Shown: positions 1 through 64,000, counted from the stretch's first letter. The stretch is 64,000 bases of DNA from Thermoanaerobaculia bacterium (GCA_963664405.1 OY761158.1:4768001-4832000); one strand, 5' to 3'. Numbers and translations are program-made. Notes: generated by a model from the letters alone, not told the origin.

Positions 1-813
1 CGCAGCGTCGAGGATGTCGGCAACATCATCCCTGGCGCCAAGCAGCCGGATGCCCCCGGTCGGCACGGCCGTAGCCACCTGCGAGCGAAGCTCTTCGCGC
101 AGCTCGCCGTCCCCAACAACGAGAAGCTGCGCATCGGGGTGCTGTTGAGAGATCAGACGTTGCGCAGCGAAGAGGTCGGGGTAGGCCTTGATCGCAGCCA
201 ATCTTCCCACGGCCACGATTACAGTCGCCGAGGAGCCGATGCCGAGTTTGCGTCGCATCTCCACCCTGTGCCCGAACTCCGGCCTTGCCGAAACGGCGAC
301 TACATTGGGGATGGTGACGACGGGTACCGGCGCGTAGCGCGCCCGGTTCGCCTCGGCTACGCTCTCAGCCACCGCAACGATCCGGTCGGCGCATCGGCGT
401 AGGGACCAGTCTTCGAGCAGCTGACGCCAGGGATGGCGAGTGTCTCGAGCGCTTGCATGCAAGGAGGCGACGGTGGGGAGACCGCCGCGCCGAGCGCATA
501 CGAGGCCGATCGTATTCGCGTAGGCGAGATGGGTGTGTACGAGGTCGAAGCGCTGCGAGGACAGCCAGGCTGCGAGATCGCGAATGCGACCGGGGCTGAT
601 CAGGCGGCGACCCGGGAAACGGAAGATGGGGATCTCTAGCCGGTCCAGCTCCCGCGTGTAGGGGGCTTCTAGCTCGCGTGAGTCGTTGAGCTCGACGATC
701 GTCAGGCGGGCCTCCGCCGGCTCCAAATATTCGGCTAGCGTCACCAGAAGACGCTCAGCGCCTCCCCAGTCGAGCGAGTCCACGATATGGACGAGACGTA
801 GCTCGGAGGCCAA
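1..813 (-). CDS. GT4 family glycosyltransferase (3' end beyond window)
   Basis: Manual translation, not in ORF track: TTG start, LRLVHIVDSLDWGGAERLL at the N-terminus, ...HPDAQLLVVGDGELREEL...RLLGARDDVADILDAA at the window edge. Confidence 0.85.
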   Translation of the reverse strand, partial: MASELRLVHIVDSLDWGGAERLLVTLAEYLEPAEARLTIVELNDSRELEAPYTRELDRLEIPIFRFPGRRLISPGRIRDLAAWLSSQRFDLVHTHLAYANTIGLVCARRGGLPTVASLHASARDTRHPWRQLLEDWSLRRCADRIVAVAESVAEANRARYAPVPVVTIPNVVAVSARPEFGHRVEMRRKLGIGSSATVIVAVGRLAAIKAYPDLFAAQRLISQQHPDAQLLVVGDGELREELRSQVATAVPTGGIRLLGARDDVADILDAA

Positions 814-836
814 GTCGATCGCGGAGGGTGCGCCCG

Positions 837-1541
837 CTAGCATGCACCGCGCTGGCGCAGTACGGCAGGGACCGTGCGTAGCAAGATCTTCATATCGAGC
901 AGCAGCCCGCGCCGGCGTGAGTACTCGACGTCGTACGCCACCCACTGATCGAAGTCGGTCTCGCCGCGCGCGAGCACCTGCCAGAGGCCAGTCAAGCCCT
1001 GCGGCACGTCGAGGCGGCGATGCTCGCCAGGCCCATAGGTCTCTGGGGGAAAAGACGTCGGTCGCGGCCCCACCAGACTCATGTCGCCGCGGAGCACGTT
1101 GAGCAGCTGGGGTAGCTCGTCGAGGCTGGTGCGCCGCAACGCGCGCCCGAACGGAGTGATACGGGGGTTCATCTCCTCTTTGACCGGACGCCAGGGGCCC
1201 TGGTAGACGTCGGGGACCAGGCCACCTTCGCTGATCGAATCTTCCCGGGTAATCATGGTGCGGAACTTATACATCCCAAATCGACAGCCACCGCGACCGG
1301 TGCGCATCTGGCAGTAGAAGACCGCCTGTTGCAGCGACGACAGCCGAGCCACGATCGCGACGACGCCGAGAAGTGGCAACCAGATCGGTGAGGTCGCGAG
1401 CACGAGTACCACATCGAGCGCCCGCTTGGTCCGCTCGTAGCTCGCTGCGTCTTGTGGGCGGGCCAATGCGCAGCGCTCGACCCAGCGCGGAAGAGTCGGC
1501 GAGGCTCCAGCATCTGGCGCACCCGCCTCTTCAAGGACCAC
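837..1541 (-). CDS. Bacterial sugar transferase (priming polyprenyl glycosylphosphotransferase, WcaJ/EpsL-like)
   Basis: Motifs KRALDV, YKFRTM, PRITPFGRALRRTSLDELPQLLNVLRGDMSLVGPRP, GLTGLWQV. Start placed at GTG 1541 after GGAGGAG because the longer ORF-track start lies inside the IS. Confidence 0.9.
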   Translation of the reverse strand: MVLEEAGAPDAGASPTLPRWVERCALARPQDAASYERTKRALDVVLVLATSPIWLPLLGVVAIVARLSSLQQAVFYCQMRTGRGGCRFGMYKFRTMITREDSISEGGLVPDVYQGPWRPVKEEMNPRITPFGRALRRTSLDELPQLLNVLRGDMSLVGPRPTSFPPETYGPGEHRRLDVPQGLTGLWQVLARGETDFDQWVAYDVEYSRRRGLLLDMKILLRTVPAVLRQRGAC

Positions 1542-1577
1542 CGGCTCCTCCCCCGCGGCTGCGGGAAACGAAGCTAA

Positions 1578-3582
1578 GGGTCGGCGCGGAAATAAGTTTC
1601 CAGTATCTGGGGTGACCATACCACTGCCCCCTTCTTCAGCCACCGCATAATCCTCCGGTACGCGCCTTGTTTGCAAGGTTTAGAGCTAGCATAGCCCTGC
1701 CCGCATTTGGTATAGTTTTCCCTGTCACCTCTTTTGGAAGGGGAACTATACCAAATGGTACGAGCCGAAGATCGTGATGCAACAGTGCGCGAGCTCTTGA
1801 TGAGCGAACAGATGGCCACCATGGATGAGCTCAAGGACGCCATGGGAACCCGAGCCACCATGACGGTCTACCGTTCGCTGTCTCGATTGGGCTATTTGGC
1901 CAGCTACTCGGATCGAGGGCGGTTCTATACCTTGAACGAGATTCCCGATTTCGACGATCTGGGTTTGTGGTCGTGCGGTTCGGCGAGGTTCAGTCGGCAT
2001 GGCAGCCTCCTCGAAACTGCGGTGGCTGCCGTGGACCGGTCCGCTGCCGGCTATACGGCTTCTGAACTCGAGCTCCTGCTGCAGGTCGAGGTCAAGCACG
2101 CGATGTTGCACCTCGTTCGTCGCAAGAGAATCGTACGATCCAGAGTTGGGAAGAGGTTCGTATACTTGTGCTCGGAAACAGGGCGCCGTCGTCAGCAGAA
2201 GCTGATGCGCAACGAACGGCAGGCTCTCCAGGATGTAGCTGCCAGCCTCGTTCCAGAAGTGCTCCCCGAGGAGCTCAGGGCTGCCATCGTTTTATTCTTC
2301 AGCCTGCTAGACGAACGCCAGCGGCGGCTCTTCGCTGGCCTGGAAGCGACCAAGCTCGGGCATGGCGGCGACCGGAAGATCGCCGATCTTCTGGACCTGG
2401 ACCCTCATACAGTCGCAAAAGGACGTCGCGAGCTCTTCGGCGGCTCCGTGGAGCGCGGAAGAGTTCGAAGAGCAGGCGGTGGCAACCAACGAGTGGAAAA
2501 AAAACGCCCGAGATAGTCGATGGAATCCATTCCATACTCGAGGCCGATATAGCTGGTGATCCCATGTCATCAAAAAGATGGACGCACGAGACCGCTGCAA
2601 AGGTGGCCCAATGCCTTGCCGAACGCCTTGACATCATCGTATCGGCTACGGTGGTGCGTCGATTGCTCGCAGACCTGAACTATTCCCTCAAGAGCAATAG
2701 GAAATGTCTGTCTTCGGGGAACTCCCCAGATCGTGATGCACAGTTCAAGGCCATCAAGCGACTGCGCGAGGATTTCACAAGCGCTGGCGACCCGATCATC
2801 AGCGTCGATACGAAGAAGAAGGAGCTGATCGGTCGGTTCAAGAACCAGGGACAGACATGGTGCCGCGAGGCCAAGCGGGTCAAGGATCACGACTTCCGGT
2901 CCGAAGCTCTCGCCATCGCCTCCCCCTATGGGATCTACGATCTTCAGAGGAACTTCGGCGTTCTCGTCCTCGGACAGTCGTCGGACACGCCGGAGTTCGC
3001 TGTCAACAGCATCGCGACCTGGTGGCTCAAATACGGTCGATCTCACTATCCGGCGTCTCAGCGTCTCCTCATTCTTGCCGACAGCGGCGCAAGCAACGGC
3101 GCACGGCTTCGAGCCTGGAAGAAGTACCTCCAGGAGAAGCTCGTAGACAAGTGCGGCCTCATCATCACCGTCGCCCACTATCCAACTGGCACCAGTAAAT
3201 GGAATCCCATCGAGCACAGGATGTTCAGCGAGATCAGCAAGAACTGGGCCGGAGTTCCTCTCGAGAGTTTCGAGATCCTCGTCAACCTCGTCCGCAACAC
3301 GACGACATCCACCGGACTGCGCGTCGAGCCGTGCCGTGATCAACGCCAATACCAGAAAGGAGTCAGGGTATCGGACAAGGAAATGCTGCAGCTCGCGGTG
3401 GCCAGGAGCGACTTCCTAGGAAAGTGGAACTACACCCTCTCGCCGAGACCGCGAACCGAGCAGGAAGAGCTTGCCCCACAGCCTGGGCTCAGCTCACCAC
3501 CACCTCCAATGCAGCGACCGCCCTGTGGCGCCTCGGCCTCACACGCTCCGGCGATAATGTGAAGTTATTTCCGCGCCGACCC
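1578..3582 (+). mobile_element. ISAzo13-family insertion sequence
   Basis: 18-bp terminal inverted repeats GGGTCGGCGCGGAAATAA (from 1578) / TTATTTCCGCGCCGACCC (to 3582); TAA on both flanks (1575-1577, 3583-3585); transposase inside. Confidence 0.9.
1734..3562 (+). CDS. ISAzo13 (Rhodopirellula-type) DDE transposase, two ORFs joined by a probable -1 frameshift
   Basis: ORF1 1734-2516 ends LDERQRRLFAG...GGGNQRVEKK; ORF2 has GDPMS, DRDAQF, ISVDTKKKELIG, DHDF, HYPTGTSKWNPIEHRMFS, WNYTL; A8 run at about 2497-2504 at the frame switch. Confidence 0.88.
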
Positions 3583-3585
3583 TAA

Positions 3586-3793
3586 GCGCCCGCAACGAAT
3601 ACCCGAGCCGAGCGCATCGACCGACGACGACCGCGAGACCCAGCGCCAGCAGGATCGTCTTGACCACCGGCGGGCCGGGCCACCACTGCGCGTCGTCTCC
3701 GAGCCTCAAGTAGATCGCTGCCACGAGGAGTAGGAGCGGCCAGTCGCTTCTCAGCAACCGATCCAAGCGCGTCTTCGAAGCGGAATCAGGCAA
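3586..3793 (-). pseudogene. 5' part of a small membrane protein or truncated Wzy/ligase-like gene interrupted by ISAzo13
   Basis: Two hydrophobic segments; start overlaps the GT4 stop; removing the IS joins it in frame to 1531-1577, giving 84 aa. Confidence 0.5.
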
Positions 3794-5024
3794 GGTCTGG
3801 ACTCCTGCCGCGGATCAAACGCCCGAGGGCCAGACCGGTCTGCCGGATGTCGTACTCCTCCTCCACCAGTCGACGGCCTCGTCGTGCGAGCGCTCGCGCC
3901 GCGGGGTAGTCGCTGGCAACAGACTCGAGAGCGTCGGCGAGAGCCGCGGCATCGGCCACCGGCACGAGGATGCCGGTCTCACCTGGGCGCACGAGCTCCG
4001 GGATGCCGGTGAGGTCCGATGCGATCACCGGCAGCTCACAGGCGAGAGCCTCCATCAAGGCCACGGGTAGACCCTCGCGCTTGCCCGAGGGCATCCTGAT
4101 GCTGGGCTGCGTATAGCAGTGGGCGGTGGGGAGGATCGTGGCAATTTCATCTTGGGTACGCGGGCCCAGAAGCGCGACCTGTTCTCCGAGCCCGTTCTCT
4201 TCGATGGTCTGCTGCAGAGCCCGCCCGAGAGGGCCGCCGCCGACGATCCGGCATCGGAAGGCAACTCCACGGTGTTGCAGATCGAGACATGCTTGGAGAA
4301 GGTACTCGAAACCCTTATAGAGTTCCAGGCTGCCGATGGAGAGAATCTCGAGAGGACCTCGATCGGCCTGCCAGGGAGCGGCGGGGCGGTAGCGGCCGAC
4401 CTCGATGCCGCAGCGGACGACGTGAGTTTTCTCCGCAGCCCAGCTTCCGATCACGTTCTCGATGAAGCGATGATTGTGATGGCTGACGGTGATGAGGAAG
4501 GCGGCGTCCCGCAGCTTGGCAGCGAGCATGGAGCGGTCGACGAAGATGTCATGTGCGTGCATCGTGATGCTATAGGGCACCCCGGTCATGTGGTGGACGA
4601 TCCACGCCATCAGCGCCGAATGAGTGGCGTAATGAACATGCAGGTGAGCGATGTCCGAGCGCCTCACCCACCGGCTCGCCGCCATCGCTTTCGGCAGGAT
4701 GACCGCCGCGCGCAGGAGAAATCCTGGGCTCGAGCGGTTTCCCCACAAAGCCTCCCAGGCCAGCTTCGAGGCGCGAAGGGGTCGGCGAGCAACGGCGGTT
4801 GCGGCGGCGAGCCAGGTGGACGGCGCTGTCAGTGACAGTTCGACGACGAGATCAGAAAGGGCCCCTGCCTCGCTGTGGGCGATCGATGGCCGCTCCACGA
4901 TCAGAGGCAGGATGTGCAGGTCCCAGCCGCGACGCCGCATCTCGCAGATCTCGCGCAGAATGAAGGTCTCGGTCAGCAGCGGAAAGCGCGACGGGATGTA
5001 GGCGAGACGGGGGTTGGCGCTCAC
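3786..5024 (-). CDS. GT4 glycosyltransferase (WcaL-like)
   Basis: FPLLTETFILREI, HLHVHYATH, TMHAHDIF, REGLPVALMEALAC (EX7E); GTGA overlap with the upstream gene. Confidence 0.9.
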   Translation of the reverse strand: MSANPRLAYIPSRFPLLTETFILREICEMRRRGWDLHILPLIVERPSIAHSEAGALSDLVVELSLTAPSTWLAAATAVARRPLRASKLAWEALWGNRSSPGFLLRAAVILPKAMAASRWVRRSDIAHLHVHYATHSALMAWIVHHMTGVPYSITMHAHDIFVDRSMLAAKLRDAAFLITVSHHNHRFIENVIGSWAAEKTHVVRCGIEVGRYRPAAPWQADRGPLEILSIGSLELYKGFEYLLQACLDLQHRGVAFRCRIVGGGPLGRALQQTIEENGLGEQVALLGPRTQDEIATILPTAHCYTQPSIRMPSGKREGLPVALMEALACELPVIASDLTGIPELVRPGETGILVPVADAAALADALESVASDYPAARALARRGRRLVEEEYDIRQTGLALGRLIRGRSPDLA

Positions 5025-7066
5025 CCCTTGCGCCTCCTTCCGAGCCAATTCGGTGGCGGGACCCGGCTGTCCATTCCCACCGGACCCCAGCTTGCCGGGC
5101 GCGTCCTCTTGCTCCAGCGCACGATCCCCTCGCGCGGCCAGATCCTCATGTAGGACGTTGGGACATACTTACCCTCGTCGAAGAGTTGGCGGCGCGTGAC
5201 AGAGGTTTTGAGAGCGAGGGCGGTCGACGTTTCATCGCGGCCTATCCGCAGGAGAGCCCCGCCGTTGGCGGTGGCGAATCGCCCGCGGAGACTGTGGTGA
5301 GGAGTGATGAACTCGAGCCCGGGATCTTCCATCCAGCCTTCTCCGACCATCGCCTTTACGCCCGGGTTCGCCGCTGCCAGGTCGGCGAGCCGATGCATGG
5401 AGTCGACGTAGTCCTTGCCCATTTCGCCTCCCGCCAGAACGTGGGTGTGTGCCTGGTAGACAGGGGTGAGGCCGCGAGCCGCCACTCGGAGGACTCGAAG
5501 GAGTTGGACGAAGCTCACTGGACGATATTTCGCGAGCTCGCTGCGCCCCGGCCCGTCACTCACTTCGACCGAGAGTTCTCCGAGCGGTATGAGTCGAGAG
5601 CTGAGAACCGCGAGGTCTTTGAGGAACTCGTCGCTCTCGAGGCTGTAGTGGGCGTCTTCGAGTGTGGTCATCTGGCGCAGGATTCGAGCTGCATGAACTA
5701 GGACCACGCTTCGTATGCTAGTCGGGATTCTGAGCGTTTCGTGTCGAGGGTCCGCGTTGGTGATCAGCCAGGCGAGTGCGAAGCGGTTATAGGCCGCGAC
5801 CAGCTCAGGGCGTGTCGAGGCGATGGTCGACTCCGCCAACAGCATCTCTGGCGGTGGCTCGCGATAGGTCGCCGTCGGAGTCTTCGGCAGCGCCAGAGCG
5901 GCATACTGTTCAGGCTCGATCGCATCGTCCTGCGCTCCGGCGAAGCCGCTGATGCGCTTTCGCAGCGACTCACACAGCTCGTCGGCTGCGGATCTCGAGT
6001 CCTCAGGCGCGACCCGAGGTGTGGCGGCTCCGGTCGGCCCATCGAGGAGATGTCCGTGTCTGTTGCGGCCGTAGTATTGAGCAGGAGGTACTCGACTCTC
6101 CATCCCCACCTCTCCCCAGCTCGCCAGTCGGCTGCGCCGACTCCAGGCCACCATGGCGTCGCGGGGCCACAGCCGCAGGTAGTTGGTCGGCACATACTTT
6201 CCCTCTTCGTAGAGTTGACGTCGCGTTCGCGAGTTGGCCAGGGCGTGGGCGGTCGACGCCTCGTCGCGACCCAGCCGGAAGATGCTGCCTCCGTTGCGGA
6301 TCGTGACGCGCCACCTCATGCTGTGGTGAGGGGTGACGAACTCGAGAGCCGGATCGACCATCCAGCTATTCCCTGCGAGGCCCTTCAAGTGGGTATTCGC
6401 CGCAACGATGTCGGCCAACCGGTGGTGGCCGGTGATGTAGCTTCGGTCATTGCGCTCGCCCAATGAGAGAAGGTGATTGTGAGCGACGACCATAGGCCCC
6501 CTGCCGCGGAGCCGGTAGAGCGCCCACAGCGCTCGCAATGCCTGCAGCGGGCCGTCGCCCGTCAAGATCCTGCGGGTCGGTCCCCTGTGCACATCCATGG
6601 AGCTCTCGCCGAAAGGGACCAGTCTGAAGAGAAGGGTCGCCAGATCCTTGACGTAGGCATCTGTTGAGAGATCGTAGGCCTCGTCGGCCAGCCGCTCCAT
6701 CTGACGCAGGATGCGAGCGAAGTGGACCGGGTAGAGGGCGAGAATGCTCCATGGCAGCTGCAGCGCACTGCGTGAGGGGTCGCTGCTGAGGATCAACCAG
6801 GCGAGCATGAAGCGGTTGTAGAGAGGTAGGAGATCGCTCTTCTTCGCCGCGATCTCCGACGACGCCGCCAACAGCTCCTCGGGTAGGCGGTTGTAGTGAG
6901 ACGACGAGATCTCAGCCAACGACAGTGCCGCGTATTGCTCGGGGGCCGGCAGGTCGCCGTCTGGGCCGCCACCCGTTTCCGCGATGCGCTCGCGCAGAGA
7001 CGCGCAGAGATCGGTTGCCTCGCGGCGTAGATCGGCTAGGTCGTGGACTGGATGTTCAGGGAACAA
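5021..7066 (-). CDS. Uncharacterised 681-aa protein made of two homologous ~320-aa domains
   Basis: Both halves share PEQYAAL, YNRFxLAWLI, KDLA, WMxDPxLEFxTPHHS, NGG, TRRQLxxEGKYVPTxYxRxWPR, ASWGxVGMxSRVPP. Confidence 0.8.
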   Translation of the reverse strand: MFPEHPVHDLADLRREATDLCASLRERIAETGGGPDGDLPAPEQYAALSLAEISSSHYNRLPEELLAASSEIAAKKSDLLPLYNRFMLAWLILSSDPSRSALQLPWSILALYPVHFARILRQMERLADEAYDLSTDAYVKDLATLLFRLVPFGESSMDVHRGPTRRILTGDGPLQALRALWALYRLRGRGPMVVAHNHLLSLGERNDRSYITGHHRLADIVAANTHLKGLAGNSWMVDPALEFVTPHHSMRWRVTIRNGGSIFRLGRDEASTAHALANSRTRRQLYEEGKYVPTNYLRLWPRDAMVAWSRRSRLASWGEVGMESRVPPAQYYGRNRHGHLLDGPTGAATPRVAPEDSRSAADELCESLRKRISGFAGAQDDAIEPEQYAALALPKTPTATYREPPPEMLLAESTIASTRPELVAAYNRFALAWLITNADPRHETLRIPTSIRSVVLVHAARILRQMTTLEDAHYSLESDEFLKDLAVLSSRLIPLGELSVEVSDGPGRSELAKYRPVSFVQLLRVLRVAARGLTPVYQAHTHVLAGGEMGKDYVDSMHRLADLAAANPGVKAMVGEGWMEDPGLEFITPHHSLRGRFATANGGALLRIGRDETSTALALKTSVTRRQLFDEGKYVPTSYMRIWPREGIVRWSKRTRPASWGPVGMDSRVPPPNWLGRRRKG

Positions 7067-7116
7067 GATTGACCGATCTCGGCTGTCGTCTGTGACTCGG
7101 TTAGTCTACGTTGAGA

Positions 7117-8505
7117 ATGACGACACCCGAGCAGGCTCTGACTGAGCTATGGCAGCTCGCCGGCGGGCCAGCCGAGGCGCTCGACTCCGCCATTCTTCGC
7201 GGCGAAGAGCCGGTGCTACCTTCCATCTTTCGCGTCGGTACCGCGGCTGCCGCGACCACCGCGGCTTCGGGCTTGGCGGCGAGCGAGCTCTGGCGCTTGC
7301 GCAGCGGCCGCCGTCAGACCGTGACTGTCGACATGCGGGCTGCGGCGATCGCTTTTCGGGCCGAGCGTTACCTTCGCATCGACGACGGCCCGCCGCCTAG
7401 CGGCTGGGATGATCTCGCCGGCTACTACCAGACCGGCGATGGTCGCTGGATCCAGCTCCACACCAACTTTCCCCACCATCGCGCCGGCGCCCTCGAGGTT
7501 CTCGACTGCGAGCCCAACCGTGACGCGGTGGCCAAGGCCTTGTGCGGCTGGGAGGGGGCTGCGATCGACGACGCCCTCGCCGAGCGCGGTCTCTGTGCCG
7601 CCCTCATGCGCAGCAGCGAGGAGTGGAGCCGGCATCCGCACGCCGTCGAGCTCGCGACCCTGCCCGTATTCGAGATCGAGCGCATCGGTGATGCCGACCC
7701 CGAGCCGCTGCCCGCTGCCGATCGGCCGCTGGCCGGCGTGCGCGTGCTCGACCTCACCCGGGTGATCGCCGGACCCGTATGTGGTCGCGAGCTCGCTTCG
7801 CATGGTGCGACGGTGCTGCGGGTGTCGGGTCCGCATCTGCCAAGCCTTCCCGCGCTGGTGATCGAGAGCGGGCGCGGCAAGCACTCGACCTTCATCGACC
7901 TGCGTCAGGAGGAGGGCCGCGACCGCCTCCGCGCCCTGGTACGCGAGGCCGACGTCTTCGTCCAGGGCTATCGACCCGGCGCCATAGCGGGGCGCGGTTT
8001 CTCGCCCGAAGAGCTCGCCCGCGAGCGCCCCGGGATCGTTTGCGTTTCGCTCTCCGCCTATGGGCGCAAGGGCCCGTGGTCCGGGCGCCGCGGCTTCGAC
8101 AGTCTGGTCCAGGTCGCCACCGGCATCGCCGACGCGGGTAGCCGCGCCGCCGGGGTCGACGGGCCCAAGCCGCTCCCTTGCCAGGCGCTCGATCACGGCT
8201 CGGGCTTCCTCTGCGCCTTCGGGGCGATGATGGGTCTCGTGAAGCGTTGCGAGGAAGGGGGCAGCTGGCACGTCAGGCTCTCGCTGGCGCAGACCGGGCG
8301 TTGGATCGAGAGCCTCGGGTGTATCGATGCTCTCGGCTACCCCGATCCCGGCGCGGAAGATGTCGCCGATCTCTTGGATACCGTCGAATCTCCCTTCGGG
8401 AAGGTCACCTACGTGCGCTCGCCGGTGGGCCTGGGAGAGACTCCTCCTCTCTGGGAGAGTCCTCCAGTCCCGCTGGGAACCCATCCGCCGGAATGGCCGA
8501 GGTAA
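7117..8505 (+). CDS. CoA-transferase family III (CaiB/BaiF)
   Basis: [48 protein letters not shown]. Confidence 0.92.
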
Positions 8506-8506
8506 G

Positions 8507-9370
8507 TTGGATCGATTCCTGAAAGATCTGCGCTACGGCCTGCGCATGCTGGCGCGCGCGCCGGGAGTGACGGCGTTGGCGCTTCTTTCTCTCGGCCTGG
8601 GGATCGGCGCCAACACCACCATCTTCACCTGGACCCGAGCCACGTTACTCAATCCTCTGCCGGGCGTGGAGGATGTGGATCGTCTGGCCCTGGTCCTCGG
8701 CCGCCTCGCCGGGGGGCGCATGATCAGTGTCTCGGTTCCCGACTACCTCGACTACCGCGATCGGAGCCAGACCTTCTCCGGCGTCGTGGCCCACTCGATG
8801 TATCCCCTCATTGCCAGGATCGACGCCGAGCCGGAGAATGTCTGGTCAGAAATCGTCTCGGGGAACTTTTTCGATGTTCTGGGCGTGGAGCCGATCGTCG
8901 GTCGGACATTCTTGCCGGAAGAGGATCGCACTCCCGGTACCCACGCGGTGACCGTGATCAGCGAGAGACTGTGGCCGCAGGCGATCGGCGCTGCGATGCT
9001 CGCTCCTTTCAGTCTCCTGGCGTTGCTCCTCGCCTCGATGGGGCTCTACGGCGTGATGTCTTTCGCGGTCTCCCAACGTCGTCAGGAGATCGGCATCCGC
9101 ATGGCCCTGGTTACCGACCGCCGCAGCGTACATCGACTTTTTGTGCGTCGCGGCGTGCTGTTGACGCTGATAGGGACGATTCTCGGTGTTCTCATCATCG
9201 TGCCTGTCGGAAGGCTGGTCGAAACCCTGCTTCTCGGCGCGAGTGCCACCGATCCGGTGGTCTTCCTCACCGTAATCGCGGTGCTCTGGGGTGCGGCTTT
9301 TCTTGCCTGCTCGATCCCCGCCTCACGCGCCTCGCGCTACGATCCGATCCGAGCGTTACGCTACGAGTAA
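8507..9370 (+). pseudogene. ADOP/MacB-type ABC permease with a large in-frame internal deletion
   Basis: N-terminal DLRYGLRML...[12 protein letters not shown] and C-terminal [23 protein letters not shown]...DPIRALRYE are joined at VISERLW|PQ; 287 aa versus about 800 aa typical for the family. Confidence 0.8.
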
Positions 9371-9374
9371 TCCG

Positions 9375-10178
9375 ATGACGATCGAGACCGGCGACGAGGG
9401 ACTTGCCGAACGGGTGGCCATCGTCACCGGTGGTGGCGCTGCGGGCGATGGGATCGGCAACGGCCGAGCCGCCTGCATCCTGCTCGCTCGATCCGGCGCT
9501 CGCGTTCTGGTCGTCGATCGCCGGCCCGAGCTCGCGCAACGCACGGTCGAGATGATCGTGGAGGAAGGTTACGAGGCGGCGGCCTGGGAGGCCGACGTCA
9601 CTGCGAGCGCGGATTGCGAAGCGATGGTGGCGGAGGCACTACGGCGGTGGTCGCGGCTCGACGTTCTGGTGAACAACGTCGGCGTCGGCAGTCGGGGCTC
9701 GGTGGTCGACGAGCCGATCGAGACCTTCGCGCGGGTGATGAAGATCAACGTCGAGTCGATGGTGTTGGCGTCGAAGTACGCGATTCCGGCGATGATCGAG
9801 AGCGGCGACGGTGGCGCGATCGTCAATATCTCGTCGATCTCGGCTCTGCGACCGCGGGGGCTGACCAGCTACTCCACGTCGAAGGGAGCGGTGATCGCTC
9901 TCACCAAGGCGATGGCGGCGGATCACGGTGCCGAGGGCGTTCGCGTCAACTGCGTCGCGCCGGGTCCGGTTTACACGCCGATGGTCTACAGCCGGGGGAT
10001 GAGCGACGAGACCAGAGAGCAACGGCAGCAGGCGTCGCTGCTCAAAGTCGAGGGAACCGGCTGGGATATCGGTCAGGCGGTGCGCTTCCTCGCTTCGGAG
10101 CGGGCGCGCTACATCACCGGTTAGGTGCTTGTGGTCGACGGTGGCACTACCGTCGTTGGGCCGACTCGCGGCAACTGA
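9375..10178 (+). pseudogene. SDR-family oxidoreductase with a premature TAG at 10122-10124
   Basis: VAIVTGG, LVNNVG, YSTSK (YxxxK), VNCVAPG; the conserved tail YITG*VLVVDGG continues past the stop to TGA at 10178. Confidence 0.85.
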
Positions 10179-10432
10179 GGCCTGGGGCCGGCGCGGTCGC
10201 GGACAGGTGGCGCTGCCGACCTTCTCGGCGCCTTGCAGCGGGCCGTTTGATCCGGCGAGCTCGTCGTCCCAGGTCGGGAAAAGCCTCTGTGAAGCGCTCG
10301 TACCCGAGCGGCTCGTCGTTGCCCCGATGAGCCTCAGGCATGCCATCCGCCAGATCCGTCGCGGCCGTTGGCACCTTGCGGGGAAGAGCGGAGTTAGAAT
10401 CGTGGGCGGACTATCTCGAAAGGAGGCTGGAT

Positions 10433-11503
10433 ATGGAGACGTCGTGCACGCGCGTACGCTGCGGCACCACCTGGGCTGCCACCGTAGTGGCTACCCTGGT
10501 GGTCTCGTCTGCGAGCCCTTCGAATGAGCCGGCGAGCGGCATCCCGAGGCGAGCCGATGGCCGACCGGATCTATCCGGCACCTATGATGTTGCGACCCTG
10601 ACGCCCTTGGAGCGGCCGGCTGAGTACGGTGACAAGCTGACGCTCAGCGACCAGGAGGCTCGCGAAATCGGCCGCCGGGAACGCGATATCAGGTCGCTGC
10701 GCTCGCTCGCCAGCGATCCCGACCGTGAGGCACCACCAGCAGGTGGAGACGGTTCCCCAGGTGCCGCGGGCAACGTCGGTGGCTACAACACCTTTTGGAT
10801 CGATCGGGGGAACGGCGCTTTCAAGATCGATGGCCGGTGGCGCACCTCGATCTTGGTGGATCCAACCGACGGGCAGCTTCCGCCCTTGTCCGAGGAGGGG
10901 TTGCGGCGAGCAGCAAGGGCGGCCCAGTTTCGCCACGAGAACTCCGGCACTGCCTGGTGGCTCGACATGGAGGTCGGCCCTTACGACGATCCCGAGCTGC
11001 GCCCTCTCGGTGAGCGCTGCCTATTGAGTCGCTCGCGATCGGGGCCACCGGTGCTATCCGCTCTTTACAACAACCTCAAGCGGATCGTTCAGACCGATGA
11101 CCATGTGATGATCCTTGCCGAGCAGATGCACGACGCCCGCATCATCCCTCTCGATGCCGAGCATGGGTCACCGACGATTCGGAAGTGGATGGGGGACTCC
11201 GTCGGCCACTGGCAGGGGGACACCCTGGTGGTTGACACTATCGGCTTTCGTGAGGCCCCGGAGCCGGTCCGGGGTGCTTCGGAAGACCTTCACGTGGTCG
11301 AGAGATTCACCCGTATCGATGATCAGACACTTCTCTACAGATTCACAGTCGAGGACCCGAGCTACACCGCGCCTTGGAGCGGCGAGCTGGTCTGGCCGGC
11401 GACTCGGGCCCGGCTGTACGAGTATGCCTGCCACGAGGGAAACTACTCGCTCACAGGTATCCTGCGCGGCGCTCGGGTGCTCGAGAGGGACGCTCTCGAG
11501 TAG
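10433..11503 (+). CDS. Conserved hypothetical secreted protein (PDLSG...YEYACHEGN family)
   Basis: AGGAGG RBS; signal-like N-terminus; GRPDLSGTY, WMGDSVGHWQGDTLVVDT, LYEYACHEGNY. Confidence 0.8.
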   Translation: METSCTRVRCGTTWAATVVATLVVSSASPSNEPASGIPRRADGRPDLSGTYDVATLTPLERPAEYGDKLTLSDQEAREIGRRERDIRSLRSLASDPDREAPPAGGDGSPGAAGNVGGYNTFWIDRGNGAFKIDGRWRTSILVDPTDGQLPPLSEEGLRRAARAAQFRHENSGTAWWLDMEVGPYDDPELRPLGERCLLSRSRSGPPVLSALYNNLKRIVQTDDHVMILAEQMHDARIIPLDAEHGSPTIRKWMGDSVGHWQGDTLVVDTIGFREAPEPVRGASEDLHVVERFTRIDDQTLLYRFTVEDPSYTAPWSGELVWPATRARLYEYACHEGNYSLTGILRGARVLERDALE

Positions 11504-11522
11504 ATCCGGTCAGGAGAAACTC

Positions 11523-12329
11523 ATGAAAATCCTCATCCAAGGTTCGATTCTCCGAGCCATGGCCCTTCCGCTCTCCTTCCTTGCCCTGCACTCGGCCGGC
11601 GCGCAGGACAAGCCCGACAAGACGCCCCCGCCGCGCGACGAGTCAGCGATCGACGACCCTCGGGTGCAGCACCGCACTTACAAGTTCGAGGCGGCCGGCG
11701 GCATCGAGACGCCTTACGCGCTCTTTGTTCCTTCGACCTACGACTCGGCCAGGCCGGCCCCTTTGATGGTGGCTCTGCACGGCCTCGGGCGCCAATACGA
11801 CTGGCTGATGGGTTACCACGGCATGCTCGATTTGGCTGAGCGCGATGGGTTTATCGTCACCACACCCTTGGGCCACGATCGGCGCGGGTGGTTTGGCTCG
11901 CATGAGAACGGCGAGACCGGCCGACTTTCGGAGCTCGACGTCATCAACGTCGTCGGTCTCATCCGCGACGAATTCAACGTCGACGCCGACCGCATCTACC
12001 TATGGGGTCATTCGATGGGCGGCGCGGGTACGTATCACTTGGCGGCGAAGTATCCCGACCTGTGGGCCGGGCTTGGGGTGGCGGCGCCGGCGCCTTCGGT
12101 CGATCCCGATCAGCTCGAGCGCTTTCAGCATCTGCCCATTCTCGTGCTCCAGGGCGACCAGGACAAGCTCGTCACTCGCACCAGGGAGTGGGTGACGAAG
12201 ATGAAAGAGATCGGCATGGAGCACGTCTACATCGAGATGAAAGGCGGCGACCACTCACTCTTCATCTCCCAGAACCCGGTGATGATGGCCAAGATCTTCG
12301 CCTTCTTTGAGATCGCGAGAAAGAACTAG
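11523..12329 (+). CDS. Secreted alpha/beta-hydrolase (esterase/peptidase, PHB-depolymerase-like)
   Basis: Signal peptide; PLMVALHG, nucleophile elbow GHSMGG, QGDQD, GGDH. Confidence 0.85.
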   Translation: MKILIQGSILRAMALPLSFLALHSAGAQDKPDKTPPPRDESAIDDPRVQHRTYKFEAAGGIETPYALFVPSTYDSARPAPLMVALHGLGRQYDWLMGYHGMLDLAERDGFIVTTPLGHDRRGWFGSHENGETGRLSELDVINVVGLIRDEFNVDADRIYLWGHSMGGAGTYHLAAKYPDLWAGLGVAAPAPSVDPDQLERFQHLPILVLQGDQDKLVTRTREWVTKMKEIGMEHVYIEMKGGDHSLFISQNPVMMAKIFAFFEIARKN

Positions 12330-12492
12330 TACATGCGGCCATAAGTACGGGTACGTTTCGAGCGACGAAGCGCCTCGCCAGCAAGGCGCGTGACTGAGGC
12401 GTACCTGGCAGTACGCCGCAGGGAGCGCAACGCTGCTGGAGAGGATGCAGCGTCGCTCCAAACGTGTCCGTATTTATGGCCGTGTGTACTAG
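12326..12492. repeat. 167-bp palindromic MITE-like element with CTAG ends
   Basis: CTAGTACATGCGGCCATAAGTACGGGTACGTTTCGAGCGACG ... CGTCGCTCCAAACGTGTCCGTATTTATGGCCGTGTGTACTAG: about 42-nt imperfect terminal inverted repeats. Confidence 0.8.
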
Positions 12493-12495
12493 CTA

Positions 12496-13332
12496 ATGAC
12501 ATCCCAAGCCTTACCGCCTCACGCCCAACTGATACAGATGGGTACCGCCTCCTGGGTATCCAAAATCCTCTACGCAGCGGCCAAAGTAGGTCTGGCCGAT
12601 CAGCTGGCGGCGGGACCCAAGAGTGCCGCCGCGCTAGCCGAGGGGATGCGCTTGCACGCGCCCTCCTTGCATCGCCTGATGCGCACCCTGGCCAGCCTCG
12701 GCATCCTCACCGAGCAGGACGAGCAGCGTTTCTCACTGACCCCCTTGGGCGAGTCGCTCCAGACCGATGCCCCCGGTTCAGCACGGGCCACCTTGATCGC
12801 CTTTGGCGGCGAGTGGTCCTCGCGCGCTTGGGACCAGATCCTGCACTCGATGGAAACGGGCAACACCGGCGTCGAAAAAGCCTTTGGCATGCCCCTTTTT
12901 GATTACCTGGCTCAACATCCCGAAGAAGCGTCCTACTTCAGCGAAGCCATGGTGGGCTTCCATGGCGCCGAGCCACCAGCCGTGGCGGCGGCATACGACT
13001 TCTCCGGGTTCGGGACCGTGGTGGACGTCGGTGGTGCTACCGGCAACATGCTGGCTGCGATCCTCGACCGTCATGCCGGCCCCCGCGGCGTGCTCTTCGA
13101 TAGGCCGCACGTGGTGAGCGAAGCTCCGGCATTGCTCCAGGCCCGCGGGGTGGAGGAGCGGGTGACCATCGAGGCCGGCGATTTCTTCGAGACCGTGCCC
13201 GCCGGTGGCGACGCCTACCTGATGTCGCACATCATTCACGACTGGAGCGAAGAGCAGTGCCTGACCATCCTGGGCCACTGCCGCAGAGCCATCGAGTCAG
13301 ATGGCCGTCTACTGATCGTCGAGATGGTGCTG
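12496..13332 (+). pseudogene. SAM-dependent O-methyltransferase (Methyltransf_2 with dimerisation domain), C-terminally truncated
   Basis: [27 protein letters not shown]; the ORF then runs into the antisense strand of a kinase fragment. Confidence 0.85.
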
Positions 13333-13689
13333 GCGAGGGCGATGGCGAGCTCGAAGAAAGTCGAGCGTTCCAGCGCGCCCTCCGCGATCAGATCCTGCAG
13401 CGTCGCGCCCATCCACCAGCTCCATGGTGAGGAAGTGGGTCCCTTCGGCCTCCTCGACCGAGTAGATGGTGACGATATTCGGGTGATTGAGGGCGGCCAG
13501 CGATTCGGCTTCGCGACGGAAGCGCTCGAGGCTCTCGCGGTTCGAAGCGAGACTCTCGGGCAGGACCTTCAGCGCGACGCGCCGCTTGAGGCGCGGGTCT
13601 CGAGCGACGTAGACCTCGCCCATCCCTCCCTTGCCGAGCAGAGAAACGAGGTCGTAGTCGCCGAGGCGGCTACCGGGCTTAAGGGGCAT
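13332..13689 (-). pseudogene. N-lobe fragment of a Hanks-type Ser/Thr kinase, frameshifted and truncated
   Basis: [33 protein letters not shown]; frame changes at a GGG near 13410; ends at ELAIALA, before HRD. Confidence 0.85.
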
Positions 13690-15106
13690 GGACGGGAGTT
13701 TCCGCGCGGAGATCGAACATCGCCATCTCCTGCCCATTGCGCACCAGCAGCAGGCCGCCGGCGAGAGCGAAATTGTTCCAGGTCTTACCCTCGATCGCCT
13801 GGAAGCTGGAGATCTCTTTGAACTGCTCGGTTGTTGCGGGCAGCAGTGCGAGTTGCCCTCTCTCGCCTAGTACGATCAGGTGACCGTCGGCGTAGAGCAG
13901 CTGGCCGTGGCCGTAGCGCCCGCCTTTCCACACCCGGTCGCCGGTTTCGGCGTCGATGCAGGCGAGGATCCCTTCGTCGAAGCCGTAGATGTAGCCATCG
14001 ACCAACACCGAGGAGTTGAACTTGTTCTTCATCGTCGTTTGGGCCCACAGCTGCTCGGCGCTCGACTGCCCCCCGACCTCTCGGATCTTGAATGCGGCCG
14101 CGCCCTTGCCGTAGCCGGTGGAGATGAATACGCGATCGTCGCCAAGGAGAAGAGGCTGCGCGCAGTGGATGCCGTTTTGGCTGCCGGTCCATTCGGCGGA
14201 CCACAGCTTGGTGCCGGTCTCGGGGTCGACTCCGTTGAGAGCGTGGGCGGCGAAATCGAGAAGCTGCGGCCGGCCGGCGAGCTCGGCAAGAACGAGCGAG
14301 GCGTAGGCCTGCTGACCCAGGTCGCTCGACCAGACCTGCTCGCCCGTCGACTTGTCGTATGCCATCGCCGACGCGCCTCCCAAGCCTGAGGCGGTGACGA
14401 TCACCTTCTCGTCGACGATCAGCGGCGCCCCGCTCATGCCCCACTCGAGATTTCGTGACTTCGTCTCGGTCAAGATGTTTCGCGACCACTCGACTTCGCC
14501 CGTCGCTGCCGAAAGGCATATCAGCTCGCCCTCGGCGCCGAGCGAATAGAGCCGAGCGCCATCGAGGGTCGGTGAAGCGCGTGGACCGTCACCGCCCATT
14601 TGCTCCACGAAGGCAGCGGGGTAGGCGTGGGTCCAGACCTCGGTTCCGGTCTTGAATTCGTAGGCGACAACGACTTCGCTGTCGCGACGTTGTTCGATCG
14701 TGAAGGCAAGCCCTCCGCCGACCACGAGCCCGGCGTACCCGAGCCCCACCGGCTGCCGATAGACCTCAGGCGGCCCCCCCTTGGGCCAGCTCGTGAGCAG
14801 ACCCGTCTCCTCGATCCGACCCTGACTCTGCGGGCCGCGATACTGCGGAAAAGCAGGCTCCGTCGCGAGCCGTGCGAGAAACTTCTCGTCGCTGAGAGTC
14901 GCCCCGTAGGGTTGCTGTGCCTCGCGATCCCTCTCCACTCGGTCGAAGAGCTCGTCGGCCTTCTCGAAGTTGAACGAGGGCGAGAAGTTCCCCCTCAGGT
15001 CCCAGTAAGGGCGAAGCAGGAGCATCAGCGCGACGAGCAGTGCCAAGAGGACCAGGAGCGATCCTGCTCCCTTGAGACTGAACTTGAGAATGCTTCGCAG
15101 TTTCAT
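13679..15106 (-). CDS. PQQ-binding-like beta-propeller (BamB-like) membrane-anchored protein
   Basis: N-terminal TM; FPQYRGP, repeated TGxxxW motifs, [14 protein letters not shown]. Confidence 0.85.
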
Positions 15107-15127
15107 GCCTGCGTTTCTCGCCCTCTT

Positions 15128-15391
15128 TCAGCCGCCTAAGTGGGCATGGGCTTTCAGAGGGAATCTCTCTGGGTGTTCGATGGACTCAAGCGCCAAGTCG
15201 ACATCCAGGTCGGGCCAGTAGAGATGACCCGGGTGTGGTCGCTCGACGTTCATGATCGCTTTCACCGTAGCGCTCTCGAACCAGGGGAACTCCTCGAACG
15301 GCAAGAACAGCTCGCGATCCTCGAGTAAGAGCCAGAACCCGTGACGCGAGAGGTTGGTGACCTCAGCTTGGGAAATGGCGGTGCCAGGCAT
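15128..15391 (-). CDS. DUF2442 family antitoxin-like protein
   Basis: EVTNLSRHGFWLL, LFLPFEEFPWF, HLYWPDLDVDLALESIEHPERFPL. Confidence 0.85.
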   Translation of the reverse strand: MPGTAISQAEVTNLSRHGFWLLLEDRELFLPFEEFPWFESATVKAIMNVERPHPGHLYWPDLDVDLALESIEHPERFPLKAHAHLGG

Positions 15392-15475
15392 CTCTGATCT
15401 CATCCTCGTGTTCCACGATCAGTTCTCGGACGCGATTCAGGTTCTGTTCGCTCAGCCGATAGTTCGTAGCCAAGT
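15363..15475 (-). pseudogene. 3' remnant of a DUF4160 family toxin-like gene
   Basis: LATNYRLSEQNLNRVRELIVEHEDEIRDAWHRHFPS* overlaps the DUF2442 start; N-terminus absent. Confidence 0.75.
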
Positions 15476-15516
15476 TTAGCAAGCTGGCTGTTCGTGCTGG
15501 GCATTCAGCCGGTGGA

Positions 15517-17202
15517 TCAATCTAGCAGCTCAGGCTGGTTGTCGGCATCCACATTGCTCGGCCAGGTGACCGCAGGCGCTGCGGGAAGCTGCATCCTTTC
15601 CTCATAGGGAAGCACCTTGGCTCGCCAGGCCCACTCTTCCCACTTCTTCGTCATGGTCTCGAGGAGCACCGGGTTCTGCGCTGCCAGATCGTTGACTTCG
15701 TTTCGATCGACCGATAGATCATAGAGCCTCCACTCTCCGATCTCCTTTTGCCAGAGCGCCTTGAAATTGCCTTGGCGCACCGCTCTGTGTTTCATGTGCT
15801 CCCAGAACATCCACTCGGCTTGCTCCAGCTCACCGGTTTTGATTGCTTCGAGCAAGCTTCCCCCCTCCAGTGAGTGAATGTCATAGCCGTTGAACGAGGT
15901 GGGGTAGTCGGCTTTCGCGACTTCATAGAAAGTGGGAGCCAGGTTCAGTAAAGAGGCTGGAGTGCGAATCCATTGATCTTTCATCGTTCCGATCTCTTGC
16001 GGCCAGTGAACGATCAATGGAGAAGAGATACCTCCTTCATTGAGCCACACCTTGAACTTTCTAAACGGCGTGTTCGATGCATTTGCCCAGCCGGTGCCGT
16101 AAGAGACGGGGCCACTGTAATCGGGATCGTTGATGAGCTCGAAGGCCCGTCCCCCAAGGTCGTCGTAGGGCTCGGCGCAGCCACCGTTGTCGGTCAGAAA
16201 CACAAGCAGAGTGTTTTCGAAGGCTCGTTTCCTTTTGAGCGCTTCGATCAGCCTTCCAATGTTGGTGTCGACTCTGTGAACCATCGCCGCGTAGACCGCC
16301 ATCCGATAGTCCAGCTGATCTTTCTGTTCTTCTGTTACGTCCGCCCACGCGCGTGCCCCTGGGTCGCGTGCTGAAAGATTGTTCGTTTCATTCAACAATC
16401 CGATCTCGAGCTGGCGTGCGAACCTCTGCTTTCTGAGCTCGTCCCATCCGATCTCTTTATATTTGCCGACGAACTTTTCAATGTCTTCTTCTCTTGCATG
16501 TAGCGGCCAGTGAGGCGCTGTGTAGGCGAGGTATAGGAAGAAGGGATCGTCATCTTTCTGTTCTTCGACAAAGTGGATGGCGTAATCGGTAAAGGCGTCG
16601 GTGGTGTAGTAGCCCTCCTCGGTGGGAGGTGCCAGGGGACTGTTGTCGAGCATGAGACCGCGGCCCCCTTGCGGCTTCAGATAGCTCGAGGCACCGGCGA
16701 TGATGCCGTAGAAGCGATTGAAACCACGCTGCCGCGGCCAGCGGTCGGGGGTGTGGTACCCCTGATGCCATTTGCCGGCCATGTAGGTGTGGTACCCGGC
16801 CTCGCCCAGTACCTCGGCCAGGGTCAGGCTGTTGCGATTGAGGAATCCCCGGTAGCCATAGACCCCGTGGTCTCCGATCAAGCCCGTGGGTGAGTTGGTG
16901 GCAGCGCCGATGCCGGTCTGGTGAGGGTGCAGCCCGGTCAGCAGGCTGGCGCGGGTGGGGTAGCAGCGTGCGGTGTTGTAGAACTGGGTGAAGCGCACCC
17001 CGTTGGCGGCCAGCCCGTCGATATTGGGGGTCGGAATCTCGCCGCCGTAGGCACCGATGTCCGACCACCCCATGTCGTCGACCATGATGAGAACGATGTT
17101 GGGCCGCTCGTCTGCTGCGAGCAGTGGGGTAGAGAGCACGCAGACGAATAGAAGCGTCAGGTGAGAAACCAGGGAGCGCGAGGAGGGGGTAAGCGTTGGC
17201 AT
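15517..17202 (-). CDS. Arylsulfatase (Cys-type formylglycine sulfatase)
   Basis: RPNIVLIMVDDMGWSD, CYPTRASLLTG (CxPxR), GKWH, YLAYTAPHWPL, TDNGG; signal peptide. Confidence 0.93.
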   Translation of the reverse strand: MPTLTPSSRSLVSHLTLLFVCVLSTPLLAADERPNIVLIMVDDMGWSDIGAYGGEIPTPNIDGLAANGVRFTQFYNTARCYPTRASLLTGLHPHQTGIGAATNSPTGLIGDHGVYGYRGFLNRNSLTLAEVLGEAGYHTYMAGKWHQGYHTPDRWPRQRGFNRFYGIIAGASSYLKPQGGRGLMLDNSPLAPPTEEGYYTTDAFTDYAIHFVEEQKDDDPFFLYLAYTAPHWPLHAREEDIEKFVGKYKEIGWDELRKQRFARQLEIGLLNETNNLSARDPGARAWADVTEEQKDQLDYRMAVYAAMVHRVDTNIGRLIEALKRKRAFENTLLVFLTDNGGCAEPYDDLGGRAFELINDPDYSGPVSYGTGWANASNTPFRKFKVWLNEGGISSPLIVHWPQEIGTMKDQWIRTPASLLNLAPTFYEVAKADYPTSFNGYDIHSLEGGSLLEAIKTGELEQAEWMFWEHMKHRAVRQGNFKALWQKEIGEWRLYDLSVDRNEVNDLAAQNPVLLETMTKKWEEWAWRAKVLPYEERMQLPAAPAVTWPSNVDADNQPELLD

Positions 17203-17342
17203 TCCCGAGGGCAGTGTTCTCGTGGTCACTCGTGCGGGCTCTTCGAGGATGTCAAGGATGGCCTTTGCACAGCAAACACGATCACGGACTTTGCCGGGCT
17301 CAAGTAGGATGGGTACCAACCCGACTCTCGAGGACACACCAA

Positions 17343-18982
17343 TTGGCTGCAAAGTCGCCGCTGCACGCTGCCCCTCTCTTCCTGCTGGGATCGAGTCTGC
17401 TTGCTCTCTCCGCTCAGCCCGGTCTTGGCCAATCCGAGAACAGGGTCGATTTCAGCACCCAGATCCGCCCCCTCCTTGCCGGCTACTGCTATGAGTGTCA
17501 CGGCGAGAACCGGGCCACGCGAGAGGCCGATCTCAGGTTGGATCAGCAGTCCTTCGCCTTCAGCGACCTCGGAGGCTACAGGGCGATTGTCCCCGGAGAT
17601 CCGCAGGAGAGCGAGCTCTACCTTCGCGTCGCTTCAGAGTTCGCCGAGACCCGAATGCCCCCCTATGCGGCGGGCACCGAGCTCAGCAAGGATCAGATCG
17701 AATTGATTCGACGGTGGATCGAGGAGGGAGCAGAGTGGATCGACGACGAAACCGATCGGGAGACCCCTCGTCGCAGCACCGGTCGGCGGCCGGTCGAGCT
17801 GCCCCGCGAGCCGTTTTCCATCTACACCCACGACATCGACGAGGTCCGCGTGTCGGTCCTGGCTCGCGGCCTGTCCCATCCGTGGGCGTTGGCCTTTCTG
17901 CCGAGCGGCGACATGTTGGTCACCGAGCGCAGTGGAGCCCTTCGCGTGTGGTTCGGGACGGCGTCCTCGTTCCCGAGCCGGTCGCGGGGCTGCCGACGGA
18001 CATGATCGCCAGGCGGTCGTCCGGCCTGATGGAGGTGTCAGTCCATCCCCGGTTCGAACAGAACGGGTGGGTCTACTTGACCTACACGAGGAAGCTCGAC
18101 GAGGGGACGGGGACAGTGGCTCTCGTGCGCGGCCGCCTCGACGGGATGCAGCTTCGCAACGTCGAAGACGTGTTCGTCGCGGAGCCGTGGGCCGGCACGA
18201 ACCCGACCGATCCTATGAACCAAACTCGGAAACCTCGCGCGACAGCGGCGGCGCGGCTTGCGTTCGCACCGGATGGGACGCTCTTCATGACCTTGGGCGG
18301 CGCCGTCGGTGTCGCGAGAGACGACGGCTCGTCGAGTTTCTTCGGCAAGGGCATGCTCGCCCAGGATCCGAGCAGCCACGCCGGCAAGCTCCTACGGTTC
18401 AACGACGACGGTAGTGTCCCGGACGACAACCCCTTCGTTGGGCGCGAGGGGTATATGCCCGAGATCTACTCGATGGAGCATCGCAACCAGCAGGGACTGG
18501 CGATCCACCCGGAAACGGGGATGCCCTTCGCTACCGAGCACGCTCCACAGGGCGGCGACGAGCTCAACGCCATCGAGGCCGGAGGGAATTACGGCTGGCC
18601 GGTCGTGTCCTACGGCCGACATTACGATGGGCCGCGGATCGCTCCCCAGTTCTGGCAGGAAGGTATGAAGGAGCCGGTGGTGTTCTGGGTGCCGTCGATC
18701 GGCCCGTCCGGTCTGGCCTTCTACACCGGCGATCGCTTCCCCGAATGGAGAGGGGACCTCTTCGCCGGCGCGATGATGGTGGGCAGGATCCCTCGCACCG
18801 GCCATCTCGAGCGGATCGTTTTCAACGAGAGAGGCGAAGAGCTCCGCCGCGAGTCGCTGCTCAGTGAGCTCCGGCAGCGGATTCGCGACGTGCGCCAGGG
18901 GCCGGACGGGCTGCTCTATCTTCTGACCGAAGAAAACGATGCTGCGCTGTTGCGGCTCGAGCCGGTGGAGAGCGCCCAGTAG
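17343..18982 (+). pseudogene. Planctomycete-type cytochrome c domain fused to a PQQ-dependent sugar dehydrogenase (GSDH); frameshift near 17950
   Basis: VDFSTQIRPLL, CYECH heme motif, IRRWIEEGA; then GLSHPWALAFLP...TERSG; after the frameshift VRDG, GGDELN, GGNYGWP, RIRDVRQGPDG. Start position uncertain. Confidence 0.8.
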
Positions 18983-19658
18983 AACAGCGTTGTCTCCCCA
19001 CTCGAAAATAGGATAGACGCTTATTAGCGATCAAGAAGGAAATCGAAAATAACGGCCTTGACGCCTTCCTGTCGAGTTCCCGCCGCGTCTAGGGAGCCCG
19101 CGTGGCAACGAGAGCGCGTTATGCTAAGCGGCACGTCACTCGAAGACCCATATCCTCCCGGGAGGGAAGCCATGCTGAGATCGCGCACCGCGCCGAAGAT
19201 GAAGTCGTGCCTGCACTGGACGGCCGCACTCGTACTCCTTACCGCACTACCCGCCACGGCGATAGACGGGCCGACTCTCCCTATGGCGAAGGCCGAGTCG
19301 GTCGGCATGTCGTCCGAGCGCTTAGCGCGCATCAACGCCCACATGCAGCAGTACATCGACAACGACATGATCGCGGGCGCGGTGACCCTGGTTGCGCGCA
19401 AAGGCAAAGTCATCCACCTCGAGGCGCAGGGATCGCGCTACAGGGAAGAGAACATTCCCATGACGACCGACACCATCTTCACCTTGGCGTCGATGACCAA
19501 GCCGATCGCCTCGACGGCGCTCATGATGCTCTTCGAAGAGGGCCTCTTCCGCCTCGACGACCCGATCTCGAAGTGGTTGCCCGAATACAAAGACCACAAG
19601 GTGCGCCTGAAAGGCGGCCCGATCGCACGAACCGTGCCGCAGGAGCGCCCGGTCACAG

Positions 19659-19736
19659 CTTGGGTTCAAGGGGTCGTCGCAACGTTGCCTTGGTGAGCAG
19701 AGTGTACAAACTCATCGAAGACTTCGGCAGGGGTTC
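19659..19736 (-). mobile_element. Isolated terminal fragment of the IS30 element
   Basis: Near-identical to 20151-20228 (CTTGGGTTCAAGG..GTCGTCGCA..GTTGCCTTGGTGAGCAGAGTGTACAA...). Confidence 0.85.
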
Positions 19737-20150
19737 TGAGCGGTCACGGTTTCGTGGACACCAAGTTAAGCCCCATCGGGGCAGTTCCTATTCTGCATCA
19801 GTTCGGGTAGTCAGCTTCGGACGAGGCTGTGCGAGGTTCGGGGAGCGCAGCCTCCCTTCGGATCCGACCGCCGGTCGCGCGTGAGTTCACGCTGCCCCTT
19901 CGAAGGCCTCGGGGCTCAGGAATCCGAGCGTCGAATGCTGGCGTCTCAGGTTGTAGAACACTTCGAGGTAAGAAACCGCTTCGTCGTGAGCTCGCTGACG
20001 AGTCTCGAAGGGTCGGTCCCAGACCTCGGTCTTGAGACTGTCGAAGAAGCTCTCCAAGACCGCATTGTCATAACAATTTCCGACGCCGGACATGCTGCAG
20101 CGAAACCGCAGCTCAGCCAGCCGATCCTGGTAAGCCTTCGAGGCGTACTG
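19737..20150 (-). mobile_element. IS3-family remnant (orfB C-terminus plus right IR)
   Basis: QYAS..SMSGVGNCYDNAVLESFFDSLKTE..YNLRRQHSTLGFLSP; minus-strand end GGTGTCCACGAAACCGTGACCGCTCA. Confidence 0.88.
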
Positions 20151-21602
20151 CTTGGGTTCAAGGAGTCGTCGCAGCGTTGCCTTGGTGAGCAGAGTGTACA
20201 AGCTCATCGAAGACTTCGGCAGGGGTTCTCCAGCCGAGGGTCTTGCGGGGTCGGCCGTTGAGTGCGAGCGCGACCGCGGCGAGGTCGTCGCAGGAGTATC
20301 TGACAAGGTCGGTGCCCTTCGGGAAGTACTGGCGTAGTAGTCCGTTGGTGTTCTCGTTGGTGCCCCGCTGCCAGGGGCTGTGCGGGTCGCAGAAGTAGAT
20401 CGCGAGGCCGGTATCGACGCGGAGTTGAGCGTGTTGAGCCATCTCGGCGCCCTGGTCCCAGGTCAAGGACCGGCGGAGCTGCTCGGGCAGCGTGGTGATT
20501 GACACCGCGATCGCGTCACGGACGGCTTCGGCGCCGTGCCCGGCGAGGGCCGGCCCGTTCTTCACCCTCGATTCGGTCCCGTGCCCTTCCATGCGGGGCA
20601 GGTGCAGCAGCATCGTGAACCGCGTAGTGCGTTCGACGAGGGTCCCGATCGCTGAGCTCTCGAGCCCGACGATCAGGTCGCCTTCCCAGTGACCCGGCAC
20701 GGCCCTGTCGCCGGCTTCGGCGGGGCGTTCGCTGATCATGATCTCCGGAGTTACAAATTTCTTGCCTCTCCCCCGGGTTCGCGCATGCGGCACTCGTAGC
20801 GCTCGCCCGGTTCGCAGGCACGCGACGAGCTCGCGTTTGAGGGCTCCTCGACCTTGGATGTAGAGCGCTTGGTAGATCGCCTCGTGAGAGATCCGCATCG
20901 ACTCATTATGGGGGAAATCAATCCGAAGCCGGTTCGAGATCTGCTCCGGACTCCAGGATTTCGCCCAACGCCGATCCTGGCGACGGCCGTGCCGACGGCC
21001 GATCCAACGCACATCCGGACCCGGCACCAGCTCCCCGTCAGGCCTTGCGATCACGCCGGCGAGGCGGTTCTGCACGTACTCACGCAAGGCATCGTTCGCG
21101 GCAAGCTTGGAGACCTTCGGACGGCTGGCGCGCCGCTCCGCGTGCCACTGCGCAGTCGTGGCCCGATAAGTTACGGCACGGCTGCGAGTCGCCGCGTTGC
21201 GGCGCAGCTCCCGCGAAATCGTCGACGGTGAACGACCCAGGCGGCGAGCGATCTCACGTACCCCAACATGCTGAGCGTGAAGGATGGCGATCTCTTCACG
21301 CTCGGCGAACGACAGATAACGCCCCGACACCGGAGCCAACGAGATAGGTCGCATTCCACCAGCTTGCCTGAACCATCTCGACCCGACAGCCGGCGACACC
21401 CCAGCCTCTGTTGCGGCGTCCTCGCTGGACGCCCCACGAGCGATCGTCTCCCAGAACCGGATCCGGTCCTCGCGCCGCGCTGTCGAGGGCCGGCCAGGTG
21501 ACCGCATCTGGCCACGCATCGCTCGAATCGCACCCTGACACTTGCCAACTCCCATCGAAACACCTCCATCACGAGATGTTGCGACGACCAGTTGAATCCG
21601 CC
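20151..21602 (-). mobile_element. IS30-family insertion sequence (complete)
   Basis: Imperfect inverted ends CTTGGGTTCAAGGAGTCGTCGCA / TGCGACGACCAGTTGAATCCGCC around the transposase. Confidence 0.9.
20158..21555 (-). CDS. IS30 family transposase
   Basis: LSFAEREEI, RSPSTISRELRRN, WSPEQIS, ISHEAIYQ, GHWEGDL, SLTWDQGAEM, PWQRGTNENTNGLLRQYFPK. Confidence 0.95.
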   Translation of the reverse strand: MGVGKCQGAIRAMRGQMRSPGRPSTARREDRIRFWETIARGASSEDAATEAGVSPAVGSRWFRQAGGMRPISLAPVSGRYLSFAEREEIAILHAQHVGVREIARRLGRSPSTISRELRRNAATRSRAVTYRATTAQWHAERRASRPKVSKLAANDALREYVQNRLAGVIARPDGELVPGPDVRWIGRRHGRRQDRRWAKSWSPEQISNRLRIDFPHNESMRISHEAIYQALYIQGRGALKRELVACLRTGRALRVPHARTRGRGKKFVTPEIMISERPAEAGDRAVPGHWEGDLIVGLESSAIGTLVERTTRFTMLLHLPRMEGHGTESRVKNGPALAGHGAEAVRDAIAVSITTLPEQLRRSLTWDQGAEMAQHAQLRVDTGLAIYFCDPHSPWQRGTNENTNGLLRQYFPKGTDLVRYSCDDLAAVALALNGRPRKTLGWRTPAEVFDELVHSAHQGNAATTP

Positions 21603-22454
21603 CAGTACGCCACGTTCTCACTCACACCTCGGGTCTGACCTTCAGTCCCGAGGGCAGTGGCCTCACTGAAGAGCAGCGTAGAGAAGCCACCAATGACGGC
21701 AAGGGCTTCGACACTCTGGCCGAGCAGATCGAGGCGGCGGCAGTGATCCCAGGCGCCTTTCATCCCGGCGACCATTGGCAGTACGGCGTATCGACCGACT
21801 ACGTTGCCATCCTGGTCGAGAAGATCTCGGGCGAATCGCTCGACGACTTCTTGCGCGAGCGCATCTTCGAGCCGCTGGGCATGGTCGACACCCACTACAA
21901 CGTCCCGCGCGCCAAGGTCGATCGCCTCGCTGCCATCTACGAGCCGAACGACGACGGCACCATCGAGCTCATGCGCCCACCGAAGTATCAAGAGCCCACC
22001 CGTCACTTTCGCGGCGTCACCGGTCTCAAGTCGACGCCGGCCGACTACTTCCGCTTCGCTCAGATGATCGCCAACGGTGGTGAGCTCGACGGCAAGAGGA
22101 TCATCGGCCGGATGACCGTGGACAACATGATCACCAACCACATCGGCGGCGACAAGCTCGTCTACGTTCGTGGCCCCGGCTACGGCTTCGGACTCGGCTT
22201 CGGCGTCCTGATCAACCCGGCCGAGGCGGCCGATGCCCTTTCGGTCGGCAGCTACACCTGGGGGGGCGCGTACGGCACCCTCTACTGGGCCGATCCGGTC
22301 GAAGATCTCATCGGCCTCATGTTCATCCAGGTGAGGCCCTACACCCACATCGCCCGCCAGCTCTACTCGAACGTGGTCACCCAGGCGGTAGTAGACAGTC
22401 TGGCAGATCAGCGTCCGAAGATCATGGGCTACGCGACTCCGCGCTGATCTCCCT

Positions 22455-22706
22455 GTGCCTGTAGCGAAAAGGCCGGAGCTCACCTTCGAGGTGCTCTCGC
22501 TCGAGCACGGTCTTTCCCAGACCATCGTGGAGTGCATGCTGCTCGACCGTCGCGGCTTCCTCTGGTTCGGCACCCAGGACGGCCTCAATCGCTACGACGG
22601 GTACGAGTTCAAGGTCTTCCGCCGCGAGCCGGACGATGAGTCGACTCTGAGCTACAAAGATATCCGCTGCTTGCTCGAGGACCGCAGAGCGACGACATCA
22701 CCGTGA
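22455..22706 (+). pseudogene. N-terminal fragment of a two-component sensor with Reg_prop beta-propeller repeats
   Basis: LSLEHGLSQ...DRRGFLWFGTQDGLNRYDGYEF...; stops after about 80 aa. Confidence 0.8.
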
Positions 22707-22791
22707 TCGTCGTCAAAGCGTCTCTCACCTAGAGCGTCGTGTGTACGTAGACGAATGCGTGTACGATCCGGTGACCGCCGAGGATAGAGCC

Positions 22792-23646
22792 ATGCCTCAG
22801 ATCGACCAGTTCGAATCCGTCTTCAAGTCTGCCTCGAAGACCCTCTACGAGCACGCGGAGGTCGAGATCGGCCCTGTGCTCGTGGTCACCGACCTACCGC
22901 CGGCAGAGGCGGATACGTTCGCCGGCAGAGTGGGGGACTTTCTGAGCATCCTTGGTGCCGATTTCAGCTTGCGGATCGTGGCAGGCGAGGAGTACACGAG
23001 TGCCGAGGATCTCCTCCGCCTCGTAGAGGAGGCGGCTCCGGACCTGGTCGTTACCTACCGCAATCTCGGCACGACCTCGTGGAAGTTCCCCCACAGCCTC
23101 GGCGATTGTGTCGACGTTTTGACTCAGGTGGCCGAGCCCTCGGTGCTCCTGCTACCGCACCCCTTGGCGGGCCGTGCGCTCGACCATGCTCTAGAGAACA
23201 CCGACCGGGTGATGTGCGTTACAGGCTATCTCACCGGCGACCATCGGCTGGTCAACCTCGGGGTTCGCTTCACCCATCGGGGCGGAACGCTGTATCTGGC
23301 CCACGTCGAGGACGACACCGTCTTCGAGCAATACATGCAGACGATCTCGAAGATCCCTGAGATCGATACCAACCTGGCCCGCGACACCATCCGCCAGCAG
23401 CTGCTGAAGGAGCCGCGCGACTACATAGAATCCTGTCGCACAGTGCTCCGCGAGGCAGGGGTCGAAGTGAGGGTCGAGGACGTAGTGACCCTTGGCCATC
23501 GGGTTTCCACCTACCGCGGCTTCGTTCAGACCTACGAGCTGGACCTCTTGGTGCTGCACACCAAGGACCAGGAGCAGCTCGCCATGCACGGGCTGGCCTA
23601 CCCTCTCGCGGTGGAGCTCCGGGAGATCCCGCTCCTCCTACTGTGA
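22792..23646 (+). CDS. Tandem universal-stress-protein-like domain protein
   Basis: Two alpha/beta halves with USP-like strands (VLVVTD, LYLAHVED, DLLVL, PLLLL); overlaps the start of the downstream transporter. Confidence 0.55.
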   Translation: MPQIDQFESVFKSASKTLYEHAEVEIGPVLVVTDLPPAEADTFAGRVGDFLSILGADFSLRIVAGEEYTSAEDLLRLVEEAAPDLVVTYRNLGTTSWKFPHSLGDCVDVLTQVAEPSVLLLPHPLAGRALDHALENTDRVMCVTGYLTGDHRLVNLGVRFTHRGGTLYLAHVEDDTVFEQYMQTISKIPEIDTNLARDTIRQQLLKEPRDYIESCRTVLREAGVEVRVEDVVTLGHRVSTYRGFVQTYELDLLVLHTKDQEQLAMHGLAYPLAVELREIPLLLL

Positions 23647-25025
23647 TGGAAGAGCACGCCGTCCCGCTGGGGATCACCCTTCTTTTCGTCGGCGTTCTCG
23701 GCGCCATGATCGTCAGCCTCGCGCTGGAGGAGAAGATCCACGCGAAGAAGTCGATCATCGTGGCCTGCTTCGCGGTGGTCTCACTCCTCATGGCGACCTT
23801 CCTCGGCAAGCCGGACGGGCTGCTGCCCTTCGGCCCGGTGCTGGTGGGTGGGCACGAGATCAACATGCCGGTCTACATTCCGGCGATCGACTGGGGCGTC
23901 ATCGCGATCATTCTGGGCTCCAGTCTCTTTGTAGACGTCACCTCCAAGAGCGGTCTCTTCACCTGGATCGCGATCCGGTTGACCAAAGCCTCGGCGGGCG
24001 AGCCTCGCCGGCTCCTCTGGTGCTACGGGATCATGACCGTCGTCTTCAGCGCGGTGCTGAACAACGTGACCGCGATGATCATCGTGGGCTCGCTCACCAC
24101 CGTCTCGTTGGCGAAGCTGGAGCGCAACGACAAGCTCCTGGGGTTCCTGCTCATCGAGGGGCTGCTGACCAACGTCGGCGGACTGCTCACCCTGATCAGC
24201 TCGGTTCCCAACATCATCGTCGGCACCGCCGCCGGAATCTCCTTCGTGGAGTTTTTTCTGAAGGCCAGCCCCTTCGTGATGGTGGGCACGATCATCACTC
24301 TCTTGATGGGCGCGAAGCTCTTCGGCATCGAGAAGCTCGCTAGCGACCAAGAGCGCGAAGAGGCGAAGAGGTTGGTGGCCGGCTTCGACGAGAACGACGG
24401 TATCGAGAGTGAGGGCTTCTTCTGGTTCGGCACCGTCATGACCGGCTTGTTCATATTGGTGATCGCCACCACCTCGGCGCTGCCTGGAATCAGCAGTCTG
24501 GGAATGGGTTTCGTGGCCCTCTCCTTCGCTGCCATCATGCTCGTGCGTTTCAAGGCAGCGGTGGAGCAGTTCTACAGGGCGCTCGACTGGGACCTACTGG
24601 CCTTCTTCGCCGGCCTCTTCATCGTCATCAACGTCATGGAGCACGCCCACGTCCTCGACCTCATCGGCAAGGGTCTGGTGAAAATCATCGCGCTGGGCGA
24701 CATCGCCGGTACCGGGGCCGTTCTGGTGGCGAGCGCCGCCTTCAGCTCGGTGACCGACAACATCCCTCTCGCCGTCATGCTCTCCAAGATCCTCGTCAAC
24801 CTGGGTACCCCCGCAGACTCCCCGCTGTGGTGGGCGGTGGTCTTCGGTGCCAACCTCGGCGGCAACCTCACTCCCATCGGCTCGGCCTCGACTCTCGTGG
24901 CCGTAGCGATCATGCACAAGCACAAGCTCCCCATGACTTTCGGCTCCTTCGTCAAGGCAGCGGTCCCCTACGCCGCCATCCAGATCGCACTGGCAACCGC
25001 CTACGTTCTGCTCTTCCTTCGCTAG
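23643..25025 (+). CDS. ArsB/NhaD/SLC13 (IT superfamily) permease
   Basis: Many TM segments; SAVLNNVT, NVGGLLTLISSVPNII, SSVTDNIP, GANLGGNLTPIGSAS. Confidence 0.9.
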   Translation: MMEEHAVPLGITLLFVGVLGAMIVSLALEEKIHAKKSIIVACFAVVSLLMATFLGKPDGLLPFGPVLVGGHEINMPVYIPAIDWGVIAIILGSSLFVDVTSKSGLFTWIAIRLTKASAGEPRRLLWCYGIMTVVFSAVLNNVTAMIIVGSLTTVSLAKLERNDKLLGFLLIEGLLTNVGGLLTLISSVPNIIVGTAAGISFVEFFLKASPFVMVGTIITLLMGAKLFGIEKLASDQEREEAKRLVAGFDENDGIESEGFFWFGTVMTGLFILVIATTSALPGISSLGMGFVALSFAAIMLVRFKAAVEQFYRALDWDLLAFFAGLFIVINVMEHAHVLDLIGKGLVKIIALGDIAGTGAVLVASAAFSSVTDNIPLAVMLSKILVNLGTPADSPLWWAVVFGANLGGNLTPIGSASTLVAVAIMHKHKLPMTFGSFVKAAVPYAAIQIALATAYVLLFLR

Positions 25026-25170
25026 GAGCGTGTCCGAGAATTCGGACAGGCGAGTAGTTCTTAGGGGGGGATGGGCCGGAGAACGGGCCGCAGGCCCGCT
25101 GTCCGGGGCTAGGCGATTGGCGGCAGGATAGGTCGCGTCTCAGGGCTCCGTTCGTTGGCCGGCCTTGACT
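25022..25170 (-). mobile_element. Probable IS end remnant (IS5/IS1182-like) abutting the truncated AbiEii gene
   Basis: Minus strand ends ...GAATTCTCGGACACGCTCCTAG, resembling IS termini at CTAG targets; no transposase present. Confidence 0.4.
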
Positions 25171-25298
25171 CGCCCGAGCAGTGGATGACGCCCGATGTCC
25201 GCGGCCAGATCGCCGAGTCGAATGACTGTCTCCAGTGTGTCGGCTCGGAAACCGCTCGATGCTGCTTGCCGCTCGAGCAGCTGAGAATCAATTCTCAT
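25140..25298 (-). pseudogene. Truncated AbiEii-type nucleotidyltransferase toxin
   Basis: MRIDSQLLERQAASSGFRADTLETVIRLGDLAADIGRHPLLGRV; start overlaps the abiEi stop; cut just before the expected KGGTA motif. Confidence 0.7.
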
Positions 25299-26085
25299 CC
25301 GGTTCCCTTGCAGTCGTTTGGCTCTCGGGCACGATCACGTTCCAGCGTTCGTTGAGCTCTCCACCGCGTCGATTGCGGACCAGGTAGTGAGGCGACTTGG
25401 GTCGGTGGCGCTGCAATGCGACGAGATAATCTTCCGGCACGTAGAACGTGTTCTGGTAGCGCTCCAGGAACCAACCAATTGCTGCCCAGACAGTCTTGGA
25501 GTCGTAGACCCGAAGGACCTCTCCTAGTAGATCGAGGTCAAGTACGGCGAAGCCGGCAGCGGAGTCGACGAGCTCATCCAGACCTCCCGCGAGGTCGAGT
25601 CGGTGAAAGCAGTCCGCTAGAGTGCGCTCTGGGCCGGTGGTGATGAGTGCCCTGTTGCCTCGTTCCAGCCGACGTACACCGAGGAGTTCCTTACCTCCCC
25701 TAGCGAGGGGCTGTGGGTGTTGGATGAAACGCACGGTCGTTCCTCCGAGGGGTAGGGGGCGCCTTCGCTGATTTGTAAGCACGGTTACGGAGCTCCAGGC
25801 GGAATGGGCTACCCCGAGCAACTCGAGAGCCGAGTGGTGACTGAATACCGCGTCACTTCGGATGGTGGCAGCCACCAGGAAGGGGTCGGGCAGGAACGAC
25901 GTTGGATCGACGCCGGGCGGAATAGATGCGTATACACCCCTTCCCACCGACTTCAGTCGACCGCGGGCCATGTGGTACTTGAGCCGCTGTCGGATCGCAT
26001 GCTCAGCCCCGTTGTTGGCCAACGCCTCCTTGGCCTCGCTTAGGCTGAAGACTGGGTGGGTCTGCAGATAGGTGGAGGTGTTCAT
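25288..26085 (-). CDS. abiEi: Type IV TA antitoxin, AbiEi family
   Basis: N-terminal wHTH (LKSVGRGVYA), FSHHSALELLG, ITTGPERTLADC. Confidence 0.82.
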   Translation of the reverse strand: MNTSTYLQTHPVFSLSEAKEALANNGAEHAIRQRLKYHMARGRLKSVGRGVYASIPPGVDPTSFLPDPFLVAATIRSDAVFSHHSALELLGVAHSAWSSVTVLTNQRRRPLPLGGTTVRFIQHPQPLARGGKELLGVRRLERGNRALITTGPERTLADCFHRLDLAGGLDELVDSAAGFAVLDLDLLGEVLRVYDSKTVWAAIGWFLERYQNTFYVPEDYLVALQRHRPKSPHYLVRNRRGGELNERWNVIVPESQTTAREPDEN

Positions 26086-26211
26086 CTCGCTTGATAATTC
26101 GCGTGGGAACCCGAGCCACCATGAAGAGGGTGATATTATTACCCTTAATGACTCAGAGCATCAAGTCGTTTCTTCGTGGGCTCAGCGTGTTTGGGGGCAG
26201 CTGTTCGGCAA

Positions 26212-26283
26212 GCCGAGGTCAGTCGCAGGTCCATCGTAATCACCTCAGCGCCGTGCCTGCGGGCGAGAACGGCGTTGAGCATG
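26212..26283 (-). repeat. 72-bp copy of the 3' part of the vapC gene at 29938-30009
   Basis: Direct repeat with 4 mismatches in 72 nt (MLxAVLARRHGAEVITMDxRLTSA). Confidence 0.9.
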
Positions 26284-26307
26284 ACAAGCCTGACCTTGGG
26301 GCTGTCG

Positions 26308-28374
26308 CTAACGCAGAAGGGTGGGGTGTTCGCTGTCTTCGGCGCTCGTCTTCTGCGTAAAGACGCGGAACTCCTGCCACCACGCCGCCGCCTCTTCGCG
26401 GCTCCAAGTGCCGACGTTGGCCAGCGCGTCGAGCTTGTCGTAGAGCGCTTCGGCGCTGATCGGCCGCTCGTCAGGGTCCTTCGCGAGGCACCACAGCAGC
26501 ACGTCTTCCAACTCTTCGGGTACCGGTTTGCCGAGGCGGTCCGTCGGGCGCTCGGGCTCGGTACTGATGTGATGGTTGATGATCTCCGCGAGGGTCGCGC
26601 CTTCGAAGATATGGGTGCCGGTGACCAGGAAGTAGCCAACGGCACCGAGGGCGTAGATGTCGCTGCGCGCATCGACGTTCTCGGCGTCGCGTATGGCCTC
26701 CGGCGAGAGGTATCGCGGCGTCCCGAGCACGTCGCCCGCAACCGTGACATCGATCGCGTCGCCCGCATCGAGAAGCTTCACCAGTCCGAAGTCGAGCACC
26801 TTGAGATGGTCGGGCATGGCGGGGCGGTTCCCGACCATCAGGTTGGCCGGTTTGATGTCGCGGTGCACGATGCCGAGTGCGTGCGCCTCCGACAGCGATC
26901 CGCACGCCTGCTTCAACAGAAAGATGGCGCGCGCCGCCGGCAGCGGTCCCGCCTCTGTGACCAACTGCTCGAGGGTGACGCCATCGACATATTCCATCGC
27001 GTAGTAGAACGCGCCGTCGGGGCTGGTGCCGTAGTCGTAGATGGCGACCGTGTTGTGGTGCGAGAGTTGTGCGGTGTTCTGCACCTCGCGCTCGAAGCGC
27101 ACTTGGCGCTCCGAATCGGCAAGCTCGCGCGGCAGTAGTTTGATCGCCGTCGGGCGTTTCAGCATCGCGTGGGTGGCGTGGTAGACCTCGCCCATCCCGC
27201 CCTTGCCGATCCTTTCACCCAGCGTGTACTGCCCAAGGCGTTGTGCTTCGTTGACCTTGGTGCGCATCGTCTGCAACGAGTAGTTATAGATACCCGCCCC
27301 GATCGCCGCCAGACCGAGCAGTCCGAAGAGGATCCAGAGCCGGCGGCGCAGGATGTCGACATACGAGTAGGCCTCCGAGACGTCCTGCTCGGTCGCGATG
27401 CCGATCTCGTATTCGTCGATCCAGGTCCACGCCCCAACCACCGGAACCCCGCGGTAATCCGGGTAGCCATCGACGTCGCTTTCGACCGCGCTTCGTCCCT
27501 CTTCGCGCAACGCGAGCGCGGACGCCGCCATCTTCGTCAGCGGTCGGGCCTTGAGCGGCGTCGTGGGCTCGAATCCCTCGACCATGTTGCCGCCAGGGTT
27601 GCGCACCTCGACATTGAGAATCGACCGCTCGCCTTCGTCCAGGATCCCCAGTGCGCGCAGATCATCTCCGAACCGGCTGTAGGAGATCATCGTCCCTTCT
27701 GGATCGAAAGCGTAGGTCTCCGCAGACTCGCCGACTCGGCCCTTCTCGAGCTGATCGGTGAAGCGTGTCGGATCGAGTACGAACGCGAGCCAGCTGCCGT
27801 TGTCGCCGAGTCGCGTGAGGACGACGATGAAGAGATCCTCGCCGACCTTCCGCGGCGGCATGACGATCGTTTGTCGCTCCGTAGCCAGATAGGGTTGAAT
27901 GACGGGGGAGCGAGTTCCGATCGACTCGGGTCGCGGCGAGGCCAGGAACCGGCCACTGCCATCGAGGATGGCGTGTCCCAGATAACCATTCGTCTCGACC
28001 GCATCGCGCAGGGCGGCCGCCATCTCCGCCTGTAGCGGAGACGCCGCCAGATCCTCGGCATCCGTTTTCGCCAGGCCTGCACTGATCGACTGAACGGCCT
28101 CGCGCGTCGCCATGACCTCGGCCGTCTTGACGGCATTATCGAGCCAGCCGAGCACCGCCTCGACATTGGCGCTGAGAATGCTTTCGAGCCCGTCGCGCAG
28201 ATCGCGGCGCATCGCATTCTCCATCGATACCCGGGTCCAAACCCCGACGCCCAAGAGGACGATCGTGATCCCGATCGGAATCCACCAAGATTTGCGACGC
28301 CCCCGCGCAAGCGTCGCCGAGCCGAACCCGCGCGAGAGCTTCCCGATGCGGCTGCGTGAGGCGGAAGTAGCCAT
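26308..28374 (-). CDS. Membrane Ser/Thr protein kinase with an extracytoplasmic Cache-like sensor domain
   Basis: TM - periplasmic domain (YPDYRGVPVVGAW) - TM - kinase ([39 protein letters not shown]). Confidence 0.92.
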   Translation of the reverse strand: MATSASRSRIGKLSRGFGSATLARGRRKSWWIPIGITIVLLGVGVWTRVSMENAMRRDLRDGLESILSANVEAVLGWLDNAVKTAEVMATREAVQSISAGLAKTDAEDLAASPLQAEMAAALRDAVETNGYLGHAILDGSGRFLASPRPESIGTRSPVIQPYLATERQTIVMPPRKVGEDLFIVVLTRLGDNGSWLAFVLDPTRFTDQLEKGRVGESAETYAFDPEGTMISYSRFGDDLRALGILDEGERSILNVEVRNPGGNMVEGFEPTTPLKARPLTKMAASALALREEGRSAVESDVDGYPDYRGVPVVGAWTWIDEYEIGIATEQDVSEAYSYVDILRRRLWILFGLLGLAAIGAGIYNYSLQTMRTKVNEAQRLGQYTLGERIGKGGMGEVYHATHAMLKRPTAIKLLPRELADSERQVRFEREVQNTAQLSHHNTVAIYDYGTSPDGAFYYAMEYVDGVTLEQLVTEAGPLPAARAIFLLKQACGSLSEAHALGIVHRDIKPANLMVGNRPAMPDHLKVLDFGLVKLLDAGDAIDVTVAGDVLGTPRYLSPEAIRDAENVDARSDIYALGAVGYFLVTGTHIFEGATLAEIINHHISTEPERPTDRLGKPVPEELEDVLLWCLAKDPDERPISAEALYDKLDALANVGTWSREEAAAWWQEFRVFTQKTSAEDSEHPTLLR

Positions 28375-28558
28375 GCGGGAGCAATCTTACTCAGATCGGC
28401 GGGCGCGTTCATCGTCACCTTCGCCGGGTGCTCGAACTTTCAGATCGATGCGCCGTATCTCACTCGTGGTAGCTTTTAGCGCCGCAACGCTTCAACAAAT
28501 GGAATTGCCTTCGCTGTCTGGATCCTCGACATCTCGAGGTGACAAAGGAGATTGCCCC

Positions 28559-29140
28559 ATGATTCGAACGAGGACCACGACACTACTGACCGTGCTCGCC
28601 CTGGCCGTCTTGGCTGCCACTTTTTCCGGCTGCGCGTCGACCAGCGCCGGCAGTGTTGCTGCCGATGTTCCGGCGGCCCCGCAGAAGAAGGCGTTTGTTC
28701 CCCCCTCCTATGAGGCCGCAGAGTATGCCAGCGAGGAGTACGGCTTCTCGGTTCACTACCCCTCGGACTTTCAGGAGCAGCCAGGCGCGGGACTCTTCGC
28801 TGCCGCCTCTGCCAGCCAGGTTCCTCGAATCGACATTACGCTCATTCCAGGCTCGCCCGACGCTTCACCCGAGACCATAGCGAGCGGGTTGGAGGCTGGG
28901 TTGGCGGAGCTCGGCGGAGGCGAGGCGAACGTCACCGCGTCCAAAGAGACCACTCTCCAGGACGGGGTCACGCCGGCCCTCGAGTTGATGGTCGACTGGA
29001 GCTTCCAGGGCTTCCCGATCTCGAGCATCGTGCTGATCACAGAGGCCGGCGGTCAGATGATCAACGTCCAGGTGACTACGATGGAGGGAGGCGTCGACGA
29101 CCTGGTCAGGGAGATCGCCTACACCCTCTACCTCGACTAG
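28559..29140 (+). CDS. Hypothetical lipoprotein (possibly PsbP/Mog1-like fold)
   Basis: AAGGAG RBS; lipobox FSGC; YGFSVHYPSDF motif. Confidence 0.7.
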   Translation: MIRTRTTTLLTVLALAVLAATFSGCASTSAGSVAADVPAAPQKKAFVPPSYEAAEYASEEYGFSVHYPSDFQEQPGAGLFAAASASQVPRIDITLIPGSPDASPETIASGLEAGLAELGGGEANVTASKETTLQDGVTPALELMVDWSFQGFPISSIVLITEAGGQMINVQVTTMEGGVDDLVREIAYTLYLD

Positions 29141-29153
29141 AGAGACAGCGCCG

Positions 29154-29555
29154 CTACCAGAAAACCACTTGGAGCCCCGGGATCCGCCGGAAGCTCCTCT
29201 CGTCTCGGGTCACCACATCGAGACCGCGTCCCAGGGCGGTCGCCGCGATGATCATGTCGTGTGCGCCGACCGCCGTTCCCTCCGCCGCCAGCGCTGCCGA
29301 TAGTCGGGCATGGATCCGTGCCGCCACCAGGTTGAAGGCTACGACTGGAAGGCTCGAGAGCAGAGTTTCGCCCCAGGCCTCTCGGAGCGATCGTAGGGCC
29401 TCATCGTCGGCTCCATACACACTGTGCATCAGCTCCGAGGCTGTCACCACCGAGATCGCGAGGTCCTCGTCTTCGTAGCCCTCGAGAGCGCGATCCAGAT
29501 CGAGATCGCCGCGCTCGACGGCGACCAGAACGCTCGAATCGATCAGGGCTCCCAA
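29154..29555 (-). CDS. vapC: PIN-domain toxin VapC
   Basis: LIDSSVL, ISVVTASEL, HDMIIAATA, VTRD..F acidic PIN residues present. Confidence 0.9.
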   Translation of the reverse strand: MGALIDSSVLVAVERGDLDLDRALEGYEDEDLAISVVTASELMHSVYGADDEALRSLREAWGETLLSSLPVVAFNLVAARIHARLSAALAAEGTAVGAHDMIIAATALGRGLDVVTRDERSFRRIPGLQVVFW

Positions 29556-29863
29556 GGCGACTCCGGCGATTGTGGCTGCGCTCGTGCCACCTCTTCGACC
29601 GCGTCGAGATAGTCGGCGTCGACGGGTGGAATCGAGCGGAGGAGCGCTCGAAGATCGGCGCCGGTAAAGTGAACCGGCGCCGCCGGCCGGAGCTCCGCGA
29701 CCGCCGCACCACCCCGTTCGACCACAAAGGACTCCCCCCGGTAGCGCACCCGGTTCAAGAGCTCCGAGAACCCCCGCGCCGCTTCGGTCGCAGACAAGTG
29801 TCTGGCCGCTTGGTACTCGGCGGGAGCCTCGCGCGCAAGATCTCGGCCCTCTTTCTTGGACAT
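29543..29863 (-). CDS. Phd/YefM family antitoxin
   Basis: LSATEAARGFSELLNRV...SFVVERGGAAVAELRP; overlaps the vapC start. Confidence 0.88.
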   Translation of the reverse strand: MSKKEGRDLAREAPAEYQAARHLSATEAARGFSELLNRVRYRGESFVVERGGAAVAELRPAAPVHFTGADLRALLRSIPPVDADYLDAVEEVARAQPQSPESPWEP

Positions 29864-29891
29864 CAGAAAATCATAATATCAGATTAACGGA

Positions 29892-30308
29892 TCAGACTCT
29901 CTCCCCGAGCACGAAACCGATCTCCATCCTCTTGAGGGCCGAAGTCAGTCGCTGGTCCATCGTAATCACCTCGGCGCCGTGCCTGCGGGCGAGAACGGCG
30001 TAGAGCATGTCGTAGACCGGATGGCCGTAGGCAACCGCAGCGACAAGGGCTTCCTCGACGAGCTCGTCATCCGAGACCCGCAGATCGACCAGCCTTCTCG
30101 CGTCGCCGAGGCGATCGCTGGCATCCTCGCTCTGCAATGAGTCGTGCCTGACGTACTTCCATAAGGTGTTCGCGACCTCGCTCGCGTAAAGGCCGGGAGC
30201 CATCACAACAGCCGTGTTGGCGAGAACCTCGAGAAGGTTCTTTCCCGCAGGAAGGCCGCAGACAACATGAACCGCCGCCGAGGCGTCGAGAACGCCACGG
30301 CGCCTCAA
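29892..30308 (-). CDS. vapC: PIN-domain toxin VapC
   Basis: VLDASAA, SEVANTLWK, VYDMLYAVLA, ITMDQRL. Confidence 0.9.
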   Translation of the reverse strand: MRRRGVLDASAAVHVVCGLPAGKNLLEVLANTAVVMAPGLYASEVANTLWKYVRHDSLQSEDASDRLGDARRLVDLRVSDDELVEEALVAAVAYGHPVYDMLYAVLARRHGAEVITMDQRLTSALKRMEIGFVLGERV

Positions 30309-30550
30309 CGATCGCGATCCTTCCGAATCAGATCTTCAGGGGGCGGGAGGCCTGGGTCGGCATTGTCGCTCTTGAAGCGGCTTCGCAGCTTCTCGATGGT
30401 TTCCATCCGCCGCTCCCTGGCTTCGAGCTCCGGGAGCTTGCGCAGCTCGATGATCGCCTGCTGAGCCAGGCTACGGCCTTCCCTCTCGGCACGGTGAGCC
30501 AACGTTTCATAGATGTCCGCCGGTAGCTCGCGAATCTGCAGTGAGGGCAT
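30305..30550 (-). CDS. FitA-like ribbon-helix-helix antitoxin
   Basis: MPSLQIRELP...RAEREGRSLAQQ...LIRKDRDR; 4-nt overlap with vapC. Confidence 0.85.
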   Translation of the reverse strand: MPSLQIRELPADIYETLAHRAEREGRSLAQQAIIELRKLPELEARERRMETIEKLRSRFKSDNADPGLPPPEDLIRKDRDR

Positions 30551-30559
30551 GAGTTCTCC

Positions 30560-30595
30560 TTGCTTCATCATATTGCATGCGTTTTGATGAAGCAA
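30560..30595. promoter_or_regulatory. Inverted repeat, probable antitoxin operator
   Basis: TTGCTTCATCA-N14-TGATGAAGCAA immediately upstream of the RHH antitoxin. Confidence 0.6.
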
Positions 30596-30923
30596 AGGTT
30601 GCCGTTTGCGTTCGACTCACGTGTTCTTGTCGCCGACGGGCTCATACCCCCCAGAGGCCTTCGGCTGGCAGGTGCCACCCGAACATTGAGAGGGCGAAGG
30701 GAACAAGGTAGTCTGCCCCTGCGACGGTAGAGGCGCGAGGTGCCTCGCTGCCGCCCCGCGTTCATAGAGAAAGAAACTATATATTTATGTATAACTACTT
30801 TCGTTATGAAATTGCTCCAGGATAGCCGTGCACCTCGATCAGAGCCCGAACCCTTCGGGCAAACGAAGCCGGGTGGCGTCGAACATCGAGTCGCGACGAC
30901 CGGGCTTTAGAGGACGAAGGACC

Positions 30924-31100
30924 ATGTCTCGCCATCAGCTCGCCAAGGAGCTCGACGAGACTGTCCGGGCGCTCGACCAGGGAAGTGTTGAAGGAGAGCT
31001 GATGCCGCTTCTACCCGAAGAAGAGCTTGCCGGCCTGGCGCTCAGACTCCGCGCTTCGCTCGCGAAGCTCGTCGAGCAGCTCGAATCGTCCGAGGATTGA
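30924..31100 (+). CDS. Small hypothetical helical protein (58 aa)
   Basis: AAGGA RBS before ATG; protein-like composition; no recognised family. Confidence 0.45.
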   Translation: MSRHQLAKELDETVRALDQGSVEGELMPLLPEEELAGLALRLRASLAKLVEQLESSED

Positions 31101-31187
31101 CCTCAGCCAGCCTGAGCCGCCCTTTGGGTCCGGGTGCGCGCTGGTCTAGGGTGCCGGCCGAATATTTCCGGGACGCGGTGAGCGGGG

Positions 31188-31259
31188 TACCGCATCGAAG
31201 AAAAACGGTTGGTTGTACTGGTGCTCGACATCGCCGACCGAGGAGGCGTGTACCGTTGA
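31188..31259 (+). pseudogene. C-terminal remnant of a RelE-family toxin
   Basis: YRIEEKRLVVLVLDIADRGGVYR* matches the typical RelE C-terminal strand and tail. Confidence 0.65.
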
Positions 31260-31361
31260 AACTTGCTGGGGTTCTTAGCTCTGGAGTCTGACGTAGGATG
31301 GGAGCCCAGACTCACATCCCGGAGCTCCACGATGTGCAGGACACAGAGATGGCAACAGCGG

Positions 31362-33281
31362 ATGAGGCTGGCGACGGGCCTCCTCCTCGCCTTCGCAGCG
31401 GCGGCATCGGGCCAGGCGCGCAGCTCCTACTCTCCTGCTGTCGACCGCTCCCACCCCACCGAGGTCTATTGGGGAGACACTCACGTCCACACCAGCCTGT
31501 CGTCGATCGACGCAAATATCAGCGGGCTCAATGAGGACAAGCCCGAGCTCGCCTACCGCTTCGCGCGAGGCGAGGTGGTGACGGCCAAGAACGGAATGCC
31601 GGTGCAGCTGCGCCGCCCTCTGGACTTTCTCGTCATCGCCGACCACGCCGAGGGCCTGGGAGCAACCGCCGCCCTCCAATCGGCGGATCCGGCCTTTCTC
31701 GGGACCGAGCACGGGCGAAGGCTCTACGACGACTACCGAGCTTTCCGTCGCGAAATGGCTACAGTAGCCACCGATCGATTTGAATCTCCGGAGGCACGAG
31801 TACGGCGCTACCCCTACCGGGCGGAGTTCTCGATCGAGGTAGAGGAGCTCGAAGAGCCTTTCAGGCGCTCGGTCTGGAGCCGCGTCGTCGAGCTCGCTGA
31901 TGCCTTCGACGATCCCGGGACCTTCACCGCCCTCGCGGGCTATGAGTGGACCTCGGGCCTGACCTTCGCCAACCTCCATCGCGTCGTGATCTTCAAGGAC
32001 GACGCTTCGAAGACGGGCACGATCGCCCCCTTCAGCTTCTTCGACAGTCCCGACCCCGAGGATCTGTGGCGCTTCCTCGAGCGCTACAAAGAATCGACGG
32101 GTGGAGACGTACTCGCCATTCCCCACAACGCCAATCTGTCGAAAGGCCAGATGTTTGCTCCCAACACCTTCGACGGCAGCCCGCTGAGCGCCGCCTACGC
32201 CGAGACCCGCAGTCGCTGGGAGCCGCTCTACGAGGTCACTCAGATCAAAGGCGACAGCGAGACCCACCCCGTCCTGTCGCCGACAGACGAGTTCGCGGAC
32301 TTCGAAACCTGGAATAGCTGGGCCGGAGAGATGGAGAACCCCATCGAGCACCCTTGCTGCCAGGACTTTGACGCCGCGTCCGAGGGCGAGCTGAAGAAGG
32401 CGGAGTACGCGCGCTCGGCCCTGAAAAGGGGGCTAGAGGTACAGGCCGAGCTCGGCATCAACCCCTTCAAGTTCGGGATGATCGGCTCGACCGACGCGCA
32501 CACCTCGCTGGCCACCGCGGATAACGACAACTTCTGGGGCAAGTTCTCCATTAACTTCCCCTCTCCCGAACGCATGTTCGACCTCGTTGTCGCGCGCTGG
32601 CCGGCACCGCTGAACTGGGAGGGCGGCGCCGCCGGCTACGCCGCGGTCTGGGCGCACGAGAACACCCGAGCCGCGATCTTCGAGGCGATGAAGCGAAAGG
32701 AAGTCTACGCGACCAGCGGCCCCAGGATCACGGTGCGCTTTTTCGGCGGCTGGAGCTACGGGCCTGACGACGTGCATCGCTCGGACTTCGCCGACATCGG
32801 CTACGCCAAGGGTGTGCCGATGGGTGGCGACCTCAGCGCGCCGCCGCCGGACCGTTCCCCGAGCTTCTTGATTCGAGCGCTGCGGGATCCGGACGGGGCC
32901 AACCTGGATCGTGTCCAGGTCGTCAAGGGCTGGCGGGATCGCCGCGGCGAGCTCCACGAGAAGGTCTACGACGTCGCGCTCTCCGATGGTCGTCGGTTGG
33001 ACGCCGACGGCAAGGCCGAGCCACTGGTATCGACCGTGAACGTCAAGGACGCTTCCTACACCAACACCATCGGCGACGCCGAGCTCGCCGTGACCTGGAG
33101 AGACGAAGACTTCAATCCAGACGAGCTCGCCTTCTACTACGTGCGCGTCTTAGAGATCCCCACGCCGCGATGGACCGCCTACGATGCCAAGTTCTTCGGC
33201 ATCGAGAACATTCCCCAAGAAGTGCGGAGGGTCACCCAGGAGAGGGTCTATACCTCGCCGATCTGGTACACGCCTCGCTAA
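31362..33281 (+). CDS. DUF3604 domain protein (secreted, PHP-like metallohydrolase fold)
   Basis: YWGDTHVHTS, RRPLDFLVIADHAE, GYEWTS, LHRVVIF, IPHNANLS, EVTQIKGDSE, GSTDAH, SPIWY. Confidence 0.9.
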   Translation: MRLATGLLLAFAAAASGQARSSYSPAVDRSHPTEVYWGDTHVHTSLSSIDANISGLNEDKPELAYRFARGEVVTAKNGMPVQLRRPLDFLVIADHAEGLGATAALQSADPAFLGTEHGRRLYDDYRAFRREMATVATDRFESPEARVRRYPYRAEFSIEVEELEEPFRRSVWSRVVELADAFDDPGTFTALAGYEWTSGLTFANLHRVVIFKDDASKTGTIAPFSFFDSPDPEDLWRFLERYKESTGGDVLAIPHNANLSKGQMFAPNTFDGSPLSAAYAETRSRWEPLYEVTQIKGDSETHPVLSPTDEFADFETWNSWAGEMENPIEHPCCQDFDAASEGELKKAEYARSALKRGLEVQAELGINPFKFGMIGSTDAHTSLATADNDNFWGKFSINFPSPERMFDLVVARWPAPLNWEGGAAGYAAVWAHENTRAAIFEAMKRKEVYATSGPRITVRFFGGWSYGPDDVHRSDFADIGYAKGVPMGGDLSAPPPDRSPSFLIRALRDPDGANLDRVQVVKGWRDRRGELHEKVYDVALSDGRRLDADGKAEPLVSTVNVKDASYTNTIGDAELAVTWRDEDFNPDELAFYYVRVLEIPTPRWTAYDAKFFGIENIPQEVRRVTQERVYTSPIWYTPR

Positions 33282-33342
33282 GAGGCCTGGTTGGACCCTG
33301 AAGCTAGGTGCCACCCGAATATTTGACAGCAAAGGATGGCGT

Positions 33343-33370
33343 TTGACAGAAGATCCCTTCAGACTAAAAT
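33343..33370 (+). promoter_or_regulatory. Sigma70-type promoter for DUF1800-DUF1501
   Basis: TTGACA-N16-TAAAAT, followed by GGAGG and ATG at 33406. Confidence 0.6.
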
Positions 33371-33405
33371 TGTCAGAAGGTCCCTCATCCCCTGGAGGTG
33401 TTCTG

Positions 33406-35337
33406 ATGGTTCGGGCACGCAATTCTCGGTCGTCGAAGGTCCCGGCCGGATGGGTTGTCATGCCCGCAGGTCTGACGCTGTGTGTGGCGGTTGCGTTCGC
33501 GCAGGACCGTGCTCCAGCGGAAAATCCACATGCAGCGGCCCTGGCGCCGGCCGAGTGGGTCGACGATCTAACGCCAATCACCGCATCCCATTGGAACTAT
33601 GACCGCGCGGCTCACCTTCTGGAGCGGGCCGGATTCAGCGGCCCACCCGAAGAGATCGAGCGGCTCGCTGCGATGACACCTGAGCAGGCCGTCGATTATC
33701 TCGTCGACTACGAATCGATCGAGCCTGAAACCACGCCCTTCGATCCTTCGCAGGCCTGGGGTGAGGAGATGTACGCCGACGTCGACCGTCACTTGACCTT
33801 CTTTGGGGCGATCGACAGAGCGTACGAGGTTGGCGAGGCCTACGGCAAGAAACCGGCCGAGTCGGGGGAGCGACGCTACCAGGACATAGCGATCACGGCC
33901 GCCTTCAAGATTCTAAGCAGCGCTAGGGAGTGGCAGCGCGTGGCACTGTGGTGGGCCAATCGGATGCTCACTACGACTCGACCGCTGGAAGAGAAAATGA
34001 CGCTCTTCTGGCATGGCCATTTCGCCAACGAGGAGCAGAAGATCAGGGACTACCGGCTGATGTTCTACCAGAACCAGACGTTTCGCCGCCGGGCGACCGG
34101 GAATTTTCGCGACATGCTGGTGGCCATATCTCAAGACCCAGCCATGCTCGTCTATCTGGACAACCGGAAAAACGTCAAAGGACACGCCAACGAAAACTAC
34201 GCGCGTGAAATTCTGGAGCTATTCGCCCTGGGAGTGGGCAACTACACCGAAGACGACATCAAGGAAGTGGGACGGGCGTTTACGGGTTGGAGGAACGAAG
34301 GGCTGCGATTTATCAACGATCCAACCCTGCACGACGAAGACAACAAGACGATCTTCGGCAAGACGGGCAACTTCGACGGATATGACGCGATCGACCTCAT
34401 TCTCGAACAGAAAGTGTGTGCGGAATGGGTGGCCGGGAAATTCCATCGTTTCTTTGTCCGGGAAGAGATCTCACCCGCGCTGAAGGCGGAGTTGGCCTCG
34501 ACTTTTCGCGACAGCAACTACGAGATCAAGCCACTGCTCAAGGCAATCTTCCTCAGCCGCGACTTTTACAGCCAAGCGTCCGTTGGAACCCAGATTAAGG
34601 GCCCGGTTCACTATTACGTCTCGGCCGGCCGCAGGCTGGGACTCGATCAACTCCCGGGGACTCCCCGATTCGCCCCCTCGATGACCGGGTTGGGCCAGGT
34701 CCTGGGAAATCCGCCCAACGTCAAAGGATGGGACGGCGGACGCGCATGGATTAATCCGTCAACCTTGGTACAACGAGCCAATCTGATGCGGCAACTCCTC
34801 GATACCAGAGACGACGACGCGCCCAGCCCCGCCCACTCAGACGACGCGTCCGATCGATTCGGCGGAAGATCCATGATGACGGAGAGTGAAGAACGTGAAT
34901 CGAATCGATTCAAATCCCTAATCCCCAAAGACGAGGATAGCGAAACAAGCCAGCCTGACGGAGATAGTGAGATGAAGGGGGCGCCGTCCATGAAACAGCT
35001 CACTGAGAGGGGGGACTACGCCATAGCTCGCGCCTACGCTACTGCGTATGAGCTCAGCTACTCGCGGATCAAGCCGATTCCGGCCACGCCTGCCGAGCTA
35101 AACATAACTGAGATGGCGAAGTCTGCAGGCGTCGAAACGGCCGAGGACGCAGTCGACTATTTCATCCATCGTTTCTTGCGTGTCGAACTGGGCGAATCCG
35201 ACCGCCAGTTGACGATCTCGTATATGAAACACCTCTTAGGTGGAGAGAAGATCGATTACGAGTCGCCTGAAGCAGAGGATAACTTGCGGGAAGTGCTTCA
35301 CTCGATCATGAGCACTGTCGAATTTCAACTGGGCTGA
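33406..35337 (+). CDS. DUF1800 domain protein
   Basis: AAHLLERAGF, EKMTLFWHGHFA, DPAMLVYLDN, NENYAREILELFALG, PPNVKGW. Confidence 0.92.
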   Translation: MVRARNSRSSKVPAGWVVMPAGLTLCVAVAFAQDRAPAENPHAAALAPAEWVDDLTPITASHWNYDRAAHLLERAGFSGPPEEIERLAAMTPEQAVDYLVDYESIEPETTPFDPSQAWGEEMYADVDRHLTFFGAIDRAYEVGEAYGKKPAESGERRYQDIAITAAFKILSSAREWQRVALWWANRMLTTTRPLEEKMTLFWHGHFANEEQKIRDYRLMFYQNQTFRRRATGNFRDMLVAISQDPAMLVYLDNRKNVKGHANENYAREILELFALGVGNYTEDDIKEVGRAFTGWRNEGLRFINDPTLHDEDNKTIFGKTGNFDGYDAIDLILEQKVCAEWVAGKFHRFFVREEISPALKAELASTFRDSNYEIKPLLKAIFLSRDFYSQASVGTQIKGPVHYYVSAGRRLGLDQLPGTPRFAPSMTGLGQVLGNPPNVKGWDGGRAWINPSTLVQRANLMRQLLDTRDDDAPSPAHSDDASDRFGGRSMMTESEERESNRFKSLIPKDEDSETSQPDGDSEMKGAPSMKQLTERGDYAIARAYATAYELSYSRIKPIPATPAELNITEMAKSAGVETAEDAVDYFIHRFLRVELGESDRQLTISYMKHLLGGEKIDYESPEAEDNLREVLHSIMSTVEFQLG

Positions 35338-35351
35338 GAAAGAAGTCACCG

Positions 35352-36611
35352 ATGTCGAAACATCAAGATTGTTGTCCTCCCAGATCTCGGCGTGGCTTCA
35401 TGAAGTCCGCGGCCGCAGCTCTGGGAGCCGGCGCCGCTCTGCCGTTGTTCCTGCGGGAGACAGACATGGCCTTCGCCGCCAATGCATTGGCGGGGGTCGA
35501 ACACGATCATCCAGAGCGGATTCTCGTCGTTCTCGAGTTGACCGGCGGCAACGACGGGCTCAACACCGTCGTTCCGTACACCAACGACGAGTACTATCGT
35601 CTGAGGCCGACGCTTGGGATCAAGAAGGACAAAGTGCTCCGGCTCAACGACGAGCTCGGGTTTCACCCCAGTCTGGCCGGGTGGGAGCGCCTGTTCAAAG
35701 ACGGACAAATGGCGATTGTGAACGGTTGCGGCTATCCCAACCCCACTCGCTCGCACTTCGAGTCAATGAGGTTTTGGCACACGGCTGTGCCCAACGCCCC
35801 AGAGCAATACGGCTGGGTCGGACGCCTCGCCGACGCCCGCTACCCCCAGGCCGACGGCAACTACATCGTGAATCTCGCCTCGATCCAATCGCCGGCCGTC
35901 GTCAGCGCGAAGCATTCGCCGATCGTCTTCGACGACCCTGATCGTTTCCGCCGTGAGGGATCCACCGAACAGGCCGAGCTGTTTCGCGAATTCGCCGCAC
36001 AGAGGGAGCCGAGCGGCAACCCAGCGATGGACTTCGTGCGATCCATTGCGTCGACCGCTCAAGAGAGCTCGGGCTTCATCCGTCAAGCCTGCGCCGAGTT
36101 CCGCAGCAAGGCAGACTATGGGTACGGCGCCATCGGCCCCGTGTTGCAACGAATTGTCGCCCAGATCGACGCGGATTCACCGGCGCGAATCTATTACACG
36201 AGCTTCGGCAGCTTCGATCACCACGCCGGCCAAGCTAACGCGCACCGCACCCTCTTCGACCAAATCGGTGATGCGCTCCTCGGGTTCCAGAACGATCTGG
36301 AGGCTGTCGGCCGAGCCGAGCAAGTGGCGGTCGTGATGTTCTCCGAATTCGGCCGGCGGGTGAAGGAGAACTTGAGCCTCGGAACAGACCACGGGGTCGC
36401 CGGGCCGATGTTCGTGGTCGGCAATCAGGTCAAAGGCGGCTTTTACGGTGAGCTTCCCAGCTTGACGGACCTCGACGAGGGTGACCTGAAGATGACGACG
36501 GACTTCCGCCACGTCTACGCCACGATGATCAAGGAGTGGTTGGGCGTTGACGACGCCAAGTCCGTTCTCAAGGCCGACTTCCCGACTTTGAGAATGTTCG
36601 AATCCGCCTAA
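35352..36611 (+). CDS. DUF1501 domain protein (Tat-exported)
   Basis: SRRGFMK Tat motif, [41 protein letters not shown]. Confidence 0.92.
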
Positions 36612-36624
36612 ACCCCGCAACCCG

Positions 36625-36960
36625 GGGATGCTTGCGCTGCAGGTCGCGCAGGAGATCGATGATCTGCGCCTGCACCGAGACGTCGAGCGCCGACGTCGGC
36701 TCGTCCAGGAAGATGATCTCCGGGCGAAAGATGATGGCCCTCGCGATGGCGATTCGCTGACGCTGGCCGCCGGAGAACTCGTGCGGGTAACGATCCTGGG
36801 CATCGGCATCGAGCCCAACCTCCTGCAAGGTTTCTCGGACAAGCTTGCGGCGCGCATCCGCCGAAATCGCGCTTCGGTGGATCTTCAAACCCGCCTCGAC
36901 GATCTGATTCACCGACAGCCTCGGCGGCAGGCTGCCGTACGGATCCTGGAAGACGATCTG
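36625..36960 (-). pseudogene. Internal fragment of a peptide ABC transporter ATPase (YejF/DppF-like)
   Basis: [46 protein letters not shown]; no Walker A or start. Confidence 0.85.
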
Positions 36961-36968
36961 CTCCTTAC

Positions 36969-37304
36969 TTACTTTGCTCCCTTTGCCGCGAGCGAGTGCG
37001 GCCTCGGCACCACATTGTCACTGCTCGTCTGTCGTTTCCGCGGCATCCTGAGCTTCACGTCTAGCGAGCCACCCAGCGCCTCGGAAATCTTTACCATGGT
37101 TCCGAGGGTGGGGTTGGCGTTCGTATCGAGGAGCTGCCCAACCCAGGCCCGGGAGCATCCGAGTCGACGTGCGAGCTCGGCTTGAGTAATCCCCTGCGCC
37201 GTCATTGCGTCGTGTACACGGGTAACGAACTCAAGTTTCGCCCCCTCGACCTTGTAGTCGATGCTCTCTCGCATTTCGCGGAGCATCTCCTGGTAATTTG
37301 TCAT
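36969..37304 (-). CDS. XRE-family HTH antitoxin/regulator
   Basis: [22 protein letters not shown]...[15 protein letters not shown]. Confidence 0.85.
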
Positions 37305-37312
37305 CGTTCTCC

Positions 37313-37605
37313 TTACCTCCATTCCGCCTCTTCCGAGACTCCAACTTCTTCAATCTCTGACGCTCTCTCCCTTAGGTATCTTTCGCGCACCTTCTGAGCC
37401 TTCTCGATCTCGTTCGGCGGTGTCTTGACTCTCGCTCGGCTATCAGATTCGCGGGTCCTACCGTCGTCGCCTTCTCCATCAGCCGCAACATCTTCTCGCC
37501 CAGCGGGCTGGTACTGATCGCTTCCAGCGTGGGACAACGACCTTGGCCGTCGCATACCGCAATCACTCTCCAGATGCGCCCAATCGCTATCGTTTCGGTT
37601 TTCAA
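37313..37605 (-). pseudogene. RelE/Gp49-like toxin with internal deletion and frameshift
   Basis: N-terminus ([16 protein letters not shown]) and C-terminus ([17 protein letters not shown]) are in different frames, central core is missing, and it lies upstream of the HTH gene. Confidence 0.65.
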
Positions 37606-37629
37606 GGTGCCCTCGACCCTCTCTCCTTG

Positions 37630-37681
37630 GTCAAGGATAATCTTGACACCAGGGAGAGACTACGTCAAGGCAAAACTTGAC
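37630..37681. promoter_or_regulatory. Paired palindromic operators GTCAAG-N6-CTTGAC
   Basis: Copies at 37630-37647 and 37664-37681, upstream of the toxin-HTH pair. Confidence 0.65.
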
Positions 37682-37704
37682 CATTGGAATGCGACTAGGG
37701 CCTG

Positions 37705-38064
37705 CCTCGCCGAGGGTCTCGAGGCGGCGCATGAGAAAGGTGTGGTGCATCGCGACCTGAAGCCAGCGAACATCAAGCTCGGTCCGGACGCCTCGGCGGT
37801 GAAGATCCTGGACTTCGGTCTGGCCAAGGCGATGGCCCCGGAGATGGAGCTCTCCCGGTCTTCTCCGTGGGCGCTCCCGAAGTGCTCTTCGACATGTCGC
37901 CATACTCGCAGGCCGTTGGGTGGAGCTATGCTCCGGCGCCGGACGGGCCACGCTTCATGCTGATGAAGCCGGCGGCGCCGAGCGGCCCTGGCGTAGCGCA
38001 GTCGGAGATCGTGATCGTGCAGAATTGGTTCGAGGAGCTCGAACGGCTCGTGCCGACCGATTAA
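37705..38064 (+). pseudogene. Ser/Thr kinase fragments (catalytic loop plus extreme C-terminus of a kinase/PD40-type protein)
   Basis: [24 protein letters not shown]...DFGLAK joined out of frame to ...IVIVQNWFEELERLVP*. Confidence 0.8.
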
Positions 38065-38065
38065 G

Positions 38066-38200
38066 GCCGGGAACCGATTGGAGGCGTTGAAGGGGAACCG
38101 CAAAGGTCAGCACAGCATTCGGATCAACTCACAGTGGCGCATCTGTTTTCGATGGGTGCGCAGCGATGCACATAACGTCGAGATCGTTGACTACCACTGA
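38066..38200 (+). pseudogene. higB: 3' half of a HigB (RelE/ParE) toxin
   Basis: GNRLEALKGNRKGQHSIRINSQWRICFRW...VEIVDYH*. Confidence 0.88.
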
Positions 38201-38207
38201 GGTAAAC

Positions 38208-38513
38208 ATGCCAAGGCAGCAGAAACTGGACCCGATTCATCCTGGAGAGTTCCTGCTAGAGGAGTTCATGAGGCCGATGGGTATCACGACCAATCGGTTG
38301 GCCAGGCACCTGGGTGTTCCGCCGGGGCGGATCAGCGCCATCACCAACGCCAAGCGCTCGATCAGCGCCGACACTGCGCTCAGACTGGGCAAGTATTTCG
38401 GCGTCTCTGCAGAGGTCTGGACAGGTCTGCAGGCTGACTTCGATCTGAGAGTCGCGCGACGCGAGGTCGGCGAGGAGATCGAAGAGCGCGTTCACGAACA
38501 CCAAGTTGCTTGA
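38208..38513 (+). CDS. higA: HigA family antitoxin
   Basis: PIHPGEFLLEEF..LARHLGVPPGRISAI..ISADTALRLGKYFG..WTGLQ. Confidence 0.93.
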   Translation: MPRQQKLDPIHPGEFLLEEFMRPMGITTNRLARHLGVPPGRISAITNAKRSISADTALRLGKYFGVSAEVWTGLQADFDLRVARREVGEEIEERVHEHQVA

Positions 38514-38526
38514 GGGCTGCTACTGA

Positions 38527-38565
38527 GCCCCAGGTAGCCTCCGGCACCCGAAGGCTACCTGGGGC
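38527..38565. terminator. Perfect 14-bp hairpin between convergent genes (terminator or REP-like)
   Basis: GCCCCAGGTAGCCT-N11-AGGCTACCTGGGGC; no U-tract. Confidence 0.55.
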
Positions 38566-38594
38566 CGCGGCGGCCACCCCGACCCGCGTGAGCC

Positions 38595-40403
38595 TTATCG
38601 CGGTATCAACCAGATCGGCGACGACCAGGCGCGCTCTTGATGCGTGCTCGCAAGACCGGGTCGAGGCGGCGTGCCTGCGCGCACGGCCTCCCAGGTCGAC
38701 CAGCGGCAGGTCGGATTCTCGAGCGCGCGTACGTAATAGAAAGCACGTTGACTGCGGTCGAAGTCTGGATCCGTCCAGAGTGTTTTGAGCTGCGCCGCGC
38801 CGAGGTCGGCGCTGACGCTGCAGTCTGCAAGATCCACCTCAGCGCCGTTCTCAGGGCAGCGATGGGTCTTGGGGTCGACCTCGAGACCGTCCGAGCAGGC
38901 CACGTCGTAGACCCGCTCCTGCGGCCGGCCGTCTTCGATCCAGCCCTTGATCACCTGCAGACGCTGGAGTTTCGCGGCCTCGGGGTCCTGCATCGCCCAC
39001 ACCAGGAACTGGGGTGCGCCGCGGCGCCGGGCAGGGAGGTCGGCGCCCATCGGCACACCGTGCTGGTAGGCTTTTGCCATCAGATCCTTGTCTTCGAGCG
39101 CATCGCCCTTGAAGTCGTAGCTGCCGAAGAAGCGCACCCGGATGCGCGGTCCGCTGGTGGCGAAGGTCTCCTTGCGGCGGAACGCGTCGTAGATCGCTTC
39201 GCGAGTGTTCTCGTCGGCCCAGACGCCCGCGAGGCCCGAGGCGCCCCAGGTCGGCAACCTGGCAGCCCTTCCCGTGGTCTGTGAAACGTCGCCCCAGGTC
39301 TTGGCACCCCCCGGGGGCACCGAGCCGCGCCGCTCCGGCGTCGCATCTTTGAGCCCGAGCTTGCTGAAGAACTTCGACTCTTCGTACGCCCCGCCCCCAT
39401 TATGGCCGTCGGTCGAGCCGATCATCCCGAACCGGTAGGGGTTGAAGCCCTCGTTCTCCTCGAGCTCGAGCCCGGTCAGGTAGGCGTCGCGCACATAGCT
39501 GCCACGAACGTACTCGGGCTTCCTGTTGGCGGGGGGGAGATACTCGATCCCGAAGTCGGCCCACTCGTCGTTGGTGGAGAGCAGGGGGTGTGTCTCCGAA
39601 GTGCCCTTGATCTGCGTGACCTCGACCAGTGGCTCATTGCGCATCCGCACCCGGGCGTAGGCCGCGTCGAAGGGCTCGCCCGAATTCTTCTGGCGCGCGA
39701 ACTTATGGCCGGCGCTTTGGTTCGAGTTGTGGGGAATCGCTAGCGCTTCGATGCCCTCTGCGCGCAAGCCCTCGAGCCAGTCCCACAGATCCTCGGGGTT
39801 CGGCGAGTCGAGTCGAGAGAAGGGTACCTCCGGCGCTTTCGCACTGCGGAAAATGACATTGCGGTGTTGATTGCCCCCATCGGTCTCCGATGACGTGTAT
39901 TCGTAGGCGACGAAGGTGGTGAGCTTGCCCGGCTCGTAGTTTCGCTCCGCCGACGCGATGATCTCCCGCCAAGCCGAGCGTGTGGCCTCCGGGTCGGGGT
40001 GGGCGGCAAGGAACTGTATGCCTTTGGTCGTCGAGGCGTCGTCATAGATCAGATTCGTCGGATCGAAGAAGCGGCGGCCGTCGGGATGGTTCGCCAGCGG
40101 ATGATCAGGATCCATCATCGCCCACCACCGGCCGAGATAGAAGCCGTGGTCGGTGACCGCGTAGAAATCGAGCGGACGATCGAGCTGGATATCGAAGCCG
40201 GCGGGATGTTGGATCGCCTCCCCGCGGGCATACCGGTAAGCGTCGTCGGGTGTCGAGCGGGTGCCGAAGGTGAACGCGTCCAAGGAAAAGGCGGTATGGA
40301 TGTGCAGATCACCGAAGTAGGCTTGGCGGTGCTCCGCGGCTTGTGCGCTCTGCGAAAAAGCCGCGAGGTACGCGACGAGCAGAATACTGATTCTCGGCGA
40401 CAT
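38595..40403 (-). CDS. DUF3604 domain protein (second paralogue)
   Basis: YFGDLHIHT, RPLDFYAVTDH, YEYTS, HRNVIF, IPHNSN, EVTQIKGTSE, GSTDGH, ERAWSSPIW. Confidence 0.9.
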   Translation of the reverse strand: MSPRISILLVAYLAAFSQSAQAAEHRQAYFGDLHIHTAFSLDAFTFGTRSTPDDAYRYARGEAIQHPAGFDIQLDRPLDFYAVTDHGFYLGRWWAMMDPDHPLANHPDGRRFFDPTNLIYDDASTTKGIQFLAAHPDPEATRSAWREIIASAERNYEPGKLTTFVAYEYTSSETDGGNQHRNVIFRSAKAPEVPFSRLDSPNPEDLWDWLEGLRAEGIEALAIPHNSNQSAGHKFARQKNSGEPFDAAYARVRMRNEPLVEVTQIKGTSETHPLLSTNDEWADFGIEYLPPANRKPEYVRGSYVRDAYLTGLELEENEGFNPYRFGMIGSTDGHNGGGAYEESKFFSKLGLKDATPERRGSVPPGGAKTWGDVSQTTGRAARLPTWGASGLAGVWADENTREAIYDAFRRKETFATSGPRIRVRFFGSYDFKGDALEDKDLMAKAYQHGVPMGADLPARRRGAPQFLVWAMQDPEAAKLQRLQVIKGWIEDGRPQERVYDVACSDGLEVDPKTHRCPENGAEVDLADCSVSADLGAAQLKTLWTDPDFDRSQRAFYYVRALENPTCRWSTWEAVRAGTPPRPGLASTHQERAWSSPIWLIPR

Positions 40404-40498
40404 CGTCTTCTTCTCCTTCACCTAGGACGGGAGCTCAAGGGTAGTGCAATAGCGTGCGAAATGGCTACCGCCCTTTGGTCACCTCTGGCAGCCGCCCC

Positions 40499-40807
40499 TC
40501 AGCGGCTTTCAAGCGAGAACACTTCGACCTGCCGTTCGAGTTCGGTGCCCAGGCGATCGCGCTCGACCTCCAGATCGTAGCGCGACTGAAGGTTGAGCCA
40601 GAGCGCTTCCGAGGTGCCGAAGAACCGTGCCAGGCGGAGAGCTGTGTCTGCAGAGATGCGCCGCTTGCCGTGCACGATCTCGTTGATCCGACGAGGAGAG
40701 ACGCTCAGGCCCTTCGCGAGCCGATATTGGCTCAGGCCCATTGGTTTGAGAAATTCTTCGAGCAGCACTTCACCAGGATGAATGGGTTCGAAGATCTTCT
40801 TGTCCAT
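40499..40807 (-). CDS. higA: Orphan HigA family antitoxin
   Basis: PIHPGEVLLEEFLKP..RRINEIVHGKRRISADTALRLARFFGTS..WLNLQSRYDL; no room for a higB upstream. Confidence 0.93.
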   Translation of the reverse strand: MDKKIFEPIHPGEVLLEEFLKPMGLSQYRLAKGLSVSPRRINEIVHGKRRISADTALRLARFFGTSEALWLNLQSRYDLEVERDRLGTELERQVEVFSLESR

Positions 40808-40840
40808 GTCGTTGAGATCTTCCAGAGATCCTCTGCACCG

Positions 40841-40872
40841 TAACGTGGCGCGTTATTAACGTCAAGCGTTAA
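40841..40872. promoter_or_regulatory. Tandem palindromes TAACG-N5-CGTTA, probable HigA operators
   Basis: TAACGtggcgCGTTA followed by TTAACGtcaagCGTTAA, about 35 bp upstream of higA. Confidence 0.65.
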
Positions 40873-41034
40873 GGCCCTGTCTCGGCGTCTACCGGAGCTT
40901 GCCACTTCCGCTCAACTACCTAGCCATTAAGGGACGTGATCGGACGTGAGGACCTTGCTGGAGCGCTCAGCTACCCATCGACACTCGAACTGCTAGATGC
41001 CGAAGGCGGCCTCGTTTCTTCGCTCCTACGCGTC

Positions 41035-42066
41035 TCAGAACCTCCCTTCGCGCACCTGGTCCTTCGCCCGCTCAGGACTCAGGTGAACGACCTTGCCAGG
41101 CGACACGCTCTCATTCTCGGGTAGCGGCACATCGCCCTTCTCCTTCCCCTTCTCGACCACGCTTTTGAGCCCCCGAAGCCGCTTCGATCCTTCGATGGCT
41201 TCGCCTTCCGAGTAGTACTCAAACCAAGGGAGCCCGGCTTCGTTGTAGGTGTTGGAGGTCGGTGGCACAGTCGGCGGCGCGACACCCGTGATCGACTGCC
41301 ACACCATCGAGTTGGCGATGTGCGTAAAGCAGCGCCCGCCCGCTTCGGTATCCCAATCCTCGAGCTCGAAGGGATCGTCGTAGATCTCCTGACGCATGCG
41401 CCCGCCCGGGGCGAGTGCCATGCTCGGGGAAGCTTCCGGCGATAGGCAGTAGTCGTTCTCGACGCTGCCAAAGACGTTCATCCTGGCCCTTTCGCGGCTC
41501 ACCGGAAAACGCCGATCGAACACGTCTCGCTTCATCGGATAGGCGAGGATCTGAATGCCCCCGTATTCGGCCTCGTCGGTGAGTTGTTCCTCGGCCGAGT
41601 AGCCGGCCCCAAGAGGCATCGCCACGAATTGCCGGATCACGCCCTTCTCGACGCAGAAGCCGTCGAGCCAAGGTTGCTCGGGAGCCACCATGTAGTCCTG
41701 GGGTTTGCCGTGCAGCCGCTCCGACCAGCGCTCGCCGCTGACCGCGTCGATCTTGCCTGCCGCGATCTTGATAGCGAAAGGGTAGTTCCCCTGGCGCGAG
41801 ACGAAGGCCGTATCGAAATTGAGCCACATCGCCTCCGACTGGTACATCGGCAGCATGACGCCTCCGTGCTCGAGCCACTCTCCCGGCACGCTGTCACCGA
41901 AGTCGTCGACATGACGGATGGGGAAGCGCCCCAGACCTGGTGGCAGTGGGTAATCATCGCCGTCGTCGGGGATGCGCAGCGTGCGCTGAAAGTCGATCGA
42001 CAATCGAGCCTGCGGGTGGACCTCCGGGAACGTGAAAACGAGTGAGTCGCCCTTGAGTTGGATCAT
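41035..42066 (-). CDS. Conserved hypothetical protein (FQRTLRIPDD...QPWLDG...RQFVAMPLG family)
   Basis: GAGGA RBS; strongly conserved-looking motifs; co-oriented with the upstream HTH gene. Confidence 0.8.
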   Translation of the reverse strand: MIQLKGDSLVFTFPEVHPQARLSIDFQRTLRIPDDGDDYPLPPGLGRFPIRHVDDFGDSVPGEWLEHGGVMLPMYQSEAMWLNFDTAFVSRQGNYPFAIKIAAGKIDAVSGERWSERLHGKPQDYMVAPEQPWLDGFCVEKGVIRQFVAMPLGAGYSAEEQLTDEAEYGGIQILAYPMKRDVFDRRFPVSRERARMNVFGSVENDYCLSPEASPSMALAPGGRMRQEIYDDPFELEDWDTEAGGRCFTHIANSMVWQSITGVAPPTVPPTSNTYNEAGLPWFEYYSEGEAIEGSKRLRGLKSVVEKGKEKGDVPLPENESVSPGKVVHLSPERAKDQVREGRF

Positions 42067-42077
42067 CCTTTTCCTCC

Positions 42078-42431
42078 TTACCATTTGCCGTCGCGGACCT
42101 CGCGCACGATCCGCAGCACTGCGTGATCGGGCTGGTCCTTGAGCTCACGAATAAGCTGCCCGAAGAGTTGCGGCCGTCGACAGATCAGCTCCTGCAGATC
42201 GCTCGACACCTTGCCCGCCATCGCCAAGAGCACATCGGGATCTTCATCGAGCTCGCGAGCAAGTGCCACGATCTTCTTTTCAGAAGGCGGTGCCTCTTGG
42301 CCCCGCTCTACTTTGCTCAGGTACGAGGGCTCGACCTCGATCCGCGCCGCTACCTTTCGCAGTGAGAAAGATCGGTCTTCGTTTCGAAGTGCTTCTCGCC
42401 GTTCGCGTATGTAATTACCGAATCTCTTCAT
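42078..42431 (-). CDS. XRE-family HTH transcriptional regulator
   Basis: FGNYIRERR..SLRKVAARIEVEPSYLSKVERG. Confidence 0.9.
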   Translation of the reverse strand: MKRFGNYIRERREALRNEDRSFSLRKVAARIEVEPSYLSKVERGQEAPPSEKKIVALARELDEDPDVLLAMAGKVSSDLQELICRRPQLFGQLIRELKDQPDHAVLRIVREVRDGKW

Positions 42432-42436
42432 GAATG

Positions 42437-42452
42437 TGTAGTGTATACTACA
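42437..42452. promoter_or_regulatory. Palindromic operator TGTAGTGTATACTACA
   Basis: Near-perfect palindrome in an AT-rich tract just upstream of the XRE gene. Confidence 0.55.
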
Positions 42453-42562
42453 TACTATACACAATCAAGCCTATGCCGCTCTTCCAGATCACGATTCGGC
42501 AGCTCACGGGCGGTGCAGACAGGAGCTTGAAGGGATCGTTGGGGGAACGCGGAGCGACCCCC

Positions 42563-43228
42563 CTAGATCTCCCCGCTCAACGACCGGACATGCTGTACAA
42601 GCTCAGACTGAGAGCTGACTCCCAGCTTCGAAAACAGTGACCGCAGATGGCTCCTGACAGTGCTAGGTGAGATGTGTAGGTCATTCGCAATCGCCCCAAC
42701 CCGAGCACCCGCGAGAAGCTCCGAGAGCACGTCTTTCTCTCTCGGCGACAAGTCAGCAAGGCCAGGGTGGTTGAGTAAGTGCCGAGTAGCACCACCCGAC
42801 GAGCGGGCCAGTAGCTCGAGCTCGAGGGCGATGTAGTGCAGCCTCTCGGCGAGCTCGGCCGGCCCGGCGCCGAGCTGTCGGGCGCTCCAGATGCGCTCGA
42901 GTGTCACGTGCAGGCCCTCGACAAACTCCACCGAGCCGTCTTCGCGGAGCTCCCGGCGATTGAAGATGTCGAGGAGGGGCACCGTGGCGCCGTCTTTCCT
43001 GAGCCCCATCGTCATGATGAGCCTCTGGTTGCCCTCGTTGTAGCCGTCTATGTGCTCGCTGAGCAGGGGCACCAACTCGGCCGCCATGAATTCCGAGACG
43101 TGATGCCCCACCATCTCGTCTCTGCTGTAGTCGAGGATCGACAACTCGGCGTCGTTGACCTCCAGAACCACCCCGTCCCCGGTTCTGCGGTACCAGCCGA
43201 CGTTCAGAAGGTTCCAGTGATCATCCAT
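42563..43228 (-). CDS. PAS-domain LuxR-family transcriptional regulator
   Basis: VNDA..ILDYSRDEMVG, RKDG (PAS); LSPREKDVL..IANDLHISPSTVRSHLRSLFSKLGV (LuxR HTH). Confidence 0.9.
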   Translation of the reverse strand: MDDHWNLLNVGWYRRTGDGVVLEVNDAELSILDYSRDEMVGHHVSEFMAAELVPLLSEHIDGYNEGNQRLIMTMGLRKDGATVPLLDIFNRRELREDGSVEFVEGLHVTLERIWSARQLGAGPAELAERLHYIALELELLARSSGGATRHLLNHPGLADLSPREKDVLSELLAGARVGAIANDLHISPSTVRSHLRSLFSKLGVSSQSELVQHVRSLSGEI

Positions 43229-43339
43229 TTCAGACTAGGTATTTGGTTAGTTATCGACGTTTCGCCCCATTGCTATTTCGGGTAAGGTCCTTTACAGACA
43301 AGCACTTCAGCCCGCATCGAGGATAGCACTCGAGGCATG

Positions 43340-43520
43340 TCTCTAATGTGGTGGTGGGTGGCAGGGGAGGTTCTGGCGGCCCATGATTCCACCCGACGTA
43401 CCCCCTGCCATCGGGGCGCTACGGCTGCTCGACAAGACTGGCAAGTGCGGGGTTAAGGCCACTTGGACAGCACTCCCGCAAGGGGATTAGCCGCCTTGGA
43501 CGTGGAGCTCTGATTCTCTC
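43340..43520 (-). ncRNA. Structured non-coding segment; candidate orphan IS110-type left end/bridge RNA
   Basis: Two stem-loops with internal loops (e.g. TGGCAGGGG 43359-43367 pairs with CCCCTGCCA 43402-43410); resembles IS110 non-coding ends as recalled, unverified. Confidence 0.35.
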
Positions 43521-43763
43521 TGCTAACGTGGTCCGAATCCATCCAGCTTCAGGGCCTTGCAGCCTTCAAGGCAGGAGAGAATCGCCCAGTCTGAGGTCGG
43601 TGCAAAAGACATGAGCCTAGGTCGACACTGGGACCGAGCCGAGAATGCTCGGCGCGTGGCTACTGGATCCTGGGGCCAGAGGTCGACCTGACCCGGCATG
43701 GCCATCGAACGGCCCGCTTCCCACCTCCCAAGAGCACCTGTAACTGAAGAGTCTAGTAGAGCT

Positions 43764-46715
43764 ATGACCCACCCCATCCACCGGCGCTACTACGCGGAGG
43801 ACCTTGTCCGCCGCCGCCGCGCCGGTGAGGCCCGGCGGTATGCCTCGTCGCAGCGTCAAGGCCGGATCGATGCAAACCCCCACCAGATCGACGCTGTCAT
43901 GTTCGCGCTGGGTCGGATTCCTGACGGCGGGTGCATCCTTGCCGATGAGGTCGGTCTCGGAAAGACCATCGAAGCAGGGCTCGTGATGGCGCAGATGTTG
44001 TCGGAAGGGGCCGAGAGGATTCTCCTAGTGCTTCCTCGCGCCCTGCTCGGCCAGTGGCAGGATGAGCTCTACACGTTGTTTGGCATGACGGCGATCGAGG
44101 CCGACGCCAACGACGCAGACCTCAACGCACCGGGAGTTTTTCTCGCGGGACGCGAATGGGCAGGAACTGAGAGGGGCTCGAGCAAGCTCACCAGTGGGCC
44201 CCCATTTGACCTCGTGATCATCGATGAGGCCCACGAGGTTTTCGCGGGCATCTACCGGCGCTTCGATCGGCATGGGGCGTATCGAGCCGACAGCCCGTAT
44301 GCGATGACCGCCCACCGCGTCCAGCTCCTCATCGGGCCCTCCCCTGTGCTCCTTCTCACCGCGACCCCCATGCAGAACTCGCTCAACGAGCTGTGGGGCC
44401 TGGTGCAATACATCGACCGCACCAACACCCTGCTCGGGCACCAGCCCACCTTCAAGGCGCTCTTCTGCGAAGACCCAAGCGGCCGGCGCATCGTGCCGGA
44501 GCAGTCTCTCGAGCTTCAACGCCGGCTCGGCTCCGTGGTGCAGCGAACCCTCCGCCGCCAGGCGCAGGAATTTCTCGACAAGCCCTTCGTCCATCGACAG
44601 ACCAAGCTCTTCGAGTACACCATGACCCCAGAAGAGCGTGCGCTCTACGACGACGTCACCGCCTACCTGCTCGAGCCGACTCTGTTCGCGTTCCGCGGCC
44701 GCTCGCGGCAGCTCCTCCTCATCGGTTTCCATCGCCGCATGGCCTCGTCGACGGCGGCCCTCGCACAGAGCCTCGAACAAGTCGCCAAGCGTCTGCGTGG
44801 GATTCTCAAAGGAGTCGCGGAGGCCGATCTGCCCGACATCCGTTTCGAATTCCTTGCCGACCTCGAAGACGAGCTCGACGTCCCCGAGTCTGAGGACGTC
44901 GAAGTCGAGCCCCAGCCCGAAGGCGTGAGAGCCGAGCTGGCGCGTGTCGAGGACTTCGTGCGCCGAGCCCAGGACCTTCCCCACGACAGCAAGGCGGAAA
45001 GCCTCGTCCAGGCAGTCCGAGCACTCGGCGAACGCGAGGAAGGTAGCGACAAGGTGGTGATCTTCACCGAGTCCCTGGTAACGCAGCAGTTCCTCCGCAC
45101 TCTGCTGATCGACAAAGCTGGGCTCAGCGACGAGGACATCACTCTCTTCAGCGGCACCAACGAGACTCCTCGTGCTCGCGAAGCTCTCGAGCAATGGCAA
45201 GAGGATGTGGGCAAGAACCTCGCTCCTCATGCTAAGCCCAGCAAGAAGGTCGCGATTCGCCTGGCGCTCGTCCACGACTTCAAGACCCGCTCCCGCGTCC
45301 TCATCTCGACCGAAGCGGGCGCGAAGGGTCTCAACCTGCAGTTCTGCGACACTATCGTCAACTACGACCTGCCCTGGAACCCCCAGCGCATCGAGCAGCG
45401 CATCGGCCGCTGCCACCGCTACGGCCAGAAGCACGACGTCACCGTCATCAACTTCCTGGCATCGGACAACGAGGCCCAGCGCCTCACTTTCGACATCCTC
45501 AGCCAGAAACTAGAGCTCTTCGGAGCCGTCCTTGGCATGTCCGACGAAGTACTCCACCAGCCCGGAAGCGACGGCAACTCGCAGCTGGGAATGGCGCTCG
45601 GGCCCGACTTCGAAAGTCAGCTCAACAAGATCTGGGATCGCGCGCGCTCCGTCGAGGAGGTCGAAGAAGAGCTGCGCAAGCTGCGCGATTCGATGGACGA
45701 TCGGCGACGCGAGCTGGAAGAAGTTCACGAGCGGACCGTTGGTCTGATCGAGAGCCGGCTCGACGAATCGGTACACCAGGTTTTCCGCCGCATCCGCGAC
45801 GAGCTGCCGGCTACTCTCGCCGAGCTCGACAAGGAGCTCGAGCGGGTCGCGCTCAGCTACCTCGAAGCCGCCGATGCCCCTCACCAGGTTCGCGAAAGCG
45901 GCGAACGGCGCATCATCGAGCTCTGGCGAGATCCTCGGTTGCCCGAACCACTCGCTTCGGGCCTTACCATCGCTGTGGGCGGCTCCAGCGGCCTCGAGGA
46001 TCTCGAGCCTCTTCACACCAGCCACCCCTTGATCGAGGCGGCTCTCGCCGAGGCACGTGAAGCCGGGTCTGGCAACTTCCGGCTGCGCTTCGAGCTCGGC
46101 GAGAATTCCTCGGAGATCCTCCAGCAACGCCGTGGCTCGCGTGGCCGTCTCGCCCTGACCAAGGTGTCCTATGACGGCTTCGAGCGAGAGGATCGCCTCA
46201 TCGCGACGGCGATCTTCGAAGACTCTGACGTCCTCCGCCCGGCAGAAGCCGCCCATGAGTTCCTCCAGCTCCCCTGCACTGAGCTGCCGGCCTCGGTCCC
46301 CGAGTGGTCGCTCACCGCCGAGGAGCTCGACGAAGTCGTTGATGAAGAGGTCTTCCTCGACCAGTCGGCGGCGGCGCAGCGCGACCAGGCGAGCTTCGAG
46401 AAGTCGATCGACCAGCTCGACCAATACATGGAAGATCGCGCCCTCCTGCTACGGCGCAACCGCGCCGACCTCACCGGGCGCATCGAGACCGCTGAAGCCA
46501 AGCGTGACGGCGCGCTCGGCGCCGACGCGCGCAACGACGCAGAAGAGAAGCTCAAGAAGCTCGAGCTCGAGGCGGAGGAGATCGACGCGTCCCTCGATCG
46601 AGTCGCTACTCGCCAAGACCCCGACTACGAGAAATGGAAGAAACACGCCCACACCAGGCGCTATCGATCACCCGAGGCCGAGCGCCTTTTCAGCGTTGAG
46701 TTCGAGCTCGCGTGA
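43764..46715 (+). CDS. SNF2-family (RapA/DrmD-like) helicase
   Basis: HQIDA, LADEVGLGKT, IIDEAH, LLTATPMQN, TEAGAKGLNLQ, YDLPWNPQRIEQRIGRCHRYGQ; coiled-coil C-terminus. Confidence 0.93.
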   Translation: MTHPIHRRYYAEDLVRRRRAGEARRYASSQRQGRIDANPHQIDAVMFALGRIPDGGCILADEVGLGKTIEAGLVMAQMLSEGAERILLVLPRALLGQWQDELYTLFGMTAIEADANDADLNAPGVFLAGREWAGTERGSSKLTSGPPFDLVIIDEAHEVFAGIYRRFDRHGAYRADSPYAMTAHRVQLLIGPSPVLLLTATPMQNSLNELWGLVQYIDRTNTLLGHQPTFKALFCEDPSGRRIVPEQSLELQRRLGSVVQRTLRRQAQEFLDKPFVHRQTKLFEYTMTPEERALYDDVTAYLLEPTLFAFRGRSRQLLLIGFHRRMASSTAALAQSLEQVAKRLRGILKGVAEADLPDIRFEFLADLEDELDVPESEDVEVEPQPEGVRAELARVEDFVRRAQDLPHDSKAESLVQAVRALGEREEGSDKVVIFTESLVTQQFLRTLLIDKAGLSDEDITLFSGTNETPRAREALEQWQEDVGKNLAPHAKPSKKVAIRLALVHDFKTRSRVLISTEAGAKGLNLQFCDTIVNYDLPWNPQRIEQRIGRCHRYGQKHDVTVINFLASDNEAQRLTFDILSQKLELFGAVLGMSDEVLHQPGSDGNSQLGMALGPDFESQLNKIWDRARSVEEVEEELRKLRDSMDDRRRELEEVHERTVGLIESRLDESVHQVFRRIRDELPATLAELDKELERVALSYLEAADAPHQVRESGERRIIELWRDPRLPEPLASGLTIAVGGSSGLEDLEPLHTSHPLIEAALAEAREAGSGNFRLRFELGENSSEILQQRRGSRGRLALTKVSYDGFEREDRLIATAIFEDSDVLRPAEAAHEFLQLPCTELPASVPEWSLTAEELDEVVDEEVFLDQSAAAQRDQASFEKSIDQLDQYMEDRALLLRRNRADLTGRIETAEAKRDGALGADARNDAEEKLKKLELEAEEIDASLDRVATRQDPDYEKWKKHAHTRRYRSPEAERLFSVEFELA

Positions 46716-47869
46716 CCAACCAGGAGACAGAAGACGTGGCTCTCAAGCTTCTCCACACCGCCGACTGGCACCTCGGTCGCCGCTTCCCCATGTTCAACGA
46801 AGACCAAGAGCGGGGGCTGACGCGCGCTCGCCGCGACGTCGTCGGGCGGATTCTCGATCTCGCTGAGAGTCGCGGCGTCGATGCTGTCCTCTGCGCCGGG
46901 GATCTCTTCGACGAGCCTGCACCCGCCGAGGAGTGGTGGAGCGCCGTGCTCGACGAGCTCCGCTCACGCAGTGACTGGACCAGGCCCGCCTTCCTTCTGC
47001 CAGGCAACCACGACCCGCTCCTCCCCAACTCCGTCTATCAGACCGGGCATCCCTTCCGCGAAAGCCTGCCAAGCTACGTGCACGTCATCGATCGAGAGGA
47101 CTACGAATTCCAGATCTCGGACCAAGCCGTTCTCTACTCCACCCCCTGCCGCTCTCATGCGGGCCAGCTAGACCCGACAGCGCGCATTCCCATGCGCGAA
47201 CCCGGCGACGAACGCATCCGCATTGGCTTGGTACACGGCCAAACCTTTGACATGGAAGGGCACCAGACCAACTTCCCCATCGATCCGCAAGCCGCGAAGG
47301 AGCGAGGCCTCGACTATCTCGCCCTCGGCGACACCCACGCCTTCCGCGAGCTCCAGAACGCGGGAGAGCCTCCTGTCGTCTACCCAGGGGCTCCGGAACA
47401 GGCAAAGTTTGGTGAAACGGACACTGGCCACGTAGCAGTTGTCTTCTTCCCACTCGATCGGGGCCGCTTCGCATTAGTCGAGAAGCAGGCCGTTGGCGCC
47501 TGGCAGTGGCGTGAGCAAACTTGCTCATCCATTGAGGAGCTCCGCTCCCTGCGTAACGACGACACTCTCAGAAAGTGTGTTCTGCGACTCCAGGTCAACA
47601 TGACCGCTCCGCTGAAGGAGTACGACGAGGCCGAGCGAATCCTAAGAGAGTTGGAGGGCTCCCTCTCGGCACATCCTCGGGTCGGTGTCCTCGAGGTCGA
47701 TCGGAAGAGTCTCCGACTCGAGAGCCCGAGCATCGACGACTTCCCCGAGCTCCCTCCGGTCCTCCAGTCCGTCGTTGAGCGTTTGAACGCTCGTGCCGGC
47801 CAAGAGCCCGAGAAAGCCGAGCGTGCTCTTCACTACCTATATGAGCTGGTGAAAGGGAGTAGCGCCTGA
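46712..47869 (+). CDS. Mre11/SbcD-like metallophosphoesterase nuclease
   Basis: LHTADWHLG, CAGDLFD, PGNHD, VHG, YLALGDTH, YPGAPE; GTGA overlap with the SNF2 stop. Confidence 0.93.
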   Translation: MTNQETEDVALKLLHTADWHLGRRFPMFNEDQERGLTRARRDVVGRILDLAESRGVDAVLCAGDLFDEPAPAEEWWSAVLDELRSRSDWTRPAFLLPGNHDPLLPNSVYQTGHPFRESLPSYVHVIDREDYEFQISDQAVLYSTPCRSHAGQLDPTARIPMREPGDERIRIGLVHGQTFDMEGHQTNFPIDPQAAKERGLDYLALGDTHAFRELQNAGEPPVVYPGAPEQAKFGETDTGHVAVVFFPLDRGRFALVEKQAVGAWQWREQTCSSIEELRSLRNDDTLRKCVLRLQVNMTAPLKEYDEAERILRELEGSLSAHPRVGVLEVDRKSLRLESPSIDDFPELPPVLQSVVERLNARAGQEPEKAERALHYLYELVKGSSA

Positions 47870-50800
47870 TGTGGCTTCGGAAGCTCCATGTGCGCTCTTT
47901 CGCCGGCATCAAGGAGGCAGAAGTCAACCTCGAACCAAACCTCAACGTTCTCTACGGGCCCAACGAGCTCGGCAAGTCGACTCTCCTGCAGGCGATCCGA
48001 GCGGCCCTGCTTCTGCCCCACAGCTCCGCCAGGCACCGACCCTTCATCGATTGGCATGACGACCGGCCGCCCAGAGTCACCCTTACTTTCGAGACGGAGG
48101 AGCAGCGCATCTGGAGGGTGCAAAAGAGCTTTGGAGCCGGCGCCGACGGCTCGAGCCTCCTCGAGTTCTCGCGCGACGGCCTGAGCTTTAGTCTCGACTG
48201 CAAAGGCCGCGAAGTCGATGGCAAGCTCCGCGAGTTGCTCAGTTGGGGCGCCGGCTCCCCCGGCGGCAGCAAGGCACGAGCCGCAGGCTGGCCCGACACC
48301 TTTCTCAGTACCGCTCTGCTTGGATCACAGGATGAAGTTTCTGCGATTCTCGACAAGGGGCTGGAAGGCGACCTCGACGAATCGGGCAAAGACCTCATCG
48401 CGCGCTCTCTCCAAGCAATCGCGGAAAGCCCCGTGTTCAGAAGCGTTCTCGAGAGAGCTCAGGAGAAAGTTGAGAGGGCCTACACGGCCACAGGGAAAAA
48501 GAGCAGAGCGAAGGGCTCGCCCTGGATGGGAAGCCAGGAGCGCATCAGGCTCCGCCAGGAGTCTCTGGAGAGTATTCAGCGCCTTGCCGACAACAGCAGC
48601 GCGGCGAAGCTCGAGATGGAGAAACTGCAAGAGCTGCTTCAACAAGCGGAGCTGGAGCAGAGCGAGGCTGCTGGCGGGCTCCAGGAGATAGAAACCGCTC
48701 ATTCACAACAGGAGGCTTGGGTCGCCGCGTCCCGACTCCTCGCCGCGGCGACCGAAGAACGCGATCGCATCCTCGGTCTTCACAAGGCAGTCGAGACGAC
48801 CCAGGCTGAGATCGATCAGGCAAAGAGCGAATTCTCCATCGCCGAGGAAACAAAGAAGGGTGCCGAAGCGGACCTCCTCGCCGCACAAACGGAACACCAG
48901 CAGGCTAGGCAAAGAATCCTCGATCTCGAGAGTGACGATGTTGAGCAGAAGCGCAAGATTCGCAGGCAAGAGATCGAAAAGAGCGTCCTCGAGCTGGAAG
49001 GTAGGCAGAAAGACGCCCAGCGCGAGGTGGAGCTCGCGAAAGACGCCCTAGCTAAGGAGCGCGAAGTCAGTGAGCTGGGAAGCCGCATCTCAAGCTTAGA
49101 GAAGCAACTGTCTGAAGCCCGATCCCTCGTTGAAACCGCGCGAACGGAAATCAAGAAGGAGAGGCAAGAGCTCAGCGAGATGACGCTCTACGAGAAGCTC
49201 CGCGCCTACCAATCGTCTAGCCAAGCCCTCACGAGCGCCAACAAGGCCAGAGACAACGCAGCAGAGCTCCGCACCCAAGCTGGGGCCATGAAAGACAAGG
49301 CTCGTACCTTCCGCAGCGAGGTGGCAGCCCTCGGTCTGCCAACCGATGACGCCCTCCGCGAGTTGGCAGCGTTAGAACGGGAGCTCGAAATCGCAGAGGC
49401 GAAGGTTCAGATCGAGCTCTCTCTTCTCATTCGCCCTCTTCGTGAAATCGAGATCAGTATCGACACCGGCGATCGCCCCACAGAAACCCGTAAGATCAGC
49501 AGCCCGGAGACGTTCGAAGCCCAAGGTGTTCTCCGTGCTCAGATCGGCGACGCGGCAGATATCGAAGTATCCGGCGGCAACGCCGATCAGCGCCAGGAGG
49601 CAGCCGACGCTAGACTACGATGGGAGAGGACCTCAGCACCCCTTTTCGAGAAGTTCGGAGTCTCGACCCGGGTAGATCTCGAGAGTAGCTGCCGCTCGGA
49701 GAGCGAGAAACTAGTCGAGGTCGAGCGGATCGAAGGAGAGGCCGCAAACCTGGAGGCAAGAGCCGAAGGGCTCGGGCATGCCGGAAGCCAACTGGAAGAG
49801 CTGGAGGCCAAGGCGGAGACCTCCAAGCGATCCTTGGAGCTCGCCCTTCCAGAGGGGATTGCTCTCGAAGAGCTCGAATCGCGCTTCGAGGGAGTCGAGC
49901 AGGGCGAGCTTGATCGACAAGAGCTGGAAGACCGAATCGCTACCAAGGAAGAGCAGGCGCAGATCCTAGAAACGAAGATAGCGGTGGACGAGGGACAGCT
50001 CGAATCCCAGAAGGAGGAGCTCGAAGCTCAGAAGCGTGAGAGCGCCGAAGCCCGCGACAAGTTACCCGACGATCCACAGAAGGTGTTCGAGCGAGCGACG
50101 TACTTACTCGGGGAGTACGAGAAAAACCTCCAGGCGGACTCCGCCGAGCTCGAGGTCCTCGATGGCTTCGCCGAGACTGAGACGGCCGAGGCACGCGTGG
50201 CGCAGGACTCTGCTTCCAAAGCCGTTGAGACTGCTAACGAATGTGCGCGATCGGCAGACAGCGCCAGAAATGCGGCCAAGCAACGGGTCGACAGCCTGGA
50301 AGGAGAGCTCCGCGCTCGTGAGGCAGCCGCGGAAGTGGAGGACATGACCGCCTCACTAGCACTCGTCGAGGATAGAGAGAAGGCGCTCGCCGACCTGCCA
50401 GAATCTACGTCCCAGGTCGACGAGGAACAGCTCACCTACGCCAGATCAGAGGTTGAGCTTGCAAAGAAGGAGCTCGACAGGTTGCGGCAAGAATTCAGCA
50501 AGCAAGAGGGCGCTCTCGAGCAGGTGGGGGGCCAGTACGTCGACGAGAAGACGTCGGAAGCCGAGGAAGCTCTCATCGCCGCCACGAGAGAAGAGCAGGA
50601 CGTCGAGCTCGAGTACGCCTCCTGGCAACTACTGCTCGAAACGCTCAAAGAGGCAGAAAGCGAAGACGCCGTCCATCTCGGTAACTCCCTTGTCGTCCCC
50701 ATCAGCGAGAACATGAAAGAGCTCACCCGCGGGCGCTACGACAAAGTCTCGCTCGGCCCCAAACTCTCCGGCACGTCGGTCTCGCTCGACGGCTCGGATC

Positions 50801-51102
50801 GAGAGCTCGATCTCCTCTCGATCGGCACTCGCGATCAGCTCGCCACCCTCATCCGCCTCGCCGTTGCCCAAGCGGTAAAGAGTGCCCTCGTACTAGATGA
50901 CCAGCTCGTCCAAAGCGACCCCAAGCGTATGGAGTGGCTGACTGAGCTCATGTACAAGTGCGCCGATGACTTCCAGGTAGTCGTGTTCACCTGCCGGCCG
51001 GAAGAGTACGAGCTACCGAACCAGACAGCGAGAGCCAACTGGGTGAACCTCGAGAAAGTCGTGGAAAGAACGCAGCCCTTGCAACTCGAGACATCCGAGT
51101 AG
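47869..51102 (+). CDS. Rad50/SbcC/SMC-like coiled-coil ABC ATPase
   Basis: Walker A GPNELGKS, long coiled coils, signature LSIGT, Walker B LVLDDQLVQSD, VFTC; TGATG overlap; no CxxC hook. Confidence 0.9.
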   Translation: MWLRKLHVRSFAGIKEAEVNLEPNLNVLYGPNELGKSTLLQAIRAALLLPHSSARHRPFIDWHDDRPPRVTLTFETEEQRIWRVQKSFGAGADGSSLLEFSRDGLSFSLDCKGREVDGKLRELLSWGAGSPGGSKARAAGWPDTFLSTALLGSQDEVSAILDKGLEGDLDESGKDLIARSLQAIAESPVFRSVLERAQEKVERAYTATGKKSRAKGSPWMGSQERIRLRQESLESIQRLADNSSAAKLEMEKLQELLQQAELEQSEAAGGLQEIETAHSQQEAWVAASRLLAAATEERDRILGLHKAVETTQAEIDQAKSEFSIAEETKKGAEADLLAAQTEHQQARQRILDLESDDVEQKRKIRRQEIEKSVLELEGRQKDAQREVELAKDALAKEREVSELGSRISSLEKQLSEARSLVETARTEIKKERQELSEMTLYEKLRAYQSSSQALTSANKARDNAAELRTQAGAMKDKARTFRSEVAALGLPTDDALRELAALERELEIAEAKVQIELSLLIRPLREIEISIDTGDRPTETRKISSPETFEAQGVLRAQIGDAADIEVSGGNADQRQEAADARLRWERTSAPLFEKFGVSTRVDLESSCRSESEKLVEVERIEGEAANLEARAEGLGHAGSQLEELEAKAETSKRSLELALPEGIALEELESRFEGVEQGELDRQELEDRIATKEEQAQILETKIAVDEGQLESQKEELEAQKRESAEARDKLPDDPQKVFERATYLLGEYEKNLQADSAELEVLDGFAETETAEARVAQDSASKAVETANECARSADSARNAAKQRVDSLEGELRAREAAAEVEDMTASLALVEDREKALADLPESTSQVDEEQLTYARSEVELAKKELDRLRQEFSKQEGALEQVGGQYVDEKTSEAEEALIAATREEQDVELEYASWQLLLETLKEAESEDAVHLGNSLVVPISENMKELTRGRYDKVSLGPKLSGTSVSLDGSDRELDLLSIGTRDQLATLIRLAVAQAVKSALVLDDQLVQSDPKRMEWLTELMYKCADDFQVVVFTCRPEEYELPNQTARANWVNLEKVVERTQPLQLETSE

Positions 51103-51289
51103 ACTCCTAACAGTCCCTGGAACCCAAGTGAGAGTGCCCGATGTATTCAGGCGCTATCCACCGAATGGGCTCAGATCTCGCGTATCTCAGGTCGCCGGTG
51201 CATCCTGAAGGCACTGTCAAGTTGGCCTCGGTCGAGATAAGCTTCGGCTTGTTGAATGTCCGTCGGCTCGGAGTCAGTGGGCACACGTC

Positions 51290-51542
51290 ACCTGCGCACG
51301 ACCAATCCAATTGAGTCGACCTTTGCGACCGTCAAGCTGCGCACCAAGAGGACCAAAGGGTGCGGCAGTCGAACCGCTTGCCTCACCATGGTCTTCCAGC
51401 TCGCCAGGTCCGCCGAAAGGCGATGGCGAGCTCTCAATGCAGCCAGCCTCTTACCTGATGTCTTACGAGGAACCGAGTTCGTCGATGGAGTAATACAAGC
51501 CGCCTGACTCGAACCTCAGAGCACAACTTTTGACAGTATCTC
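51290..51542 (+). mobile_element. IS256-family 3' remnant
   Basis: HLRTTNPIESTFATVKLRT..MVFQLARSAERRWRAL; terminal CACAACTTTTGACAGTATCTC. Confidence 0.85.
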
Positions 51543-51588
51543 GGTGGGAATTGCACCCACTGAGAATCGCCGGCTTTTCACGGCGCAC
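51543..51588 (-). other. 5' end of a group II intron inserted in IS6 (truncated)
   Basis: GTGCGCCGTGAAAAGCCGGCGATTCTCAGTGGGTGCAATTCCCACC begins with GUGYG exactly where IS6 homology stops. Confidence 0.6.
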
Positions 51589-54500
51589 CAGAATCGGTAG
51601 TAGAGCCAGACGGCATAGCTGATGATGTCGGGCGGGAACCGGTGGCCGCGGTAGCTGGTTTGTCGCTCATCATCGGTCCAGTCCGACGGCGACCGCCTCA
51701 ACTTGACAATGCCAGCGACGTGGCCGAGGTGCCATACAGGCCTTGGGAGGAGCCGAGCCGCCGTTGCGGGTAACCAATAGCGCTAAAGCAACCGGCCTTG
51801 GGAGCGGGAGTGTGCGTTGCCCACCGACTCAGCCCAGACGCGTCACGCTTTTAGCGCCGAAAGGTACTCGCCCTGAGGTGCCAGCGCCTATGCGGGTTCA
51901 AGCTCGGTAGGATCCGTGATGAACAGGCGAAGCTGCCTGCGCAGGCGCGGGAAACACCTCGACGGTTCGTCGAACGAGAGAGCCACTACCTCTGGGGAAG
52001 GCGCTCTTTGCTCTCTGTTTGGAAAGAAGAGGCGAAGCCCTTCTGGTTCGTGACTTCCGATAGCCGATCTGCACCGGCCGGGCAAGATAGGATGGGCAGC
52101 GTCGAATGGAATACCTTACCCCCTATCAAGCACCGTCGACTCCTGGGCGATTCATGGACATCACACTCCGCGAAGCGTGCCCTCCTCTGGAAGACGCCCA
52201 GCCAGTTTCGCGTTCCTTCCGCAACCTCCAGGCAAACCGCGAGCACATCCACATGATGGTGGTAGGAGGGCATGAGTCCACTCGCTAGTCGCACCTACTC
52301 GAACGCCTCTTGCGAGAGAGGGTGGCCCCCAGGCCTGCCGTCGACTGACGTGCCCCTTCCCGGCTCCATAGAGGGTCGTCCATGACGGAACCAGGGACCG
52401 ACCCGGACCGCGAGAAGGGAATCTCGCTATACAAGTTTCTTCTCGAGTTGACCAGACTTCGTACGAGGGTCGTCCACTCGATTGACGATTACCCGACGAG
52501 GACGATTTTCTTGGGAGATGTGCCGATCGACCATCGGTGTCGCTCCGGCCTATGGGTTCGTGAGGGACTGCCAGAGGATGGTCGGCAGGACTTGCTCCCG
52601 CGGGCCGATGACTGCTGGCTGGAAGTCGACAAGCCGGACTTGGCGCCCCCTCCGAAACCGAGTGAGAGCCTCCGGCCCTGGATTGTTGAAGAGCAACTTC
52701 ACGATTCGAAACTGGACTTCCCCGAACTGCGAGCGGAGCGGCTGTTACTCGACGAGAACGGCGACGCGACAACGATCGAGCTGAGCAACGAACCGGGTGT
52801 CGAGGATGACTGGAACCACTTTGTTGAGGAAGAGTGGTGGCCCTGGGCCGCGCGAGATCGACGGCTACGACCCCTTCAAGATCTCTATGCCAAGCTCTTC
52901 TCAATTCACCAGGCGCTTGGTCTCGAGGGGGAGCGGTACGAGCTCCTTGTCGGACAGGGCCTGCTCGCCTGGAAGTCGGCTGGCGGTCTCGATGTAAAGA
53001 GGCATCTTCTTGTTGCGTCGGCTGCGATTCAGCATGACGCCGACCGCGGCATCATCACGGTGGGCCCCGCCGGCGACGGCCCTGACCTGCGTCTTGAAGA
53101 AGAGATGGTCCCGCCAGAGCAGCGTCCGTCCGTGTTGGGCCGAGGCGATGTCGACGACCTTCGGCAGTCGGTTGGGGACCAGATCTTCACACCGGTCCCG
53201 GTCGATCGCCTCCTTCGGACCTGGGTACAGGACGCGGATGCTGCCGGCCAATACTCCGAGTCCCTTTCTCCACCTCCGCGCAGTGCGGAACCGATCGTCC
53301 ACCTTGCACCCGCACTCGTGCTGCGTGAGCGAACCGACCGTTCCTTCCTTAGAGCTTTCGAAGAGATCCTCGAACAGCTTGAGGCGGGCGAGCCCGTTCC
53401 TGAGGGGCTGAAGCGTTTCGTAACCGCCGCCGATGCATGGAATCCAGGTTCAGGGGGCAGCCCCTCGGGAGGGAGTGCCGCGGGGAGCTCGGAGATCTAC
53501 TTCCCCCTCCCCGCAAACGCTGAACAACGCGAGATCGTAGATCGCCTTGGCCGCCGGCCAGGTGTCCTCGTTCAAGGGCCCCCAGGCACCGGTAAGTCCC
53601 ACACGATCGTCAATCTAATCTGCCACCTCCTTGCGACCGGTCAAAGGGTTCTGGTGACGAGTCACACGGCCCGTGCCCTGGCTGTTATTCAGAGACTGCT
53701 GCAGAAACGAGTCGCGGTGATCGCGCCTCTTGCCGTCGTCGCCATGGGCAACGACCGTGACTCTCTTGAGGCGATGGAAGGGTCTGTCCAGGGCATCACC
53801 AGTCGTCAGAATTCTTGGGACCCTAGGGTTGCGCAGCGCACAATCGAATCTCAGGTAGAGAGGCTCGACGAAGCTCGCCGGCTCAAAGCTTCCACGCTGA
53901 CGCGACTGAGGGAATTACGTGAGCAGGAGACTCTGCGTCAGGGGTTGCGCTTCGGCTCCTACAGCGGGACTCTCGGGCAGATTGCATCGCAGCTTCGCTC
54001 CGAGGAGGAGGAACTTGGCTGGTTGGCGGAAGCCGTTGGCGGCGAGGCCTCTCCCCTCTTAGCACCGCAGAGTTCGGCCGGCTTCTCGGGCTTCTCCGCT
54101 CTCCAGCCATCGACGCTGCAGAAGAGAGGGGGGTCGAAACCTCAGACCCTTCGGCTCTCCCGCGCCCCGAGGATCTGCAGAGACTCGCTGAACTCGAGCA
54201 AGAAGCTGAGCTAGCTGACCAGGCAGTCGAAGGGCTGCACTCGCATCCCGTGTTCGCGCCGCTTGCGAGTCTTGAGGACGAAGACCGAAAGTCCGTAGGT
54301 ACGAAGCTCGAGACGCTCCTTGACGGTGCGAGGCTGGTGGGGAACCACCTCCAAGAATGGACCGAGCACGCCGTTCACCAGGTCCTTGGTGACCGCGATC
54401 GGGTCTGGCGACAGCTACTCGCGGCGACAGAATCGCACCTGAAGCGGATTGGAGACCGTGCGCCCTGGGCTGATGAGAACCCAATGCTCGAGGGTACGGG

Positions 54501-55409
54501 GCGCCACCCGGACGCAATCGCTTCTGATACGCGAGAGGTGATTAAGCACTTCGAGGCCGGAAAAGGTTGGGGCCTTGGTCCGTTCGCCAGATCTCGGATC
54601 AAGGCCTGCCGCTATCTTCGGGAGGTGAGGATCGGAGGGCGTCCCTGTCGTGCACTTGAGAGTCTTCGTGACCTCGCCTCTTGGCTTGATGTCGACCGTG
54701 AATGCCGCGACCTGAACCTTCTCTGGCGCGAGCACACGAATCTCTCTGGGAAGCCTTTCTGTGTTCAGGTCTCGGAGTATGGGGACCTCTGCGAACCTCT
54801 GGCCTCGGTGCTCGATCTCTACGAAGTACGCGATGAGGCCCGTGCCGCTTATCAGAAACACGGTTTGGCTGAACCGACGTGGCACGACCTCAAAGATGTG
54901 GAGGGCCATCTGTCAGCACTGCGGGCCGCAGATGCTCGGGCTCGGAGGGAAACAGTTCGCCAGCGAGCAGGGGACCTCCGAGGCCGCCTCCAGACTGTGC
55001 GAGCCGTGGGCAAGGCGCCTTCAGAGGTGGGTAGTCTGCTTAGCGCCTTCGAGGAGCGGGACGTTCGCGCCTTTCGAGAGGCGAGGGAAGCGCTGGAAAG
55101 ACTGCACGGGCTGTTGCTCGAAGCCGATGAGCGGCGAGCCCTACTCGACCGACTGCGATCTGCGCTTCCTGAGACCGCGGCCCAGCTCGAGGCGACCTTC
55201 CATGACGAGCCGTGGTCCCGCCGGGCTCAGACCCTGGAGAGGGCCTGGCGGTGGGGAGCCTGCCGAGCATGGGTGAGAGTGAGCACGATAATCGATGGGA
55301 ATGTTGGCCATTCTGAGCACGGTAGGTGAGGGAAGGGTGTTTGGTCCCTCAAGTAGTGTGCTCAAGACTAGGTCCGTCGGCATCATCCCCGCCGAAGGCG
55401 GGCCGTCGG

Positions 55410-56773
55410 GGATCCGTCCCGAATGCTGTGGAAATTGAGAATGGCGTAACCTCCTAGTGGTCAAACACATCGCCGGTTAGGGCGAACGGAGGATTACGCC
55501 ATGGTGGAGAATATCAACGAGGAAGGGGAAGCTGCACGCTTCCGTCAGGACATTCGTTCGTTGTTACGCGAGCGTGTTCGTGCGGCGATCGAGATCACAC
55601 TCGAGGAAGAGCTGTCCGAGGCGCTGGGCTGCAGCGCCTACGAGCGTTCAGGCGAGCGTGCGGGCTATCGCAACGGCAAGCAGCGTCGTCTGATCACGAC
55701 GGCGTGTGGGTCGAAGGAACTGGACATTCCACGAGGACGGCTAGTCGGCGAGGATGGGGCCAGCGTAGAGTTTCGCAGTGCGATCGTGCCGCGTTACGCT
55801 CGTCGTACGCAGGAGGTCGATGACGCGATCCTGGGTGCGTATCTGGCTGGCGCTAACAGCCGCCGGATCAAGAAGGCATTGGCTCCGCTGCTGGGTGAGG
55901 AGCACCTGTCCAAGAGCGCAGTTTCGCGTGTGGTGTCTCGGCTGAAGGAGCTTTTTGCTCGCTGGAGTGAGCGCGATCTGTCGGAGGAGTCCTACGTGCT
56001 TCTGTTTCTCGATGGCTTTCACCTGAAGGTCCGCTTGGCCCGTCGAGTGGTCTCGGTACCGGTGCTGGTGGTGCTGGGTGTGACTCCGGACGGCACCAAG
56101 GTGCTGGTGGCCTTACGTTTAGCCGCGAGCGAGGCCGCCGAGCACTGGAAGTGGCTGATCGAGGATCTGAAGGCCCGAGGTCTTCAGGCTCCGCGCTACC
56201 TGGTCACGGATGGCCACAAAGGGCTGGCCGCGGCGCTGAAGGCTTGGCCTGAGGTCAAAGTCCAGCGCTGCGTCCAACACAAGTGGGAGAATCTGAAGAA
56301 ACACTGCCCGGTGCACGCACACGACGAGCTGCGGCGTGACTGGCACTCGATCGTACGAGCCGAGGACGCGGCACAGGCCCGCAAGGCCTACGCGGCGTTC
56401 GTCACCAAGTGGTCGCGACTAGTCCCGGCGGTGGCTCGCAGCCTTGAGGAGGCAGGGTTCCAGCTACTGACCTTCTACGAGCTCCCCAAATCGCTGTGGA
56501 GTTCGGTGCGCACGACCAACGCTCTGGAGAACCTGAACCGCGAGTTTCGTCGCCGCACTAAAACCCAGGGCTCCTTTGCCACCGAGGCTGCCGGCGTCAC
56601 GCTCCTCTGGGGGCTCGTCGCCTTCGGGCAGATACACCTGCGAAGGATTAACGGCTACCGGGCGCTTCAGCTCCTGCTCGAGGTTGAGAGGGCCGCGTAA
56701 ACGGTAGGATTTAGCAAAAGACGACTCGGAGGACTACGCCTGAACCCATTTCCACAAAAAACGGGACACATCC
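55410..56773 (+). mobile_element. IS256-family insertion sequence (complete)
   Basis: Imperfect IRs GGATCCGTCCCGAATGCTGTGGAAAT / ATTTCCACAAAAAACGGGACACATCC; 8-bp duplication GCCGTCGG. Confidence 0.92.
55501..56700 (+). CDS. IS256 family transposase
   Basis: GYRNG, IPRGR, LFLDG, VTDGHKGL, QRCVQHK, RTTNALENLNREFRRRTK. Confidence 0.95.
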   Translation: MVENINEEGEAARFRQDIRSLLRERVRAAIEITLEEELSEALGCSAYERSGERAGYRNGKQRRLITTACGSKELDIPRGRLVGEDGASVEFRSAIVPRYARRTQEVDDAILGAYLAGANSRRIKKALAPLLGEEHLSKSAVSRVVSRLKELFARWSERDLSEESYVLLFLDGFHLKVRLARRVVSVPVLVVLGVTPDGTKVLVALRLAASEAAEHWKWLIEDLKARGLQAPRYLVTDGHKGLAAALKAWPEVKVQRCVQHKWENLKKHCPVHAHDELRRDWHSIVRAEDAAQARKAYAAFVTKWSRLVPAVARSLEEAGFQLLTFYELPKSLWSSVRTTNALENLNREFRRRTKTQGSFATEAAGVTLLWGLVAFGQIHLRRINGYRALQLLLEVERAA

Positions 56774-59544
56774 GCCGTCGGGGCCTGACGCGCAGTCCAT
56801 ACTTGTTCTTTCGCTGATCACGCTGAACGAGGGCTGACACGCAGCGATGGGATGAACGGCACGCTATCTGATGGGCGATCGAGGCGGTTCGCCGAGCTTC
56901 CATCGCGCTTGGGCCCCTGGTTGCGCCCTCAGATACCTTGAACGGAACACCCATTCCCACCAGACAACGTGATCGGGTTTCCTCGAATCGCCATCAAATA
57001 CTGTGAACAAGACCGTCTGAGGCAAGTGGCAGCGAAACGCAGCTTCGGCTAAGTCCTTCAAAAGGCTACGCGACCATCACTTATCGTGATCGGACCGCCA
57101 TCGATTATCGTGCTCACTCTCACATGGGTGGGGGAATTTGCCGATCCGAAAGCGGCTCAACGCTTGACCGCGAGTCTCGAGCAGGCGCGGGCCGAAGAGT
57201 CGAGTGCGATAGCTGAGCTCGCTGCAGCTAAAGCTTGGTCCTTCTGTTTCGAGCGAATGACGGACCACGAACGCCAACACCTCGTCGCTTGGTCAAAGGC
57301 GGTAAGGAATCTCGGAAAAGGCACGGGGAAGTACGCCCCACAGCATCGGCGGAATGCGCGCGAACACATGAATGAGTGCCGGTCCGCCATTCCCGCTTGG
57401 GTCATGCCTCTCTATCGTATTGTCGAGACAGTGAAGCCCGGCTCGGATCTGTTCGACGTGGCTATCATCGATGAGGCCAGCCAGTCGGGGCCCGAAGCGC
57501 TGATCCTGCCTTATCTCGCTAAGCAGCTAGTGGTAGTCGGCGATGACAAACAGATCAGCCCCTCCTACGTCGGCCTGAATCGTGCGGGAGTTGCTCAACT
57601 GCGGCGGACCTACCTTCAGGACCTGCCACACCCCGACGCGTTTGGCGTTGACCATAGTTTCTTTGATCTTGCCGAGATTCAGTACGAGGGTCGAATTCGA
57701 TTGCATGAGCACTTCCGCTGTATGCCAGAGATCATTCAGTTCTCCAACAATCTCTGCTATGCAGCGGAGCCGCTCACTCCTCTCCGCCAGTTCGCTGCCG
57801 GTCGCTTGACTCCGGTTGTGGAAGCGGTGCGAGTGGGTGGCGGCTACATAAAGGGCACTGGGAGCAAACAGATCAACCAGCCCGAGGCCGAGGCACTGGT
57901 GGCGAAGATTGAAGAACTCCACGCTGATGAGAGGTATGAGGGGAAGACGTTTGGGGTCCTCTCCCTCTTAGGTCACGGCCAGCATGGCCTGATCGAGAGG
58001 ATGCTCCTTGAGCGTCTTGGAACGAAGGCAATCCGCGATCGACAGCTCGTCTGCGGTCAGCCCTCCGCATTCCAGGGCGATGAGCGCGACGTCATGTTCC
58101 TTAGCCTGGTCTCGGCCGCAGTCGAAGGACAGCGCATCAAGACCCTGAGCGGCGAAAGCGACAAGCAGCGCTTCAACGTAGCGGCGAGTCGGGCGAGGGA
58201 CCAAATGTTCCTGTTCCACAGCGCCGGCATCGATGACCTAGGGCGAAACTGTCTCAGGCGGGCTCTTTTGAGCTACTGCTTGAACCCGCGCGTTGAGATG
58301 AGTGGGGATTCAGGTGTCGATGTAGAGCGCCTTCGCCATCAGGCCAGAACCGTCGCCCGGACGATCAATCCCAGCAATGCCCCCAACCCCTTCGGTAGCT
58401 GGTTCGAGGTCGATGTCTTCTTGAAGATCGTCGGCGCCGGTTTCCGTGTACTCCCTCAGTACGAGGTCAATGGGTACTTTATCGATCTCGTCGTCGAGGG
58501 CCTACAGGGGCGGCTGGCCGTTGAGTGTGACGGGGACCACTGGCACGGCCCCAAACAGTGGGATGCTGATACGGCGCGGCAGCGAGACTTGGAGCGCTGT
58601 GGTTGGCGATTCAAACGTCTTGGCGAGTCTGTCTTTCGGTTAGATGAAGACAGCGCGCTTGAAGGGCTTTGGGCCGAGTTGAAGATGCTGGGGATACGCA
58701 CCATGGCCCAGGAGATCGATATCCCGGAAGGCGGGGAAGAAAGCGAGCCTGCAGAGTCTCTTCATACCCCCGCTGAGACTCGCTCGCCCCCCAGCCGAGT
58801 TGGTCCTGTCGAGACAAGGCTGCCGGCTGGATCTCGTGCTGACGCGCCGGCTGCTCATCTTCGCGGGCTGAGCGACGGTGAAAGTCTCTCGCCCGCAGAA
58901 GAAGACGCTCGAAGCTCTCCGAGATCTCCCCTTCTTCCAGATCCTACCGAAACCGCACCCTCAGGGTTGGTCGATGGCTTGCTGGCATTGATTGAAGAGG
59001 AGGGGCCGATCGAGGAGACAGCCCTCTTCCAGCGCTTCGTGAAGGCAGCAGGCAGGCATCGGGTGAGAGCGGCCCGACAACCTCTGGAGAACGCCGTCGA
59101 AATTGCGCTGCTGCGTGGGTTGATCGAAGTGTCGGCCGAGCGGTCGGAAAGGAATTCAGAGGAGAGAGTTCTGAGGAAGAGTGGCACGCCATTGGTACGA
59201 GTTCGCCTGCTGGGCAGCCGCCGCCTCCTTGAAGTTCCCCCTTCCGAGTTGAGGGCTGTGATGCAGGATCTCCATGAGAAGCAGCCGTGGCTTGCCGGGG
59301 AGAACCTCTATCGAGCGCTGCTCACGTTCTACGGCGCAAAGAAGCTCACGACGGGGATCAGAGAGAGATTGAGTTTCGTTGAGTCGGGCCTCAGTGAGCT
59401 TTGAGGGGTGTTCCCCCGGGCACTGTCAAGTGGAGGCGCTGACTGGCAGACTACGCAGATGAATGCCAAACCACCGAGCTACGATGGATACCGGTTTCCG
59501 ACCGAGATCATCAGCCACGCCGTCTGGCTCTACTATCGCTTCTG

Positions 59545-59588
59545 GTGCGCCGTGAAAAGCCTGCGATTCTCAGTGGGTGCAATTCCCA
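59545..59588 (+). other. 5' end of a group II intron inserted in IS6 (truncated)
   Basis: GTGCGCCGTGAAAAGCCTGCGATTCTCAGTGGGTGCAATTCCCA, one mismatch to the copy at 51545-51588 and at the same insertion point. Confidence 0.6.
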
Positions 59589-59705
59589 TGCGTATTCCGG
59601 TCCATCGTGATCACTGATTCCGCTCGAAGCTGATCATCGATTCCGGTGAAGGTGATCACGGATTCCGATCATGGTGATCACCGATTCCGGTGATGGTGAT
59701 CACTC
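59589..59705 (+). repeat. IS21 left end with five ~22-bp tandem repeats
   Basis: TG start; repeated ATTCCG-N7-TGATCA units directly upstream of istA. Confidence 0.85.
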
Positions 59706-59760
59706 GTCGGTAGCGAGATCGAGCATCCTATGTCCTTCGCTTGAGAAGGAGGACAGAAGG

Positions 59761-60925
59761 ATGGCGGCAAGGAAGCTATCGATGAGGAAGATCCGCGAGA
59801 TTCTGCGACTGAAGTACGAGGTGGGGCTTTCGCACCGGGCGATAGCTCGGTCGCTGACGATTGGTGTGGGGACGGTGTCGGCGTACGCCAAGCGTGCCCG
59901 GCTTGCTGGTTTGAGCTGGCCGTTGGACGAGGAGCTGGACGATGCGGCTTTGGAGGTGCGTTTCTTCGGTGCTCGCCAGCCGCCCTTGGGTCCGAGACCG
60001 CAGCCGGCGGTGGCGCAGATCCACGAGGAGCTCAGGCGCCCGGGGGTCACGCTGCACCTGCTGTGGATGGAGTATCTTGAGACACACCCGGACGGCTACC
60101 GCTACAGCCAGTTTTGTGAGATCTATCGGCGGTGGGTAAAGAAACTGCATCCGACGATGCGCCAGCGCCACAAGGCTGGCGAGAAGGTGTTTGTCGACTA
60201 CTCGGGCAAGAGACCCCACATCGTCGACCCCGTCACCGGAGAGTGGATCGCTGTCGAGCTCTTCGTGGGCTGTCTGGGCGCATCCAGCTACGTCTATGCC
60301 GAAGCCACCCGCAGCCAGGGGCTCGACTCCTGGATGGCGTCGCACACGCGGATGCTGGCCTACTTTGGCGGCTCGGCCGAGATCTGGGTCCCTGACAATC
60401 TAAAGAGCGGCATAACGACGCCCTGCCGCTACGAGGCGGGGGGTGAACCGGACCTATCAGGATTTTGCCGATCACTACGGAGCCGTAGTCATCCCGGCCC
60501 GGGTCAGGCGCCCTCGTGACAAGTCGAAAGTCGAGGCCTCCGTGCTGGTGGCCCAGCGCTGGATTCTGGCCGCCTTGCGCGATCACACATTCTTCAGCCT
60601 CTCGGCGCTGAATGAAGCCATCCGCGAGAAGCTGGAGGTGCTCAACCACCGGCCGATGAAACACCTGGGTGCCTCTCGCCGAGAGCTCTTCGAGCGGCTG
60701 GATCGACCGGCGCTCAAGCCTCTGCCGGTGGAGTCCTACCAGAAGGCCTATTGGAAGCCGTGCCGGGTCTCGATCGACTACCACGTCGAGGTCGCCCGTA
60801 ACTACTACAGCGTGCCCTACCAGCTCGTCTCCGAAGAAGTCGAAGCGCGCTTCACGGCGACGATCGTCGAGGTCTACTTCAAATCCAAGAGGGTGGCCTC
60901 GCACCCACGGCTCCGCGGCCGCAAA
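59761..60925 (+). pseudogene. istA: IS21 transposase IstA, frameshifted (G-run near 60437-60443) and 3'-truncated; istB absent
   Basis: MRKIREILRLK, GYRYSQFC, GEKVFVDYSG, LGASSYVYAEA, VPDNLKSG, PARVRRPRDKSKVE, DYHVEV..NYYSVP. Confidence 0.9.
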
Positions 60926-61474
60926 CACGCCGCCGGGACCACGCACCCGGACCGCCGTTCCGGCGGGATGATGCCGACCTCCTGAAGAAGGGCTAGCTCT
61001 CCCGCGGTCGCGAAGCCCTCAGCTCACTCCATCCCGGAAACTGCGCTCGCAGCCAACGGGATGCGCTTTCTCGCAGCCATCAACAAGGGCCAAGGGGCAG
61101 AGCCGGTGGTGCTGGTGACCGACAAGCCAAGGAGCGATGGCGCGGCGCACCGAACGACCATGCCTTCGGTTCGGCACGACACGACGCATTACGCGAACAA
61201 CCGAGCCGAGGTCTCGCACCAGTGCACTCGACAGCGAGAGCGGCAGATGCGTAGATTCAAGTCACCAGGCCAAGCACAACGCTTCCTCTCAGCCCGCGGA
61301 GCGATCCAGAACCTCTTCCGGGTTGGCCGGCACCTCGTGAGCTCTGCCAACCACCGCACGTTGCGCGATCGTTCCTTCGTTGTCTGGCGGCAGGTGACGT
61401 GTGTCTGCTGAATCCGAGACGAGCAGTCCTCAAAAGGCCCCATCTCGCTCCTGCCGGAACAAGTTGACAACACC

Positions 61475-61610
61475 TTCTGGACGATTCTCCGGCGCCGATG
61501 GAGTCATTGGGCGCACGCGCTCGTGATCGTGCAGCCCGAGACCGTCGTCCGCTGGCACCGGCAGGGATTCAGGTTGTACTGGCGGTGGAAGAGCCGAAAT
61601 GGGAGTGGTG
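61475..61610 (+). pseudogene. Fragment of an integrase-core (IS3/IS481-like) transposase
   Basis: FWTILRRRWSHWAHALVIVQPETVVRWHRQGFRLYWRWKSR. Confidence 0.7.
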
Positions 61611-61994
61611 GACAACCGAGCCAGTCCGAGGCGCTATGGTGATTGGGTGGCGATTCGCTGGTATCGTAGCGATCTACTTGTGAATTGCGGTTGCCGATAC
61701 TTGAGAGTGGTTCTGGCTGGCACTTTTCTGACAGTTGCGTAATCTGCCCCAGCGGATGGCAATGCGTCTCAAAGAGGATCTCACCAGCGAGTGTCGACGA
61801 TGAAGAGACCGAGGTGGGGGATGGAGCGAGCCGTCTACCGGGCATGGCGAGCGGTTGAACTGGCGTTACGTGACCGAAGTGGCTCGGCACAACGGGAGAG
61901 GAGTCGCAGATGGGGACTGCCACCGGAACTTTGGGATAGGGTTTCTCGCCCCTCGCGAGAGACGCAATGATTGAGCAGCTGTGAGACACCACCG

Positions 61995-64000
61995 ATGACG
62001 GACAACTCGCAGCATGGGCCTTCAGGGTTCGCAGGACTGTTCCTTGCCAAACTTCCCATCGATGGGTCGGCCCTTGGAAATTCGACCCTCCGGAAAGAGC
62101 TGCGCTGGCCTGAGTCACGCTATTGGGAAATCCGCGATGACCTGCTTCGCCAAGGCCTAATCCAGAGAGGCCGCGGCCGCGGTGGAAGCGTGAGACTCTC
62201 GAGCGCCAGACCACCGAATCTCAGTGAAGTCACCACGATCAAACAACCCGGGTTATCCATCGTGGGCGCTCTTTCGACCTACCCGGACGCCGCCTTGGAT
62301 CGCCTGGCGCGGGACAAGGTCGACGAAGTCTCAAATCTTCGTTTCCCGCGGGAGGTGTTGATTCGTGAGATCGCCACGGCACTTTCCTCGCTGAGCTACG
62401 TAGCGAAGGTCTTGGCACCATCTCGACCGCCGACGTATGCCTGCCTGAAGCTATTGATGGACGCATCTGAACTACAACTTCCGGTGAACGGTTTTAGGCG
62501 CCTTGTCCTCGCCGAGACGGATGCGCTGACCAAGCGGGCCGACGACGAAAAGGCGCTACCGGCCAACAAGAGCTACCAACTCTATCGGCGAATGCTCTTC
62601 GCGGCCTGGGAGGACGATGGTCGGGTTGATCGAAGCGAAGCTTTGCTCCTCGCAGCTCTTAGAACAGAACTCGGCATCTGGACTCGTGAGCACCTATTGC
62701 TAGAGCATCATTCCGACGTGAGGCCGATCTGGGACTCTCCAACTTGTTACGAAGAAGCTCTGAAACTTCTTCTGTCCACCGGTCTAATAGTCATCCACGA
62801 AGACTTCTACGCGTTGCCCCAGGAGGTTGGCTCCCAGATCAGGAGAGTTTGGGGCATCGATCTCGAGGACTCTGCCTATGAAGCGCTATTGCTTAACCTG
62901 AGAGGCCGACACCTGCGTCGCGCACTTGAAGCAGCGAAACTCCCATTGTCAGGTTCAAAGGAGGAACGAGCAGAACGACTGATTCAATCTCTCGTTCCAC
63001 CCGCGGAAGTGCTTGAGACACTCCACATCCTTGAGCTCAAGCAGCTTTGTCGAGACCTTTCATTACCATCGAGCGGCCTCAAGAAGGATCTGATCAGCAG
63101 CGTCATTGACTATTTCGACACCGGATTGCATCTGGCGCAAATCACGGGAGTTCCCGATCCTCGCCCCGTGCTTCCGGCCGAGCCCGAGCCGAGGGTACTC
63201 AACCACTCACAGCTGACGTTGCTGCTTGAGCAGCTGAGAGGCGATCTTCTCTACGATCTCCTAGCAGCTCATCGACTTCGCAGAAGTGGGCCGAAGGCGG
63301 AGCGAATCGAGCGCCTTGTGAGATGCCCCCTGTCGGAGCGAACGCTTCTGTCGGATTTGAGGCGTACTGACCTGACTGAGCTTTGCAAAAAACTCCGCAT
63401 CGCGATCTCTGGCGTCAAGGAGGAGATCGTGGATAGGCTAATCAACTGGGCGTCGTTCATGTCACAGCAGCCGGTGGTCGCTCTGGCCGAGCGCGGCGGC
63501 GAGACCGAGGCCGCTACACCAGCCGGTCCCCCAGCGAATCACGTTGCACCACCAAGCGAGAGCGGACATAGGGTTATGGAGCGATCGCAGGAAGAGAGAG
63601 CAGCCGCCCCCGCCGGGCTCAGTGAAATCAGAGAACGCTTTGGCGAGCTGGAGGATGATCAGCAAGTGATCCTCGCTTTGCTGAGAGAGGCGAAGTCTCT
63701 AACCGAGCTGGAGATCGAGCGGGCGGCCCATAACCACGGTCTGAGCTGGTTCTTGACCAAGGCCCACATGGCCGATCTACTGGCCCAGCTCCGACAACAA
63801 GGCAAGAACGTTCTCCGTGTGAGAGGTACTGGCAGCGCGAATGTCTACGAGTGGTCAAGGGCCGCAGACGACCATGAGAATGGCCTCGAGCGGTCTGCTG
63901 CACGCGACGTGATCGATGCATTGAGGCAAGGAGTTGTTCCGCAGCGTCACCTAGATCTCTTAGCCGTAGGCCAAGATGAAGCACGCAGCCATTTGACCGA
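61995..64000 (+). CDS. Multidomain putative defence protein: wHTH - TerB-like - 4x SAP-like - wHTH - BrxD/DUF2791-like ATPase N-terminus (runs off window)
   Basis: Manual translation, open to the edge: LPIDGSALGNSTLRKELRW..GLIQRGRGRGGSV; AAWEDDGRVDRSEALLLAALRTELGI; four LxxxxLxxxxxxxxLxxSGxKxxxxxRL-type repeats; ARDVIDALRQGVVPQRHLDLLAVGQD. Confidence 0.8.
   Translation, partial: MTDNSQHGPSGFAGLFLAKLPIDGSALGNSTLRKELRWPESRYWEIRDDLLRQGLIQRGRGRGGSVRLSSARPPNLSEVTTIKQPGLSIVGALSTYPDAALDRLARDKVDEVSNLRFPREVLIREIATALSSLSYVAKVLAPSRPPTYACLKLLMDASELQLPVNGFRRLVLAETDALTKRADDEKALPANKSYQLYRRMLFAAWEDDGRVDRSEALLLAALRTELGIWTREHLLLEHHSDVRPIWDSPTCYEEALKLLLSTGLIVIHEDFYALPQEVGSQIRRVWGIDLEDSAYEALLLNLRGRHLRRALEAAKLPLSGSKEERAERLIQSLVPPAEVLETLHILELKQLCRDLSLPSSGLKKDLISSVIDYFDTGLHLAQITGVPDPRPVLPAEPEPRVLNHSQLTLLLEQLRGDLLYDLLAAHRLRRSGPKAERIERLVRCPLSERTLLSDLRRTDLTELCKKLRIAISGVKEEIVDRLINWASFMSQQPVVALAERGGETEAATPAGPPANHVAPPSESGHRVMERSQEERAAAPAGLSEIRERFGELEDDQQVILALLREAKSLTELEIERAAHNHGLSWFLTKAHMADLLAQLRQQGKNVLRVRGTGSANVYEWSRAADDHENGLERSAARDVIDALRQGVVPQRHLDLLAVGQDEARSHLT

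Follow-up and report, generated by a model that had tools for sequence, protein, structure and literature searches.

The closest described relative of the nuclease-ATPase pair reported here is the SbcE/SbcF (YhaN/YhaO) class of Bacillus subtilis, a hookless pair with a unique central domain that harbors a conserved proline (PMC2811018); the initial annotation did not name this relative. The portions of that study drawn on here describe a phenotype in double-strand-break repair and in competence/transformation for B. subtilis SbcE/SbcF and place SbcE in "all Gram positive genomes analysed" (PMC2811018). We analyzed a 64,000-nt stretch of a Thermoanaerobaculia bacterium genome (GCA_963664405.1, OY761158.1:4768001-4832000; hereafter the window) in which a pair resembling this class shares an operon with a SNF2 translocase. 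A dedicated motor is likewise combined with a Mre11/Rad50-type pair in the HerA-Mre11-Rad50-NurA end-resection operons of archaea, Actinomycetota and Deinococcus; the logic of keeping the motor in the operon is the same, but the motor in the window is SNF2 rather than HerA and NurA is missing from the triad.

The initial annotation described three intact, co-oriented genes joined by short overlaps, and both ORF analysis and the letters at the junctions bear this out. All three lie on the + strand. The first (43764..46715, 983 aa) encodes a SNF2-family helicase/translocase with a DrmD-like core and a C-terminal domain specific to its family, the second (46712..47869, 385 aa, GTG start) a Mre11/SbcD-type metallophosphoesterase nuclease, and the third (47869..51102, 1077 aa, ATG start) a hookless Rad50/SbcC/SbcE-like ABC ATPase with long coiled coils. 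The SNF2 stop overlaps the nuclease start in GTGA (46712-46715, letters gcGTGAcc) and the nuclease stop overlaps the ATPase start in TGATG (47867-47871, letters gccTGATGtgg); overlaps of 4 nt or 1 nt were seen again at homologous loci, for instance L015, L035, L048, L013 and L025. The longest SNF2 ORF on this strand spans 43698..46715 (1005 aa), but a start at 43764 (M23 of that ORF) is likelier than one at 43698 because alignments of homologs begin at about residue 19-25.

These genes had been read as a single machine, and their conservation as a triad holds up across homologous loci. Among tier-1 metagenome loci, defined by a nuclease at least 44% identical, a SNF2 gene adjoins the nuclease gene in 26 of 28 testable cases and an ATPase gene does so in 27 of 27, and matrices of pairwise distances, computed for each of the three proteins from 18 loci, are strongly correlated (r = 0.93-0.96; 0 of 2000 permutations as high). 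Triads were also identified in 4 of 10 sister-genus genomes and in L015. Judged from these comparisons, the triad is a real evolutionary, co-inherited unit, which is newly established here. None of the 44 more distant nuclease/ATPase pairs has a SNF2 gene beside it, and 33 of 40 testable distant loci hold the pair without SNF2. As to the two tier-1 loci counted as lacking SNF2, an SNF2 ORF with a diverged C-terminus does adjoin the nuclease in L047, and L053 has only 672 bp of upstream sequence.

The distribution of the triad is patchy and that of an accessory element, with carriers in 8 of the 401 genomes of the phylum and in 4 of its 228 genera. In the sister genus the insert measures 7.5-12 kb and separates a GluRS-like gene from a convergent GlnS gene; the site is a variable hotspot, where toxin-antitoxin and HEPN cargo is found as well. 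In G020 the triad occupies the insert with margins of less than 100 bp, and in G010 it likewise fills the insert alone, while the empty site of G022 leaves about 115 bp between the tRNA-synthetase genes. No triad remnants were detected in five triad-less sister-genus genomes (best tblastn E = 0.54). Homologs that are approximately 50-61% identical carry the labels Planctomycetota and Gammaproteobacteria. The triad moves between bacteria as one piece. The triad was not found in the phage and plasmid collections, where no relative exceeded 31% identity; a SNF2-less relative is present in 205 plasmid records.

We judged motif invariance in alignments of 28 (A1), 23 (A2) and 20 (A3) sequences. The nuclease matches Pfam Metallophos (47.3 bits), and its closest PDB relatives are Thermotoga SbcD/Mre11 structures (4o24, 2q8u, 3qg5; E of about 1e-13 to 1e-14). 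The motifs DWH, GDLFD, GNHD (phosphoesterase motif III, 47003..47014, + strand, invariant in A1), LVHGQ and GDTH were located, and residues D18, H20, D64, N99, H100, H175, D207 and H209 are all invariant in A1. It resembles canonical SbcCD/Mre11-Rad50 (E. coli SbcCD, PDB 6s6v; Thermotoga 3qg5) in its Mre11-type phosphoesterase with complete metal-binding motifs, as the triad does in its Rad50-type ABC head, antiparallel coiled coil and operon order. Unlike canonical SbcCD, however, the triad has no zinc hook, carries DD rather than DE at Walker B, lacks the H-loop His, adds a beta-rich apex domain and is coupled to a SNF2 gene. Canonical SbcCD was rejected as an assignment on the basis of profile scores below cut-off (TIGR00619 sbcd, 74.5 bits vs 77.65; NF008206, 44.8 bits vs 450) and the lack of CxxC, of a DE Walker B and of the H-loop His. 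The view that this is not the housekeeping SbcCD is supported by a separate canonical sbcD/sbcC pair elsewhere in the same genome, which has a CPVC hook, a DE Walker B (LDEG) and THM, and whose sbcD scores 178.7.

Family matches of the ATPase are confined to its N-terminal Walker A region (Pfam AAA_27, 27.7 bits vs a cut-off of 22 and covering profile positions 1-50 only; AAA_15, 31.8 bits), and since the YhaN-type AAA_27 also matches in 12 of 14 control genomes it is not discriminating. Rad50 heads are the best PDB matches of the ATPase profile (E = 8.7e-12). The AF2 model predicts a head (residues 1-217 and 937-1067), an antiparallel coiled coil and an apex domain. Walker A, GPNELGKST (47956..47982, + strand), and the signature LSIGTRDQ are invariant in the alignment; the signature, LVLDDQL (Walker B) and FTCRP (at the H-loop) lie within 50815..51000 on the + strand. 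All 20 triad ATPases read hhhDD(Q/H)L rather than hhhDE at Walker B, Asp replacing the catalytic Glu, and the position of the H-loop His is T-C-(R/H/W)-P in 19 of 20 and T-A-R-P in one; the DD Walker B also occurs in 21 of 21 SNF2-less relatives. The initial claim that all catalytic motifs are present therefore holds for the helicase and the nuclease, whose motifs are invariant, but is not strictly true of the ATPase, whose cycle, given Asp for the catalytic Glu and no H-loop His, may be slow or purely regulatory.

The early description of an ATPase with no CxxC hook and a beta-rich insert between its arms was accurate, since CxxC is found in none of the 20 triad ATPases and the insert IELSLLIRP...DIEVSGG (residues 515-570) between the coiled-coil arms is predicted to form six beta strands. 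By alignment and AF2 model, an apex domain (49339..49668, + strand) stands in place of the zinc hook, comprising an invariant Pro491, a helix (493-515), six strands (517-569) and a second helix (572-596). Searched alone, this domain had no match in NCBIfam or PADLOC, and Atlas returned unnamed clusters only. As in SbcF/SbcE, the nuclease gene directly precedes that of a hookless SbcC-like ATPase, and as in SbcE, to the extent that the study details it, the coiled coils span about 300 aa per arm without CxxC and a conserved central domain contains a conserved proline, a likeness by description rather than by sequence (PMC2811018). Unlike SbcEF, the triad pair shares its operon with a SNF2 translocase, and the triad is a rare, mobile cassette carried on islands, whereas that study places SbcE throughout the Gram-positive genomes it covered; the triad ATPase is also longer than in the SNF2-less relatives sampled (about 1075 aa vs about 880-900 aa).

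The SNF2 protein matches Pfam SNF2-rel_dom (78 bits) and Helicase_C (62.4 bits), and its AF2 model is structurally closest to SNF2 cores (1z63, Z = 23.3; ZorD 8qyc, Z = 22.1). The motifs GLGKT (43953-43967, + strand), DEAH (helicase motif II, 44223..44234, + strand, invariant in A2), TATP and QRIGRCHRYGQ were located, all four being invariant in alignment. The C-terminal 294 aa (45831..46712, + strand; model residues 690-983, AF2 pLDDT of about 88-94) are predicted to form a beta-rich domain, a long helical hairpin and a closing strand, and belong to no known family: searched alone they had no NCBIfam or PADLOC match at E ≤ 1 and no sequence relatives in the PDB. A profile of this domain run against 1.84 billion representatives found 558 matches at E ≤ 0.001, 290 at 1e-10 and 134 at 1e-30, and in every full-length match the domain forms the C-terminus of a protein of approximately 925-1030 aa.

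Of all NCBIfam and PADLOC models, DrmD_b of class 1 DISARM comes nearest to the SNF2 core (residues 54-711; PADLOC DrmD PDLC02619, 442.3 bits). DISARM DrmD was nonetheless rejected, as the scores fall below cut-off (NF038318 DrmD_b, 443.9 bits vs 950; NF038317, 222.9 vs 610). Neither the neighbors in the window nor the sequences flanking 21 further triad loci, where Pfam covered 134 ORFs and PADLOC 40 selected ones, include DrmA/B/C, a DNA methyltransferase, PglZ or PglX. BREX type 3 (BrxHII) was rejected in the same way, with PglZ, the PglX methylase and BrxC not in the cluster. Zorya ZorD, a SNF2 motor fused to a Mrr nuclease, offers a further likeness in that a SNF2 translocase is combined with a nuclease and may degrade invading DNA in a similar manner (core vs 8qyc: rmsd 6.0 over 422 aligned residues), but the triad nuclease is separate, Mre11-type and paired with an SMC-like partner, and a ZorA/B membrane sensor is lacking. 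In Lamassu (LmuB) and Wadjet (JetC), too, an SMC-like ATPase that may sense DNA ends or topology is joined to a nuclease effector. The triad differs from both in having no LmuA/LmuC or JetA/B/D, a Mre11-type effector and an added SNF2 motor, and Lamassu was rejected because PADLOC's top match for the ATPase, LmuB (35 bits), covers residues 1-93 only and LmuA and LmuC are not among the neighbors. The nuclease has no PADLOC match. No match in PADLOC-DB 2.0, NCBIfam 20.0 or the literature gave the triad a name, in keeping with the initial annotation, which did not recognize it as a named system.

We consider the triad a self-contained, horizontally mobile machine that probably attacks or processes DNA ends, and favor a defense role for it as roughly an even chance. 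Beyond the observed gene unit, motifs, folds, mobility, patchiness and context, we infer a complex, its DNA substrate and this role, in which an SbcEF-class (Mre11/Rad50-type) nuclease-ATPase complex would work with a dedicated DrmD-like SNF2 double-strand DNA translocase. The hookless ATPase probably forms dimers through its beta-rich apex and holds DNA ends, or DNA of unusual structure, in a clamp. It would detect a free or blocked end, such as that of injected or replicating phage DNA or of linear plasmid intermediates, and place the Mre11-like nuclease for cutting, and the SNF2 motor would contribute two abilities missing from Mre11/Rad50, directional travel along the duplex and stripping of bound proteins, so that local nicking would turn into long-range destruction. 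Pfam, NCBIfam and PADLOC revealed no methylase or other self-marking gene in the cassette, so self and non-self would be told apart by the ends or the topology of the DNA, much as RecBCD, Lamassu or Wadjet do. More tentatively, the triad may represent a novel type of innate immunity built on SMC proteins. A Rad50-like sensor that has no hook, and whose ATPase site would be slowed by the DD Walker B, would recognize linear or end-bearing invading DNA and pass it to a SNF2-driven Mre11-type nuclease without DNA modification. If this is true, SNF2-less relatives, each with a different helicase, would be sister systems of a large unrecognized "motor plus SbcEF" family spanning defense islands and conjugative plasmids.

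The neighborhood of the triad was scanned within 10 kb at 22 triad loci, with PADLOC E ≤ 1e-30 for strong matches. Eight of the 22 loci have strong defense-gene neighbors, whereas one of eight randomly chosen control windows does (Fisher p = 0.37), and defense ORFs make up at least 10 of 141 near triads vs 2 of 111 in controls (p = 0.07), an excess that, with a small control, is suggestive but not statistically significant. Of the initial reading of a three-component defense machine, the parts that stood are that the triad is co-inherited, accessory and unnamed; a significant enrichment in defense islands did not emerge. One triad (L030) lies directly downstream of Zorya ZorB/C/D, part of a complete and separate Zorya system, and other neighbors include Gabija (L038), Avs2 (L032), BrxC fragments with an integrase (L015), PDC-S01 with HEPN (L017), GmrSD (L034) and a PDC-S37/Hhe-like helicase-nuclease (L035, L040 and the window). 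Flanks are mostly metabolic or housekeeping at five long loci (L025, L027, L043, L044, L049) and four sister-genus loci. The window's triad had been placed at the head of a defense island; triads do often lie beside defense genes, but the window itself offers one broken Hhe/PDC-S37-like helicase and a BrxC_BrxD match below cut-off (20.6 bits vs 22.2) at 61971-63998, 11 kb downstream. That the surrounding DNA is decayed was borne out for the downstream neighbor, the part covered by our check, where the helicase-nuclease gene carries a frameshift and an IS256-type insertion.

A serious rival, although we find it somewhat unlikely, is that the triad is an accessory module for double-strand-break end resection or repair, an optional fitness cassette in which the SbcEF-like pair trims broken or blocked ends and SNF2 clears nucleoid proteins or drives resection. 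Such a module would resemble HerA-Mre11-Rad50-NurA and eukaryotic MRN, which is aided by the SNF2 remodelers Fun30/SMARCAD1. This reading is kept alive by B. subtilis SbcE/SbcF, which in the account cited share the hookless architecture, the central domain with its proline and the gene order and have double-strand-break repair and transformation phenotypes (PMC2811018); SNF2-less relatives often beside other helicases or helicase-nucleases (DUF4011-MTES_1575 type in L061, L074 and L089; a TM0106 RecB-like gene on plasmid pISP0) would fit a logic of motor plus end processing, and the absence of a marking gene also counts for repair. Against it stand the extreme patchiness of the triad, clean insertion or deletion at a hotspot shared with toxin-antitoxin and HEPN cargo, neighbors such as Zorya, Gabija, Avs2 and BrxC, and a canonical SbcCD already present in the genome. 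A weaker point is that three common LexA-box consensus patterns, which may not be those of these phyla, matched the 300 bp upstream of just one locus among 21 (L012, at -294).

It is improbable that the triad, which we favor as a self-contained defense machine, is instead part of a larger system needing the DUF4011/AAA_11/AAA_12/MTES_1575 helicase-nuclease (Hhe/PDC-S37-like), in which case the window's system would be dead because that gene is broken. The helicase-nuclease does lie immediately upstream of the triad at two loci (L035, L040) and downstream of it in the window, where the gene is an ortholog of the L040 one (38-48% identical across residues 16-1720), and the same type (DUF4011-MTES_1575) lies beside SNF2-less pairs in L061, L074 and L089. 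However, it is found at only 3 of 22 triad loci, in varying position and orientation, the G020 and G010 inserts hold the triad alone, and PDC-S37 has its own PADLOC model; from PADLOC's naming we take Hhe and PDC-S37 to be single-gene systems.

Chance adjacency of an independent single-gene SNF2 system and an independent nuclease-ATPase pair is disfavored as very improbable: SNF2-less pairs are common (33 of 40 distant loci, 205 plasmid records) and one low-coverage Planctomycetota contig (L018) has SNF2 and the nuclease with no ATPase detectable in 5.1 kb downstream, but SNF2 adjacency falls from 26/28 at tier 1 to 0/44 at distant pairs, the three proteins diverge in correlation, stop/start overlaps are kept across loci, cassette boundaries coincide with the limits of the three genes, and the SNF2 C-terminal domain is always C-terminal in full-length proteins of about 925-1030 aa.

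The cassette consists of three plus-strand genes in the window, whose G+C content is about 62%: a SNF2 helicase gene (longest ORF, 43698-46715), an Mre11/SbcD-type nuclease gene (46712-47869) and a hookless Rad50/SbcC-like ATPase gene (47869-51102). The two junctions described in the initial annotation read gcGTGAcc and gccTGATGtgg in the window sequence, the first being a 4-nt overlap of the SNF2 stop with the GTG start of the nuclease and the second a 1-nt overlap of the nuclease stop with the ATG of the ATPase. Because homologues align from about residue 19-25 of the longest SNF2 ORF, the start at 43764 chosen in that annotation (983 aa) is the likelier one. A scan with Pfam-type families found SNF2-rel_dom and Helicase_C in the SNF2 protein, Metallophos in the nuclease, and only N-terminal P-loop matches (AAA_15 and AAA_27) in the ATPase. 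The claim that all catalytic motifs are present held for the helicase and phosphoesterase sets, which are complete and invariant among homologues, but not for the ATPase site, which is atypical.

To follow the genes beyond the window, we pattern-scanned metagenome contigs with the nuclease alignment and obtained 80 loci in two tiers, counting a locus as testable when it had more than 300 bp of flank on the side concerned. A SNF2 gene lies directly upstream in 26 of 28 testable tier-1 loci (34 loci, nuclease identity ≥44%) and the ATPase gene downstream in 27 of 27, whereas the 46 tier-2 loci (27-35% identity) have SNF2 directly upstream in 0 of 44 testable cases and the ATPase downstream in 33 of 40. 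The neighbourhood of homologues thus bears out the conservation of the triad in tier 1. As for the two tier-1 misses, locus L047 has an adjacent SNF2 ORF with a diverged C-terminus and the flank of L053 is just 672 bp. One exception, L018, a low-coverage 8848-bp contig from a Planctomycetota MAG, carries SNF2 and nuclease genes 49-51% identical to those of the window, but over the 5.1 kb that follow neither tblastn (E≤1) nor the ATPase alignment profile detected an ATPase; the gene may have been lost or rearranged, or the assembly may be at fault. In searches of whole genomes, 4 of 10 from the sister genus carried the triad, as did locus L015. It is also present in L017, which we do not count as an independent lineage because its flanks are 91-93% identical to a sister-genus genome. 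Across the 18 loci that have complete copies of all three genes, the protein distance matrices correlate at r 0.93-0.96 (0 of 2000 permutations as high); since linked genes share a history, this speaks to co-inheritance and not to interaction.

The distribution of the cassette is patchy. Only 8 of 401 genomes of the phylum, from 4 of 228 genera, have the triad nuclease (probe search, E≤1e-70). In the sister genus the triad fills the gap between two convergent aminoacyl-tRNA-synthetase genes (GluRS-like and GlnS), either alone (G010 and G020, inserts of 7.5-7.8 kb) or together with an Xre/ParS-type antitoxin gene (G016, 8.7 kb), an 809-aa ORF (G024, about 12 kb) or a HEPN gene called just beyond the ATPase gene (L017, 8.7 kb). 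In five sister-genus genomes that lack the triad, both flanks are conserved (85-93% identity) and no remnant of its genes is found (best tblastn E 0.54); the flanks are separated by about 115 bp in G022 and by about 1.2 kb of other DNA in G018 and G021. These insert contents and empty sites therefore place the cassette boundaries at the ends of the three genes, and the GluRS-like/GlnS gap is an insertion hotspot with variable cargo (sister genus; loci L011-L014, L017, L109-L113). No tRNA gene occurs in the window and no integrase adjoins the cassette. The rarity of the triad and its clean insertion at the sister-genus site mark it as accessory and mobile. That the triad is simply the housekeeping SbcCD is dismissed, since the window's genome encodes a separate canonical overlapping pair (L114, G000:C1:2321448-2324991) of sbcD (385 aa; TIGR00619, 178.7 bits) and sbcC (814 aa, with a CPVC hook). 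A third SbcD-like match (49.9 bits; L106/L115, G000:C1:2336233-2336508) lies about 11 kb from this pair.

The ATPase has a Rad50-like head, as judged by a PDB profile match. Its description as a hookless protein with a beta-rich insert was confirmed: CxxC occurs in 0 of 20 triad ATPases, and in the AlphaFold model of the protein (mean pLDDT 79.2) the tip of the antiparallel coiled coil is formed by six beta strands (residues 517-569) with a helix on each side (493-515 and 572-596). Walker B reads hhhDD(Q/H)L in 20/20 triad ATPases and the H-loop position T-C-(R/H/W)-P in 19/20; in the canonical SbcC encoded by the window's genome these are LDEG and THM. A Protein Atlas search with the apex domain returned unnamed clusters only. 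Two triad loci encode ATPases of about 1785 aa (L045, 7163-12523; L047, 8466-13817), about 700 aa beyond the others, and therefore with much longer predicted coiled-coil arms.

For the SNF2 core the nearest family is the DISARM helicase DrmD_b (NCBIfam, 443.9 bits over residues 54-711), with a score far under the curated cut-off of 950. Its last 294 residues had no match in NCBIfam, PADLOC or PDB sequences, and a PDB profile search with this C-terminus gave a single chance-level match (E 0.43). AlphaFold predicts with high confidence that it folds into a beta-rich domain and a long helical hairpin. A structure search with the whole SNF2 model matched helicase cores only and barely probed this domain. 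The C-terminal domain family is small, with 558 representatives at E≤0.001 among 1.84 billion (profile search), many of them fragments, and in full-length proteins the domain sits at the C-terminus without exception. The predicted folds of this domain and of the ATPase apex are best termed unclassified rather than new. A complex prediction for the nuclease with SNF2 residues 600-983 (score 0.15, mark 0.32) says nothing for or against contact. The best solved relatives of the nuclease are Thermotoga SbcD/Mre11. For the nuclease and the SNF2 protein, close relatives are labelled Acidobacteriota, Planctomycetota and Gammaproteobacteria; phage and plasmid collections contained no close relative of the nuclease, all matches being below 60% identity and the best among those listed at ≤31%.

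The tier-2 pairs, which lack SNF2, share the DD Walker B, TC(R/H) and absence of CxxC in 21/21 ATPases, and we therefore regard both tiers as one hookless family. Distant nuclease relatives occur in 205 plasmid records (tblastn). Tier-2 pairs sit among defence-type genes and strikingly often adjoin other helicases, including DUF4011-MTES_1575 helicase-nucleases (L061, L074 and L089), an MrfA-like helicase (L071) and NERD-UvrD (L097), while type I/III restriction genes lie near the pairs in L088 and L092. On pISP0 (L107), a conjugative plasmid of Sphingomonas sp. MM-1, the pair is accompanied by a WYL regulator and a TM0106 RecB-like gene ('putative nuclease'), with large DEAD-box helicases following downstream. 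RNase_H_2/TM0106 RecB-like genes are also seen among the helicase-type neighbours, and L072 is a further locus where such a pair adjoins another helicase or helicase-nuclease gene. There may be a general theme in which a variable motor is combined with an SbcEF-like pair. The closest characterised kin of the hookless family, by published description, are SbcE/SbcF (YhaN/YhaO) of Bacillus subtilis; that account (PMC2811018) reports that CxxC is absent, that the unique and conserved central domain contains a conserved proline, that the nuclease gene is placed upstream, and that the pair acts in DSB repair and competence.

We compared the triad with named systems. Neither PADLOC-DB 2.0 (2023) nor NCBIfam 20.0 (2026) has a model that names the triad, its nuclease or its ATPase, in keeping with the initial description of the triad as an unrecognised system, and the nuclease had zero PADLOC matches. 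Full-text literature searches found no SNF2 + SbcD-like + SbcC-like triad, and a prior mention is possible, also in DefenseFinder models or post-2023 PADLOC; the portions available of PMC12839542, PMC10853773, PMC3710099 and PMC10586767 do not mention it. The sole literature match tying AAA_27 to defense was an accession-number artefact. The parts of the triad are known families, and what is new is their combined architecture.

We also surveyed up to 10 kb on either side of 22 triad loci (the window and 21 others), with flank ORFs called by a simple longest-ORF rule that merged or split some genes in G+C-rich DNA. Neighbours include Zorya ZorB/C/D (L030), Gabija GajA/B (L038), Avs2 (L032), a PDC-S37/Hhe-like helicase-nuclease (L035 and L040), PDC-S01 and HEPN (L017), GmrSD (L034), and a fragmented BrxC with a phage-type integrase and a transposase (L015). 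At PADLOC E≤1e-30, at least 10 ORFs in 8 of the 22 loci were defence matches, a lower bound because 40 of about 141 flank ORFs were put through PADLOC; the controls, a small set of eight 18-kb windows placed at random in five genomes with the triad, gave 2/111 ORFs (one Iet system) in 1/8 windows. The predicted defence-island enrichment is therefore seen in direction but is not significant (Fisher p = 0.07 by ORFs and 0.37 by loci), and the excess of defence neighbours is suggestive only.

In the window itself, the triad is followed by a large plus-strand SF1 helicase-nuclease pseudogene (52409-59371; AAA_11/AAA_12/MTES_1575; PADLOC scores of 133.9 bits for PDC-S37 and 84.4 bits for Hhe), whose orthologue in L040 (38-48% identity) is the helicase directly upstream of the triad. 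A frameshift near 54030-54050 disrupts the window copy, as does an IS256-family insertion with 26-nt perfect inverted repeats (55273-55298 and 57098-57123) and a Mutator-type transposase (55501-56700). Farther downstream, a plus-strand ORF at 61971-63998 that runs past the window end has two SAP domains (54.4 bits) and, after them, the beginning of a BrxC/BrxD-like ATPase (20.6 bits, under the cut-off), and may be another defence-type gene. Upstream of the triad, on the minus strand, are a PAS-LuxR regulator (42563-43228) and an XRE-type HTH gene (42078-42464) that overlaps with an ORF of 349 aa and no family (41035-42084); farther away are a weak AbiEi-antitoxin-like ORF (25288-26085, minus) and an IS30-like transposase (HTH_38 and rve; 20158-21621, minus). 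With the IS256 copy, the IS30-like and AbiEi-like ORFs indicate that the region carries mobile and defence-type debris.

The triad thus joins an intact SNF2 translocase, an intact Mre11-type nuclease and a Rad50-like ABC protein whose catalytic site is altered and whose apex domain is new, in one inherited and transferred cassette. Complexes of the Mre11/Rad50 type are universal processors of DNA ends, and SNF2 motors are found repeatedly in bacterial immune systems, several of them poorly understood (DISARM, BREX, Zorya and Dpd). We propose that an ATPase dimer, joined at the apex domain instead of a zinc hook, would clamp DNA ends or structures, that the nuclease would make the cut, and that the SNF2 motor would move along duplex DNA and clear proteins from it, allowing long-range processing. 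The Asp-for-Glu change in Walker B suggests, from sequence, slow hydrolysis, which would keep the protein ATP-bound and clamped on DNA for a long time, as would suit a sensor. As the cassette has no modification gene, ends or topology would have to provide the discrimination. Given the patchiness, the hotspot insertion and the neighbours, we give an anti-invader role about an even chance. A role in DNA repair would be mechanistically just as coherent and is backed by the SbcEF phenotypes (PMC2811018), and we consider it possible if rather unlikely.

Under either role, a cassette that hard-wires both activities would offer a simple three-protein model for a duplex-DNA translocase cooperating with an Mre11/Rad50 machine, and the same question of cooperation stands for eukaryotic MRN and SNF2 remodellers. 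If the triad serves immunity, a modification-free, end-sensing system would join Lamassu and Wadjet, and this would suggest that the uncharacterised SbcEF-like pairs of islands and plasmids, a much larger set, are immune or plasmid-competition modules. If it serves repair, accessory repair modules that are traded horizontally would share hotspots with defence genes, and guilt-by-association discovery would call for caution.

Finally, we looked for control elements. Across 43200-52400 a promoter scan found 0 sigma-70-like sites (0.8 expected), and terminator-like sites were on the minus strand only and fewer than in shuffles. A LexA-box scan with three consensus patterns, which also took in two other trial patterns, left 20 of 21 loci unmatched within 300 bp upstream, with the proviso that the consensus may not be that of these phyla. 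In the sister genus an imperfect inverted repeat, GACGCTGTAGCGC, occurs just 5' of the operon in L013, L014 and L017, and a -10-like element, CGCTACAAT, just 5' of the SNF2 gene in L011, L014 and L017; neither motif was seen upstream of the window's copy. In the sister-genus loci the two may represent a candidate operator and promoter.
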